Origin: Blasia pusilla | Lineage: Eukaryota | DNA: 64,000 nt | Reading direction: 5' to 3' | Assembly: GCA_050084515.1 (NCBI GenBank) | Contig: CM114271.1 | Span: forward strand, 23,126,001-23,190,000 | Shown: piece by piece, positions 1 to 64,000 of the stretch | Layout of the letters: each line of letters begins with the position of its first letter | Numbering within the stretch: position 1 is the stretch's first letter | Program-made: the position numbers and the translations under genes | Notes under the pieces: model-generated | Databases searched by the model: none | Told to the model about the DNA's origin: nothing | Seen by the model: the letters and a program-made list of their open reading frames with translations, nothing else

Positions 1-401
1 TCTACTACATGGTGGATATTTTTGGAAAAGGCCAAAGAGGAGGGATGGAATGGCCTTGAAGGTAGTGGATGACAACCGGACAAAAATGCAAATTCTCAAA
101 GAATTCCATAATTATATATGGGTAGGACACAGAGGTACTTCGAAAAATTTTACCAAGATAAAAGAGAGATATTGGTGGAAAGGCTTATGCAAGGATATTG
201 AAAGATATGTTGGGTCATGTGTTGAATGTCAGTTTCTATCAAAAATCAGGGTGAGATGGACTAGCCTAAGCCCATTTATCCTTTTTCTATTCATCATCAG
301 TGGATAGTAGATCTAGTTGCTATATATGCCACTAGATCATTGGGGAATCCGCTACGTTGTCCTAGCACAAGAAGAATTATCTAATTTTGTAGAAGAGAGG
401 G
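1..401 (+). mobile_element. Ty3/Gypsy integrase fragment (H2C2 zinc-binding region), truncated by the LTR starting at 402
   Basis: ORF 50-307 has EFH..GHRG...KIKERYWWKGLCKDIERYVGSCVEC, the integrase HHCC pattern. Downstream sequence is frameshifted. Confidence 0.8.
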
Positions 402-886
402 TGTCACATCTGAGTAGCCGATAGGCCGAGATCTATCGTGGATAGGGCATAGGAGCCAACGGACTGTCTTGCGTGTAACTTTGTTCCGAGGTATTGGATG
501 GGGTTGAGGATAGGTCCGTTGTGTTAGAAATGTTGTTTGTGACAACTTTCTTATTAGAGGTCTTTCACATCTGGATGACTTGTTGAGCAGGTCATCTGCC
601 TTTGGTAACTTGTGCGCGTAGGTTATTAGGAGAGTAGCTATTTTTAGGGGAAGAGCCTTTTGGCTCTTCTCAACCCTATATAAGGGAGGAAGATGGCTTT
701 CCCAAGCCATCTTTCTAATGTTGGGCCGTTGGAGTACCATTCTTGCTCGTGTGTGTGAGTTAGGACTAGGTGCTAGCGTCTGGATTCCTTGATAGCATAG
801 GGTGGACGAGACTTGATATGTCGATGTAGATTGAGGAGTGGAGTTTTAGGCCGGGTGTGCTATTTTTACTACTCTTTATTTTTACA
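402..886 (+). repeat. LTR of the DNMT-carrying Gypsy family (5' LTR of copy A)
   Basis: Starts TGTCACATC and has TATATAA at 677. Reverse-complement homologues lie at 45149-45542 (same first base) and ~45544-46032. The 3' boundary (TTTACA) is approximate. Confidence 0.7.
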
Positions 887-3736
887 TGAGAAAGATGTCA
901 AGGGGCTCGTGGGAATTCATTGTTTGCAGGTAGGCAAGTGAGTTGCCTCGATGGGGATTCCCTAAAGACGTTGGTTGGCATTTTGTTGTCGTTTTTCCAT
1001 TCGGAAGGCCATGGGCGGAAGCGTTGTCCGTTCTCTCAAGTTTTTGTTGGTGCAAACTGACTAGAGGCAACAGCAGAGTGCAGCGCTCAGATGTAGCGCG
1101 GAAAGTGTGAGCGACGATCGCAAGTGAGTAGCAGCAAGTGTCGGGAAACCGGAAGGAGAAGCTTAGGTCCATAGTGACCGTGAGGGCGGCCAACCTAGGG
1201 TGTAGCCGCCTAGGGCTAGGATTAGGTCGGAGGTGATGGAGCCAGGGGCCGCGAGCTGCGGAACTGCGGCCCTTGGTCGCAACCCTTCCTCCCCCTGCCC
1301 CCCCCCCGCTTTCCCCACGTGGTTGGGAGCGCCATGGTTGGCCCCTTCTCGAAGTGGTAGATGGCAGTTGGATGTGGTAAGAGCAGAGTGGATGCGGTGG
1401 AGTAAGGGGCATGGGCACCGTGGTAGAGGCGGGGCAAATGTGGTTGACAATGCGGACATGGTAGGCCGGGTGGACATGATGGAGGCACGAACGACGTGGT
1501 AGACGAGCAACCATGGTTGGGGTTGAACGTGGTTGAGTTGAGTTACATAGTGGGAGAGTTGAGTTACATACTTGGTGTTTTGCGAGCATGGTGGGATTCA
1601 CAACGGGAGTTTGGCCCTTATTACGAGTCAATTGGGGGTCGACTCTTTAGTTCTTCACCGAGTGGGATTTACGAGGGTTGTGATGGAGACACACGTGTCG
1701 ATGCCGACGGATAGTCTGCATCCATTGATGGGAGGTTTGATGTGTGTCGAGGAGAGTGTCGTGTTGCGGAGGTTTACATACCACATGGAGGAGTGAGTGT
1801 TGATGGTGCCGTAGGTTGGAGGGCGTGATCAAGTTACACATTTGAGTCCCTTTTCCCACGCTTATCTTATGTGATTGAAAGTGCTGGGTATCGGGTAGTT
1901 GCTGGGTATCGGGTAGTTTCTGAGGCTAAATAGGTGTAGCGATGGTGACGAGTGTAGTCTCCATGCATGTGTAGCATGTCTGTGGATATTCGGCAATTGC
2001 CGTGAGTGAGTAGGGGTCACGTGTATGACCCGAGAGTGTCAGTGGTTTAGGTGAGTAAGTTGGGAGGCTCATGGTGAGCTTGAGTGTTGAGTATGCGTGA
2101 GGTTGAGTGTGTCATCACCAGATTACCATAAGCGTCGGTGAGCTAGTGAAAAGTGTGGGAGACTCTTGGTGAGTCTGAGTGCTTGAGCGGGTGAGACAGG
2201 TTGTCATCACGGCATTCTTCTCGGGTTTGGAAGAACGGGGTAGTGCGAGCAGTAGTAGTGGTGTGCCACGGAGTGGAGTGAGATACCGAGGGGTTACGAG
2301 TGAGGAGCTACCTCGACATCCATCCGTGGCTAGATCGTCATCACTAGCCAGTGGGTCTGTTGACGAGATCGTAGATGGAGGCAGTGTCGCTTGGCGGGAG
2401 ATGGACGACATGGGCCACCACGGCATCTGTCATTTCTCGGGTGCAGTGGGCACCATCGACTTAGATGAAATCATCTAGGATTTTGACACGTGGTGCAATT
2501 TCCAAGAGATACGGACCTCGACACGGTTCAACCCTTTCATGGCATGGAAGGGGTTGTTCCAGCACTTGGAGGGTCCTCCGATGGATGATTACATGGAGTT
2601 TTGATCACTATATTCATTAGAGATTGATGCTTGCAGGATGCATTGGGCTCCAGGGTATGAGTCCACTAGTGGTCGCAAGGCATATGATGGGATCGTGAGA
2701 GGAGAGAGACCCACACCATCAGCGTGGAGAGTAGATGGAGAGGAGGGCAGTGAGACAGGTAATGTGGCTGAGACATTTGGTAGTAGAGGGCCACCCAGCT
2801 TCAATCCCACAGTGGAGTTCTTCTGACAGTTGGGGAAGAGCTACCAAGGCGTACACACTAACAAGCTAAAGAGTCTACAGGATTTTCAGCGACGATCGGG
2901 TGAGAGTCTGAGAGAGGCATTCACGCACATGAGGAGGTTGATCATTGCTACTTATGGAGTGATTGAGGCGTAGTCAGTCTAGTAATGGTACAGGGTTCCA
3001 GACCAAGAACTATGGAGGAGAGTTTGAGATGCGTTGCTGATTCACACAGCGAAGCCCACATTGAAGGTGATCTTCAAGTTTTTGTGAGCGTATTGAGCTC
3101 AACATGAATGAGGAGCAGGTAGTGACCGCTAGATTTTCTTGAGAGTCGATGGGTCCATGAGCGACGGTGACCCCATAGGTTCCACAACAAGCACCAATAC
3201 CACAGAAGTGGGCTAGTGTGCCTAGAGAGGAGGGCGGGTACCGTGAGCCTATGAGGCAACGACCCGTACCTACGTATGTTGCCCAACAGGGACCGATATT
3301 GTCTTGTCGAACGTGTGGAGGGGCCCATAGGCAAAGAGACTGCCCACAGCATGGGAGAGGACCACGAGCGCCTCCAATTGCTCAAGAGCCACAAAGCATG
3401 GCCCCACCACAGTACCAGTGTGACTGCCACAGATATGGTCACAGTAGGGATAGATGTTTTGACCTTCGTCGAGAGGCACGTCAAAATGTAGGCCTAGGGC
3501 CTGGGGGCAGTCATCCTGGAGGAGGTCGAGGAGTTATTCTTGGACGTGGTGGTAGAGGACCACCAGTAGTAAGAGGAGATAGAGTGGGAGCACCAAAGCC
3601 TGCACTTCTCTCACGCATCGATCAATTAGAGCAGAGGATTGCGGCCATGATGATGAAGCATCTCAAGGAAGGCACAAAGTCAAGAGTAGCTAGTGTGACT
3701 CCAACTTCCACCTCTGCCTTTGATCTAGGCGAGGAT

Positions 3737-6326
3737 TGTCTTACCAAGTAATACATGGCCAGCACACAACCCAGGTGAAAATACTGCTAGTTCCACCAGT
3801 TCGGTCCTATGCTCTTATGTCCTTTAGAAGATCAGAACTCTATGATATACTCTTTAACAGTTGTAACCCCACCTCTTTACCTTAAGAGGCTGGAGAAACC
3901 CTCTCCACTTTAGTATCACAATCCTGTCCTCACCCCATTAACCAAAACTCCTTCCATTCTCTTGAGTGCTTTGAGTGGAGTGGCCAGTGGAACCCAACAA
4001 GCACACTCTACTTAGAAATCACAGTCAAGAATGACCAGGGCAGCATAAGGTCCTCTAATGTGCTACCTTGGACTAGTTGAATGTACCAAGGAAATCCTCT
4101 AAAGCACACCCAACTCCTAACTCATCAGGTAGTGCAATCACCTTTTTCTTCTCACCGAGTATCTAGTGAGAGCTTGGGTGTAGTTGTGAGTCCTTAGATA
4201 GAGTGCTCAGTGGAAATTCAACCAGCACACCTACTCAAGGCTCACAACTAGAGACTACTAAACAACATAAGGCCATCCAATACGCTATCTACTATAATCA
4301 TCCACCCCCAGGGTAGCCTGAAAGGGGAGCAACTCTCTATTTGCTCAAACCAACACCCACATCCCTTCTTCTTCTCCTTTTCCTTGCTGGTCCTTTGTTC
4401 TCCCTCCTTGTTCAGGTAGTAGGAGACTTAACAGGCTGAGCCCATGGTCTTCTACCTATAGGGAAGCTCAAGCATGACCCTCTTTCTCCACTCACTAATC
4501 TCTTATCACTTACTAGACCTGGAAGTCCAGGTTGTCACACCCTGGAAGTAATCAGTGATTGGTGTCAAAGGCCATACTCAGGTGGGCAGAACAACAAGCT
4601 TTCAAAGCACACCTTGGAGGAGCACAATCTTGGAACCCAAGCTTGCCTCTCCTCTACTGGTATAGCCTCTTGTCCACTCACTACACGTTTGAATGATAAG
4701 TTGAACCAACTCCAAGAATCTCAATTCATCAAGCCCCCCCCCCCAAACTCATCACTCAATCATGCACAAAATCAAATACAGGGCAGTGGAGTGAAATCAT
4801 TTCACAGGGCTACTTTCTGTGTATCACAAAGTCATCGAGTACATGGGAGACCTTCTTAGTCTCAGCCCCCTTCAAGCACACTACACAATACCTAGATCTG
4901 GGAGCACATACTCTGCTGGTTAGCTTGGCTCAAGAGATCGAGTGTCTACTAGCCAACAGCATGTATGTCCCCTTCAACTAAACCAAATTGAGTATTTATA
5001 AGTGAAGCTGAGAGCGCTCTACCCACTTGGGCTTCTCTCGCATTCTGGTTTCCTACCTTCCTACAAATCTACCTCCCCCTAAGCATCTACTCCAAGGCAT
5101 CTACTGCCTGAAATTTCTACCTCATCTACTTCTGAACGTGTCCTAAATAAAGTCTCTTGAGCAGCATTGATGGCATAGGCTCGACTTGTCTCTTGGACAT
5201 GCTTGAAGGTAAGATCTACCTTTACATTCTTCCCATGCTTGCTTCTTCTCAATCTGGTTCGAGCCGTGCCCTCAGTTCACACCTCCACTTAGCTCCACCT
5301 GCACAAATCACTCCTTGGATTCTCTCAGCTCCATAAATCTCTCCCTTGGATTCTCTCAGCTCCATAAATCTCTCCCTTGGATTCTCAAGCTTTCTGACCT
5401 TCAAATGAGGTCCTCTAGGATTCATTGAGTAAGCTTCTAGCCCACAAGAGTTCAAGCATTCGATCTCAGCTCTCGTTGAGTATCCTATGCTCTTCATTAC
5501 TTGCTGAAAACTCTTCTGGGTGACCTCCATAGTGTAGAGCATCTCAAGGTGAAGCCATACCATCAATCAGATCTAGATTTGGCCAACTAGTGTTCTAGGT
5601 AGCAGCCCTCGAATAGCCTGCCCTCCTGTTTTCCAAAAATCCAGACTCCTTGCCTTTCTAATCTACCTTGAGAATTCTAGCCCAACATCCAATGTCTTGA
5701 TTCGACTATATCAGCTTGAAGAGCATCCAAAAACCTTTCCAACGAGCCCTTCAAATCACCAAACCGATCAGCCATGCTCCAACTGTCAACACCTGATTCT
5801 CCCCTCTATGTTGGCCACCAAAGCTTCGAGCTCTGATAAGGTCCAAGACAGCGAATGTGCAGCTTTCCCGGAAACTTTTGGTGTCGACTGTCATACGTCA
5901 GCCCCAGATCCCCATCCTTCACTGGATCATGCTTGATTCGGTTATCAAACCTCACCTTCCTTTGTTGCTGGACTGCCTTGATCTTCTCCAAATGCTGCCT
6001 CTCTCCTCCTCTAGTGCATAAATCATATCCAGTCTGCTATCCATGCCACCTTCAGGTTGGAAGTGCTCTTTTAGAGTATGATCAGCCTTCAACTCCAACT
6101 CTACTACCGAGAGTGGGTTCTGCCCATACACCAAGAAGTAGGGACTTTTACCTGTTGTACTCTTCTCAGTTGTGTTGTAAGCATGAACAGCTGAAGCTAA
6201 TTTCCTATCCCAATCTGATTTGTGAGCTGCCATCATCTTGGTCAAAATAGCACCAATGATCCCATTTAAATTGCAGATTGTTGTTCTAGCTCCTTCTACT
6301 CACCTAACTAGAGTCCCAAAAGTATC
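3737..6326 (-). mobile_element. Nested fragment of a different Gypsy element (integrase 3' half plus non-coding/LTR-like DNA) inside copy A
   Basis: Minus ORFs 5952-6245 (DWDRKLASAVHAYNTT..TGKSPYFLVYG) and 5806-5991 (FPGKLHIRCLGPY, a GPY/F-like motif). It interrupts the gag-PR linker of copy A. Boundaries are approximate. Confidence 0.65.
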
Positions 6327-7716
6327 TAACACACATGGGAGCCACTTATGAAGGGGCGCACAAGGATCTTGCTAGTATGGGCTTTATGTCTAGTGCGGCT
6401 CAGGTTGAGGTTGTTTTGGTGGTGACTCGGGATGAAGCGAGAAACCCTAAGCCATCGAGAGATGGAGTTGAGATTGACCCATCGGAGGGGACTGATGGGC
6501 GGCAGGCCACGGCTCCACACTCATTCATGTTGTTAGAGGCACTACACATGCCATCGATGCTGCCTCGACAACCACTAGGGCCTATAGGTTAGGCAGGTGG
6601 AGTGGGAGTGGTAGCTCCTATGCCGGCTCGAGTGGAGTCAATTTTGACCACAATGCTAGAGGTGGCCATCAGGGTGAGCTAGGCTCTGCTATTTTCCGCC
6701 ATAGAGTTGGCGATGTTGGGAGTTGGACCAGCTCAATTGTTTTGGTTGGCTGCCACGTTGTATGAGCGTGGAGAGGTGACTACCTCTTGATCAGAGATAG
6801 TTGAAGAGGTGGTGGACTTATCTACGGAGCAGGTGCTCGAGACGTCCCCCACTAAGATATGGCATGCGGCGGCGGAAAAGTTGGTAGATATGCCAGCTCG
6901 ATCGGCCATAGAGGGAGTAGTGGTAACACCTGGCATAGTGTTACTAGATAACCAAGCTGGATTATTTTGCTTGGTTAGTCCGACGGGGACAATGTACCAC
7001 CCGCAGCGCGTCCTACTTGATTCGAGAGTGCAGCCCTTGATGTTAGGGAAGGCGGCGTGTTTAGCGTTGGGGTTACAAAAGGCCGAATTTGAGCCTTGTC
7101 CCTTCCAAATATAGACCTCGATTGGGGGCGTGTCACGGACGCAGTATATGACTCGACAGGATATAGTTTTCAGAGTCCTACCAGAGCATGAGATAGATAG
7201 TGCTATGGTGCGCACACGTGCAATTACGACACCAGTTGAGTCGTACGATGTGTTGGTGGGGAGGACCGTATTATATCCCCTAGGATTCATCCTTGACTTC
7301 AGGGAGGAGACCGTTGCTTATCGACTAGGGTGGAGGTCAGGTGACGGACGGATGAGTTAGTTATCCGTACAGTTTGTCGGGACGAGGTGGTCGACCACAA
7401 AATGAGTATGTGACCACGTTGGCAGCTTTCATAGGTAGTGTTAGCTGGCCATGAGAGTTGTTGGAGGGGAATGCACATTCTGAGGATGTCCTAATAGAGG
7501 ATAGTCTGACGCAAAGATAGGCCATGGTGGATGTCTCTTCCCATGTTGGTGAGACCTCTTCACCATTATGGGGTACGACTCGAGAGCTACAGAGGAGTGC
7601 CCACGACCTTGTGAGGCAAACGTGGAGTCATGACTTTATCCCGGAAGAGCGAGCGTTAGGTGGCGATCGGCTCTTGGAGTGGAGACGTTGACACCATCAG
7701 ATATCACACCTAGTGT

Positions 7717-8700
7717 GGCAGTGTCCAGCGGAGGATGTTAGGGTGTTAGATCGCTTTAGAGGGATTAGATGCGGTGTTGCAAGCGGGCATACGGATGCAT
7801 CAATACCTTTATGTGGATAGAGATAAGACCGCGCGGCCAATATCATTACGTCATATGGCAAGATTGGTCCAGAGGTATCTTGAGTTGTTGCCAATATCAG
7901 CACTATGAGGGTATGAGCATACACTACCCGCGGACATCTCTTTGGTGGGGGCGCAGGATCTGGATAGAGTTGGCACCATTCATTTGGTGATTGTTGGATG
8001 GCCATATCAGGGTCATTCAATAGCTGACCAAGGGTTTCGATTGCACGATCTGAGGTCAGGGATGTTTTGGGAGATGCAATGAGAAATGCAACACTTGGAG
8101 GAGAGTCAGACATGTTCTCCGGCGTACATTTTGGAGAACGTGCCGTTATTGGGAGACACTCATGCACGTGTGATGACAAGTATGCATCAGGTGAGGTCCT
8201 GATTAGGACTTGCTGTGTTGTTAGATGCTGCGCGAGTTGGAGCACGCACCCACCGTCCATGGTTATGGTGGACAAACTTGATACCATCCTAGGTTTAGAG
8301 TCGAGCATATGATGGATTTTAGAGAGCACGACATCTCACAGTGGATGCTATTTTGGGCTCAAGGTGTCAATCTCAAGTGGTGACGCGGTATGATAGACCA
8401 CTGTTGGTGATAGCCAATAGGATGGGGGAGTTGAGGGCAACCTTACCTACATTGGTGAGCTTCCCAGCATCCCATGCCTTTTGTCAAGGAGGGTCAGGCA
8501 TGATTTGGGATGAGGTGACCTGAGCATTGGAGGAGCCTACAACAGATGAGCGCAACTCGCCATGGGGTTCGCTACAAGTACTACGATGGTGCCAGGTATG
8601 ATTGAGGCATGACGGAGATAGGTGCTGGGGCAGGTAATGGACCTCAATTGTCTTACTTGGATAGTCAACCTAGGTATGGCTGAGCAGAGACAGATGCGAG
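7717..8700 (+). pseudogene. Decayed DNMT3-like C5 methyltransferase domain of copy A
   Basis: Hand translation gives WQCPAEDVRVLDRFRGI (motif I), IVGWPYQGHS (motif IV; catalytic Cys codon is TAT at 8005-8007), YILENVP (VI), ERNSPWGS/MGF frameshift region (IX) and VLGQVMDLNCL (X). Confidence 0.85.
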
Positions 8701-10305
8701 TGTCATCCATCCCGTCACGTCCACGAGTTGGAGCATTGCCTACAGGGTCTCTACAGGCATTGGCTGGGGGTGGGACGAGTAGAGATAGGCACCCATGGAC
8801 TTCCTGGGATGTCATTCGAGGGGAGAGTGCAAAAGCGGCCCGAGGAGCACATGTTCAGTTTTTGGATGCAGAGCATGGTGTAGGAGGTTAGAGTGGAGTG
8901 GTTATTGCGGAGGTGGAAAGGGTTGCTACATAACAACCAAAGCCGGAGGTTGCATCCTCTCTAAGTGAGGTCACGATGGAGACTTGGGAGCCTATGATAG
9001 ATCTCAAGTTGACAAGAGGAGAGCAACATCGGATTCATAGGTTTCTAAGAGGGCATGTCAATCGTTTTCCTTCAATATGAGAGACATCGGTACACTGAAG
9101 GGTCTCGGTCCTTAATCTTTCGTCGACCCTACAGGTATTCTGATATGGAGCGAGCCTTGATTTAGAGCATGAGTCAAGACTTGTTGGAGGCAGGACTTGT
9201 GGAGTTATCACATGGGGAGTATACATCTATCACAGTCATATTGGCGAAGAAGGATATGTATGGCAATTGGACAGATAGGCAGATGTACGAGAGGATTACT
9301 AACCTATCAATCGACAGACAAAGTGGGATTGATATGCCATGCCTACTCTTGAGGAGATCTTTGATGCGGTAGGGCATGCAAAGATCTTTAGTACTTTAGA
9401 TCTCCATGCTCGCTATCATCATCTTCCTATCAGGTTGGAGGACAGGGAGAAGACACCATTTTGGGGGATAGATCGATTTGAGAGAGATTGTTTGTATCAG
9501 TGGCGGTTCTTACCATTTGGGTTGAAGAACATGCCTGGAGAGTTTCAGAGAGTGATGGATAGGATTCTGGTTGGCTTGGATTTGTGCGGTATTACATAGA
9601 TGATATTCTTATCTTCAATTCCACGGTTGAGGAGCATGAGCGACACCTGGAGGAGGTGTTTCGGAAATTGCAATTACATGGACTGAAGTTACATCCAAGC
9701 AAGTGCAGATTCTTTTTGGAGCAGATTGAGTACTTGGGACAGACCATATATCTGAGTGGGTTAGGTGTTAAGCAGATAAAGGTGGAGGCACTAGTAGAAA
9801 AAGGGTCATTTTAAACCCATATCATTGTGACTCGTGTTACTTAGAGTCATTTTAATTACTCTTAGTTACTCCGAAACCGACATTGTGACTCGAGAATTAC
9901 TCACACGGTAGGGGAGTCACAATTTGAAACTTATATAACAACATCAAAACATCTAGGAAGCCACTTTAACTTGTATATCAATATTTAAAACCCAGCCATG
10001 TAATGAGCAAAATGAACATTTTATTTCTTCTCTCCATCTTCCAAAGAATGACCTGGATCATTTAACCTACAACTACAATATTATGAAAAAAATGACTAAA
10101 ACTTGTTAAAAGATAGAGAAAAAAGTTACGAAGGTAAGGGAAATAGGGTTTAGGCCCTAAACCCTCTTGAGGTTCAAAAACCCTAACATCACAAGCCCGC
10201 GTCGGCATTTCCCCCTCCCCCATGCCCCAACTCTCTATCTCTCTTCCAGCTTGTGACAGGTCGAGCTTTCTTTGATAGGCTGCATACGAGGCAAGGCAAG
10301 GTAAG

Positions 10306-10479
<174 letters not shown>

Positions 10480-11740
10480 GATATCAAACAAACAAGTTCA
10501 GATATCACAAAAATATCCTGTACAAAAAAATCCCTCCTCAATATGTATGGTGACTTCTTTGTATACTTATTTTTGAACTACTCTTTTGTACTTTAGTAAA
10601 TATTTAGGGTATTCACTTGAATGGAGAGAGAAGTTTTGTTGTCACTGAATACCGGGCTGTTGTAGCCTTGTGCACCATGGAGAGAGAAGTCTTAGGAATG
10701 TAACATCCTTCATGTCTCTGGATGGCATCAGAGTGATGGCGGGTGTTTCTTTCCAACCAATGGTTCAAAACGAGTCAGGGTACTTTTTGTCCAGATTAAG
10801 GAGCCTTCCTTTTGAAGTGAAGGTGAAGATCTTTATCATGAACGGGCCTACTAGTCTCTTGGACCGTATCCTTGCCCTCCCATAATCTACAAGGACAAAC
10901 ATTTGTTACTTTCATGCTTACTCTGACCGTTATTGGACCCCAAATAGGATACAAAGGCACATTAGGAATTGGCTATTCCGCTTAGAAGATCACCACGTGT
11001 ATGTGCGATTTGTAGACATTATTATGTGGAGGGAGGATAGAGGAGCACTATTAGCATGGCTAATGCTTGGGGTCATCCGCAAAGTCACTCTTCATATCTA
11101 TCATGATGCAGGGGGGAATTCTCCCTAGGGAGGATCATCCCATTGTTAGGAAGGCACAAGCCATCATTGAATATGCGCGTTCTATTGGTGGCCACACAGT
11201 AGAGGTTACTCTTGAGTATTGTAATACTTGGGAAGTAGTAACCTCGGGGACTTAGTATGCATTTGCTCAAGTCGTAGAACAATTTCTAGGAAAGTTTTCA
11301 TATGTTGCCTAAACATATGCCGTCATGTTTACAATTCCAAATGTTATCCGTGGATCCATGGTTGCCAATCATGAATTGAGTCACCGTTATTTGTCTTCAT
11401 TGATGGAATTGGGTTTATTTTGAGGGGTCATGGTGTGTGTACACTCTTGACCTTGGACGATAAAAGACGCTATTACGGGGATGTATGCAACCAAATAATT
11501 AATAAGAAGTAATGATTTCTGTAGAAAGAATTGCTTCTTATGCTACTTAACTTTAACTTGTTCTATGTACAGGTACAAACGGTTTGACTATTGGAAATCC
11601 GAGTATCATGAAGGCTAGAGGTAACCTCCACATGCACTGACATCCATTTTATAGTTTTTTTTTCCATGCCTGAATCATGGACATTCAAGATCCATTGAAT
11701 TTCTACATCTAATAGTAATCTTATTGTCTTTTATCTCAAA

Positions 11741-12421
11741 ATGTGGAGTAACCAACGTACAAGGATGGCCCGCCCAAAATACCAGGCCAAGAAAACCTCC
11801 GAGGTGAGCACTTATGCGCCATATAGTGCACTCCAAGTTCTGCAGAAGGCAGCCCATATTTGTGCAATCTGTGATGATGGGGAAGACCTGGTTGTTTGCG
11901 ACGGGCCTTGTGCTAGACACTTCCACGCAATTGCAGAATCAGCAGGGGCTATAGAGAACTCTTGTCCAGGGGTCAACCTCCAACCAAACCACGAAGGGAG
12001 TTGGTTGTGCCAAGATTGTGTGAAGAAAATGGCCAGGTGTACCAAGTGGGGTCTAGAGGGGAGTTTTGCAAAGAGCGAGGATTCTGGGGTTCGTGTGAGA
12101 AAGTGCCCATATACCTTTTGTGTGAGGTTTTTTTGCTTTACTTGTTTGCCTACGGGAGTGGAGTCTTGCCCCATGCAATATTTCCGAGAATGCCATAAGC
12201 ATGATGAGGAGTTGTGGGAGGACATGGTCTATTGTACTAGGTGCCCCACTGCATGGCATTGGACTTGCTTGAAGAAGGCTATGAGCAAGGGTTATGCATA
12301 CGATTGGATTATATATGACCATGCTGCATGTGGTGAGGATAGGTGGTGGTTCTATTGCCACCAGCACAAAGTTCATCCCACACTTCACACTCCTTTGAGA
12401 GATCATATTTCATGGATTTGA
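11741..12421 (+). CDS. EDM2-like composite PHD-finger protein exon inside the CACTA region (possibly decaying)
   Basis: CAICDDGEDLVVCDGPCARHFH...CQDC, followed by further Cys/His clusters CPYTFC..CFTC, CP....CHK, CTRCPTAWHWTC and YCHQH...TPLRDHI. Some ligand positions appear substituted. Confidence 0.7.
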   Translation: MWSNQRTRMARPKYQAKKTSEVSTYAPYSALQVLQKAAHICAICDDGEDLVVCDGPCARHFHAIAESAGAIENSCPGVNLQPNHEGSWLCQDCVKKMARCTKWGLEGSFAKSEDSGVRVRKCPYTFCVRFFCFTCLPTGVESCPMQYFRECHKHDEELWEDMVYCTRCPTAWHWTCLKKAMSKGYAYDWIIYDHAACGEDRWWFYCHQHKVHPTLHTPLRDHISWI

Positions 12422-13090
12422 TTTTCAGGTAGGCGGATGAGAGATTTATGTCTGAACATAATGACGTGGCATTTTGGTGGAGAGTGCAGGGTAGCCACTT
12501 CTGATGTAAAGAGGGTTGAGGCTCTAAACATGCTTACTAGGTAGGTGGTATGACTTTGTATAGAGACTCGTCATTACCTACCCTCTGATTTTGAGAGTTC
12601 CAATCTTTTGAAATTTTGATCGAACGGCCATAATTGCGAAACTATATAATATCACGTTTTGTATCAACATTATGCAGTTTTTTTGTTATGGAAGAATGAA
12701 ATGTAATCGTGGTGGTTTCTAAAAGACTCTTGTAATTAGGCTCTTGATTAGGATATGTCTGGTTGTAGGTGGAATTCTGTATTCATTCGTCATCCATTGC
12801 CATATCCAATCATGCAAGTATAGCTTTAGAGCTAGGTAGTCCATCATGGAAAACCATTGGCAATACAGTACCAATATGAGAATTGTTGAGCTTCCCCCAC
12901 TCCCAAGTGGCGATGTCTCTAAAGTGTTAATCTGTTATGAGACCTCACCCAAATGCGCATCGGGTACGATGCCAACCTCTCTTTTTGCAAGAATTGTAGC
13001 CTGCATCATGGCCTCCCCTGAATTGCCCCATGATGAATGGTGTCGACTTAAGACAAACTTTGTGAAAGCTTTCCCAAGCTCAAAGATGAT

Positions 13091-13410
13091 GTGGCAAAAT
13101 TATTATGCGATTTGGAGATCCATTTTCCTCCCGCCTTCTTTGATGTCATGACTCATCTCGTTATCCATGTTGTGGAAGCGCTTGGACAGTACGGGCATGT
13201 TTATACGAGGTGGATGTTCCCACTGGAGCGTTTTATGAAAGTCTTGAAAGACCATGTCTTGACAAGATACAGGCCTGAGGCCAGCATGGCAATGGGTTAC
13301 ATTTCACACAAGACCTTGGGATATTTGACAGAGTATATGGCGGGGTTTGAACATGTGAAGGCCAAGATATGGCAAGTGGAGGAAGATGAGGGAGTGGTAG
13401 GTGAAGTTAG
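13091..13410 (+). pseudogene. CACTA transposase DUF4218-type fragment
   Basis: LCDLEIHFPPAFFDVMTHLVIHVV...RWMFPLERFMKVLKDHV..RYRPEASMAMGY is a typical Tnp2 C-terminal motif. The fragment is cut at 13410. Confidence 0.9.
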
Positions 13411-16400
13411 TGTTGTTCGGAGATGTGTTAGGCGCTTTATGCATCTCAGGTTTTTGGTTGATGTACCTCTAGCCCATAGTACGGTGTAGCCTCTCCATGC
13501 AGGTGATATTTTCAGGTGCTGCGAGTCCGACTAGCACGTCATCGACCCGCGGCGGAGTAGCTATTGCGTTAGAATTGTGTGGTGGGTTTTGTGGATACAG
13601 GGGGCGCCACGTTTGGTGGATTATGTTACCTTGATTTCCATTTGCGATTGGAGGATTGTCGTTGGCCTTCCTGTGTTGGATCCCCTCCATCGTTGCTTCT
13701 TGCTTGCGCGCCCATTGTTAGGGTTGACGCTGATTTCCAAAGAATGTGTTACTCCTGTGTGCTACCGGTAGTGAGGCTGGAGTGATGACCAGTAGACCGT
13801 GGGAGGCTTCTTGTGGTGATGACAGGTTAGGTTGCCTACACCCATAGCTAGTAGAGCTAGAATAGTATAGCGACATTGACGTCACTTGGTTACTTAGTGG
13901 TGATAATTTGGTGGTGGTGCGGCATTGGCGTTGGTCATCACGGAGCTATCGGGTGGTCTGGTTGGGGGCCGTGGTGCGGACAGTGGTGGTTTCACACGGA
14001 GTGGATTTAGGTATCGGCTAACTTGTCCACTTCCGACGGTTGATGAAGAGGAGGACGAGGGTGTTCCAAACACCGAGTCTCCTACGTTGTTATCGAGTGT
14101 TGCAGCTCCATTGATTTGGGACATGGACGGGATATATGGGGCCATGAAGGGCCCACAACGATACTCAGGTGCAGTGGGCACCATTGAGTTGGAGGACTTC
14201 ATGCAAGAGTTTGATATGTGGTGTGATATGCAGATGTTGCGGAACGCCACGTTGTTTACACCCTTCTTGGCTTGGAAGGGGTTGTTTCAGCACTTGGAGG
14301 GACCACCCATGGATGATAACCATGAGTTTCGGGAGGACCATGTTGCTGAGATTGAGGCGTGGAGACAATATTGGTCTCCAGGCTATGTGTCTATCACCTA
14401 TGGTGGTATTGGTAGTAGTGCTCCTACTAGGCCAGCCAGCCCGACGTTGAGTGGTACGAGTACGAGCCGGAGTAGGGGTACCAGTGGAGGTACCCATGGA
14501 GGTACCAGTGGGGGTACTTGTGGAGGTACTAGTGCCCCACCATCATTTAGCCCGGTTGTAGAGTTCTTCAAGAGGTTGAAGAAGAACTATCAGGGAGTGA
14601 AGAGAGAGAAGTTGAGGAGTTGAGGAGTCTTCAAGAATTTGAGCGAAAGAATGGTGAGAGTCTTCGTGAGGCATACACTCGTATGAGATGCTTGATTTCA
14701 GTTACCCAGGGTGTGACTGAGGCTCAGTCAGTTCAGTTTTGGTATGGGATCTTGGATAGAGAGTTGCGCCGCAGGGTACGTGATGCTACTCTTATGAGTG
14801 ATGATTCACCCACATTGACCCATGTGTTTGCTCTATCTGAGAAGATTGAGCTTAACATGGTGAAGGAGAGAGTGGTGACATCCGCATTCAGTAGGGATAC
14901 AACTACTACTTCTCGTGTTCAGCAGCCCACCTCACAGTCTCGTAGTACTGGTGGTGGTAGTAGTAGTGGGAGTCGTGGAGTGTACACACGACCTCAGTCA
15001 GGTCCTAGAGGGACACTTGCGCAGAGACCATTGCCTTCATTTGCTGCCCCGCAGCAAGGACAGTCATGTTGGACATGTGGAGGTGATCATGTTAGGAAGT
15101 TTTGTCCCCAATAGCATGGGAGACGGACTTTGGAGGATGGGCCTCAGTCGGCACCAACTCAGTGTGATCATTGCAGGAGGCCAGGTCATCCTCGAGAGCG
15201 TTGCTTTATCTTCATCCAGAGTTGAGATCAGGCCGCGGCTGTGGTGGAGTAGCTCCAAGAGGCCGAGGTGGTAGGGGTGGTAGAGGTGGACCAGTGGTTG
15301 GAGAGCCTACGGTGGCCACCCCTACCACTACGACAGAGTCAGCTATGGCTGCCAGGATTGAGCAGTTGGAGCAGAAGTTGGCTACTGTGGTTGGTATCCA
15401 ACATAGATCAAGTTCGGGAGGAGGGGCTTCCACCTCTTATGGAGGGGATGATCTCTCTTATATGGCGAGTGCAGCACATGTTGAGGCATGAGCTACAGTT
15501 ACGAGAGGAGCCACTCGAGCGTCAGAGCCAAGTGGTGCTACTGTGGAGTTGGACCCACAGAGGGGTGAGGCTGGGAGGCAGGCTAGGCTTCCCCAGTCAT
15601 ACTTATTGTCTGAGGTGCTGAGGACTCCATCCATGGTTCCTATGTAGCCTATTGAGCCGACAGTGGGGACTGAGGCATCTATATCGCGTGTAGTAGACAC
15701 GGATGCAACATCTAGTGCAGTATTGCGGATGGCAACTTCAGTGTTGGGATCCCCATTGTTTTCGGCCACAAAGCTGATGGCTTTAGGAGTTGACTTTGCT
15801 CCTGTATTTCAGCTAGCAACCACGTTGTGTGAACGTGGGGGTGTTACTGCTACAGGTGCTGAGGTGGATGAGGGTGTTGCGGTGGAGCGACCCTCTATGT
15901 CAGGTGTAGCATTGAGTACCAGTGCTACTTGGCAAGCAGCAGCGGCGAAGATGGATGCATTACCAGCCCCGCCAGCCATTGATCGTGAGAGGCTTACACC
16001 TGGTGTATGTATGTTGGACAACCGGAGTGGGATATTCCGATTGGTGAGTCCTACAGGACAGGTGTATAGACCATATAGAGTCTTGTTAGACTCTGGTGCC
16101 CAACCTTTGATGTTGGGAAAGGCGGCATGTATTGGTTTGGGTATTCGGAGGTCAGAGCTTGAGCCTTGCCCATTTCAGATTCAAACATCACTTGGAGGAG
16201 CCAATGATGGGTCTCAATTCATGACATGGGAGAAGTTTTCTGTACAGTTGAGACCAGATCATGCGACTAATAGCTCCCGATTGGGAGTATCTGCGGTAGT
16301 CACATCAGCCGAGTCGTATGATGTACTAGTTGGAGGAGCAGTATTGTACCCAATGGGTTTTCAGATGGATTACTGGACTGAGACAGCGTCTTATAGACCT

Positions 16401-16817
16401 GGTTGGCAGTCCGGGGATGGACGTATGATCCATGTTCCTGTGAGATTTATTTATGGGGCTCGACCAGGAGGGTCTTCCCCAACAGTGTTAGCATCTGTGG
16501 CTGGTTTTAGTGGAGTAGTCACTTGGCCAGGAGACTTTTTGGAGGGTAATGTTTCTCCTATGGATTCTCCTATGCATGAGGAGGTAGAGGAGGTCCCTAT
16601 TTTTGCAGCAGTGGCATCCTCATCGTTGGATGTGCCACTTTGGAGTTCACGCGGTGCACTACGGCAGGAGGCTAATCGACTAGTGCAGGAGGCTTGGTGT
16701 GAGGCTGTTATACCTCACGAGGAAGAGGAGGCCCCACGGCGGACTCCTACTTCCGGTCCAGTTGGGTTATCCCCTTTGGATACTACACCCATTGTATGGC
16801 AGTATCCGCCGGAGGGC

Positions 16818-17790
16818 ATTTGTGTGTTAGATCTCTTTGGTGGGATTAGCACTGGTTTGGCTGCAGTGTTGCAGGTCGGTATTCTTGTGCGGAGATACGT
16901 GTATGTAGAGCGAGATAATACGGCCTAGAGAGTCTCATCCTGACATATTGGTCAGTTGATGCGGAGATATCCTGAGTTGTTGCCGCCATCAGTTATTCGT
17001 GGGTACCAGCGTGCTTTGCCGTCACACATTGCATTGTTGGGGGCGTAGGACCTTGAGAGGGTTGGCCCTGTGGATTTGGTGATTTCTGGATGGCCATGTC
17101 AGGGTCATACACGTGTTGGTCGTGGTGAGGGATTACACGACCCTAGGTCTCGATTGTTTTGGGAGATGTTACGGGTGTTACGACATCTTCAGGTTCATCA
17201 GGCACGTGCTCTAGCTTACATTCTAGAGAATGTTCCATTGTTGGGTGACACTCGGACCCGGATGATGCCGAGTGTTCATGAGGTGCGGTCTTGGATTGGA
17301 CCAGCGGTGTTGTTGGATGCAGCGCGAGTTGGCTCGCGTGCACATCGTCCACGCTTGTGGTGGACAAACTTGTTGCCTAGGGAGGTTCTACGTCGAGCAT
17401 ATGATGCAGTGCAGGGGGATCCTTGCCTTACAATGGATAGTATCTTGGATACTGGGCGACTTTCTCAAGTGGTGAGGGTTATTGATCGGTCACCCATGGT
17501 AGTGGTGAACCGTGTGGGCCAACCTAGGATGGCACTATCCACATTTGTGAGTTTTCCCTCGTCACATGCATACAAGGAAGGTGGTCTCGGGCTTGTACGG
17601 GATTCTCATGTGCGACAGTTGGTGGAGCCTAACGCTGATGAGAGAGAGCGTGCGATGGGATTTGCTACTAGTGTGAGAGCGGTTGCTTCCATTTCTGAGG
17701 CTTCACGACATCATGTGTTGGGTCAGGCCATGGACCTGAATTGTTTGACTTGGATTTTGAGTCTTGGTATGGCCGAGCACCGTCAACTCC
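16818..17790 (+). pseudogene. DNMT3-like C5 cytosine methyltransferase domain within pol of copy B
   Basis: Motif I VLDLFGGI, II YVYVERD, IV ISGWPCQG (Cys codon 17097-17099), GLHDPRSRLFWEM, VI YILENV, VIII RAHRPRLWWTNL, IX ERERAMGF, X VLGQAMDL. Three in-frame stops at 16926, 16941 and 17046. Confidence 0.93.
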
Positions 17791-20700
17791 GGACTATGTT
17801 TGTGGGTCTTCCACCCCTTGTAATGAGTTCGATGGCTACCGGGACGGTAGAGGCATCGGCTGGGGGCGAGGAGAGTAGTATTTTGCATCCTTGGAGTAAA
17901 TGGGATGTAATGGCTGGGCATGTGGAGTTGGTTGCTCATGCTGGTGGAGGAGTTATTTGCTCAGATGATGGTGTAGCTAAGGGTGTACCATCTTGTGAGG
18001 GGGTTGCGTAGCAGCCAATGGCATCGTCCTCTCCCTCTAGTGTGCCAGTGGAGGAGACTTGGGAGCCATTACTTGGGCCCAAGCTTACGGGAGGTGAGAA
18101 ACGACGTTTGACACAGTTCCCACGTGCTTATAGGAGTTGTTTTGCCTTTAGCATGAAGGAGTTGGGTTCTCTGGTGGGACCTGATATACTGATTGATTTG
18201 GCTAGTGATACGCCAATCTTCCGTCGTCCCTACCGATATAGTGATATGGAGAGGGACCTGATTCAGAGTAGGACGTTGGACCTTTTGGAGGCTGGATTAG
18301 TGGAGTTGTCGCATGGAGAGTATGCATCAGCCACTGTCATGCCTGCTAAAAAGGATATGCATGGCAACTACACGGATAGGCGGATGTGTGGAGATTACCG
18401 GCCTATCAATCGGCAAACCAAGGCCGATAGGTATGCCATGCCTACACCTCATGAGATCTTTGATATGGTGGGACAAGCAGAGATTCTCAGCACTTTGGAT
18501 CTTCGGGCAGGATACCATCAATTGCCGATTCGGGAGAGTGACAAGGCCAAGACAGCATTTTGGGGTGTCAACTCTCATGGCAAGGATTGTTTGTACCACT
18601 GGAAATTCTTACCCTTTGGGTTAAAGAATGCACCAGCCGAGTTTCAGAGAGTGATGGACAGGATCCTAGAAGGGTTGGATTTTGTTTGGTGTTACATTGA
18701 TGATATCTTGGTGCTCAGTAACACGGTGGAGGAGCATCAGATACATTTGCAGATGGTGTTTGAGCGGTTGAAAGCTCATGGTCTACGTTTGCATCCAGGA
18801 AAGTGTAAGTTCTTCCATGAGGATGTTGAGTACTTGGGTCATGTGATCTATCCAGGTGGTTTGGAAGTTCAACAAGCAAAGGTGGAGGCTATTGCACTTA
18901 TTCCGCGTCCGGTAGATGTGAGTAGAGTTCGAGCATTCATGGGATTGGCGAACTAATATTAGAGGTATGTGAAGGGATTTAGTGCCATGGCAAAGCCTTT
19001 GAACCAATTGCTGAAATCAGATCAAGAGTGGCATTGGGGAGATGATCAGGAGAGAGCTTTTGTGGAGCTTAAGGCCAAGTTGGTGGCGGCGCCTATCTTG
19101 AGGAGATCTATCAGAGGGCGCCCATTTCAATTACACACTGATTGGAGTAGTTTGGGACTTGGAGCGGTGTTGACACAACATGATGATGAGCACATGGAGT
19201 TTGTGGTGGCCTATGCAAGTCGTTCGAATAATGCATCGGAGTTGCGCTATAGTTCATATGAGGGAGAGTGCTTGGCAGTAGTGTGGGTTGTGGCACACTT
19301 TAGGTGTTACTTGTTTGGCACACAGTTTACCCTTGTTACTGATCACCAGCCGCTCAAGTGGTTGATGGAGTCTGACAAGCTTACAGGGAAGCTTGCACGG
19401 TGGGCTCTTATCTTACAGGATTATGACTTCTAGGTGGTACATAGACCTGGAGTTGCCAACCTTGATGCTGACGGGTTGAGTAGGAACCCATGTACTAGCC
19501 AAGAGGATACAATTGGGGCTAGATGGCATGGCGAGGTTGATGAGGAGATGGTGCCAGGTTGGCATGCATCCGCCTTTTTATGTTGGTTAGAGGTGGACTC
19601 TAGTATGGAGGACCACATGATATCTTACTCTAGTCAGAGGGTAGATGGCCAGCCTTCAGATCCTAAGGTGGGAGATGGTGGTACGGATCAGCGTGATATT
19701 CATGATGATGCGTTGGTGTTGGAGTTCCTACGGACCAGTAGGGTGCCAGGCATAGTGTGTGCCAAGGAGCAAGACCATGTTCTTCAACGTGCTAAGAGGT
19801 ATCAATTGGAGGGAACACATATTCTCCGTGTGTTGGAGGATAGTAGAGTACGAGTAGTGCCGCATTTGGCTCAGAGAGAGTACATTGTGCGACATGCCCA
19901 TGAGGAGTTGGGACATTTTGGGGTAAAGCGTACGTATAGCTTACTCCTTGGTCAGTATTGGTGGCGTGGCATGCATACTCAGGTGCAGCAGTTGGTGTCA
20001 TGTTGTATGGTTTGTGACCGGGTGAGGGCATCATTCAATGCCCCTACACCACAATTACACCCCTTGCCTATTATGGGGTTGGGTTACCGTTGGAGTGTGG
20101 ACTTTTGGACCCGTTGCTGTTGGTATTGCGACATCATCGATATGTGTTGGTGATGGTGGAGCACTTCTCCAAGTGGATTGAGTTGGTGGCATTACCTGAC
20201 AAGGCAAGTGAGGGAACGGCGTATGCGTTTCTTGATAGAGTGCTTAGTCATTTTGGTGCACCAGTTGAAGTGCTGACCGACCAGGGTACAAAGTTTCAGG
20301 GTGAGTTTCAGGTCTTGTGTGACAAGGCGTTGATTGATCATCGGACCACGTCTCAAGATCATCCAGAGGCATATGGTTTGGCTGAGCGTGTGGTTCAGAC
20401 GATGAAGAGGGCATTGCGCAAGTATGGCCTACAGAAGGGGCATCTTGGTGACAAGGATATTCAGTTGTCATGGTTAGCCATGGGGTATAGGTTCAGTCGC
20501 CAAGCATCCTTGGCTTCCTTCTCACCTTATTTTCTATTATACGGCCAAGATCCAGACTTGCCAACAGCAATTCGTCGGGAGTCTAGTGAGGTGGTGAACT
20601 TTGATGACCCAGAGATGTGGATGAGGGTGTGTTCTCAGCGGGCAGAGCTCTTTCGGAGAGTTATGACAACAGCCTTTGAGAATCTTGCCATTGCTCAACA

Positions 20701-20995
20701 TAGAGATACGTTGCGGTATGCAACCATTTGGGGTGGAGGTTATCGACCATCGATTCGTAGGTTCCATGTGGGGGACTATGTCTATTTGCAGCAGATTGCA
20801 CCGACAACCTTGGATGTGACGGCAGACCGCACTATTTTACGAGTGCGCGAGGTGTTAGCTTCTGGAGTTCTCATGTTCGAGGGTCGTGATGGAGTTGTTT
20901 GGAAGGACCATGTGCGTAATTGTGCGCCATGTCATCTTCCAAATGTGGATGGTACTGTTGACCCAAGCTTAGCCATGATACGTGCTAGCTTGAGG

Positions 20996-21133
20996 TGCAT
21001 GTTGTGTGGGTCTGCTGGTAACGCAGCCCGTATGTTGGTGTGTGATCGTTGTTCTAGGGGTTGGCACATTATGTGTTTGACTCCACGTATGGATGTTGTT
21101 CCTAGTGGAAGGTGGGTTTTTCCTCGATGTACT
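20996..21133 (+). other. PHD finger at the integrase C-terminus of copy B
   Basis: CMLC...MLVCDRCSRGWHIMCLTP....PSGRWVFPRC follows the C4HC3 pattern, with the penultimate Cys replaced by Phe. Confidence 0.85.
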
Positions 21134-21417
21134 TAGGAGAGGTAGATGACTTGATCTTTGCATGATATGGATTATAGATGTGCGACTAACGATGGAGCAA
21201 CCTAGCACCCGGCCTTCTGATTCGTGCACCCAAGAAGGTGTATAGCATGTAGTAGATGTATAGGGCTACCTAGGAGTTAGAGAGACCTAACCGCCAGTTA
21301 GGGAGGCGAGTTGTGGTACACTTGTGTTTGTGAATGCTCTCGTCTATGTTATGTATGTATGTGAGTATGGTATGTCAGCGATGTATGTTGTATGACGATG
21401 TGGATTCGCACGACAGT

Positions 21418-21764
21418 TGTCATGACCATACGGATTATGTCGTAGAGTATAGTGTGCTAGTAGAGGCCATACCTTATGTAGGGCATGGTGTCTAAGGTAG
21501 AGATGCGATTTCATACATAGGGTTGGGGGTTACTCAGTTGAGGGTGAGCTTTCCAGTAGGGCCCGCTCTTAGGTTGGAGGATATATGGTGGAGTGCACTC
21601 AAAGAATAGTCAGTTCTTTGAGTTGAGCCTGTTGCGTTGGGAGCTAGCCTTAGTAGTGAGTAGAGCTCTTTGCTATGGTATTTCCCGCAAGCTTCGACCT
21701 AGATTCTCCCGTCGTGGAGTAGGTTTGGCTTGATTGTATGTGATTCTATACGTGTTTTATGACA
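21418..21764 (+). repeat. Candidate 3' LTR of copy B
   Basis: Termini TGTCAT...ATGACA are inverted. The start is at the position equivalent to the LTR start in copy D. No second copy is present to confirm it. Confidence 0.5.
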
Positions 21765-21927
21765 GTAGGTCTTTCACGGATTTCAGTTGTGGTACACTTG
21801 TGTTTGTGGATGCTCTCGTCTATGTTATGTATGTATGTGAGTATGGTATGTCAGCGATGTATGTTGTATGACGATGTGGATTCGCACGACATCTTTCACA
21901 GCCGGGTGACTTGTTCAGGAGGAGCAA

Positions 21928-22202
21928 TAAGAGGAGAGGAAGAGAGGAAGAGAGGAAGAGATGAGAGAGGAGAGAGGAAACTACCTTCAACCCAAAGAGA
22001 TATTTTTTTTGAAGAGAGTTTCCTTTGATTTGAAGAGAGTTTCCGTTGGGTTGAAGAAGGAAACTTTGGTCTGAATTTTTTGCATTTTTGTTCTCAGTGT
22101 TTAAGCACTCCAACAGAATTTTTTTTCCTCTTCCATATTTTGGCAACCCACCTGAATCCGACGGGTTGCAATTTGCACAAAATTTTAAAAACTAAAAAAT
22201 CA
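21928..22202 (+). repeat. Terminal fragment of the MULE-like family (homologous to 36925-37201)
   Basis: About 275 bp near-copy: TAAGAGGAGAGGAAGAGAGG...AAACTACCTTCAACC...CCGACGGGTTGCAA. Confidence 0.85.
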
Positions 22203-22209
22203 AATCACC

Positions 22210-23505
22210 TCTATGATGATGAAATGGTTGTTGATGAAAGTGGGACTGAGAATATTAACCTCAATAAAACCAATGATCCCAATATCCCATCTGATTTTCA
22301 GGAACTTGCTGCAGCATGCAAGCCACTCTTCCTAGGAGCGAAGAGTTCTTTATTTGCATTTGTTATGCTCCTTTTCAATGTTGGTGCTACCCATGGGGTC
22401 CCCAATATTGTAATTGATGAGATATTGAAACTCCTATGTAAGATGGTACTCCCATCTGAAAATCTTGTCCCACCATCATACTATGCAGCAAATAAACTCA
22501 TTAGTAAACTTGGTTTGAGCTAAAACTCTATACATGCGTGCCCTAAAGGGTGTGTTCTATTTCGAGGGGAATTGGAAGATGGAGAAAATTGCCCAAAGTG
22601 TGGGAATGCTAGGTTCAACCAAGTCGGGAAATCTTTAGTACCAAACAAGGTATTGAGACACTTCCCTATAATCCCTAGGATGCGGCAAATGTATAAGTGT
22701 AGGGCTTTGTCAGAGTTATTGATCAAATCTTCCAAAAACAAGAGTAAGGATGGCATGTTGAGGCATGTAGGAGACAGCAAGGCTTGAAATCATATTGATT
22801 GTTTATACCCAGACTTTGTTGTAGAGAGTAGGAATTGTAGGTTTGGTTTGGCACTTGATGGTGTCAATCCATACTCTGATAAGGCTAGCTCATGGTCAAC
22901 ATGGCCAATCCTATTGGTTAATTACAATTTGCCAGCTTGGCTTCAAACCAAGAAGTTTTTGTCATGTTGGCTCTTATCATACATGGCAAGGAGAGTGTGA
23001 ATGGAGAAAATATCAACACTTTTTTGGCCCCCTTGGTAGAGGAGTTTAGGGAGTTGTGGAATGGAATTGAATTCCAAGATGTTTGTAGACCACACAGGTA
23101 TTTGGGGTTCAAATTTAGAGCCATGATATTGTGGACTATAAATGATTACCCAACATATGGCACAATCTCAAGGCAAAGCCATGGTGGGACACTCGCGTGT
23201 ACAGTATGTGGACCTTATATGCATTCGTATTTCTCCAAACTATGTGGAAAGCCCATATTTGGTTGCCATCGAAGACATCTTCTAGTAGACCATGTTTGTA
23301 GAGGACGAGCTTACGGCTTCCAATTCAATGATGAAGGAGAAACTAGACCAGCGCCTCCAAGAATTACAATTGATCAAATTCTTAGATGGGCGGAGGAGAA
23401 AAAACATATGATGACAAAGGTGTTTGAGAGGATGCTCCTACTAATCCATACAAGAGGACGGGAGTGAAGCGGCGAAGTATTTTGTTTGATTTTCCATATT
23501 GGAAA
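22210..23505 (+). pseudogene. CACTA Tnp2/Transposase_21 catalytic region, disrupted
   Basis: IHACPKGCVLFRG, CPKCGNARF, KVLRHFPIIPR, LALDGVNP, STWPILLVNYNL, FLAPLVEE, LWTINDYP and CTVC motifs, with stops and frameshifts. Confidence 0.92.
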
Positions 23506-25267
23506 GTATCCAACATCATGTTTATTTCTGGTTTTCCCGTTTGAAGTGTATCTTTGCTTGCTGATCTATAAATATTTATATATGTATATATATATTTCCT
23601 TGGCCTGAAAGTAGGATCTTCTAATATGACACACCCTAGATGTTAGCATGTGGAGAAAAAAAATCTCTGAAAATATAGTTAAGACTCTAAGGTTGTGACT
23701 TTAAATCACAATGGACTGGGAGGTTTAGAGGGGTTATCTGTAAGTTCTCCTTAGCTTTCATTTCTTTTATATTGAATAATTTTGCAACTTAATTTCAAAT
23801 TGGTAACATTTGTTAATTTTTACTATTTATAATATGATTCATGGGTTTCTAAATATGTAGGGCAGAGGTGGATCAACCACGCCAACAAGTATAGGTGTTA
23901 TTGAGAATGGACAAAGGGAAAAGCAAGAGAGCCTTGTAAGTTAACTCTCCTTATGTCTATATTCTTTTACTACATTGAGATTTCTGTTGTTGCATCAGAG
24001 CTTCTCATACTACTATGTATTCATTCTCCTTGGTTTGTATGTATGAAAACTATAGGCTTGAGGACTAACGAGCCTCAACAAGAAACACCAGCAACGAGTG
24101 AGAGCCTCTTCACTTGAGGTTCACAAGTGAGTATTGACCTATGTGTTATATCTTGCTTCAGTGTTTGATTTATTTTCATACAATTAGTGCTAAGTGAAGA
24201 GTATAAGCATATATTTATTTGATTTCAGATGAGTGTTGAGTCCATCATAAGTACCCAACTTCTGAAGGTAGAGAAGAAATGGAGTGAAGATATGGAAGTC
24301 ATAAAGGGTGATCTTGATTAGAAATTGGAGAGGAACCAACTTCTTTGGGAGAAGAAGATGAACCTGAACCAATCCAATCCTTGATAGAGGAGAAGTTGGA
24401 GAAGAAAAAAAAGGAACAGAAAGAGGCCTTCTCCATGCTTGTTGAAATTATCAACAAGCTTTCAGAGAACAGGAGGCATAAAGTGCATACATCCGGTCCA
24501 TCTAGGGGCCTTACTACGAGTCAACAAGATGGTAAGAGCTCTCTCTTGAGCAATCTAATTTTGAAACATTTGGTAATCAAATTACCTATAAATTCATGAC
24601 CCTTCCTTTTAAATTGTATGGCAAGCCGTGCTAGTCTTGAGGATAAGCATGCAGGTCTTGGAGCAGATGTTGTGGGTGTGGAGAAGGAGGTATCAAGGGA
24701 GTTACATGGGCGAAGCCATGTCACTCAAGCTAGTAAGTGTTGAGTTCAATCTGTTTCCTTTGGTTGATTCCATGTACATGATTCCTTATAGTCATGATTT
24801 ATTGTGTTTCTTATAAACAATGTTGTTGTATGATAAACAACAAGTGAAATGAAGTGAAATCCTCTTTGCCCTCTAGTAAAAACAGACGAGCAACCCTCTT
24901 AAGTGTGCTTATCTTCCCATTTTTTGTTGTTGTCTCTATTTTTTCTATCAATTTTGATACCCCATGGGCAGATTTGATTGTTGCAGAGAACCAGTCTTCT
25001 CCACAAAAAAAAAAGTGTTACAAGAGTGTTATTTGAAGCCATTCAAGCAGCAAGTAGTGAACAAGACAATGATCTCAAGTCATGGAGCAACAAGAAACAC
25101 ACAGGGAAGGTATATACACTCGAAAAAAACACATTTTTGGTTGCCATAATCAGAACTTAGTTCTACTGCTATTGTATTATACCTGAGATATCAGATCCCG
25201 ATAATACTTTGGAGTGTTTGTCCAATATGTGTCTATAATGACTCATCCTTGTATCTTGGGTTTGCAG

Positions 25268-25543
25268 ATTCGTGTAGGAGATAATGTTAAACTCACCAAG
25301 CCCAAGCTCAACAATACAATTATGGGTAGTGGTGTTGTATCGGGTTTGATTGGACAGGAAAAATTTCACGGGAATGACATTCCACTTGGGTTGATGCGAG
25401 TGGATCTCAAGTTTGTCCAATTTGCGTTCTTGGATCATAAGTTATGGCAGTAAAATGAGGCTGACATGTCATCCCAATACACTTTGGGTAACGCTCTTGG
25501 AAGTTCACTACTTTGGCCTAAAGTAAATTTGAAGAAATTATAG
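25268..25543 (+). pseudogene. CACTA Tnp1/TnpA-like C-terminal exon
   Basis: IRVGDNVKL...GSGVV...FHGNDIPLGLMRVDL...LGSSLLWPK after a TTGCAG acceptor. One internal stop. Confidence 0.5.
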
Positions 25544-26014
25544 GCTTGTATTCTAAATTCATACCTCTATGTTTAGGTGTAGGAATTAATTACACTACCA
25601 CATGTTCTATTATTATATATCTCTCTGTAATCTTGGACCCATCAGAAATTTACCATTGATTACATGTAGTAATTTTCTGCTTATATGAAAATACTCAACT
25701 TTCTTCTTGTTTTGATTAAGCAATGTGAGTGGAGACTCATTAGGTCTGAATGCTTTCATTGCATTCAAACAATGGATAGGAGTTTCCGATCTAAAATATC
25801 TAGGTCTTTCCTTTGTTTTGCTTATTTTATCAATGCATTGTAAGAGTGAAAGAAAGTGTTACACCCCGTAGGGGAGGGAACCATTGCCTTCTTGCATGAG
25901 ACCCACTATTATCAACCGTGTAATCATTGAATCATTTGATCATTGAAAAAACTTATTCAAAGACTAAAATATTTTACATGATGTGCAATCCAAATCACAT
26001 CCAACAAAAATGCA

Positions 26015-26866
26015 TCCCTAGTCATATTAATGAATCATATGGTCATAGAAAGGTAACCTAGAGTCATATAAGCTTGTCATACACATAATATTAGTCATAT
26101 TGACAAAGCAAATAGTCATACCAAGAGGTAAAACTCTAGTCATAAACAACAATGTAGTCATTTATTCAAGTCATATTAAACCAGCATCCAATCATACTCA
26201 GTATAATCGTAAGTCATTTAGAAGTCATGTTCCTAGTCATATTCATCTATCCTAGTTATATTAATGTAATCCAGAGTCATATACTCCCGTCATATGTATA
26301 ATTCCAGTCATATTACCAAAACAAGAAGTTATAAACAATAATAATTCTAGTCATAAAGAATATGTAGTCATCTACAAGAGGCAAGTGTTTGGGGTCCTAG
26401 TCATATTGACCAAGTCATACATGGGAGTCATAAATAACCATTCACAGTTATTTTGACACAAAAAAGGGATCAATATGACTGACACATATTTTACAGCTCA
26501 GTCATACAGATGAAAATACAGTCATTGTTTTAAAATTTGTGGATCAATATGACTCGTGACTTATCTAATAAATGATTGACACATGTCATGATGTAAGTCA
26601 TGAGGCTTGCCGTCGTACCATGTCATATGTTGACATGACGATCATATTATATGACTAGGATTTCTCATTATTACGCGATTGATGATGTGTCAGTCATTAA
26701 AGTATATAACTAGGTCTTTCATTCCAAAATGACTCTAGTCATGGTATGGTATATGACTAGGCTTTTATGACTCCATGAGTCACTAGTCATTTCTAGTCAT
26801 TTAAACACACATGTGACTCGGGTGAGTCATATGAGCTAGTCATAGATTCCATATTTTCTTATAGTG
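26015..26866. repeat. CACTA right subterminal repeat region and TIR
   Basis: Dozens of AGTCAT/ATGACT motifs in both orientations, ending in TAGTG. Confidence 0.85.
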
Positions 26867-27189
26867 ATTATGATAGAGTAATTGTTGGCAAAAGGTGAAA
26901 GAACACCAGATTTCTTGTGTTCTCACATGTTTTTTTTCATAACGATATACAGGTTGATCAGAGAGTGCTCAAGGAGCAATCTAAGAGTCTTGGACAATAT
27001 CACAAGGCACAAAAACATGTACATGTTTGCCTATAAGGCCATTTCCATATGAGATGATACTCTCATAGTCTAACAGACTATCAAGCATCGTATCTACAAG
27101 GGTCCTCTTAGTACCTTTATCAATTCGTAATTTTATGTGGTGTCATATCTACCAAAGGCCATTGGGAACCCTGAGTACTCTCCTTTGTT

Positions 27190-29510
27190 GCTTCGCTAAA
27201 CCCTGAGTCCTATTTGGGTGCACAAGATGGACGACTGAGATAGAGGACCGCATAAGTTTTTGGGAGTTGCGGGTACTATAGAGTTGCACGACTTCATTAC
27301 GGAATTTAGGAGTTGGTGTGACTCTTAGAGGGCCAAGAACTCTAGAGAGTTCAATCCTTTTATGGCATTGAATGGGATGTTCCAACACCTACAAGGGGAA
27401 CCCATGGATGATTACCATGAGTTTTCCTAGAGGTGTACACATGAGATTGAAACATGGAGACTCTATTATGATCCATATTATGTGTCATGGACTAAGCCAT
27501 TTCCATATAAAGAGGAGGAGCTAAGGGAGGCTACTTCCTCTACCACTAGTGAAAATCAAGGAGGGAAGAGTCAGAATGGGGCGGTTGCATCATCCACTCG
27601 GGTTTGTCCTAGGCTCAACCCCATGGTTGAGTTCTTTGCGGAGTTGCGGAGAAACTACCAAGGATACGAATCGAGAAGTTGCGGAGTATCCACGACTTCC
27701 ATAGGGGTACATGGGAGAGTTTGCGAGAGATTTTTACTTGTCTACATCATCTTATTAGTGTCACTCAAGGATGATAGAGGCCAAGGCCATTCAGGCATGG
27801 TATGGGATACTGGAACAAGACTTGCAAAAACGGGTGAGGGATGCGGTACTTCTGTTGCGCACCCCTCCCCTACGTTGGGAGATGTCTTTGAGGTAGTAGA
27901 GTATATTGAATGCAACATGGTCGAGAAGAGTGTAGCAGCCATGGGTCATGCGCAAGAGTAGTCAGGATTGCACACAACACCAATGTAGCAATGTGGATTT
28001 TGAGAGGGAGGTTATCATGAGCATGTGCCACAGCAACCTATGTCATCATATGCGGGTCAGCAATAGCCACTAAGAGTTATTTATTGGGTATGTGGTGGAG
28101 CCCATTGTCAACAATATTGCACGTGTCAGTGTGGTAGATACGTGCCCCAACCTAGAGGATGAGATGGGCTTGCACCAAGAGTATATCACGATCAATGCGA
28201 TCATTATCAACAATATGGTCATACATATGTTAGGTGCTTTAGTTGATATCTAGAGTTACATCTGGACCAAGGGCCATAGAGGGCACTTGAGCAAATTTGG
28301 GGTCTTTGTGGGCCTAGAGGTTGTGTGTTAGGTGGTCTTGCATGGGGGCCATGGAGTTGGATTTTCCCGTGGGGGTGGTGGATTTTCCCGTGGGGGTGGT
28401 GGATTTTCCCGGAGAGGAGGTAGAGGTCTGCCACCTAGATGAGCTAATCAAGGGAGACTTGGAGCATGAGGGTGGGATGGCTACTTAGATAGAGCATTTG
28501 CGACAGAAGATTGCCGTGATGGCACTAAGGTTACCCGATGCCGATCAGTGCCATCGACATCATATGGCGCAACTAGAGATATGTAGGATCCTGGTTGGAT
28601 CTATAGAGCTACACAAATCGAGGCATCCATTATTATAACACATGGAGTAGTTGAAAAGTTGGATCCACAAAGAGGGGAAGCCAGGAAATAGACCAGGATT
28701 CCTTAGTCTTTTATTTTGTCCAAGGCGATGAGGACATCGATGGGTCTTAATCAGAGTTCCCAGAGAGTGGATGTTGTTAATTGGTATGCAGACACCAAGG
28801 ACGAGGGGAGAAGCGAGTGTCACGACTCTTATTTCTGATGCTCAGGAGGAACCCATGTCTAGTATGTGGTTGGGGGCACCACTACTATGTATCCCGCCCC
28901 ATGGTTTTCACTTGGCTGCTACACTATGTGAGCATGAAGATGGTGTAACTGCCTCACGTTTAGAGGTGGTTGAAGAGGAGGTGGTGGACCTACACTTGGA
29001 GTTTTCCTTGGGTTATTGGGAGGAGTAAAAATCCTATAGACTAGGATGGCAGTCAGGTGATGGGCGACTTAGCTTGTACTTGTTTGATTCACGAGTGGAG
29101 TGATTGAGCGATAGTTAGGAGAAACAAAAACTCTGGCAACCTTTAGTAGCCCCATCACATGGCCCAACGATTTGATGGAGGGTCATGTATATGTGGAGGA
29201 TACACTCGTGACTTACACCCATATGGAGAGGAGTGTTATGGTTGCAGCATCATTCCGTGGAGGAGAGTGTCTTTGTGGGGCTCGAGTGAGGAGCTTTGAC
29301 GCTTGGCTGATGAGCACGTGTAGATGGCATGGAGTGAGGCATTTGCACCAAAGCGTGACGGGTCAAAGAAACCCGAGGTAGCCGAGGGTGCTACGATGTC
29401 ACCTTTTGACACCGCACCCATTGTGTTGCGTATCTTAGAGGAGTGTATTCGAGTGTTGGATCTATTTTGAGGGATCAATATTCAGTTGGTTGATGTTTTG
29501 CAGGCATGCC
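27190..29510 (+). mobile_element. Gypsy-DNMT family copy C, strongly decayed (gag, partial PR region, start of MTase)
   Basis: NPMVEFFAELRRNYQG, PTLGDVFEVVE.IECNMVE, YRLGWQSGDGR, and at ~29400-29510 PFDTAPIV...IRVLDLF*GI (MTase motif I). Collinear with copy B. Confidence 0.8.
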
Positions 29511-30486
29511 TACGCGTGCGACGGTACTGGGGGGCCAAGGGGGGAAGAGAGTTTTTTTTTTTGGGGGGATTTCAAAAAGAGAAATTGGTTGGAAAGCTGG
29601 TGCCAGCGTAAGTTCAGCCAACGGTTTGAGCCGGAAGTCATCTTCTTGGAATAACATGTGAGACCAAGAAGATGCCCCATGCGACTTGGCCCTTACTATC
29701 TAGTTCCCTTTTGTATGGAAGTTTCTTGCCCTAAACCTCAAGATCCACATCCAAGATGTAAATTTTTCCATCATGAATTTTCCATCATCATCCTTTTTCT
29801 ACTTGGTGCCTCCTTCTACTCTCTCATTTCATTTTTTTAACATGTTGTTGACCTTGTTACGGCCCCTATAATAATAGACTCGAATGCCAAGCCCGCAAAA
29901 TGCAAATTATTCTTCAAGGTTCTCAACCCTCGGATATGAATGTTTTAACAATAAAACGAATGTAAACTCCACATGAATGAGAAGGTGTTAGGTATTAATG
30001 CTCTCGTTAATACCAATCTCTCATGCTGTGTGGCCAGCAGGTTTTTGGCTCTTTATGCCCCCCCCTCCTTTGTATCCCCATGGGTTTTCTATTAAAGTTT
30101 ATATTCTTTCTCCCAACCTCTAAACATATGGCCGGCAATCTCAACTCTGGACTGTTTTAGTTCCGATGGTATACATGCTTCCAAACCTCCAAAGGATTCA
30201 TGAAATTCGAAACCGGGGGTTGGTTCGTATATGCGTTTTATTTTTACAAATAACTTTTTTTATTTTATCTCACGGCCTCGATCTTTCCGATCTGCATATT
30301 AGCGGATGTGGGTGGCTAAGTTAGGGTTGCGGTCTAGTTCGCACTGAGGAGGAGTCGCAAGCTCATGGACATAAATTTAGTGTAAGAACGAAGTGGTCTT
30401 GGTCTGCTGCGATTGCGGCGGTGGATAGTTTATTTTGTTGAAACGTTGTGTCGAGTTAGGAACGGGAACGAACTGCGAGAAACACC

Positions 30487-31996
30487 ATGAACAATTGGGA
30501 GATCCTGCAGCTGGCCAAGGGCTTTCGGGGCAGATCGAAGAACTGCATCCGCATTGCGAGAGAGCGTGTGGAAAAAGCGCTGCAGTATGCCTACCGTGAT
30601 CGCCGCAACAAGAAGCGAGACATGCGGGGTCTGTGGATTCAACGCATCAACGCCGGCACTCGTCAACATGGGGTAATTCCGTATTCCTGAGTTTGAGCGT
30701 CTTCCAATATGTCATGTGAAAGGAATCCCCCCTAGAGTCGTTGTTTTGTTTACGATAGGAGTAGAGCGAGTACAACTAAGTCCTCGTTTGGACCTGGAGT
30801 AACTTATAGTTAGTCAGTTTTTACGCGAGCCTAGTACACACATTAAGTGCATCGCGTTTGTGCGGTTTCAGGATTTGCTTCCTTGATGGTGCTATGAACC
30901 TTAAAAGTGTTTTCGGATCACTAACGCCTGATCTATCTGAAAGTTCTGAGTCCTAGCAGCTTACTGCCTTCGTGGCCTGATTGGTTATCCAACCCGTCTC
31001 AAGCGAAGGATGGTCGGGAGAGGCTTTTCCCCATGGGAAAAACTTCGCTTAGGACACGGAGTCCACTCCAGTAGGAGCTTTCAAACCGAGTGGCCCCTTC
31101 GAGTGACTCCCAGCACATCCCAGCACAGATGGTACTTCAAGTGACCAGTCTAGTAACACAACTTTAATGTGCTACATCCGGCTGAAACTGATCAGGACAT
31201 CCTTGCGACTGGATAACTCTGAAAGGGACTGCAGCTATATTTCATGGTCAGAACAGAGTCGGTGGAGAAACATTCCAATCGAACCAACTAGATTTCCCTG
31301 CTGTCTGGTGCCTGTGCACAAATTTGTTGCTAACGATCACTCGAAAATATGTGAAATGTGAAATATGTAAGAGCCACTCCCCTTAGGGATCGTCCGCTTC
31401 ATTTTGCTATTCAGGAGTCAGGGTCTTTAGTCATCAGCACATCCCAGCACAGAAGGTACTTGTAGTGACCTATCTAGTAACATATTTAAATGTGCAACAT
31501 ACAGCTTAGACCGATTAAGCCATTCTTTTTTAATGGATGAACTTGAAAGGGACTGAAGCGACATCGCGAGCTCCCATTAGCATCCTGTGTCAGTAATTCA
31601 AGAATACGTTGTAGTGCCCAGACTAGCATAGGGCTGTTCTATTGCCGCACGCAGCGGAAAATAATGACAAGGATCTACTGATCGAATTCTGCGCCATTGA
31701 GCAGATCAGGATGTTCACGTGAGCACAACCTCTAGGCCTCTTGCTTTCTTTTAGACGCGCACGTATTTTCACGCATATTGGGTTTGTTTTACTTCCAAAC
31801 GTAATCGTTCACCTGACGTTGGCGCATGTGGTTGTCGCAGGTAAACTACGGGCAGTTTATGCACGGTTTGAACCAAGAGAATGTTCAGTTGAACAGGAAG
31901 GTGCTTTCTGAAATTGCTATGCATGAGCCTTTCAGTTTTAAGACTCTTGTTGATGTGTCCCGAAGTGCTTTCCCACACACTTACTTGAAGAAGTGA
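30487..31996 (+). CDS. RPL20: Nuclear-encoded organellar (probably mitochondrial) ribosomal protein L20; exons 30487-30672 and 31841-31996; 113 aa
   Basis: [58 protein letters not shown]...[18 protein letters not shown]. The GT-AG intron is phase 0 and in frame. Confidence 0.95.
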
Positions 31997-33892
31997 GGTC
32001 TGTTTTAGGGTAGCCTGTGTCTGTGTCTTGGGAGAGGGCTTGAGAGCTTCAGCTCTGTGATGGCGGTGTTGGGAAAAGTGCTTGAAATTCTGCCTCAGGA
32101 CGAAGCGCATCAAGCTGTGCCCACTGCATCGACATCCAAGCCGATAAACAGAGGAGCTTTCTACCAATCTGGAACCCTTGTGGGTGGTATGGGATTCTAC
32201 AGTGTGCAGATGTTGTATGCCCTCATGAAAAACTGTCCTAATCAACTTACCCAGCGGTGGTATTGTCTGCTAACACCAATCCCCCAGTTGATATCTCTTT
32301 GCGAAAGAATGTATCAAAGGACCTTGACAGAGCCACTGGCCATCCTGGACCTTATAATCAGGGGAGTGTAATGTAAAGCTCTTCACAGTCTGGATACTTT
32401 CCCAATCAGTCAGACACCTAACACTCTGTACATAGGTGAGGGATAAGGAATTAGAGTCATCACATCTCACTCCTACAAGAGGAATTTTGTATAGTTATTC
32501 TACAGATTATCAATTTTGCCCAGCTGTCCACTGATTTCGATGCTGGATTGAACACAATTTTGGGCTTTGCGCAAGTCACTCATGGGACGATAGTCCTGAC
32601 CACGTGTTTTGCATGGTTTTTTTTCTTTTGGTAAGGTAACAGACCATAGGTTGAAGGCTTTCTTGGATGTTTCTTGGATTACTTGTGATACGTCTGTCAA
32701 CGAAGGACTTGCAGCCCCCATTGCGAATGTCAGCGCGCCTGACTAGAAGATCCTTTCCTCTCATCTCACCTCAAACCATGCCAAGTTTGGTTTACATGCG
32801 ATCCACCAGGAGGACCTAGACATTGCCGTGACATCCCATGTGCTCCTTTTTATTTTTGTGTAATTTGACACAAAAATCTCATGCATGATGTATTGCAATG
32901 CGTGCATACGTGAATGGAAATGTTTGCTTGTTTAGCATAAGGCTATCTACATCAATACTCGTGTGTCCTTGTTTTTGGATCATTGAAACTTACTCGCGTG
33001 TAACCATTCAGTTCTTTGGTAATGTGGTTAACCAAGGGAATTAATGTTTAGTTCTTTGGTAATGTGTGGTTAACCAAGGGAATTAATGTTTAATCCAGAT
33101 TAGCCATCACCATATCGAGCATCCCATGGTGATGATGGAAGTTTTACGAGGAGAACATCTTCAAAGTGCCACTTTTTTGCGAAGAGCTGCCAAAATATAA
33201 ATTTGATTTTTCCTGATTAGAAGTTACAAGTAAGGATCCTCATGGAGAGTCGGGTTAAAAGATCCTGTTTAATGTAACCAATTTTAGAACAATCCTCTGA
33301 AACCAGTGAAAAAGGGATTGAATTATGTTCGATGGAGGTAGAAATCTAACCACACATGCACTGGAACAATTAGTATTGGTATTCCATAGGGTAAAAAATT
33401 AACTACGAGCGAGCTGGAAAACGGATGTTAGTATTGGAGTTAGTATTTACTTTACACACCAAGTAAAAAATTCAAATTCATTTTCTTGATATTAGATTAA
33501 AAAAATGGAACTCATATTCCTAATACTAGATCAAATAAAGTCACACAAACCTAAAAATAAAAATAATTAAATCACACAAATCTGACACCATTAACTTCTC
33601 ACGTATTAGAAAGTGTCTCTCTCCACTAAATCTTCAATCTATGGTCCACAAAATCGCATTAATCAAGTTAATGTGTTAAGGATAGCCTGACCAGCTAGGG
33701 AACAACTCAAAACATACATGCAAGGTCGTAATTACCAAAAGTATTTGTGAAAGAAATCAAGTGACATGTGTCACACAAAGGAGCAACTACAAAATTGCAT
33801 CCTAAAACGAATGAGTAATTTTAAAGAAGAATGAGGAGTAATCTTAACGGTAGGATGCTATTGGAATTGCATAGACTTGATTTTTATAATTA

Positions 33893-34372
33893 CTAGTAAG
33901 ATGCTTGTGCGATGTACGAGAATTAAAAAAATGTTTGAAGAACTTTTGCTAATGTATAGCCCGTGAAAGGACTAATGATGCTGCACAATTGGGATAATTG
34001 GGAATTGGGATATTTGTGATAACACCCAACCGTATTCTCTCCACATTTAGTAATTTCCCCTTGGCATTCGCCATCTGCATCATACCTTGCAAAAATATTA
34101 ATTGAAAATTTTTAATATTTTTAAAAAAATTGAAAGTACAAAAAATTTCTTATGTAACTTACTTTCAAAAAGAAGAAAAAAGTGCAGGGGATTTTTTGTA
34201 GTTGGAATTTTTTAAAGGAAATAAAAAGTAGGAAATATTTTTTTAAAGGAAAAAAAGAGTGAAAAGAGATAAAAATAGAAAAAAATGGAGAAAAAAGGGG
34301 AATTAAAATTTTTATTTTTTAAGGGCAGGTTCGATTGCCCAAACCTATCCCTAACCGCCAATATCTATTGGA
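33893..34372 (-). mobile_element. Putative short non-autonomous Helitron
   Basis: On the minus strand: A|TC start at 34372, AT-rich body, a decayed hairpin (plus strand CTTGTGCGATGTACGAG), then CTAG|T end at 33893. Confidence 0.45.
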
Positions 34373-34506
34373 TCTATATCCAACGTCTAGATGTAACTTG
34401 CCGTTGGTTCAACATCAAATAGCGGAGACCGCCATGGCAACGACTCCACCGCCGTTGCAGGCCATTGGTGTCTCCGACACCCTTCCCCTTTCGTCTCCCT
34501 ACACCT

Positions 34507-35030
34507 TGGTAGTTACAGATCCTACGCGGGAGGCAATGCGAGCCCAAGTGGTGGCCCAAGGGCGAATGCTACAAGGAGCGGCGGCGGCGGCGGCGAAGAA
34601 GACACATATCTACAGTCGACTTCACGAGGGACACATCTTCATCCCCCTGGCCATAGAGATGTATGGGGCTATGGGGGAGAGGTTCGACTCGTTCCTTACG
34701 GACTGCGCCCATCATCTCCACTCGAGAAATGGGTTGTCCTTAGCTACTGCGATTCTCTATTGTAGGCAGCGGGTCTCCATAGCGTTGCAGCGTGCCCAGG
34801 CTAATGGGCTTTTGCGGCGGGCTCAGGCTGTGGGAGACGCCGGCGCTAGAGGCCCACTTAGTAGTAGTCATAGCTCTCTTGTTGTTGCTGATATTGTCTC
34901 TGCTGTTGGTGAGTTTCGTCGTTAGGGGGGGAATGCCCCCTTCTTCCTTTTCTCGTCTTGTTGTGGCCTTCAGGTTTTGACTCTTTGAGTCCCCCCCTCT
35001 TTTGTACTTCCGATGGGTTTTCCATCACAC
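34507..35030 (+). mobile_element. 5'-truncated CRE-like non-LTR retrotransposon (restriction-like endonuclease C-terminus plus 3' UTR)
   Basis: VVTDP...AAAKKTHIY...FIPLAIEMYGAMG...RQRVSIALQRAQA. A paralogue lies at 58605-59060. Confidence 0.75.
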
Positions 35031-37289
35031 ATTTTTATTGAAGTGCATCTTTATTCTACACCTTCCCCCTCACTCACATGTTCGCAGTCTAGCAACGCTT
35101 TGGTCTCCTCTCCGCTCTCACTCGCCACTTCACAGTTTTGCTCGATCTCGCTCGAGCGGCAGTCTCTACGATTGCGCTCTACTTGATCACGCTCAAGGGT
35201 TGCACTTCTTTGCATTGCGCCCCCGTCTCCTTACGGGTCATGTTGTTGGACGTAAGTCATCCCGCCCGATGCTCTGCTTTGCTAGTCGACATTCTTATCT
35301 CTATTGGCGAGTGCTCGAGCTCAATCTGACCTCTCTACTCAGACTCTCCAATCTGAAGGAATGATTTTTTGACCTTCCTATCTGCTTAGAGGGTTGTGGG
35401 ATCACGGAGTTCTTCTATTGCCCAACTCGTGCTAGGTTCCGCCCACTCGTGCCTTGGTTTTCTGGTGCTAAGACCAGCCCACTCGCCTCTTGGTTTACTG
35501 ATGGACAATATCTCCATATTTCGTTGAGACTACAACGTCTGCCTTCTTCCTTGGGTTTTCCTCCACACTTTCTATACTTGAGCCATGCTTGAAAAAATGC
35601 TTAGTTCTATGTGGAATTCTGAGGCGGTTTCTAAGTGGATTGTCTCAACATTTCTAATCGGTCAAATGCTTCTAGTCGAGCTGTTTGTTTCGCTTTGTCC
35701 CACTGCTTTGCGTTAAGCCGCAGATATTAGGCTTGTAGCTTGCTGATTGTCAAAGGTGGGGTGTAGGGGTTCAGAGTTCAGAGTTCAGGGCTCTTCTGAG
35801 TGGGCTTGGGATGTGTTAAGGCTTTAGGTTGAAGTTTTTGACATCTGTAGAGCCGTGAACTCACTAATGAGACCATAGCTATTCTCGTTGCCATTCCGAT
35901 TGTTGTTTTGCTTCAATCTATTTTGTGCTTTTTTGTTGAGGGTGCTTGCAGGTTGGGAGTTGAAGTTGAACCTTGAGCCGCACCTTGGGCAAGAGTTGTC
36001 GGAGACGGCAAGTGATGCAACACTTGGAGAATCGGGAGGCACTTTCTAACGGTCTAATCGGGAGCTGCTGAAGGATCCAAACAAAGAGTGGGAGCAGCCG
36101 AAGGACCAAACTAGGAGTGGAAGATGCCGATCACTTTGTAGAGTGCCTGAAATGTAAGAAGAGCAAAATAGCAACATTAAGAAGAGCTATTTTTTGAAAA
36201 CTACATTAGTATCCTCATGAAGGACCCAGAGTAAAACTCAAAGAGACTCAATAGTAGCTTAAGCCTAAATGACTTATATAATTTTTTTGCATGAGTAAAT
36301 GAAATGTACGCCAATAAAGCTCAAAATCTCAACAGTAGCCTAAGCATGAATGGCTTGTAATATGTCATTGCATGAGTAAATAAAACAAAATTGAGTAAAG
36401 ACCTTATGTTACTTGAGCAGTGCGCACAATATGAGTTTGGAGGTTCTAAATTTTTTTGTAACACAAATACTTATACTCTGCGGGGTCTTGTAAGTCGTGA
36501 CACCTCTTCGAATAGCAAGAGGGCCATTAAATCAACAGACCTCCCTCATGGAGCAGATCTAACTGTTCATAGCTTCAAGTACAAAAATTTCAATGACTAA
36601 AACAAACCGTTATCATGGCGCATGCAACAAAACCCTAAGGATCTCCATCCAACGACTCTAAAACATCCTATCCAATGGTTAAAGAATTGCAAAAATCACG
36701 TGTCAGACTGTCCGGAAATGCTCCTTTGAAGTTGTGCAAAATTTCCACATGTCAGATGCTCGGGTGTTTGCGCCATGAGATGGCCCTCTCCCATAATAGA
36801 ATAGATGAGGCATAATAAGAATGAAAAATAATTCTTAGTGCAAGTTGAAAAATGAATTGAAAAAGAAATTCTAAAAGAAAGTGCCCCCTCATTTTGCAAG
36901 CTCCTCTCCTTTTGAGAGCTGCGGTAAGAGGAGAGGAAGAGAGGAAGAGAGGAGAGAGGAAGAGAGGAGAGAGGAAACTACCTTCAACCGAAAGAGATAT
37001 TTTTTTTTAAGAGAATTTCCTCTGATTTGAAGAGAGTTTCTATTGGGTTGAAGAGAGGAAACTTTTTTTGTGAATTTTTTTGCACTTTTCTGCTCAGTTC
37101 TTCAGCACTCCCACAGTTTTGTTTTCCTCTTCCACATTTTGGCAATCCATCTGAGTCCGACGAGTTGCAAATTGCACAAAATTTAGAAAACTGAAAAATC
37201 AGTGGAATCATAGTGTGGAACCAATCACTTTTTCCATCCAAGGTCTGGAAAAAATCTATCATTTTTCCTGGGCTGAATAGAGTTCAAGC

Positions 37290-40200
37290 TCAAAGTGAAG
37301 GTTCTGGAAAAATGAAAGTACAATCTAAAATCTCATTTTGCATCCTCAAAGTGGTTTGTTTAAAATACTTCGCACTTCTTTGAGGTTGGAGTAGGAATCC
37401 ACCAACCAGAATTGGTTGGTGGATTCCTACTCCAACCTCCAACTCTCTTAAAACTACAAGCAACACATAGTACATGTGCTTATAAGGGAAATACCTTTTC
37501 CCACTTGTCTCTCTTTGGACAAAGTCATCACATGAACATGTGAGAAAGCAACAGATGTGCACCACATACACCCCTATGACACTTGAATTTACAGTGTTGT
37601 TCTTGACCCAATACATCCTTCCTATTCCATTGCCACTCTGGACATCTTTCATGGCGAGGATCTCCATTTTTGCCTTCCGAGCTGATGCAATTCGCTTTGC
37701 TCTCTCCATCGTTGGCCTACACATTCTGTTTCTCTTCATCCCATTTGTAGACTCAAACAAAAATAATGGATTGAGATCATCCACCTTCTCCGGGTACATG
37801 TTGACATCAATCTTGGGTTGAATACAAAATTCGAAGGTCTCTATAACGCGAGCATGCCCCAAACTTCCTCCGTCTACGAGTCTAAAACCGGCACTTGTAA
37901 GATTTTCCAGTTCGTCTTGAGTGCAATTCGTACCTGCGGAAATGGGCCAAATCGTGGGGGTATTCCTTGGAGCTCCAATGGCAGCCAGATAAGACTTCCG
38001 AAAAGCGCAAGATTCATTTGGGCAGAAGAAGTACTTCAATTGATCCCCGATTCTCGTGAAACAATCAAAGATTTTGAGTCCCCAAAATCTAGACAGTGGT
38101 CATCCAGTCCTTGTATAGTTCTTATTTAGGAAAGTGCCCCATGCTCTCCTAATGCCATCAGATCCTGCCCTGCAAGTGGTCCACGTCTAGGATTGCTCCG
38201 AGATATATACCACCGTTTGAGGTTGCAATCCACCTCAATGACCGAATCCCATACTGTTGAACCACCCTAGCGACCGGATGTTGCCAACTTCCAGCAACGG
38301 AGGGCTTTTGAAATAAAACATTCAGTGATTTTGGAGAAGTTACTGCATCACGGATTTGGGAGCAATCCATGGTCTCCAAATACCTGGATAGCGTGATTTC
38401 CTCATCCACATCAATCACCAAGTTCATTCCTCGATGCTGCCTCTTCACTTGCCTGAAGTCAAGATACTTATCTGGTCTCCACGAATCTCGCTTGGACTGC
38501 TCTACCACCATCTGTATAGGACGTCTTGAAACGCGCCCACGAATATCCCCACCAATATGTACGTCTTGCTCCAGGGAAGTTCCTGCTACGCACCGATTAA
38601 AGGCTTCCACATAGAGTTTCTCATCACCCGATCTCACAGCCGTCCTGACATAGAGCTTGTAGATCGAAGGCCCCCTCCCTTTTGTAATGCCTTTTGTGAG
38701 GAAGATATGGGATGCTGCAGACTGTAGCATTGCTCTTGCCTGGTCTTGTTGGCATGCCTCCATAAGTGAAATTCTTTGGCATGCTTGTGACAACCTTTAG
38801 GAGGAATGAACACTTTCTGCTCCACTTGTGTTGGGGCAGAGGGCCTTTTCATAAATGTTCAATCCCTGCAATGACGGAAATGTGAGAAGGGAACCAAAAT
38901 AGCTCCAAAGTCAGAGAAAAAAGCTACCTGTTGGAACCAGACGGGTTGCAAGTCAAAGGCATCCCATGAATGACTCTATGACCCATCGCGTCCCGACATG
39001 TTGCAACACCCAGGAACCACCTACTCCAACCCGTCCGATTCCGACGGGTTGCAAGAACCTTTGGCCACTCCGTGCTGGAAGATCCAAGTGCAAGTCCTCC
39101 GAAACCCATCCAGGTCGAGTTATTTGGAGGCCTTGTAAACATGTGACTTGCATACTTGTATACGGGTTGCACCAACATTCTTGATGCAGCCCGTCGGTCT
39201 TCGACTAGTTTCACACTCAGGCAACACGTCCGTTTCTGACGGATTGCACACTCGGGCAACCTGTCGCATACGACAAGTTGCTTGGTTTCTTCGGTTTGAA
39301 ATCCCTACAGTGCCCAAGCTTCTAAACTTGAGCTGCAAATTTTCAAAAAATTCTCAGCGTGAGCTCGACAAGACAAAATAGTGAACTCACATGCCGCATG
39401 AAGTTTCCCCATTGTCTCATTCGTACAGTCCACCAACTCAACCAAGAACACAACTCTTTGTACTTCCCCTCAATTGCATGCTTCCTCCACCACCCATGAA
39501 GTTCTTCTTGGCATTCCAATGCCTGTTTCAAGGTTTTGTTGTCCTTGCAGCGTCGGAGTAGAGTGACATGCTCTGTCCTCTTATTCTCCTTGATGCAAGA
39601 TTTGGTGTACCGGATCACAGATTGCTGCCAATGGAAAGCATCCGACCTTTCCCTCTCCGGTTGAACCTCTCCACCCCATAACACTTCCCTGATAGCAATC
39701 CACCCAGGTTGTGCATTGTCCGCCATGAACCCATAAATTTCCGGAGGTGGCCTATTGTTTTCCTTCACTACCTCCAATAAGAGTAACCAACACATCTTCA
39801 AACTGCCAACGTCTTCTGCTTTTACTTCATAGACAAATCTAGTTTTGAGTCCCTTCTCCACATGGTTATAAACGTGAGCACCCATGGTGAACCATCCATT
39901 CAGCACTCTATAGCAAATATCAAAGCTTACCCAGTTGCCGTAAAGATCTTCCCCTTCCCTTATTTGATCTATAAGATCGAGGCCACTCGACGGTCCTATC
40001 ATTGACTTTTTGAAGACATAAGCCCTGGATCCTTCGCCTCCTTGGCCCATGAATTGCCATCTTTGAATGAATGGAAATCTAGAGTTGGCCTTGATTCTGG
40101 AAATGGCATCCATTTCGGCCGTCTTTCCATCTAGTCGATGTATTTGACGCACCAAATTCTAGAAGCATTCAAGATCAGCGAGAAATGCCAGATTTTCCCA

Positions 40201-41188
40201 GAGTTGTTTCTCCTCAGCAGCCTTGATCTCGCCCTGTCCAGGGATTCTAAGCAGTTGTTCACAAATTTGTGATGTTGTTGTTAACTTGATCACTCCGGGC
40301 TTTGATCCCGGAGAGTTTTTATAGACCTCGGCTACTTTCTTTGCCACATCCTTCTTGATGTGTCTCTAAATTGCACCGGTCACAAGATGAGTGTGGGAGC
40401 CAAGATGAACTGCCAGCCTTGTGTACTCTGACATAAAACTGAAGTGATGGACAATGAAAAATATGTATGCAGGACATGCTCCAACGCAGAAAGGGGATGC
40501 CTGACAATGCATTCTTGGGGGATTGCAACGTATTGACTTGCCCATTGCGTTCTAGATCCAGGCATGTTGGACTTCTACACTCCAAGGCTCCAACGCATTG
40601 GCGGCGGGAGACAATCCAAGGACCATCTGGAATTGAAGCACTAGTCCGTTGAAGCCATCGATGACAATCAGACTTTCTGTCCATACCCTTTAAGCGCCCT
40701 CCATCTTTCTTTTGAGTAGGAACAGCAAGTGGAGGAAACTCAAAAATGCAATTACCATCGTACGTGGGCGGCAACTTGTCGACAAGAATGTGCTTGAAAA
40801 TTTTCAAGGGCAGAGACGATAGCAAACTATTGCCTGATACTCGGAAGAGAAACGAGTAGGCGGAGAGAGGGCCCGGTTGGTGTCCGACAGATCCACTGAG
40901 GTTGACGACATCCGGAATGTCTTCAAGAAGTACAGCATTATTACGAACGTGTGAAGTTGGAGTCGATGCCGGATCTACTGAGCTAGGAGTTGCAAATGTA
41001 GAGCTCGGTGCATTGGGAAATTCTCGACCGTCTACTTGGGAAACAGACGAATTCAGAGGCAAGCCGTAAACTCTGTATTGACCATTTGTTAGAGGTAGGA
41101 GATTCCATACTTTACGGTCTACAATCACTGGCTGGACTGTCTCACCTATAATTTCCTCCATACCATCCATCCTAACATCCTTGGACAC
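37290..41188 (-). pseudogene. MULE-type transposase: N-terminal WRKY/GCM-like Zn domain, DDE core and SWIM finger; disrupted
   Basis: LPPTYDGNCIFEFPP...QCVGALECRSPTC (40319-41188); WVSFDICYRV...FMADNAQPGWIAIREV...DAFHWQQS (39343-40155); TCSCDDF...YKHMYYV SWIM-like motif (37290-38039). Confidence 0.75.
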
Positions 41189-41744
41189 AAAGATGGTTCC
41201 AATTTGGAGAAGAAATCGAACTGAGAGAAAATTTTCATCCTTGGTATGAAAGACTCACGAGCTTGTGGTCGACCTATTTCTGATTGAGGAAGGGCCGCTA
41301 GATGACTTCCACAAGTGAGCTTCACATAAGATTCCCATTCCCTTAAGATTCCACCGGGAGGAGACTGAGATTAAGAATAAGAATAAGAATGAGAATGAGA
41401 ATGTTTAAGTCATAGTGAATAGGGACTCAAATTCTCCTAACAGAATTTGACTAATAAGATGTTGTTTGGTAGGTGAGATTGTTTGACGGAATGGATTCAA
41501 TCTTGTTGCAACTTGTCGGAGTTCGATGGGTTGTAGAATTTTGGAATTAGAGACGTGGGTTGTGAAGCTCGCAGTTCCATTTTCTGTTAGTGTCCCAATG
41601 CAAGTTGCAATCCGTCGGAGTCCGTTGGGTTGGTACCCCCTTCTTGTCTGACCAATATGATTTGAGTCAAGATTTCTAGCATCAAACACAAGACATCGCA
41701 TGCATTTGCTATGGAAATCCGTTGGGGACTGTTACAGGATTGTC

Positions 41745-42265
41745 CAACTCAGCGTAGACCTTGTAACCCTTCGGAGGGCAACAGGTTGCCTCGGAACTAT
41801 GCTTTGTCGCATTGTTACCCGAGGGATTGAAAAGCGTGCAACCTGTCGATATCCGACGGGTTTCCGGTATCTCTCCTATTACCCCAAGATGAGGGAAGCA
41901 TGGAACCCATCGACCTTCGACGGGTTGCGTGGGTACCTCGCCTTACAACGCCAACATGAAGGAAGCGTGAAACCCGTTGGTCTCCGACGAGTTGCGCGGG
42001 TACCTCGCCTTGTTATCCCAAGATGAGGGAAGCGTGCAACCCCCCAGTCTCCGACGGGTTGTGTGGGTACCTTGCGTTGTTACCCCAAGATGGGGGAGGC
42101 GTGCAACCCCCGGGTCTCCGATGGGTTGCGCGCATACCCCGCGTTGTTACCCAAAGACGAGGAGGTGCGCAACTTGTCGGTCTCCAACATGTTGCCATGG
42201 GTAGCTCGGCTTGTTACCCAGGAGGACGGATGCGTGCAACCCGTCGGAGTCCTTTGGGTTGGCCG
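41745..42265. repeat. About 67-bp tandem array (about 8 diverged units), each with an imperfect palindrome
   Basis: Unit is approximately GTTACCCCAAGATGAGGGAAGCGTGCAACCCnnnnGTCTCCGACGGGTTGCGCGGGTACCTCGCCTT. A TATAAATA lies at 42354. Confidence 0.85.
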
Positions 42266-42709
42266 GGTTTTCACGTCCAAAGTTCCATAACGGCCGACAC
42301 GTTGCCGTCGGTACGACGGTGCAACCCAACGGTCAGCTCAACGACTCAAAAAGTATAAATACCCGAGGTTTCGCTCATTTCTGTTTTTCGTTTCGCGATT
42401 TCATGTGCTCTTTCGCGCATCATCTGACTAGATACCAAGGGGAGTGAGGAGGGTGAGGGCGCTTCATCACGAAACGTAAAGAGAGTTGGGTCTAGGATCA
42501 CGACGATTCATCGCGAGACGATTCGAGCGAATTTTCGTGCATAGAAAGAGACTAGACTGTCGAGGAGGAAGCATTGACGGGAACCATGACAAGGAAAAAA
42601 ATGCAAGCAAGCAAGGTAGGGAGCATCACTACCAAGTCCATGAGGACTCCTGCATCACCATCTCCAGGGCCTTGTTCGGCCCATGAGATAAGGCAGCAAT
42701 AGACAGGCT

Positions 42710-43586
42710 TTGAAGAAAAGAGTCTCCGACAAGAAACCTGAAAAAAAGCGTATGGACGCGTCCATGAGGAGAGCAGATTTGGCAAAAGCTCGAAGGAAAA
42801 AAATGATTGCCATTAAAGAAAGCCCTACCCATCCAACAGAGAGTGTTAAGATGCTGGAAATGTCCCCGATGAAGTCTAGGGACACCATGAATATAAAATC
42901 AGCTGAGGAAACGGCCGAAGTTCAAGTGACGGACGATGAGGTCATGAGGACCGCAAGCGTGGAGATGGTGGACATCTGTGGAGAAGCAAGAGAACAATCT
43001 TCCTCGTCCTTGAGCCCGGCGGAAGAAATAGACCTTTATCGGATCGATGAGTTTCCTGTGGACTTGCGAGCTGCTGTCCCAGAGCAGTTGGCGGGCCAAG
43101 ACACCGACCCAATCTTTGAGCGGGTAAGAAACGTTTGAGTTATGTGAAGGCCCATGATGCAATTCATTGGCAAAACAGTGTAGTTTATTGACTTGGTCCC
43201 CATGGTGGCAGGTTGTTAAGCAAATGGCTCTGGTGGAGGGCCAGAACGCCCCGAGAATTCCACTTTGTCGATTGCGGACAATGGAGTACATCCACAAAAT
43301 TTAGTTTGAGGAGGATATTGCAAAGATGAAACAATCGGCAATCACAGCATCCTACGTCGATAGCTTCCCTCCGTTCTATGTTCAGCCTTACAATGAACAT
43401 GGAACCCAAGCGCCGGTGACGGAAGAGGACTTGGAAGCGCTCGATACATTCTGGAGGATGAGAGATCAGGAGTTCAGAAGAGCGATTGAGGTGACTCAAT
43501 TTAGCTGGATGCGGAAGCTTTACTTCTTATCTGGGATGGAAACCTCAGGTACATGGCATGGACCCAGTTTGCAGAGGAGCGCCTAA
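42710..43586 (+). CDS. Accessory gene of the MULE-like element, unknown function (fragmented or spliced)
   Basis: ORFs 42710-43138 (basic NLS-like N-terminus, acidic middle) and 43326-43586. They lie downstream of the TATA box and run divergently from the transposase. Confidence 0.4.
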
Positions 43587-43649
43587 ATTCATTGGAGGCG
43601 CATTTTTGCGTGAAGGCAGCCGTGCTCCATCCATTCCCTCATCACATGG

Positions 43650-44800
43650 CAACGATGGAAAGCCTTGAAGAGTGAATAAAATAAGATCATCATCTTCTGT
43701 TATCACTCCAATGCTATTCAACTGATCAACAATATGTCTGATACTCAAAATATAATCATTGATGCTCTACGGTCCTTTCCTCGCTTCGTTCAATTGCTGT
43801 TTCAATTGAAGCTTTCTGGCCTTTGTAGATGTCTGGAACAACTTTTCCAATGCATCCCAGGTCTCCTTTGGAATATCAACATCTTAGATGTGACCTATCA
43901 TTGGCGAACTGATCGTTATTGAAATGTAGTGGATTACTTGTCTTGCGCGTATGTTCCAAGCGCGAACATTCAAGTCTATTGAGTCACCTTCTGGCTTGGC
44001 CTCATCACCTGTGACAAGCTCCCATAGTTCTTGACCCATGAGGAATTTTTTCATGCGAAAATTCGAGACATTGTAATTCTGCTTGACTAGCTTCTCGCGT
44101 GTGATTGTTGTTGAGGAATACTCCATGATAAATGATTTCACTCACAAAAATGTAATTTCAGGCTTTCTACTACTCCAATTGAAGCATAGACCAATCCTAC
44201 ACAAGAATCGGCCTGAAATTTTCCAAAATTGATCAATTGTATGAAAGAACTAGTCGAAATTGGCCTGTAGAGAGCAATATGCACAACTTTTCTTCACTAA
44301 TTGCACTTTCCTACACTGAAATTGCTAATGCATGAGCTCGTAGTGTCAGAATCGAGCGATTTAGGGTGCGTTGGAAAGCTCTCAACAATCTCTATAAGAC
44401 GGCTACACAAGTCTTTTGCATTATTCTAGCTAACGCGGACGTAGACGGTTAAATCGACCGGGAAAGCCCTCAAAAACGCCTCTAAAGTTTTATCACCGTC
44501 AAAGCTCCACCTGAAATCTGCACCCATTGAGCTCTGAATAAAATTTCCTTCTCCCAAATTGAAATTGTGCCTTCTCTTGACTCTCTTCTCTCTTCAGACA
44601 CCAAGAATTTCAAGTGATGTTCTCCTCCCGCTCTGATACTATGTGGAAAACTGCTAAACAACCATATTTGGTGGAAAACGGCTCTCACACATACACACCA
44701 CCATGGTGAACAAAATTTGCAATGAGAGAAATTGAGTGGAGGCTGGTCCTCTTCTCAATTATATAGGGTATGTACAAGCAACCCTAACCCTACCCTTAAC
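43650..44800 (-). mobile_element. Ty1/Copia 5' fragment (LTR end, PBS, gag), decayed
   Basis: KLVKQNYNVSNFRMKKFLMGQELWELVTG and IVDQLNSIGVITEDDDLILFTLQG are Copia gag motifs. The LTR ends CA at 44642, next to the PBS. Confidence 0.85.
44630..44641 (-). promoter_or_regulatory. tRNA-iMet primer binding site of the Copia element
   Basis: Minus strand TAGTATCAGAGC differs by one base from canonical TGGTATCAGAGC and directly follows ...TTCCACA. Confidence 0.85.
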
Positions 44801-45542
44801 CATAGTCTCGAGTTATGGGGGGGGCGCACCGCCTTAGGCGCACCTCCCACCTTGGGGGAAGGCGCGCATAGGGCCAACCTCCGCGACCCGGCCGCCTCCT
44901 GCTCTTTCCCCATCCACCCGCTTGCATACACTTGACGTCACACCGCGCGCTACCTCCGAGTGTTGTCCCACGTCACCTTGCACCAAAGAAATCTATGAAA
45001 ATGGACAGCGCTTCCGCGCACGGCCTTTTGAACACAAAAAAATGACCAATACAACGCCAACCAGCGTCTCTGGGGGCTCCCCACCGAGGAAACTCGCTTG
45101 CCTACCTACAAACAACAAATTCCCACTAGCCCCTTGACAACTTTCTCATGTAAAATAAAGAGTAGTAAAAATGGCGCACCCGGCCTAAAACTCCACTCCT
45201 CAATCTACATCGGCATATCGAGCCTCGTCCACCCTGTGCTATCAAGGAATCCGGACGCTAGCACCCTAGTCTTATCTCATACACATACAAGAGAGGTGCT
45301 CTAATGGCCTAACATGAGAAAGATGGCTTAGGAAAGCCATCCTTCTCTCTTATATAGGGTTGGAAGAGCCAAAAGGCTCTTCTTCTAAAAGTAGCCATCC
45401 CCTTGGTAACATGGGCGCATAGGTTACCAAGGGTGGATGACCTGGTCAACAAGTCACCCGGCTGTGAAAGACTTCAATAGTCCGCTGGCTCCTACGCCCT
45501 ATCCACGATAGATCTCGGTCTATCGGCTACTCGGATGTGACA
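44800..45542 (-). repeat. LTR (45149-45542) plus 5' leader of the Gypsy-DNMT family
   Basis: Reverse complement matches 402-~1300, with a deletion of about 90 bp in the LTR. Confidence 0.85.
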
Positions 45543-45543
45543 A

Positions 45544-47710
45544 TGTACATTGAGACCGCACAACAAAATCAAAGTAAAAATGGCTCATCGAACTAAAACT
45601 CCACTCTAGAACACTATATCGGTATATCGAGCCTCATCCACTCTGCTATGAGGGAATCCGGATGCTAGCACCCTAGTTCCTACATGCACACGCAAGAGAG
45701 GCGCTCTTGAGGCCCAACATGGGAAAGATGGCTTGGGAAATCCATCTCTTCCTCTCTTATAACCTTGAACCAAAAGGCTCTTCCCCGCAAAAATAGCCTC
45801 CAAATGGTAATCTGCTAGCCCAAGTTATCGGGTGATCGTTGACTTGGTCAACGTGTCACTTGGCCAAAAATAGCAAAGAAGGAAAATATCGTCATAAGTC
45901 ATATTCCCGACGTAACAAACTAGTCGTCAACCTCATGTGACATCTTAGCACGAAGTTACACTCAAACCTCCCACTGACCCCTATGTCGTCGACGCGGTAG
46001 AACTCTACTTATCGGCTAACTAAGTTGTGAAAATTTTCATGCGTATACACATCGCTCGTCACATCCATACCACAAAACACCGATCTTCCCAACATACGAG
46101 TAAATTCACACACATACAAGAAATGAACTCATGCATGTCCATCGAGACCACACAACCGCCCCCCTAGTAGGCAGTTGGGTCCCGCTAACTCCAAATAGCA
46201 CACACATATTGACGTGACATGATCTCCTACCCTATACACAGCTAGGACATAGCCATCAACCCGTGGAAATTGCATCAAGATGGGGTTTCAGACACGACAT
46301 CTACCACCCTTGAAAACAGCCATCACACACTAACATTTTTGTTGCACCCCTCAAGCCTACATGTACCACTTCCAAGCTCAAATCTACTGTCTCATCCACG
46401 TTTGGAAGATGATATGGCAACCGCTTGCGCACATGATCCTTCCAAACCATACAATCTCGTCCTCCAATATGAGACTCCGGTCGGTAACACCTCGCACACA
46501 TGCAAAATCGTGCGCTCTGCAATGACATCTAACGTCGTGGGTGCCGCCGGTTATAAATACACATAATCTCCGATATAGAACTTCCTAATCCTTGGACGAT
46601 AATCTCCTCCACGAATGATCACGTACCTCAATGTATCCCTATGTTGAGCAATAGGTAAGTTCTCAAATCCCATGGGCATAACTCTCCAAAAAATCTCTGC
46701 CCTTTGAGAACATGCTTGTACCCACACATCCGCATCATCAAGATTCAACATCTAACGCTGAATAGCTAAAGGTAAATCTTGTTCTCTCCCATAGAGCAAA
46801 AAGTAGGGTGAAAACAGCGCCAAGGATGCGTGCTGACTGAAGTGACAACCCATAGCCAACCATAGCAACTGTAGGTCCCACTCCCTCAAATGTCCTCGCT
46901 GCAAGCTATACTTGACTAACCCTCTCTTCACCATCTGTATTGCTCTCTCGGCCAACCCATCCGCCTCATGATGATCTCTGGACATGGGGCGGTGATCTAT
47001 TAGTACCTGATCACACAAGGCCTGAAAATCTCCCCTGAACTCGGTACCCTAGTTAGTAAACACCTCCATTGGTGCACCAAAATGACTAAGCATACGATCT
47101 AGAAACGCATACGTTGCTCCCTTGTTGGCCTTGTCTGGTAGTGCCACCAAATCTATCCACTTGGAGAAATGCTCCATCATCACCAACATGTATCTATGAT
47201 GACATCCGTCAATGGCAAAGATCTTGCGAAGTCTAGACTCCGCCGATAACCTACACCCAGAATCTCCGAAGGATGCAGATACGGAGTGGGAGCATTGAAT
47301 AATTCTCGCACTTTATCACATACCATACACCTGGCTACAAATTACTGAACCTCAGTATGCATGTCGTGCCACCAATATTGAACCTGGAGTAAGTTGTAAA
47401 TACGCTTTACACCAAATGCCCCAACTTCTCATGGGCATGTCACACTACACATCCTCGCTCGGAAGGATGAGGCACCACTTGCACCCTACCATCTCCCTAT
47501 CCCATAAAATGTGTGTCTCCTCCCACCTTAACCTCTTGGCTCTCTGTAGGATTCAATCCTGCTCCCTAGCACTCACTAAGTCATTGTGCTTGCTATCGTG
47601 CCAGTCCTTGGGAATTCCACAACATCCACATCGTCATGGATATCACGACTACCTGTCGCCTCCTCACTGACCTCCAGATATGGATACTCATCCTCGAAGT
47701 CATCATCTGA
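45544..47710 (-). mobile_element. Gypsy family copy D: integrase, PHD remnant, 3' UTR and diverged 3' LTR (~45544-46032)
   Basis: Minus ORFs 46752-47018, 46551-46751 and 46301-46528 match the copy B integrase and PHD (AIQMVKRGL, IAQHRDTLRY, WKDHVR, KMLVCDGCFQGW). The MTase region is not included in this fragment. Confidence 0.85.
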
Positions 47711-48329
47711 CCCCACCAGTTATGAGAGTAGCATATTGAACAAAAATGAACAAGTCCGTCCCTAGGACAAACATGGACGATCAAGTCTGGATATGTTCAT
47801 GGACATGGATTGCAAGAGGTAGGGCCCATACCTATAGTTCATGATGGAAGGTAGGGCAAGGAGAGTGGGTAATCAGGGGGGAGAAAGTGGGGGTGGAAGG
47901 AGGAAGAAACAGGAAACTATGGAACACATAGGCAAGTGGGGGGGTTGAGAAAGAAGAGGAAGGTGGGGCGCACAAGGACAAGGAGGAAAGATCAGTCATA
48001 GAGAGGTTGTGGCCCAATGGAGGCGTTGGGGGTTTCGAGGGGATGATTGGGAACCTCTTCATAGTGAGTTCGTGGCTTGAGCCAAAGGTAGAACTTCACG
48101 TTGTTTCCAACTAATCATTTTGTAGCACCCAAATTTCAACAATCTAGAACATTAGGACATGCTCACGTGTACTCATGAGCCGCACATGCTCTTCACCCTA
48201 TGGATATTGTGCCTCAAATAGTTGATACTATGGATGGCCCCAAGGGGCTATATCATTGCCTAATGGTCGACATTCCGGCTATTGTATGTGACTTCCATCC
48301 CAATACGGTTGTCTCCTTGGACATGTCCC

Positions 48330-48850
48330 TCTTAACACAAGCGTTGCGACCTTCTCCACGGATTGCTTTTGGAGATTTTTGTGGTATGGTGTTCAAACAT
48401 CTTTGGGGTTGCTTTCTTCTAGAGGATTTCACTAGTGACTTTTCCAAGTTACTCTAGTTGCCTCTTAAATAGCTTCGGATATTTTTGGAAACAATGAACC
48501 AAGTATTGGGGTTGGGCAACTTTTGGCGCTTTCCAAGAAGGTTGGAGAGATTTTTCTGATTGCCATATATGAGGTGCTCTTGAGGTTGGTGAGCAAAACT
48601 ATCGCTATAAAATTTTGTGAGTCTTTTCAATCACATGTAATTCCACATCAGTTTGTAGTTGCCACCCGAATGTGAGACGATTGCATTAGTTTGAGGGATT
48701 CTTTTGATATACATCAAGAATGGATGGTCCTTCGAGTGGAAGTGGAAAACACCTTCAATTAAGTGTCTCATGCGGTTATCTTCTCGGAGTTGAGGGATGC
48801 AAGTGGCCCGATTATGAGCTTATTTTCCTTTTTGTGGGGTTTCTAAGGGG
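48330..48850 (+). pseudogene. CRE-like non-LTR reverse transcriptase N-terminal remnant
   Basis: Hand translation gives QLLALSKKVGEIFLIAIYEVLLRLVSK...PHQFVVATR...WMVLRVEVENTFN, a decayed LLAL.K..G.RPIA.GE / PHQFGV / D..NAFN pattern. Confidence 0.65.
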
Positions 48851-51079
48851 CCTCTCTGGCCCATTTCTGATTGCAATTTTGGAGTGTTCATCAATATTTT
48901 TTGCTCTGGCTTATTTCCACATTATTCTCTCTGTGGTGGAGGCCTTTCTAAATTCTATTTTCCCCTCACAAGAAAGTATACTCATCTATAACGAAGTCAT
49001 CAAGAATTTTTTGCGATAGTACCTATCGAGGATTTACTCTATGTTAATCATATTGAGCGAATAAATATCTCTACCAACATACATGGATCATCATACACAC
49101 AAGTCTAAGATCCATCTATTTATGAATCCTAAAAAATATTTACATGAACAATTTGGCCAATCCCAATAAATTTTGGTAGCTACTTCCGATCTTTCCCTCT
49201 TTCACTAGTGACTCAAAAGCTCAACCATGGTTAAGATGTGATGAATAGTACACACAAATCTATAACAAGGTATGGTCTCTCTCTACAATCCGACCCACCC
49301 TCGACCCAAGGGAATCCATGCATCACACGAGCTCTGTGCTCTAACGTGTCTATGAATGTGTGTGTATGAATAAAAGACAAAGGCTTAAACTGAGGTGTAT
49401 TTTACTTCTACACTCCTTAGTTATAGTCAATGGGTCTTCATAACTTTGGAGAGTTCCCTTGCGACTTATGAGGCGGACTCATGACATGGGAGACGCCACG
49501 TCTCCCATGGATGTTTCTTTAGGTGTAGCTATATCGCTTCTTAGTCGGTCTTGTTTTACTGGTTTTGAATGATTCAATAGTGTCGTTGTAGCCTTCTACC
49601 ATAGACACCACGCCCCCCTCCCACAGTAGAGAAGAAAGAGCATTTTTCATAGGGTTGGGCTGTTTAATAATAGAGAATAAGTCGCTTCGTTGTTGTCCAA
49701 TACAAAAGTGGACTCGAATTCACAAAGCTGGCAGCAAATTGGCAAAGCGTATCCCGTCCTAAGGCCACCCAAAGAGACATTGTACTCATCACCCTGTCTT
49801 ACGCCTGCATCTAGTCTAGAGACCAGACTGGAATGAATGAGGTGGAGAAGGGAGTAAGGAAAATACCATGCGAGAGGAGGAATCTGTTCCATGGTGTGAT
49901 GGACGAAGAAGTCAACAGAGTAGCATGTGACCGAGATGGGAGACCTTCACATAGTGAATGTTAAAACTGAATGTTAGCCATACGAAATGTTGACGCGGAG
50001 CTTCGGAACTATTATTCAAGAAATTGTGTTCCGGACTATCTTCTTCAGGTGATTGGAATCCCCCAAAGTGGATAGATACAATGATAATAATAATAATAAT
50101 AGATTTAGGGCGATGATATAGCTGATGTGGATAGATATAATGATAATGATAATAATAATAATAGATTTAGGGCGATGATATAGCTGTTGAACGCGAACAA
50201 CAGCATAGTAATTGCAGCGTTTGTGTCCGGAATTTAGTGTGCACACGGAAGAGTGACCGTCACGCCATCCACATTTAGAGAGACTACATTCATAAAGAGA
50301 TGGTTATCCAAGCCTTGCGCATATCAGAGATAGAAACTCTACTCATCCAGTGCCACGACAGCCATTACTTGGGATGGATGCACTAAGAGGAAGAAGTGAA
50401 GAGCAGGGGTATTGTTATCATATAGTGTGAGCGACGCCGATCCTAGAGGGTGTTGTGCCTAGATTCCAGGTATCAGCCAAGAAGCTCTTTGCAAGACAAT
50501 CGAACTTACCTGATTCAGATCTGCAATACTTGAAGGATTGAGATCCCCTAGACACATGGAGAGAGAGAGAGAGAGAGAGAGAGAATTAAGCCCTGAAATG
50601 AATCATAGACCTCGCATTCGAGAACGAGATGGATGCAGACGGACGCTCTCTCTCACAGTTTAAGCGCATATCAAATGAAATTTTAGTCCAGGACTCTTCA
50701 GAACGCAAAAGTGGCAGAAGTTTTCATTTGGACTTCCAAGAATAGAAAAGCAACAGATCTAAAAACATTCTACCCGCAGCACGATGCGCGTCTTAGCCTC
50801 AGAACCAAAGAACCAACGCGTGGTTGGACGACAGTAGTCACAGTTGTGGGACCGTGCGAAGGAATAAGTGCAAAGACTGCCGTTATGGGGGAGATGCTGT
50901 ATAGAGTGTGGTTGTTTCCTGTACTAGTGTGCAGTGATTGTCCCCCGTAGATGGTACTAGTATGCAGCTTCAACGTTTGAGCGAAGAAGCCCTTCACAAC
51001 ACCACCGATCTGTTTTATTGTTGGATCAAATTAGAGAATTAGATAGGGAAACCGCCGAACTTGGAGATCGGAGAACGCG

Positions 51080-53561
51080 ATGGCGGGGAACGATTTGCCG
51101 AAGGTCGAAGCAAATTACGCCGCATTGACTCCTCTGACCTTTCTACAGAGAACGGCAACAGTGTTTCCAGATCGGGAGTCAATAATCTATGGTCGTAGAC
51201 GTTTCACCTGGAAGCAGACGCTGGAGCGGTGTCTTCGCCTTGCCTCAGCGCTGGCGGCATCCTCTATTTCTGCAGGGGACACGGTGCGTACACAATGTCT
51301 CTTTCTCTTCAGATCCTACAGCAGAGATGTTGATACATTGCAGCCTGGAATCAAATTCTTATAGAGTAGAGCAGAGGAGATCCAGTCTTCGTTACACAAA
51401 AATAAAAGCATAGTTTGACTGCACCAAACAAATATACCGTGAATTTGCCATTAATTTAATCAGACCTCTATGGCCTAGACGTGAGTGCGGAAGACCAACG
51501 CAGTTGCTCTAATGCATAGAATGTTGCACGGAATTGGCGACGGAATTCGAATGTGTGGGCAGAGCATAAGGTCTTTGCATCCAGTCTCGTGTTAGCGGAT
51601 TCAACATTCACACTCTCAGTGGTAGTGGCTGTAGTTCTTCGGAAAGATTTCTCTCAGCTGTAAGTTTAGATTCTCAAGTAGAGTTTCCCCACGCTCGTAG
51701 AAACCGGTCCCCCTGCCATGCGTTGAAATCCCCAGAAGAGCTAACCAGTTAACGGCAGTCCAAATCGTTTTGGCAATAATGCACACAATCAAAAGAGGTG
51801 GATACAGTAGTATAGAATGGACGTGCAGTTCGTGAAACATTCCCGAGCATTGGAAGTGATGAAAAATGTCATATCTCTACTGAGCAATGCGTATCCAAGC
51901 GCAAGGGGTGAAGTTGTCAAACCTAATATCAGTGAGTGGAAATCTGCAGGTAGCTGTCGTAGCTCCCAATGTCCCTGCAATGTACGAACTTCACTTTGGA
52001 GTACCTATGGCAGGTGCCGTCCTAAATGCCATCAATGTGCGACTAGATGCACGGACTATGGCCATTCTCCTGGATCACTCAGACGCCAAACTTGTCCTTG
52101 TAGACACAGAATTCATCCCCGTAGTTCTAGAGGCTCTTCACATGGGACCCTACAGCCAACCATCGACCGCTAGGCCTGTTTTGGTGCACATCAAAGATGA
52201 AGAAGATCAAACTGTAGCAGCTCAAGTAAGAGCATGGAAGTTTGGAGAATTCTTGGAGTACGAGGATTTTCTGATTTCTGGAAACTCTAGCTTCCCGATT
52301 CGCTTTCCTGATGATGAATGGAGTACTATATCCATAAACTACACATCCGGCACAACAGCTCAACCCAAAGGTGTGGTGTTTCATCACAGAGGAGCTTACC
52401 TCAATGCACTTGCGTTGGCTTTGGACTGGGGCATGAAAATGGGACCAGTCTACTTGTGGACCTTACCAATGTTCCACTGCAATGGCTGGTGCTTTCCGTG
52501 GACTGTGGCTGCAATGGGAGGTACCAACATATGCTTGCGGAGCGTGACTGCCAAAGGCATATTTGCTGCTCTGGTGGAACACCAGGTGACACACATGTGT
52601 GGGGCTCCCGTAGTACTTACCATCATAGCCAATGCGCAGCAACACGAGAGAAGACAGGTGCCACAGAAGGTTGACATCATGACCGCAGCAGCACCTCCTC
52701 CAGCTGCAATCCTTGCAAAGATGGAATCGCTAGGTTTCACGATGACCCACTCTTACGGGCTGACTGAGAGTTACGGTCCCGTTGTGTCGTGTGTTTGGAA
52801 AGACGAGTGGAATGCTCTGCCTTTGGATGAACGAGCCAAGATGAAGGCACGTCAAGGTGTGGGTCACTTGGCGCTTTCTAATACAGACGTCATGGACCCC
52901 GACACTATGAGTCCTGTACCTCGTGACGGGAATACTATGGGTGAAGTGATGATGAAAGGGCATACCATAATGAAAGGCTACTTGAAGAACCAGCAAGCAA
53001 CAGAGGAGGCTTTCAAAGGAGGATGGTTTCATACAGGTGACGTCTGTTTCTCATTGTGTGTGCTTGCAGTACTTCGGACCTACTCTGAGTCGTGCTAAAC
53101 CTTAGAAATCAAGCAATCCAGCATTGAAACATGCCTGGTATGTCGTGTGCCGGATTACTGCAGGTGACTTGGGAGTGATGCATTCAGATGGATACATACA
53201 GCTCAAGGATCGTTCCAAGGACATCATAATCTCGGGAGGAGAAAATATAAGCAGTATTGAGGTGGAATCTGTCCTTTACCGCCATCCTCAAATCCTTGAG
53301 GCGGCAGTTGTGGCTCGTCCAGATGAATTTTGGGGTGAGAGCCCGTGTGCATTCGTCACTCTCAAAGAGCCAAGAGATGAAAATGTAATGGTTTCAGAGC
53401 AGAGCGTTATAGACTTCTGCAGAGCGAACTTGCCTCACTTCATGATTCCCCGAACTGTTGTGTTCCAAACTTTACCTAAAACCAGCACCGGAAAAGTGCA
53501 GAAGAACGTTCTTAGAGAGCGAGCCAAAACGCTTAACACCAGGCCCACGAGCAAGCTGTAG
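51080..53561 (+). CDS. Peroxisomal acyl-activating enzyme (AAE1/AAE7-type short-chain acyl-CoA ligase); exons 51080-51283, 51950-53036, 53164-53561; 562 aa
   Basis: [15 protein letters not shown]-binding [56 protein letters not shown], and a C-terminal PTS1 SKL. GT-AG introns keep the frame. Confidence 0.95.
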
Positions 53562-53882
53562 CTAGTATGAGATGGAAGAAAAATGGCACATCTTTACAGG
53601 AAATTTACTAGACATTAGCAGGAACTTGCGATTTGAAGGTAAAGAACGGATCAACGTGACGTGGAGTAGTCAGTTGGGAACTAATGAATTTGGTCTTCAT
53701 TATATAAACATCACCTATTATTGTGTGAGTTAAGTTCACACCTGTTATTAATTTGAAAACCCCTTCCTCCCCTTACATTTTTGCCTCCTACAGGTTTAGA
53801 CATAAGAAGTGGTTTAACAAGTAATGTGCCCTTTCACTACTGCCCTTTAACAGGTAATGTGCCCACAACGTTCATATAAAAC

Positions 53883-53923
53883 ACTAGTATACTACCCGTG
53901 CATAGCACGGGTAGCATACTAGT
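53883..53923. repeat. 41-bp near-perfect palindrome resembling back-to-back Helitron 3' ends
   Basis: ACTAGTATACTACCCGTGC-ATA-GCACGGGTAGCATACTAGT, with one mismatch. Confidence 0.7.
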
Positions 53924-54508
53924 ATTTTATATTAACTTTGTGATGCCGACATTACCTTTCACCCGTAGTATACTAGTGTTGTATTTTTTATATTAACGTT
54001 GTGATGCCGTGTCGTTTCCCTTAAGCATCCGGCTGCGATACGTCCTAAACCACATGTAACAAGTCCTCGTGCCAAGTTTGACCAAACAGATATTATCTCT
54101 ACTATACCAAGCGACCCATCCCACTGGTCCTCTTACCCCGGCCATCACTTGGAGGTTGAACTGTACACTGAAGGGAATGTGTAACACACCACCTCACTGC
54201 ACTCAGCACGGAGGAAGACTCTTTCCTTCGGCTTCCGGAGAGATCCGAGGTCCATGTTACTAATACAATATAAGATTCCAAGTCCTGCAACCAAGGCTCA
54301 CAAATGGGAGTCTGCGGGTTGGTCCAGCACACATGGCACAACCATCCAAAGCTGATGAAACTTGTTATGTCTTCATGCAACGTGTTGTGTTACGAAAGAG
54401 GATGTTCCACGTGATTGTTCTTTACATGTCCAGGTCTCTGTACAAATCATCGAACTCGAGAAATATAGAGCCCAGCTTCTGCAAAACAAATATTTCCTCT
54501 CATGACAC

Positions 54509-57522
<3,014 letters not shown>

Positions 57523-58604
57523 CTTGGGTGAACCTTCCGTTCCAGCTTTGGCACTTCTCGTCAATTTTCTCGCGCAATTGCTGGGATTCCTCGCTGGCAC
57601 ATAAACTAATTAAGAACTACCAGATTCTCTGAAGATTCTGCCTACATGCAAATCTCACGCCTTCTGCCCACATCTATGATACCCGATGGATAATCTAAAC
57701 TCCAATCATCCAACCTTTTTCACAAAACATCCTTCTTCTCGAGGCGAAAGGGCCGTCGGGGAGCAACGCTGGTTACAACATCCCTTCACGAATAATGAAC
57801 TTAGAACTCTTACAACTTTCTCATCCGAATCGTAAGGTGCCACTAGACCTGCAGTTTAAGCTCTGCGCACCCCTAAACTGTGCCTCTCTCGGCAACTGGG
57901 CTACCACTCTCGATTCATTCCAATTCAGGGGATGATCCCTCCACTTTCCCTGTACTCAACAGATCTGAGAATCTCCAACCCCTGATGTCTCCTCAGCGCT
58001 TTCCAAACTACTCAAACTATCGATTCACTATCGCCTAGTATTTCCTGCATCCTCGAGCGCTAAAACCCTCCAAGCCCTCACCGCCTTACTAGATCCATGG
58101 GCACATCCAGAACTGCAGCAGACCGTAAGTGATCGCATCCACTATCGACAAAGCAGCCGCCATCCGAATCAGTGCGGACCAACCGATCGCACTTGGGATT
58201 CAATGCCTCTTAAGCATCCACAGAGTATTCAATCACCCCATCTGAACGTTCCTTTGCGGAAGAATATCTTCTCTGCAGAATGCGCTTATGCTGACAATAG
58301 AACGAATGACGACATGGTCGAATTCTGCAAGTTTGGTGGAGTCGACCCTCCGACGCATTGAAAGTTTGAAATTTGAATATCCTGTATGACAAGTTCCCGC
58401 TCATCACCTGCCCTTTAGTTAATATTATGCGACCTCTTCCCTAGTGATCCCTAACGAACGAAGTGAAAGCTGCAATTTTATTTTAGCAAAGAAATATTGT
58501 TATTCCATAAGTTTATATATTAAATTATCGACGAGGATATGTTTGCATAGGAGGTGGTGTGTGCCTAGTGTATGCAACTTGATACAATTCGTTAGTATAT
58601 TGAG

Positions 58605-59060
58605 GTGGTGGTGGTGGATTTTGTAGTGACGGATCTTACCCATGAGGTTATGCGAGTCCAAGTGGTAACACAAGGGAGATTGTTACAAGGAGTATCGACG
58701 GCGGTGGTGAAGAAGACCCATCTCTACAATCGACCTCACGATGGACATCGATTCATCCCCCTAGCCATAAAGAGGTATGGGGCTATGGAGGAGAGATTTG
58801 ACTCGTTCCTTACATTTTGCGCCCATCATCACCAATGGAGAAATGGGTTGTCATTAGCTACTGTGATTATATATTGTTGGCAACGGGTCTTCATAGTTTT
58901 GCAGCGTGCCCAAGCCAATGGGCTTTTGCGGCAGCCTCAGAGTGTGGAGGATTCCACCGCTAGGGGCCCACTTGGTGGTAGTCATGTTTCTCTATGCATT
59001 GTTGATATTGTTTCTGAAGTTGGTGAGTTTAGCCGATAGGGGGATGCCCCCTTTCCTATT
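58605..59060 (+). mobile_element. Second 5'-truncated CRE-like non-LTR copy
   Basis: VDFVVTD...KKTHLY...FIPLAIKRYGAM...QRVFIVLQRAQA. The nucleotide sequence is similar to 34507-34945, including the GGGGG-ATG-CCCCC hairpin after the stop. Confidence 0.75.
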
Positions 59061-59599
59061 TCTGTGAGAAAGCAAAATATGATGAAATCACTCAAATGTG
59101 TTACAAATCTTGGAGATACAAAGTGGCTTAGTCCGTCCGTGCACTCACAGAAGAGCTTTGATGGAACATGAACATGGAGATACCGACTATTTGACTTCTC
59201 AGAAACTAGGGTTTTTTACCTATTTCTATTGATTTCTATTTATCGAAAAAATTGGGGACTGCACCCGCGAACTTTTGTGACACATCAAGGTGCGGGGCAC
59301 CTTGATGCAATATAGGGTTAGATAATCCTAGTAAGGCTACTCCACAAACCATTTACGTCATATTACTATGACGCATCTGACGTCTAAGTTAGAACCATCA
59401 ATCTAGGCTACTCCTCATATAAGGGGGCCGATCGAGTTAATAGTCCTGAGAGAAGTGGATGTTTAGAATCTATGGCCAACAATTTCCGGGCCGGTTGTGG
59501 CCTTCACGTACTCGACTCTTTGATATGACTCATACCTTCATCATGGATAAAGTCATGAATATTAGAGGTTCCTTTTGGTGATGGAGAAGCCATAAAGAT

Positions 59600-60260
59600 T
59601 CTTGAGATTTAAAGTGCAAATTTGCGTCCTTGAACCTTCAAGGTTAATCAAGTAAAGCATAGTGCTCAATTGATTTCTCCCAAGCACTTTGAAAAGCATC
59701 TCAAGGGTAGGTTCTAATGTTAAGGAGGAAGTCATGTTGAAAATTGTAGATCTGAATTGAATGGTGCACCGCAAAAGGAGGAATTAAAAGGAAACCTTAC
59801 TCCAAGAGTGAGGAAAATCTTGGAAGAATTTGGGGATGCCTCAACTGGAGAACTTCTCAAGGAGTTGACATTTAGAGGAGATATGGATCATAAGATTGAA
59901 CTCGAACCTAGAATGGTAGACATGGGAATAGGTGTGTGTTGGGACTAAGGGAGGCGAGAAAGGATGGAATTGGTGTTCAAGCTATGAGCCCTTTCTTGGC
60001 CCACACCACGCTGCCCTAAGCCAACATTGCATAAAATCGTGCGGATTGCATAAAGCATTTGTCTATGGCAGAGTTTAAGTCTAATAAGTCCATGCATCTA
60101 GAATATGTAAGGTTAGTTCTTGAGGAGTATGTGCAAAACCATGTTTCAAGAAATCATGCGGATTGCATAAAGCATTTGTCCAGGAGTTTAAAGAGGATAC
60201 ACAACCATTACCTTGCAAAAAAACTTGACATTGATAAATTTTTATTCCTCCAAGAATAGA
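59600..60260 (+). mobile_element. Highly decayed Gypsy pol remnant
   Basis: ILEEFGDA...ELLKELTFRGDMDHKIELEP (pre-RT motif) and HLEYVRLVLE (RT-like). Confidence 0.45.
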
Positions 60261-61285
60261 AAGAGGGGAATTCAAGATGTAAACAAGCTTAAGCTAGAGG
60301 ATCCACATGATCTGTTGCAAACCATTATGTAAGTTTGGTTTCTATGTTTCTAGCAAGAATGTATATGCGGGCATTGTGATCATCATAGTGCACGATTTTT
60401 GCATTTGAAAGATGCAATCCAAACTCATAATACTTGGCATCTCTTTTTGAATAGTCTCCAACATGCTTTGGAAGAACATACATATGTACTCAAGCTTACC
60501 AAAGTGTTTAATAATAGCTATTGCAACTTAATACAATTGTTGCATGTGACATGGACCTCTACTAAAAGAAGATGGAAATAGAACCCGATGACCAAATATC
60601 CCCCCATCCCCATCATTTTGGAGCATAGCATTCTTCGTGCCTTGGAATAATTAATCTCAAGACCGATGATTTCATGTCGATGAGACTTGATCAATCATGC
60701 ACGCAAGAGACATTTCTCCCCTCAAATGAGTGTCTAAGGAGTCGGAGGCCCATGCATATTCCCATCCTCCAACTCATCCAACCACATTCTTTGGTGTGCA
60801 TCCCATCTTCTTGCATGCTCCCTCCCATAAGATGTCTGTATCTTTTATCCCAAACATATCGTCCATCAACAATCATGTCACATTATTCTCCATGTGCATC
60901 TTGACTTGTAGGCGCTAACCGAAAAGCATGCCTCTCTCCCTATCCCATTACCATCTAAACTCACCCATGATATAAACACTATGAATTATGCCTAAAAAGA
61001 TCTGACTACTATTTCTGACTACCCATGATTTCGGATGAAACTTTATTTCATCCGAGTAGAAGTTAATTTTATGGAAAATATATCTTAATTCTATGGAAAA
61101 TATATCTTGATTTAAATAATAAGTAGTGTAAGCGTGAGCAATGGCTGGGTTTACATTACCTCCCATAATTGATTTTCACAATTTCATTTTAAATTGATGT
61201 CAAAAAATCGTGTTGATTCAAAAGGGAGCAATCCCATTGGCTGAAAATGTCAAATGTCAAAAGGAGGGGGCTGGTATTTTGGCAA

Positions 61286-64000
61286 GAGAGAGGAAGAGAG
61301 GTGAGGAAGAGAGGAAGAGAGGAGAGTCTCTCTTCTAAAAAAAGGGGCAGAATCCGCCTCCTCTCTTCAAAAATTTTTGACATATTTGAAATTTTTGTTT
61401 GCTTTAAAATACAAGAAATCTTTAGAAGAGAGTAGCAAGTGGACCACATTCGGGCCTAAAGTAACCTCCTTTTTCCAGGGGGCGAAAAACAAGTAGACAT
61501 CATAAGACCACTACAAACATTCTTCCATCACTCTCCAAGTGAGCCTAAGTTTCTTCACATTGCCTGTTTCAGTCTACAATAAGCTGTGCATAGGGGTATT
61601 TTTAACTACTCTAACTATGGTCTCAATACACTGCGGTGCCCTTCAAGGTTTAACTTCTCGAAATATGTGGTTGACATCTCTTCTTGCAAAAGGCATAAAA
61701 TACTCCTCAATAAGGGGCAAAAGAAAGGCAAAAGGAAATGCCTTTAAATGATTGTTGACTCTTCTTGCAGAAGGCATCAATACTCATCTATAAGGGGGTT
61801 TTCCACAATAGAACAAATCGCTCGTCACTCATGGTAGCCTTAGACTTTCATTACATCATTTGATGATGTGGGCTCTTGAATGGGTGCACAAAGTATACCA
61901 TGGACTGTTGTGCATTTGACAACTTGGTTTCACCATTCTCTCTGCCACTGAGAAATGTGAACACATGAGACGACAATTGAACCAAAAGATTGATAGCTGT
62001 CTGGAGTAAAGAGGGACTGATAAAAAAGAAAACGTGATCAGACAAGACGATAATTGAAGCAAAAGATATTTAGCTGTTAGGAGTAAAGAGGAACTGGCGC
62101 ACCCATGTCCCTTCATTTAGATCCTAAATTTGAGAATCCGAGAAGCTGCACCCCTCCCAACCCGTCGGAATTCGACAGGTTGCAACTCTTGCAACCCGTC
62201 GGAATCGGATGGGTTGCACCCCTTGCAAGCAAGCTCACCATAACAAAAGAAGGATTTTGAGAAGTGATTCCATTCGGCCCTGCACCCTTTGAGAATCCAA
62301 TAGGATGGGAATCCCAAATGGCAATCCGACAGGTAGTAGGAATCCAACACGTCTTAGAGAAGAGAAAAGCCTAAGACTCGTTTGACGATAATATGGGAAC
62401 GAGCCAAAAGTGAAGAAGCCCGTCAGAATGCCTCAAAAGTTGGACTAACAGTGAAAGAGTCCGATCACTCAAGCAGCCAACCTGTCGGAATCCGACAGGT
62501 TGCCTGAAAGTGGTTAAAATATTGTGAGAAGTTGCAACCCGTCGGAATCAGACGAGTTGCAAAATAAACAGTCTGAGTAGATAGACCAACACAATCGACA
62601 AGACCAAAAAAGATATTCAGAAAAATTTTACAAACACCATCATGGATCAAAAAATTCTTGTCCTTTATTACATCCGAGGGAAGCTCGGAAATGTACATTT
62701 GATCTAGTCTATGATTGCTTCATCCTCGTCACCTGCAAATTTACTCCTAACTCTCCTAGGTTCCTATACAAAAGGAATGTCCTGGGATACAAGTGGCTCC
62801 TTTGGCCGATTGTAGACGGGGATCGAAAATGTTGGGGAATTCGAGCGCCTTGGCTCCCCCTAGGTACACCATAACGGTCCCATGTAACCTGATTTGAGTC
62901 CCACCGCCTTCCTTGGCAGTAAATATTGTACGCTCTACAAGGTGACACCCATCCCGTATCAATATGTGCTTCGTCATAAAAAACCAATCCCTTCTCCAAA
63001 ACGCTTCACTCAAGCTGGGTCCTTTAGTTCTTTGAACTCACTTGTCATTTTCCGAGAGCTCTTCTAGAATTACTATCGGCCTTGCTCTCCCGATTTTCAG
63101 AATAGTGGAAAGTGACGATGGTGTCACTACCAATAGTGGGTCTAGAATCGGAGCTCTCAGCTTTGGAGGAGAGTTGTATATTCCCTTCCTCCAAGTAAGG
63201 GGGTCCTATCTTGCATGTAAATTCCCGGGGGGGGGGATTGTATAAACTATCTAAGATGTACCCATCGGAGCATGGATCGACTGGATCCAAGATCCGGAAT
63301 ACTTAGAAGTTGTGCTTGGGCCTTACAAAACAATAAACAAAGAAGTGGTCCATCTGTAAAGAAGCACGTTGGAAACAACGCCAACAAAAAGAAAGAGCTA
63401 CTTGACCGTTGGTCGACTCTCAATATGGTGACACAATGTGCAACACGTCCATAGTGCATTCTAGTCCCTGTTGATTACTAATCCATAAGAACTTGGCCTA
63501 AAGTCCTAACAGTAGAGCAACTTGTCGGAGTCCGACGGGTTGTTTTACAAGTGTAATTGTTTTTTTTTGCCATGAGCAACCCGTCGGAAGCCGACAAGTT
63601 TCTGGCTTAGAGCAACCCATGGTTGGCTAAGAGCAACCCGTCGCTTTCAGACGGGTTGCATCACTCCAGAAACACAAGGAAAAGCACAAGTACCCGTCGG
63701 TTTCCGCTGGGTTGCACTCACTCAGTGGAGACTTATGGTAAATTTGCAACCCGTCGCTTTTAGACAGATTGCAACACCGCAGCCACAAGCTCTTGGGATC
63801 CGATGGGTTGCATGTAGAGATGCAACCCGTCAAAGCCCGATGAATTGAATTTTGATTAAGATCCCTTACCCGGACTTGATTCGTCGCCGATCGGAGTGGA
63901 TACTCGTTCTTGATGACCTATGATTGCGCCGTCCTCCACTTCAGCGACCTCTTCACGCATTGAAGGTTGAAGAGCTCATCCTCGCTCCCTCTAGTCAAGA
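61286..64000. mobile_element. Another member or relative of the palindromic-motif (MULE-like) family, running off the window
   Basis: GAGAGGAAGAGAGG tract at 61286-61330, and clusters of GCAACCCGTCGG/CCGACGGGTTGC at 62145-62226, 62476-62561 and 63516-63845. No transposase motif was recognised. Confidence 0.5.

Follow-up and report, generated by a model that had tools for sequence, protein, structure and literature searches.

A small EDM2-type PHD gene, decaying in a repeated and probably CACTA-borne unit of Blasia pusilla

At 11765-12421 of a 64,000-nucleotide stretch of Blasia pusilla DNA (GenBank assembly GCA_050084515.1, contig CM114271.1, positions 23,126,001 to 23,190,000 of the forward strand; hereafter the window) lies what looks to be a degenerating copy of a small, intron-less gene, housed in a moderately repeated unit that is most likely a CACTA (En/Spm-type) family. 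The product of the gene would be a short basic N-terminus followed by an EDM2-type module and nothing else: three NSD-like fingers and a tail ending RDHISW. Our best explanation, which we hold with somewhat better than even confidence, is that the gene is repeat-borne, probably CACTA-borne, that it encodes a reader still functional at the level of the family, and that the copy in the window is dead. The gene and its parts are these:

11765-12421, + strand: stand-alone open reading frame of 218 codons plus stop, counted from the family's conserved start MARPK
11861-12019, + strand: PHD finger 1, codons 41-93, all predicted ligands present; placed by alignments and by PHD-1st_NSD in the window copy and its relatives
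12038-12178, + strand: PHD finger 2, codons 100-146, predicted ligands lost through C103W and H146Q
12182-12406, + strand: variant PHD finger 3 and EDM2-type tail, codons 148-222, one predicted ligand lost through C148F; PHDvar_NSD matches

The sequence-only reading had marked 11741-12421 as a Cys/His-rich coding stretch, and it is one: an open frame with homology to EDM2 at E 2e-19. The plus strand is open from stop to stop over 11699-12421 (240 codons in the ORF listing), and the first ATG, at 11741, yields the 226-residue product P0001 (11741-12421, +, a 226-codon frame). The start is probably the second ATG. It lies at 11765, where the conserved family start MARPK falls. In 17 of 19 genomic reads from sister copies an additional A follows 11744, so that the 11741 ATG runs straight into a stop while the MARPK frame stays open; hence our choice of 11765. 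The far end is equally well shared. The P0001 frame ends four codons past its RDH motif, at a stop common to the small-protein family, and homologues of 187-245 residues have in common both the start MARPK and the end DHISW-stop. We aligned 13 small proteins of 131-245 residues, nine of which span the module (P0005 included, with its frameshifted C-terminus) and four of which are truncated or frameshifted. Their basic N-termini begin M-A/T-R-P/K-K, and their C-termini are DHISW-stop or lie within a few residues of it.

Because the relatives share start and stop, the frame is a complete, stand-alone, intron-less gene. The word exon, used of it in the sequence-only reading, has to go. Frameshifted or truncated ends in four of twelve relatives (P0005, P0007, P0009 and P0013) are as would be expected of decaying repeated copies. 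Where do such proteins come from? Among the clusters looked up, no member of the small PHD-only family belonged to an annotated proteome; the sources were Logan, JGI/IMG and ENA assemblies, in contigs of 1-13 kb.

By BLASTP, residues 40-225 of P0001 align with residues 224-432 of Arabidopsis thaliana EDM2 at 26% identity (E 2e-19), and Marchantia Mp2g00350, a protein of 1628 residues, is matched at 35% identity (E 1e-25). A word-indexed search with P0001 found three proteins of 220-245 residues (47-56% identity) and, at the word level, no longer homologue among its 115 candidates; an exhaustive profile search did recover them. With a profile of four sequences run against 1.84 billion representatives, 328 proteins matched at E<=1e-3, 167 at <=1e-10 and nine at <=1e-30. 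Most of the long matches have 1200-1300 residues, of which residues ~220-435 align to profile positions 41-226. Their clusters go by the name ENHANCED DOWNY MILDEW 2 (Mangifera, Neltuma, Selaginella), and EDM2 of A. thaliana (P0158) sits in the cluster of one match, P0072. A pattern search of metagenome contigs had 178 matches, of which none was confirmed.

The module is, on these alignments, an EDM2-type composite PHD module, just as the sequence-only reading had it. EDM2-type matches and small relatives have the same Pfam order, PHD-1st_NSD then PHD_NSD then PHDvar_NSD. On P0001 itself the Pfam scores are all sub-threshold: PHD_2 reaches 21.8 bits against a cut-off of 28, PHDvar_NSD 19.1 and PHD-1st_NSD 18.7 against 27. 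Among solved structures, the profile matches NSD2 residues 651-800 (E 2.2e-6) over three consecutive fingers, at profile positions 24-180 only, and AIRE PHD1 at E 1.7e-4, finger 1 being the one that resembles AIRE PHD1. The EDM2 match takes in the whole PHD region end to end, including the tail past the three fingers as far as residue 432; since the match to NSD2 goes no further than profile position 180, the part that follows finger 3 is a feature of the EDM2 type and not of NSD proteins. The comparison proposed between EDM2 and the NSD-family PHDs comes out on the EDM2 side, at E 2e-19 with the shorter match to NSD2. AlphaFold, given 17 sequences, models the protein with confidence from residue 30 onwards (mean pLDDT 82.8, pTM 0.78). 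With this model, Foldseek finds only PZP domains (JADE1, BRPF1) and NSD PHD-C5HCH tandems, at whole-model TM scores of 0.2-0.3, and a protein atlas search finds NSD-like PHD clusters only.

EDM2 and its ELP relatives in land plants are thus the closest known proteins, having in common with the small protein the composite PHD region with its tail (EDM2 224-432) and the same finger order. The differences lie on either side of the module. The C-terminal part of EDM2 holds a methyltransferase-like region. At the other end, the EDM2-type proteins P0018 and P0048 carry a DNMT1-RFD-like domain that P0001 and five small relatives lack; the ORF has only some 40 residues ahead of PHD1. The long C-terminal part of EDM2/ELP proteins with its methyltransferase-like region (PMC3632883) has no counterpart in the ORF, which stops after RDH. 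The small protein is some 220 residues all told, falls in a clade of its own and is borne on a multi-copy repeat. The NSD1/2/3 proteins are more distant: three consecutive fingers match NSD2 651-800 and the fold search finds their PHD-C5HCH tandems alongside PZP domains, but the small protein has neither SET nor PWWP, the match ends at profile position 180 and the whole-model TM is 0.2-0.3.

Around the gene, the features that matter are the following:

9789-9805, + strand: CACTA-type terminus (CACTAGTAGAAAAAGGG), left end of a DNA-transposon fragment, starting where the homology between retroelements A and B stops
9806-9940, + strand: subterminal repeat zone, with TTGTGACTC at 9825 (+), 9883 (+) and 9922 (-), within 135 bases of the terminus
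10634-12911, + strand: repeat unit holding the ORF, of roughly even genomic depth (summed WGS depth 24-68x per 134-base bin)
12912-13031, no strand assigned: piece of a different, more abundant repeat, 120 bases, depth 290x (bin 12912-13045)
13067-13387, + strand: CACTA-transposase exon fragment (DUF4218), Pfam E 5.4e-24 for the frame 13052-13489, depth 54-56x
13410, + strand: left break of retroelement B, which closes the stretch; 678 reads have other sequence before 13410

Is the gene repeated? Reads from a ~1% sample of WGS run X12 (same species label; 1966 million letters) were mapped to 10500-14500 at a likeness of at least 85%. Their summed depth is 12x over 10500-10633, rises to 24-68x over 10634-12911 (30-59x over the ORF itself) and climbs to ~1000-1300x from 13448 on, in retroelement B. 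The DUF4218 piece, at 54-56x, is ORF-like in depth, and behind 13031, 327 reads run into a common other sequence. Only 50 of the 10,285 mapped reads, over the whole 4 kb, are at least 99% alike to the window, so the depth of a unique copy is at most ~2x and the ORF-bearing unit must exist in at least ~20 copies, a figure whose true value depends on genome size. The question of single copy or many, which the sequence-only reading had left to be checked, is thereby settled for many: 24-68x stands against a unique-copy ceiling of ~2x, and the PHD ORF is multi-copy. Repeated sequence flanks the ORF for ~1.1 kb on the upstream side and ~0.5 kb on the downstream side, giving a unit of at least 2.3 kb, and because these non-coding flanks are repeated around it, the ORF travels in something larger than itself. 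Many copies are a CACTA feature, and a depth of 24-68x agrees with that as far as copy number goes.

What, then, is the larger unit? Both landmarks named in the sequence-only reading, a CACTA left end at 9789 and a DUF4218 fragment (now placed at 13067-13387), are there on either side of the ORF. Retroelement A runs from a gag-like region at 2436 through reverse transcriptase to 9789. Its 9114-9789 aligns with 18215-18889 of retroelement B at 71%, and the alignability ends exactly at 9789, where CACTAGTAGAAAAAGGG begins. Subterminal short repeats, another CACTA feature, are present: TGACTC/GAGTCA occurs four times in 152 bases at the terminus against 0.75 per kb in the window, a ~35-fold enrichment. 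(CACTACAA, with four occurrences for 2.45 expected, is uninformative.) Taken together, 9789 has the anatomy of a CACTA end inserted into retroelement A. The ORF lies 1976 bases inside this terminus, with the DUF4218 fragment 646 bases downstream, both on the plus strand. The fragment corresponds to residues ~144-291 of seven relatives of ~300 residues, and is the only part of 13052-13489 similar to them; elsewhere in the window these relatives have no match. A (TC)n microsatellite of ~83 units lies at 10308-10473, between terminus and ORF.

A second case of linkage probably exists in a diverged organism. P0010, a PHD-family ORF, and P0192, one of the 21 relatives of the DUF4218 fragment, were each found on one ENA contig only, in both cases 13,432 bases long and from the same source, with identities of 40% and 50%. 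The two would therefore sit on one contig.

The rest of the element is elusive. At element ends one expects CACTA-type inverted termini of the CACTAGTAG type with 3-bp target duplications. The 17-mer at 9789 found only itself in the window within three mismatches. Its nearest partner is CACTATAAGAAA at 26866 on the minus strand, with two mismatches in twelve and a non-matching flank; 26855-26866 is also the one 12-mer match accompanied by subterminal repeats. No continuation of retroelement A is present on the plus strand of the window, and neither a right end nor a target-site duplication could be read. The window holds no second copy of 9789-13410 by blastn, no intact transposase for the 9789 terminus and, by relaxed tblastn, no other transposase remains near the DUF4218 piece; ten small flanking frames have no Pfam match at E<0.05. 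The proposal that the gene sits inside a CACTA element accordingly stands in part. A terminus stands 2 kb before the gene and DUF4218 0.65 kb after it, with no right TIR, target duplication or intact transposase found. Against carriage, too, are the foreign repeat piece between the ORF unit and DUF4218 and the drop in depth to 12x at 10500-10633, on the side of the terminus. We regard CACTA carriage of the PHD ORF as likely, judging from this arrangement.

Further along is a second CACTA-like fragment, 22029-26866 (+). It has Transposase_21 at 22788-23000 (E 1.5e-18) and 22922-23467 (E 3e-27), frameshifted N-terminal frames and no DUF4218. Its 3' zone is rich in GAGTCA and in ATGACT (14 of the latter within 367 bases, where the window as a whole has 1.16 per kb), and it closes at 26866 with the reverse complement of CACTATAAGAAA. 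Could 9789-26866 be a single element that retroelement B interrupts? We rejected this, since retroelement A does not resume past 26866, the three bases on one side do not agree with those on the other, and Transposase_21 would come after DUF4218. The canonical CACTA transposase order puts Transposase_21 before DUF4218. Here the Transposase_21 remnant (22788-23467) lies 9.4 kb past DUF4218, an order opposite to that of one gene.

For transcription we turned to three stranded RNA runs that share the species label. Depth is 14-26x at 11840-11973, with the sense reads at 11844-11942, and 0-4x at 12108-12375. Over the PHD ORF the first mate is on the minus strand in almost all reads, which for a plus-strand ORF means sense RNA in most stranded libraries. 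Nine differences in 11857-11931 are common to all of the reads (four synonymous, five conservative, the ligands untouched), and at a likeness of at least 99% to the window copy there are none (0 of 292, 0 of 211 and 0 of 396 across the three runs). At 11844, 11942 and 12093 the reads leave the window sequence, their loose ends collinear but diverged, with 20 of 30 positions agreeing at each when compared by eye; those at 12377 do not resemble it (9 of 30). Because the RNA reads share fixed differences and none is 99% alike, it is a paralogue that is transcribed, the window copy not detectably so. To judge from the reads, this paralogue is diverged, intron-less, transcribed in sense and different from the window copy at its 3' end. 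It could be a host gene. A check for spliced transcripts, proposed at the outset, returned no spliced joints over the ORF in the RNA reads, a result that says little about the window copy since the reads stem from the diverged paralogue.

The first rival is a host multigene family of duplicated nuclear genes, of which the window copy is a pseudogene in transposon debris with a CACTA end and a DUF4218 piece as unrelated neighbours. We think it unlikely. Genuine host genes would explain a paralogue transcribed on the sense strand and a conserved start, stop and set of ligands, yet P0005, P0007, P0009 and P0013 are frameshifted or truncated, as in decaying repeats, and among the clusters looked up no member turned up in annotated plant proteomes, though those same proteomes gave EDM2 relatives. 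The surroundings cut both ways too. The right end of the supposed element is absent, the foreign repeat at 12912-13031 parts the ORF from the DUF4218 piece and the window is a patchwork of broken elements, all of which suits unrelated neighbours; a probable second pairing of PHD ORF and DUF4218 on one contig does not. The non-coding flank, ~1.1 kb upstream and ~0.5 kb downstream, is repeated at ORF depth and at least 85% alike, which is unusual in a gene family.

The copy in the window is in poor health. The zinc ligands were predicted from alignment to PHD and NSD models rather than from structure, and an alignment of 17 sequences has 14 invariant Cys/His columns, with eight others at least 90% conserved. 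P0001 deviates from its relatives at three of the >=90% columns, with W103, Q146 and F148 where they have Cys, His and Cys; the first two are predicted finger-2 ligand sites and the third a predicted finger-3 site. The family consensus has the full set of eight Cys/His ligands per finger, and the window copy has it in finger 1 alone. This bears on the Cys/His layout quoted in the sequence-only reading, which is present in P0001 for PHD1 (CAICDDGEDLVVCDGPCARHFHA), for C.RCP..WH..CL (CTRCPTAWHWTCL) and for the tail YC..H...TP.RDH; its CP.H.C..C element fails here, reading CPMQYFREC with His changed to Gln and Cys to Phe.

Genomic reads from sister copies have T at 12049 in 45 of 45 cases, turning TGG (Trp) into TGT (Cys), and T at 12178 in 58 of 58, turning CAA (Gln) into CAT (His). 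At 12236 they have C in 45 of 45, changing T166 from Thr to Pro and restoring the family's YCPRCP. These read states were taken from 40 of 665 variant rows, codon 148 not being among them, and among those rows W103, Q146 and T166 are private to the window copy. Since W103 and Q146 are private and the sister copies keep the ligand, the window copy is a decaying member, while the family consensus retains the fold. It is most likely inactive.

Captured host fragments are common cargo in the DNA transposons of plants, CACTA elements among them. Could this be another, taken by a CACTA element from some EDM2-like gene or cDNA of the host in a Pack-type capture and carried passively, free of function? 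We rate such transduplication as less likely again than a host family. The intron-less module and the ligand-destroying changes of the window copy speak for it, but the losses at W103 and Q146 are private to this copy (among the variant rows listed), and members 40-60% apart in sequence keep the same start, the same stop and nearly all 24 predicted ligands.

The tree is no kinder to passive capture, the family falling outside any host EDM2 clade on a long stem of its own. The maximum-likelihood tree holds 62 module sequences, the best 62 of 108 full-length matches, nine near-duplicates having been dropped first. In it all eight small proteins fall together (SH-aLRT 100; the tree is unrooted), on a stem of 1.7 changes per column. 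They stand apart from the clade of EDM2 orthologues (liverworts, lycophytes, a fern, angiosperms) and also from a second liverwort clade of 620-770-residue proteins with a C-terminal module. A weak join (82) links the small clade to two short Miscanthus proteins, where the program flags possible long-branch attraction. Because the small proteins form their own long-branched clade, a recent capture of host EDM2 is rejected and they are an old, separate lineage; since the tree is unrooted, no donor can be named. The phrase captured host reader in the sequence-only reading therefore finds no support in the sense of a recent capture of EDM2. The 620-770-residue proteins are those of the liverworts Riccia, Marchantia polymorpha, M. 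paleacea and Calypogeia (P0014, P0022, P0041 and P0060), each with an EDM2-type module at its C-terminus; in P0014 and P0022 no Pfam domain was detected over the 400-500 residues ahead of the module.

A chance open frame, or an unrelated generic PHD finger, could appeal to Pfam matches of the window copy that all fall under the curated cut-offs, but E 2e-19 to EDM2 over 186 residues already refutes it, 167 library proteins at E<=1e-10 and a model with mean pLDDT 82.8 and pTM 0.78 point the same way, and we give it a negligible chance.

We return, then, to a repeat-borne and probably CACTA-borne reader. Kept intact across deep divergence, carried on a repeat and transcribed from at least one paralogue, the family presents the EDM2-type reader module as a free small protein. 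The intact protein would enter the nucleus and dock on histone H3 tails with heterochromatic marks, as EDM2's PHD module does. We know of no solved structure of EDM2 against which the binding residues could be checked. AIRE PHD1 reads unmethylated H3K4, and a finger 1 resembling it would fit transposon chromatin. EDM2 is reported to bind H3K9me2 and, in the ASI1-AIPP1-EDM2 complex, to let transcripts cross intragenic heterochromatin (PMC9910501), and its PHD repeat to bind histones in a modification-dependent way (PMC3632883). By analogy, the intact small protein would be a transposon-encoded heterochromatin reader serving the element, not the host. It may promote transcription or full-length RNA of silenced copies, shield them from re-silencing or steer insertion into heterochromatin. 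One sharper version we offer tentatively, as a possibility well short of even: the accessory gene of an old CACTA lineage may be a free-standing EDM2 reader that docks on H3K9-methylated silenced copies and plugs into, or competes with, the host's ASI1-AIPP1-EDM2, so that long transcripts finish.

There are partial precedents. TnpA is the accessory protein of En/Spm, the founding CACTA element, and an epigenetic activator of Spm. Together with VANC of VANDAL elements it supplies no more than a working analogy, each being the second, non-transposase gene of a DNA transposon and acting on the element's epigenetic state. Both bind DNA motifs of their own element, whereas the PHD module would read histone tails. 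Mobile elements with readers of histone marks exist as well, in the chromoviruses with their chromodomain integrases; these are retroelements and have the reader as part of the integrase, whereas the PHD reader has a small gene to itself, apparently in a DNA transposon. In Arabidopsis, VANC acts on the epigenetic state of its VANDAL element (PMC10398659). Known counter-silencing devices of plant transposons are few, VANC being one and a microRNA of a rice CACTA element another (PMC12973397). A full-text literature search, outside which lie the Pfam-domain supplementary tables of PMC12973397, brought up no account of a transposon with an EDM2-type PHD gene. If our reading is true, a transposon family with its own reader of heterochromatin marks, built from the module that the host uses for read-through, would be a new class, and a plant DNA transposon would possess a counter-silencing device based on a histone reader. 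A compact EDM2-type module of 220 residues would also lend itself to structural and binding studies.

The retroelements around the gene deserve a word of their own. Retroelement B (13410-21927, +) has gag-like and protease-like frames, a C5 cytosine DNA methyltransferase (PF00145, E 3.7e-8, 17049-18011), reverse transcriptase and integrase, with a PHD finger (PF00628, E 5e-8) at the integrase C-terminus. LDLFGG, at the end of the frame before PF00145, resembles the first conserved motif of such enzymes. The element is found at a depth of ~1000-1300x, ~20 times that of the PHD-ORF unit, with sense RNA at 8-59x. Retrotransposons with DNMTs are described from dinoflagellates and the charophyte Klebsormidium in PMC5890265, which makes no mention of liverworts or Marchantia. 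Element A (2436-9789) shares the methyltransferase region, its 7700-8383 resembling 16779-17475, and a third relative of A and B, at 46349-47647 (-), consists of an integrase region ~70% identical to 19692-20995. Straight after retroelement B, ahead of the transposase remnant, comes a 275-base purine-rich segment (21928-22202) of AGAGGA repeats followed by GGAAACT/AGTTTCC, and it recurs at 36925-37201 with 88% identity.

Follow-up and report, generated by a model that had tools for sequence, protein, structure and literature searches.

The locus described here raises the question whether a cytosine methyltransferase that lies in the reading frame of a retrotransposon is a regular part of this element and, if so, how it might be expressed and what it might do. 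In the window, i.e. the whole stretch of 64,000 nucleotides from Blasia pusilla that was analysed, positions 13490-21891 contain a defunct Ty3/gypsy-type retrotransposon copy that lacks its 5' end (copy A). The first reading frame of the element encodes Gag, protease and a DNMT3-like methyltransferase (MTase). The layout of its family is Gag-PR-MTase, an in-frame stop and RT-RNaseH-IN-PHD. We hold it highly probable that the following points jointly apply: the domains and their order, the likeness to DNMT3, the family-wide presence and selection of the MTase, the conserved stop, the repeat layout and the kinship in kind with KnitGypsy-Dnmt3.

A decayed copy with a methyltransferase in frame

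Copy A lies on the forward strand. A CACTA-type DUF4218 fragment (13052-13489) abuts its leader at approximately 13489. The leader remnant itself (13490..14122) is recognised by weak collinear matches to copy B, another copy in the window; the upstream repeat A1 and the remaining leader are missing, and no match to repeat A2 was found upstream of copy A. The gag region (14123..15207) was located by tblastn with residues 1-348 of the Marchantia ORF1 protein P0121 (63-66% identity, frames 2 then 1), and the ORF list shows a CCHC knuckle, CWTCGGDHVRKFC, at approximately 15067-15105. From 15648 onwards, frame 0 contains the protease, the MTase motifs I-IV-VI-VIII-IX-X and the RT motif YIDD (18693-18704) in that order. 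The protease is marked by the retropepsin active-site motif LLDSGAQ (16083..16103), at the homologous place of which the relative P0136 has the Pfam domain Asp_protease_2. Pfam searches delimit RT and RNase H (18012..19424; RVT_1 3.3e-31, RT_RNaseH 3.1e-35), the zinc-binding domain and DDE core of the integrase (19872..20362; Integrase_H2C2 9.4e-15, rve 7.9e-12) and a PHD finger at the integrase C-terminus (20996..21130; PHD 5.2e-8), whose closest solved counterparts are those of CHD4, KMT2C/D, ATXR5, DPF2/3 and KDM5A/B.

In total, three frameshifts and seven disabling stops have damaged copy A. In gag, the frame shifts near 14615 and again between 15207 and 15336, and there is one stop; three in-frame stops break the MTase region (16926 TAG, 16941 TGA, 17046 TAG) and three more in the same frame RT/RNase H (18954 TAA, 18960 TAG and 19431 TAG, the last just beyond the mapped range); the third frameshift, visible as a frame change in tblastn, lies in the integrase near 20033-20105. 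Copy A can make neither the Gag-PR-MTase nor the RT-IN-PHD protein.

The MTase domain (16812..17774) was recognised by motifs, Pfam, and PDB and fold searches. Six C5-MTase motifs follow each other between 16824 and 17735 in DNMT order, i.e. non-permuted: VLDLFGGIS (motif I, 16824-16850), GWPCQG (IV, 17088-17105), ENV (VI, 17226-17234), AHRPRLWWTNL (VIII, 17340-17372), ERERAMGF (IX, 17640-17663) and LGQAMD (X, 17718-17735). Pfam PF00145 matches with E 2.2e-7 and 31.1 bits (cut-off 22), and the top homologue with E 8.5e-173 and 79% identity; these values, like that for DNMT3A below, lie well outside what chance would give. Among solved proteins, phmmer places DNMT3A (1.6e-13), 3B (6.5e-12) and 3C (6.6e-11) before DRM (3.7e-5), HaeIII (4.2e-4) and DNMT2 (0.04). 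A 20-sequence profile gives DNMT3A 1.1e-20, DRM 2.5e-9, HaeIII 4.3e-6 and DNMT2 3e-4, with neither DNMT1 nor a chromomethylase among its 54 sequences at E<=0.01. The fold search used the AlphaFold model of the relative P0002 (mean pLDDT 61, core blocks 80-90), for which the best 50 Foldseek matches are all DNMT3A or DNMT3B (top match E 2.7e-13, TM 0.71 on the target). The solved proteins closest in both sequence and predicted fold are DNMT3A/B/C, which rank far above DRM. Motif IV reads PCQ in the MTase and PCN in DNMT3A of the PDB-search alignment, and PWWP and ADD domains are absent alongside the MTase.

These results bear out much of a preliminary description of this DNA, made from the sequence alone. 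The gypsy retrotransposon it had recognised has the expected Pfam domains, the ordered MTase motifs in one frame with protease DSG and RT YIDD were all located, and the stops at 16926, 16941 and 17046 are present; the PF00145 search it had proposed exceeded the cut-off, and its assignment to a non-permuted DNMT3-like type unlike DRM agrees with the ranking above. It did not mention the stop at 18009, the three stops in RT/RNase H or the lesions of gag and integrase.

Family range, selection and terminal repeats

Three further pieces of related elements exist in the window. Copy B (2401..9793, forward) is a heavily decayed member of the same family, which contains approximately 2.7 kb of unrelated sequence (3650-6382) and has the MTase at 7762-8574 and RT up to 9793. 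Copy D (27242..29527, forward; tblastn of P0121) is a decayed fragment from gag to the MTase N-terminus, and copy C (44961..47674, reverse) comprises, from a related element, the integrase-PHD part and the 3' terminal region. Outside the window, relatives of named origin belong to Marchantia, Riccia, Calypogeia and Sphagnum. The homologue search (195-622 aa) gave 165 proteins at E<=1e-3 (120 listed), and 494 clusters at 50% identity had E<=1e-30. Long homologues of 825-2627 aa number 35, including 15 Marchantia polymorpha gene models. From metagenomes, 170 stretches were confirmed and 80 retained as related loci, of which only five have an uninterrupted frame across motifs IV, VI and IX. No Klebsormidium protein appeared among the matches listed in the homologue searches. 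In 2 of 25 relatives a chromodomain and the PHD finger are both present. Finally, a type II layout, RT-RH-MTase-IN-PHD, occurs in the Haematococcus lacustris gene models P0154, P0253 and P0322, and a single branch of the MTase tree parts it from the type I layout.

The MTase is a family-wide coding part, present in three of the window's copies (A, B, D) and in the 80 related loci, and it is no later insertion. It is also under purifying selection across the family, with a dN/dS close to that of RT: copy A compared with the related loci L005 and L013 (dS about 0.7-0.8) gives 0.22 and 0.20 for the MTase and 0.20 and 0.14 for RT, whereas close copies show 0.56-0.76, as expected under decay, which weakens the selection estimate. 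All 24 of 24 diverse members retain the PCQ catalytic Cys and the ENV Glu. The preliminary view that the domain had not been inserted later is thus upheld by the three copies, the 80 loci and a dN/dS of about 0.2. Marchantia and Sphagnum records label relatives as ordinary (hypothetical) proteins, which could suggest a host DNMT3 fragment, a chance in-frame insertion or domesticated host genes. However, the order Gag-PR-MTase is common to copies A, B and D (the latter ending in the MTase N-terminus), Gag-PR-MTase-stop-RT recurs in dozens of loci together with terminal repeats and transposon-typical decay, and 35 of 108 long proteins are type I. Such an origin is therefore extremely improbable for the family, and for copy A the host-fragment or insertion reading is refuted by the layout shared with the other window copies and the junction loci.

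The repeats of the relatives follow the order A-coding-B-A-B. Copy A retains the 3' part, B1 (21309-21415), A2 (21416-21784) and B2 (21785-21891), and a purine-rich tract lies in front of them at about 21298-21310; B1 and B2 are 99% identical. This part matches the B1-A2-B2 end of the complete relative L078 with 73% identity over 722 nt. L078 comprises A1 (1676-2017), a leader of about 1.1 kb from A1 to gag, the coding region (3159-10060), B1 (10238-10350), A2 (10350-10691) and B2 (10693-10805), and B-A-B repeats also occur in L012, L041, L043 and L076.

The stop codon between methyltransferase and RT

ORF1 of copy A ends with TAG followed by CAG CCA (18009..18017, forward), a proposed programmed readthrough site that fits UAG-CAR-YYA, the leaky-stop motif of plant viruses, and RT continues in the same frame past it. 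For the family, the context can be written UAG CAR YYN, which is of the plant leaky type. From comparison with relatives, we read TAG 18009 as the natural, conserved ORF1 end of the family and not as a lesion. Marchantia and metagenome proteins have their ORF ends at the homologous place: P0121, P0122, P0124 and P0127 stop at the residue aligned with it. Moreover, in 58 of the 80 loci a single tblastn alignment crosses the junction in frame, with 20 aa or more on either side, and 55 of these 58 carry a stop there (TAG 38, TAA 17), the other three a sense codon (TAC 2, GAG 1). The following six bases are CAACCC in 55 loci, CAACCA in two and CAACCT in one, the last base of CAACCC deviating from CAR-YYA. 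Copy B reads TAA CAACCA (8931-8939), and stop-CAR-CCN is maintained in all four deep lineages. L048 has a single frame that runs from gag-PR through the MTase into RT-IN, of which it covers 766 aa or more, with only the junction stop and one other. The MTase had initially been placed within the pol polyprotein; it does belong to the coding region of the family, but the conserved stop puts it in ORF1.

Since RT stayed under selection in lineages that all carry the stop, it must be translated past it. The readthrough motif UAG_CAR_YYA also functions with UAA and UGA (Firth and Brierley, 2012, PMC3542737). Low-frequency readthrough is, judged from these junctions, the probable solution: most ribosomes would stop after Gag-PR-MTase, and only a minority would go on to complete the fusion. 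The MTase would therefore be about as abundant as Gag and would reach the particle within the Gag precursor. RNAalifold gave no supported structure downstream of the stop (-10.1 kcal/mol, covariation +0.23, 2 of 19 pairs compensatory).

Alternatively, the stop could be a true terminator, with RT-RH-IN-PHD provided by reinitiation at a downstream ATG, by spliced or subgenomic RNA, or in trans. The peptide after the stop begins with QPM in at least 55 of 60 junctions, so that an ATG lies 6 nt 3' of the stop; at two codons' distance in most copies, it leaves room for reinitiation. The gene model P0125, which links MTase to RT by skipping the junction, and the departure from CAR-YYA at the final base in 55 of 58 loci also agree with termination. 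However, neither L048 (QPVLK) nor copy B (QPKPE) has the ATG, yet all four deep lineages preserve stop-CAR-CCN. RT invariably shares frame 0 with ORF1 (58 of 80 loci and two window copies), which separate initiation does not need, and reinitiation past an ORF of approximately 3.8 kb would not be expected unless special signals aided it. Altogether, we consider a true terminator unlikely.

Possible functions and known systems

From the sequences, we infer that the family would have MTase activity and would read through its stop. Our leading, still tentative proposal is that protease cleavage comes first and that the MTase would then methylate the element's own new cDNA before or at integration. 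By analogy with the chromodomains of chromoviruses, the PHD finger may steer insertion to a histone-H3-tail state, a suggestion with somewhat better prospects that nevertheless falls short of being probable. The target could instead be the integrated copy or the chromosomal DNA of the host, either where the element inserts or over a wider range; silent chromatin set up in this way would hide the element or lessen its harm. DNMT3-type enzymes work on chromatin DNA, the integrase PHD finger is similar to H3-tail readers, and an insertion-site effect is discussed by de Mendoza et al. (2018); but the Gag fusion would put the enzyme in a cytoplasmic particle first, and we find this target rather doubtful. 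Methylation of the genomic RNA, as DNMT2 acts on tRNA, or a non-catalytic structural role is more improbable still. RNA methylation was raised for a LINE-borne DNMT, and the one published yeast assay of the Klebsormidium domain, itself not decisive, showed no DNA methylation (de Mendoza et al., 2018), but DNMT2 scores far below DNMT3 in both searches and the invariant catalytic residues speak against a non-catalytic domain.

The precedents in dinoflagellates and the alga Klebsormidium that the preliminary description had named are correct (de Mendoza et al., 2018). Its remark that no well-characterised land-plant family is known needs qualifying: the main texts of the papers searched contain no description of the family, although unnamed or 'hypothetical' models exist in Marchantia, Sphagnum, Calypogeia and Riccia, and papers of 2025-2026 treat 'streptophyte Gypsy-DNMT3' as a known kind. 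Possibly new are the bryophyte range and the MTase in ORF1 combined with a leaky-type stop. A retrotransposon-borne methyltransferase that is common in liverworts and peat mosses makes its purpose testable there.

In-frame UAG readthrough is known from gammaretroviral gag-UAG-pol. The tobamovirus type (type I) uses UAG-CAR-YYA (Skuzeski 1991, cited in Firth and Brierley, 2012). The bryophyte family resembles both in its in-frame UAG, six-base 3' context and downstream polymerase as a putative minor fusion, and differs in the protease and MTase upstream of the stop and in the CAACCC of most relatives, ending in C. Like chromoviruses, i.e. Ty3/gypsy elements whose integrase bears a chromodomain, and PHD-bearing retrotransposons (cited in de Mendoza, 2019, PMC6673714), it has a chromatin-reading module at the C-terminal end of its integrase, but those elements lack a methyltransferase. 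Type II relatives have the same MTase family (33-41% identity), integrase-PHD end and RT/RNase H type, but in these the MTase follows RNase H and precedes the integrase, all within a single long frame. SymbioDIRS-Dnmt3 of Symbiodinium likewise combines a DNMT3-like domain, which conferred de novo CG methylation in yeast, with A-coding-B-A-B repeats; de Mendoza et al. (2018) describe it from a dinoflagellate host, with a tyrosine recombinase instead of a DDE integrase and without a Gag-PR-MTase frame. The closest parallel in kind is KnitGypsy-Dnmt3 of Klebsormidium nitens (de Mendoza et al., 2018, Nat Commun 9:1341), a Gypsy-type element for whose lineage that paper called the DNMT capture specific. 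Both have Gypsy domain content, a coding region that includes a non-rearranged DNMT3-like domain, the A-coding-B-A-B repeats that define the DIRS layout, and a DNMT under purifying selection (Ka/Ks < 0.2 there, 0.20-0.22 in the deep pairs here), whereas the hosts here are land plants, namely liverworts and Sphagnum. Here, moreover, the MTase stands in ORF1 before a conserved leaky-type stop, and the integrase ends in a PHD finger. The family is, by description, the bryophyte counterpart of the KnitGypsy-Dnmt3 kind, a kinship that concerns the kind of element.

Coding content, ends and surroundings of copy A

The element under study, copy A (13490-21891, forward strand), has the Ty3/gypsy domain order of Gag (CCHC), protease, reverse transcriptase (RT), RNase H and DDE integrase, with the C5 cytosine methyltransferase (MTase) domain located between protease and RT. 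The claim of the preliminary description that six ordered MTase motifs share one frame with protease and RT holds, since all of them were found on the forward strand in frame 0 counted from 15648, i.e. the retropepsin motif LLDSGAQ (16083-16103), the MTase motifs I (VLDLFGGIS, from 16824), IV (GWPCQG, from 17088), VI (ENV, from 17226), VIII (AHRPRLWWTNL, from 17340), IX (ERERAMGF, from 17640) and X (LGQAMD, from 17718), and YIDD of the RT (from 18693). The motif names I-X follow the DNMT literature. The same frame continues with RNase H and then the zinc domain of the integrase, the integrase core and then a PHD finger (20996-21130) lie past a frameshift near 20033-20105, and gag (14123-15207, CCHC at approximately 15067) is spread across two other frames upstream of frame 0. 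Pfam recognized DNA_methylase (PF00145) in copy A with an E-value of 2.2e-7 and 31.1 bits, which passes the curated cut-off of 22 bits by an alignment that spans motifs IV-VI only; relatives scored 34-53 bits. The other domains were detected as RVT_1 (E 3.3e-31), RT_RNaseH (3.1e-35), Integrase_H2C2 (9.4e-15), rve (7.9e-12) and PHD (5.2e-8).

Copy A itself is dead and without a function of its own. The three stops that had been reported inside the MTase (16926 TAG, 16941 TGA and 17046 TAG) are all present, and the same frame contains further stops at 18009 (TAG), 18954 (TAA), 18960 (TAG) and 19431 (TAG). Strand-biased hypermutation was considered as their origin and rejected, because the copy-specific changes C>T and G>A fall on both strands (31 and 37 of the 95 changes specific to L078, a complete relative from a metagenome), which argues for the ordinary decay of methylated DNA and not for one-strand editing. 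The third codon positions of copy A (15648-20153) and of the nearly intact metagenome locus L048 (321-6809) are C-poor on the sense strand, with 12-15% C, 31-34% T and 28-34% G, compared to about 25% of each base in the host AMP-binding gene of the window. As L048 shows this bias as well, it has belonged to the family over the long term and does not stem from decay.

The ends of the element deviate from two identical flanking LTRs, the arrangement of Ty3/gypsy elements, because relatives show the layout A-coding-B-A-B and copy A has retained B-A-B only. In L078 the layout is complete and comprises A1 (1676-2017), a leader of about 1.1 kb, ORF1 (3159-6873), the stop at 6940, ORF2 (6943-10060), a purine tract directly ahead of B1, and the terminal repeats B1 (10238-10350), A2 (10350-10691) and B2 (10693-10805). 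Four other metagenome loci (L012, L041, L043 and L076) likewise end in B-A-B. The corresponding repeats of copy A are B1 (21309-21415), A2 (21416-21784) and B2 (21785-21891), all on the forward strand, and its 3' end matches that of L078 with 73% identity over 722 nt. A 5' partner of A2 was found neither in 13300-14200 nor by self-comparison of 11000-24000; copy A lacks A1 and is truncated on its 5' side at about 13490, where it adjoins a CACTA fragment. In copy A, B1 matches B2 at 106 of 107 positions (99%) despite the many lesions in the coding region, while the values for L078 are 93.8% (B1/B2) and 92.1% (A1/A2). The identity of B1 and B2 could result from gene conversion or from a template that was defective before it was copied. 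Furthermore, a stretch of 24-31 nt just past B2 (21892-21922) recurs at 561-591 and, on the reverse strand, at 45448-45471. There it lies at the start of a block of approximately 520 nt, which is common to 552-1072 and the 3' side of copy C, another member of the family, with 82% identity. The recurrence may reflect a further element end where the window begins, a favoured target or an extended terminal region in that sub-lineage.

Several other features were noted in the window. Pieces of CACTA type flank copy A on the same strand, with DUF4218 upstream (12840-13489, E 5.4e-24) and Transposase_21/tnp2 downstream (22029-23467, E 3e-27), and the segment 21928-22202 recurs at 36925-37201 with 88% identity. 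A Cys/His-rich open frame of 240 aa (11699-12421, forward) gave several weak PHD-type matches, all under the Pfam cut-offs, and a long (GA/TC)n microsatellite (10187-10577) begins immediately past the truncated copy B. Two open frames at 51884-53561 (forward; PF00501, E 5e-59, and PF13193, E 3.6e-22) probably represent a host gene that encodes an AMP-binding (acyl-activating) enzyme. Four long open frames of 212-311 aa at 37290-41254 on the reverse strand, of which the three scanned (all but 38158-38796) gave no Pfam match at E ≤ 0.001, possibly belong to another mobile element.

The methyltransferase as a family trait

Members of the MTase-bearing family are numerous in this part of the genome. 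Apart from copy A, the window contains the decayed copies B (2401-9793, forward) and D (27242-29527, forward), both with MTase remnants, and copy C (44961-47674, reverse), a 3' fragment. Among proteins of 195-622 aa, 165 matches were obtained at E ≤ 1e-3 (best 8.5e-173, 79% identity), and the named hosts among the 120 listed of these 165 are Marchantia polymorpha, M. paleacea, Riccia sorocarpa, Calypogeia fissa and three Sphagnum species. The 35 matches among longer proteins (825-2627 aa) include 15 gene models of M. polymorpha and one each from Sphagnum fallax, Haematococcus and Monoraphidium. Searching 1.84 billion representatives with a profile yielded 494 clusters at E ≤ 1e-30, a number that rises to 2178 with a limit of E ≤ 1e-10. 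In metagenomes, 170 stretches were confirmed by a scan and 80 of them retained.

Most of these copies are dead, as motifs IV, VI and IX lie in one open frame in only 5 of the 80 loci. The catalytic Cys and the Glu of ENV are unchanged in all of 24 diverse members. For dN/dS, codons of the partly decayed copies were aligned through tblastn and stop codons were skipped. Copy A compared with locus L005 gave values of 0.22 for the MTase and 0.20 for the RT at a dS of about 0.7-0.8, and compared with L013 values of 0.20 and 0.14 at a dS of about 0.7. Close pairs gave higher ratios (MTase 0.56-0.76, RT 0.36-0.48), which is expected because copies decay after insertion. The MTase is a family trait under selection. 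It had been proposed that the MTase is part of the element and not a later insertion; the remnants in copies B and D and its family-wide occurrence under purifying selection bear this out.

Two architectures were distinguished when local domain queries were mapped onto the 108 proteins in the collection with a length of 900 aa or more. Type I (Gag-PR-MTase, or MTase before RT) accounts for 35 of them, for example P0125 (MTase 460-529, RVT_1 833-919) and P0136 (protease 693-740, MTase 991-1071). The remaining 73 show the type II order RT-RNaseH-MTase-IN(-PHD), as in P0150 (RVT_1 202-327, RNase H 418-521, MTase 857-952, integrase 1261-1426, PHD 1640-1684), and Pfam confirmed these examples of both orders. 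The named hosts of type II are represented by Haematococcus gene models. In a FastTree phylogeny of 184 MTase domains a single change suffices between the two orders, and the clade of copy A (SH-like support 96) holds 70 rows, i.e. 34 of type I, 36 untyped and none of type II. Both architectures end in an integrase-PHD fusion. The solved PHD fingers nearest to that of the element are those of CHD4, KMT2C/D, ATXR5, DPF2/3 and KDM5A/B, many of which read the unmodified H3 tail. In two type II proteins (P0323 and P0329) the integrase side bears a chromodomain (PF00385) as well as the PHD finger, and this connects the lineage with chromoviruses.

The ORF1 stop and predicted readthrough

The preliminary description placed the MTase within one pol polyprotein. 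The common frame with protease and RT was confirmed, but a conserved stop separates the MTase from the RT, and the TAG at 18009 is, judged from the aligned relatives, the natural end of ORF1. Four related proteins from Marchantia and metagenomes (P0121, P0122, P0124 and P0127) terminate at the residue aligned with '...EGVA*' of copy A, two others (P0126 and P0130) terminate two residues before that point, and other subgroups have their own conserved end soon past the MTase, such as 'PKVFA' or 'LSATK'. In 58 of the 80 loci a single tblastn alignment spans the junction without a change of frame and extends for 20 residues or more to either side. The junction codon of these 58 is TAG in 38, TAA in 17, TAC in two and GAG in one, and the next six bases are CAACCC in 55, CAACCA in two and CAACCT in one. 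The linker peptides vary by lineage (EGVA|QPMASS, RVAT|QPKPEV, PKVAA|QPVLKS), with the stop and CAR-CCN remaining constant. In the nearly intact L048, gag-PR (957 aa), MTase (438 aa) and RT-IN (at least 766 aa) share one frame that is interrupted by the junction TAG and one other stop only.

UAG-CAR-YYA is the tobamovirus-type readthrough signal, of which CARYYA is described to work with UAA and UGA, too (Firth and Brierley, 2012, PMC3542737). The junction of copy A (TAG CAG CCA) matches it in full; copy B (8931-8939) and locus L032 have TAA CAA CCA, L048 has TAG CAA CCA, and the CAA CCC of the 55 loci departs from the consensus at its final base. An RNA structure 3' of the stop, calculated by RNAalifold from 11 junctions (-10.1 kcal/mol), lacked covariation support and was rejected as evidence. 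The frame runs on across the stop in the 58 loci and in two copies of the window, and purifying selection acts on the RT (dN/dS of 0.14-0.20) in lineages every one of which has the stop. Hence, ribosomes must pass it, and readthrough is the simplest predicted way to do so. It is possible that ribosomes reinitiate instead at an ATG two codons downstream of the stop, which is present in copy A (18018-18020) and likewise in most loci (peptide QPM...), but this ATG is absent from L048 and copy B.

If readthrough operates, most translation would end at the UAG and yield Gag-PR-MTase, and a small share would run on into RT-RH-IN-PHD, so that the MTase would be made in Gag-like amounts. The enzyme would enter the particle within the Gag precursor, would be freed by the protease and might then methylate the new cDNA, while the PHD finger would guide the integrase. 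Alternatively, the putative MTase could act on RNA, on host DNA or on the site of insertion. In its widest form, this scheme would describe one ancient lineage, present in green plants and green algae and equipped with an 'epigenetic kit', in which a leaky stop and packing into the particle allow a DNMT3-type enzyme to methylate the cDNA before it reaches the nucleus, the integrase PHD finger picks chromatin unmethylated at H3K4 and new copies resemble silenced host DNA; in bryophytes with intact copies, e.g. Marchantia, such enzymes could add measurably to genome methylation. We regard this complete scheme as rather improbable. If true, the view in the literature that the capture was confined to Klebsormidium would have to change. 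Such elements are abundant and diverse in land plants, and their hosts include the model Marchantia polymorpha, for which genetics, methylomes and intact copies are at hand, which makes the purpose of a transposon-borne MTase testable. Moreover, the position of the MTase ahead of a conserved leaky-type stop predicts the amount and destination of the enzyme, and the two alternative domain orders offer a natural comparison.

DNMT3 affinity and kinship with known elements

The MTase had been described as DNMT3-like and non-permuted, and both attributes agree with the order of motifs I, IV, VI, VIII, IX and X and with the database rankings. Compared with PDB sequences, the MTase domain of copy A (stops written as X) matched DNMT3A (1.6e-13), DNMT3B (6.5e-12) and DNMT3C (6.6e-11) ahead of DRM (3.7e-5), HaeIII (4.2e-4) and DNMT2 (0.04). 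A 20-member family profile gave the same order, with 1.1e-20 for DNMT3A, 1.3e-18 each for DNMT3B and DNMT3C, 2.5e-9 for DRM, 4.3e-6 for HaeIII and about 3e-4 for DNMT2, and neither DNMT1 nor chromomethylase was among its 54 sequences with E ≤ 0.01. An AlphaFold model of P0002, a 73% identical relative (mean pLDDT 61, pTM 0.67, core blocks 80-90), retrieved only DNMT3A or DNMT3B among the best 50 Foldseek matches. In the ESM Atlas the nearest cluster is labelled 'Streptophyta' and the remaining matches are generic C5-MTase clusters. By sequence, profile and predicted fold the MTase appears nearer to DNMT3 than to DRM, DNMT1, CMT, DNMT2 and bacterial enzymes, a ranking among solved structures only. 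However, canonical DNMT3 has PCN at motif IV in the DNMT3 alignment where copy A has PCQ, and Pfam found neither of the N-terminal PWWP and ADD readers of canonical DNMT3 in copy A and its relatives; in their place are Gag and protease upstream of the MTase and the PHD finger on the integrase.

Cytosine methyltransferases carried by transposons have been described in dinoflagellates and in a single charophyte alga. For streptophytes, a transposon-borne DNMT3 is already published from Klebsormidium nitens. In the work of de Mendoza et al. (2018) the DIRS domain of Symbiodinium methylated CG, and the sole published assay of a streptophyte domain, in yeast, gave no clear result; passages in papers from 2025-2026 cite 'streptophytes (Gypsy-DNMT3)'. 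Marchantia is not mentioned in the main text of the 2018 paper, and we found no main text on a DNMT-bearing retrotransposon of bryophytes or other land plants; the supplements of de Mendoza et al. (2018) and Sarre (2025) may list copies. No K. nitens protein occurred among the 120 of 165 listed matches of 195-622 aa or the 35 of 825-2627 aa, and a 24-sequence profile found no Klebsormidium among its 25 matches to longer proteins.

The same paper (de Mendoza et al., 2018) calls the layout 'A-coding region-B-A-B' typical of DIRS elements and describes the Klebsormidium Gypsy-Dnmt3 as having DIRS-like repeats yet Gypsy domains. The family of copy A likewise combines a DNMT3-like domain in the coding region with Gypsy domains, and it has the A-coding-B-A-B layout, complete in L078 and as B-A-B in copy A and the four other loci. 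Since this oddity is shared together with the DNMT3-like domain, the bryophyte family is, by repeat layout and domain content, the same kind of element as KnitGypsy-Dnmt3. The land-plant range, the placement of the MTase in ORF1 with a conserved leaky-type stop and the type II order in green algae may be new.
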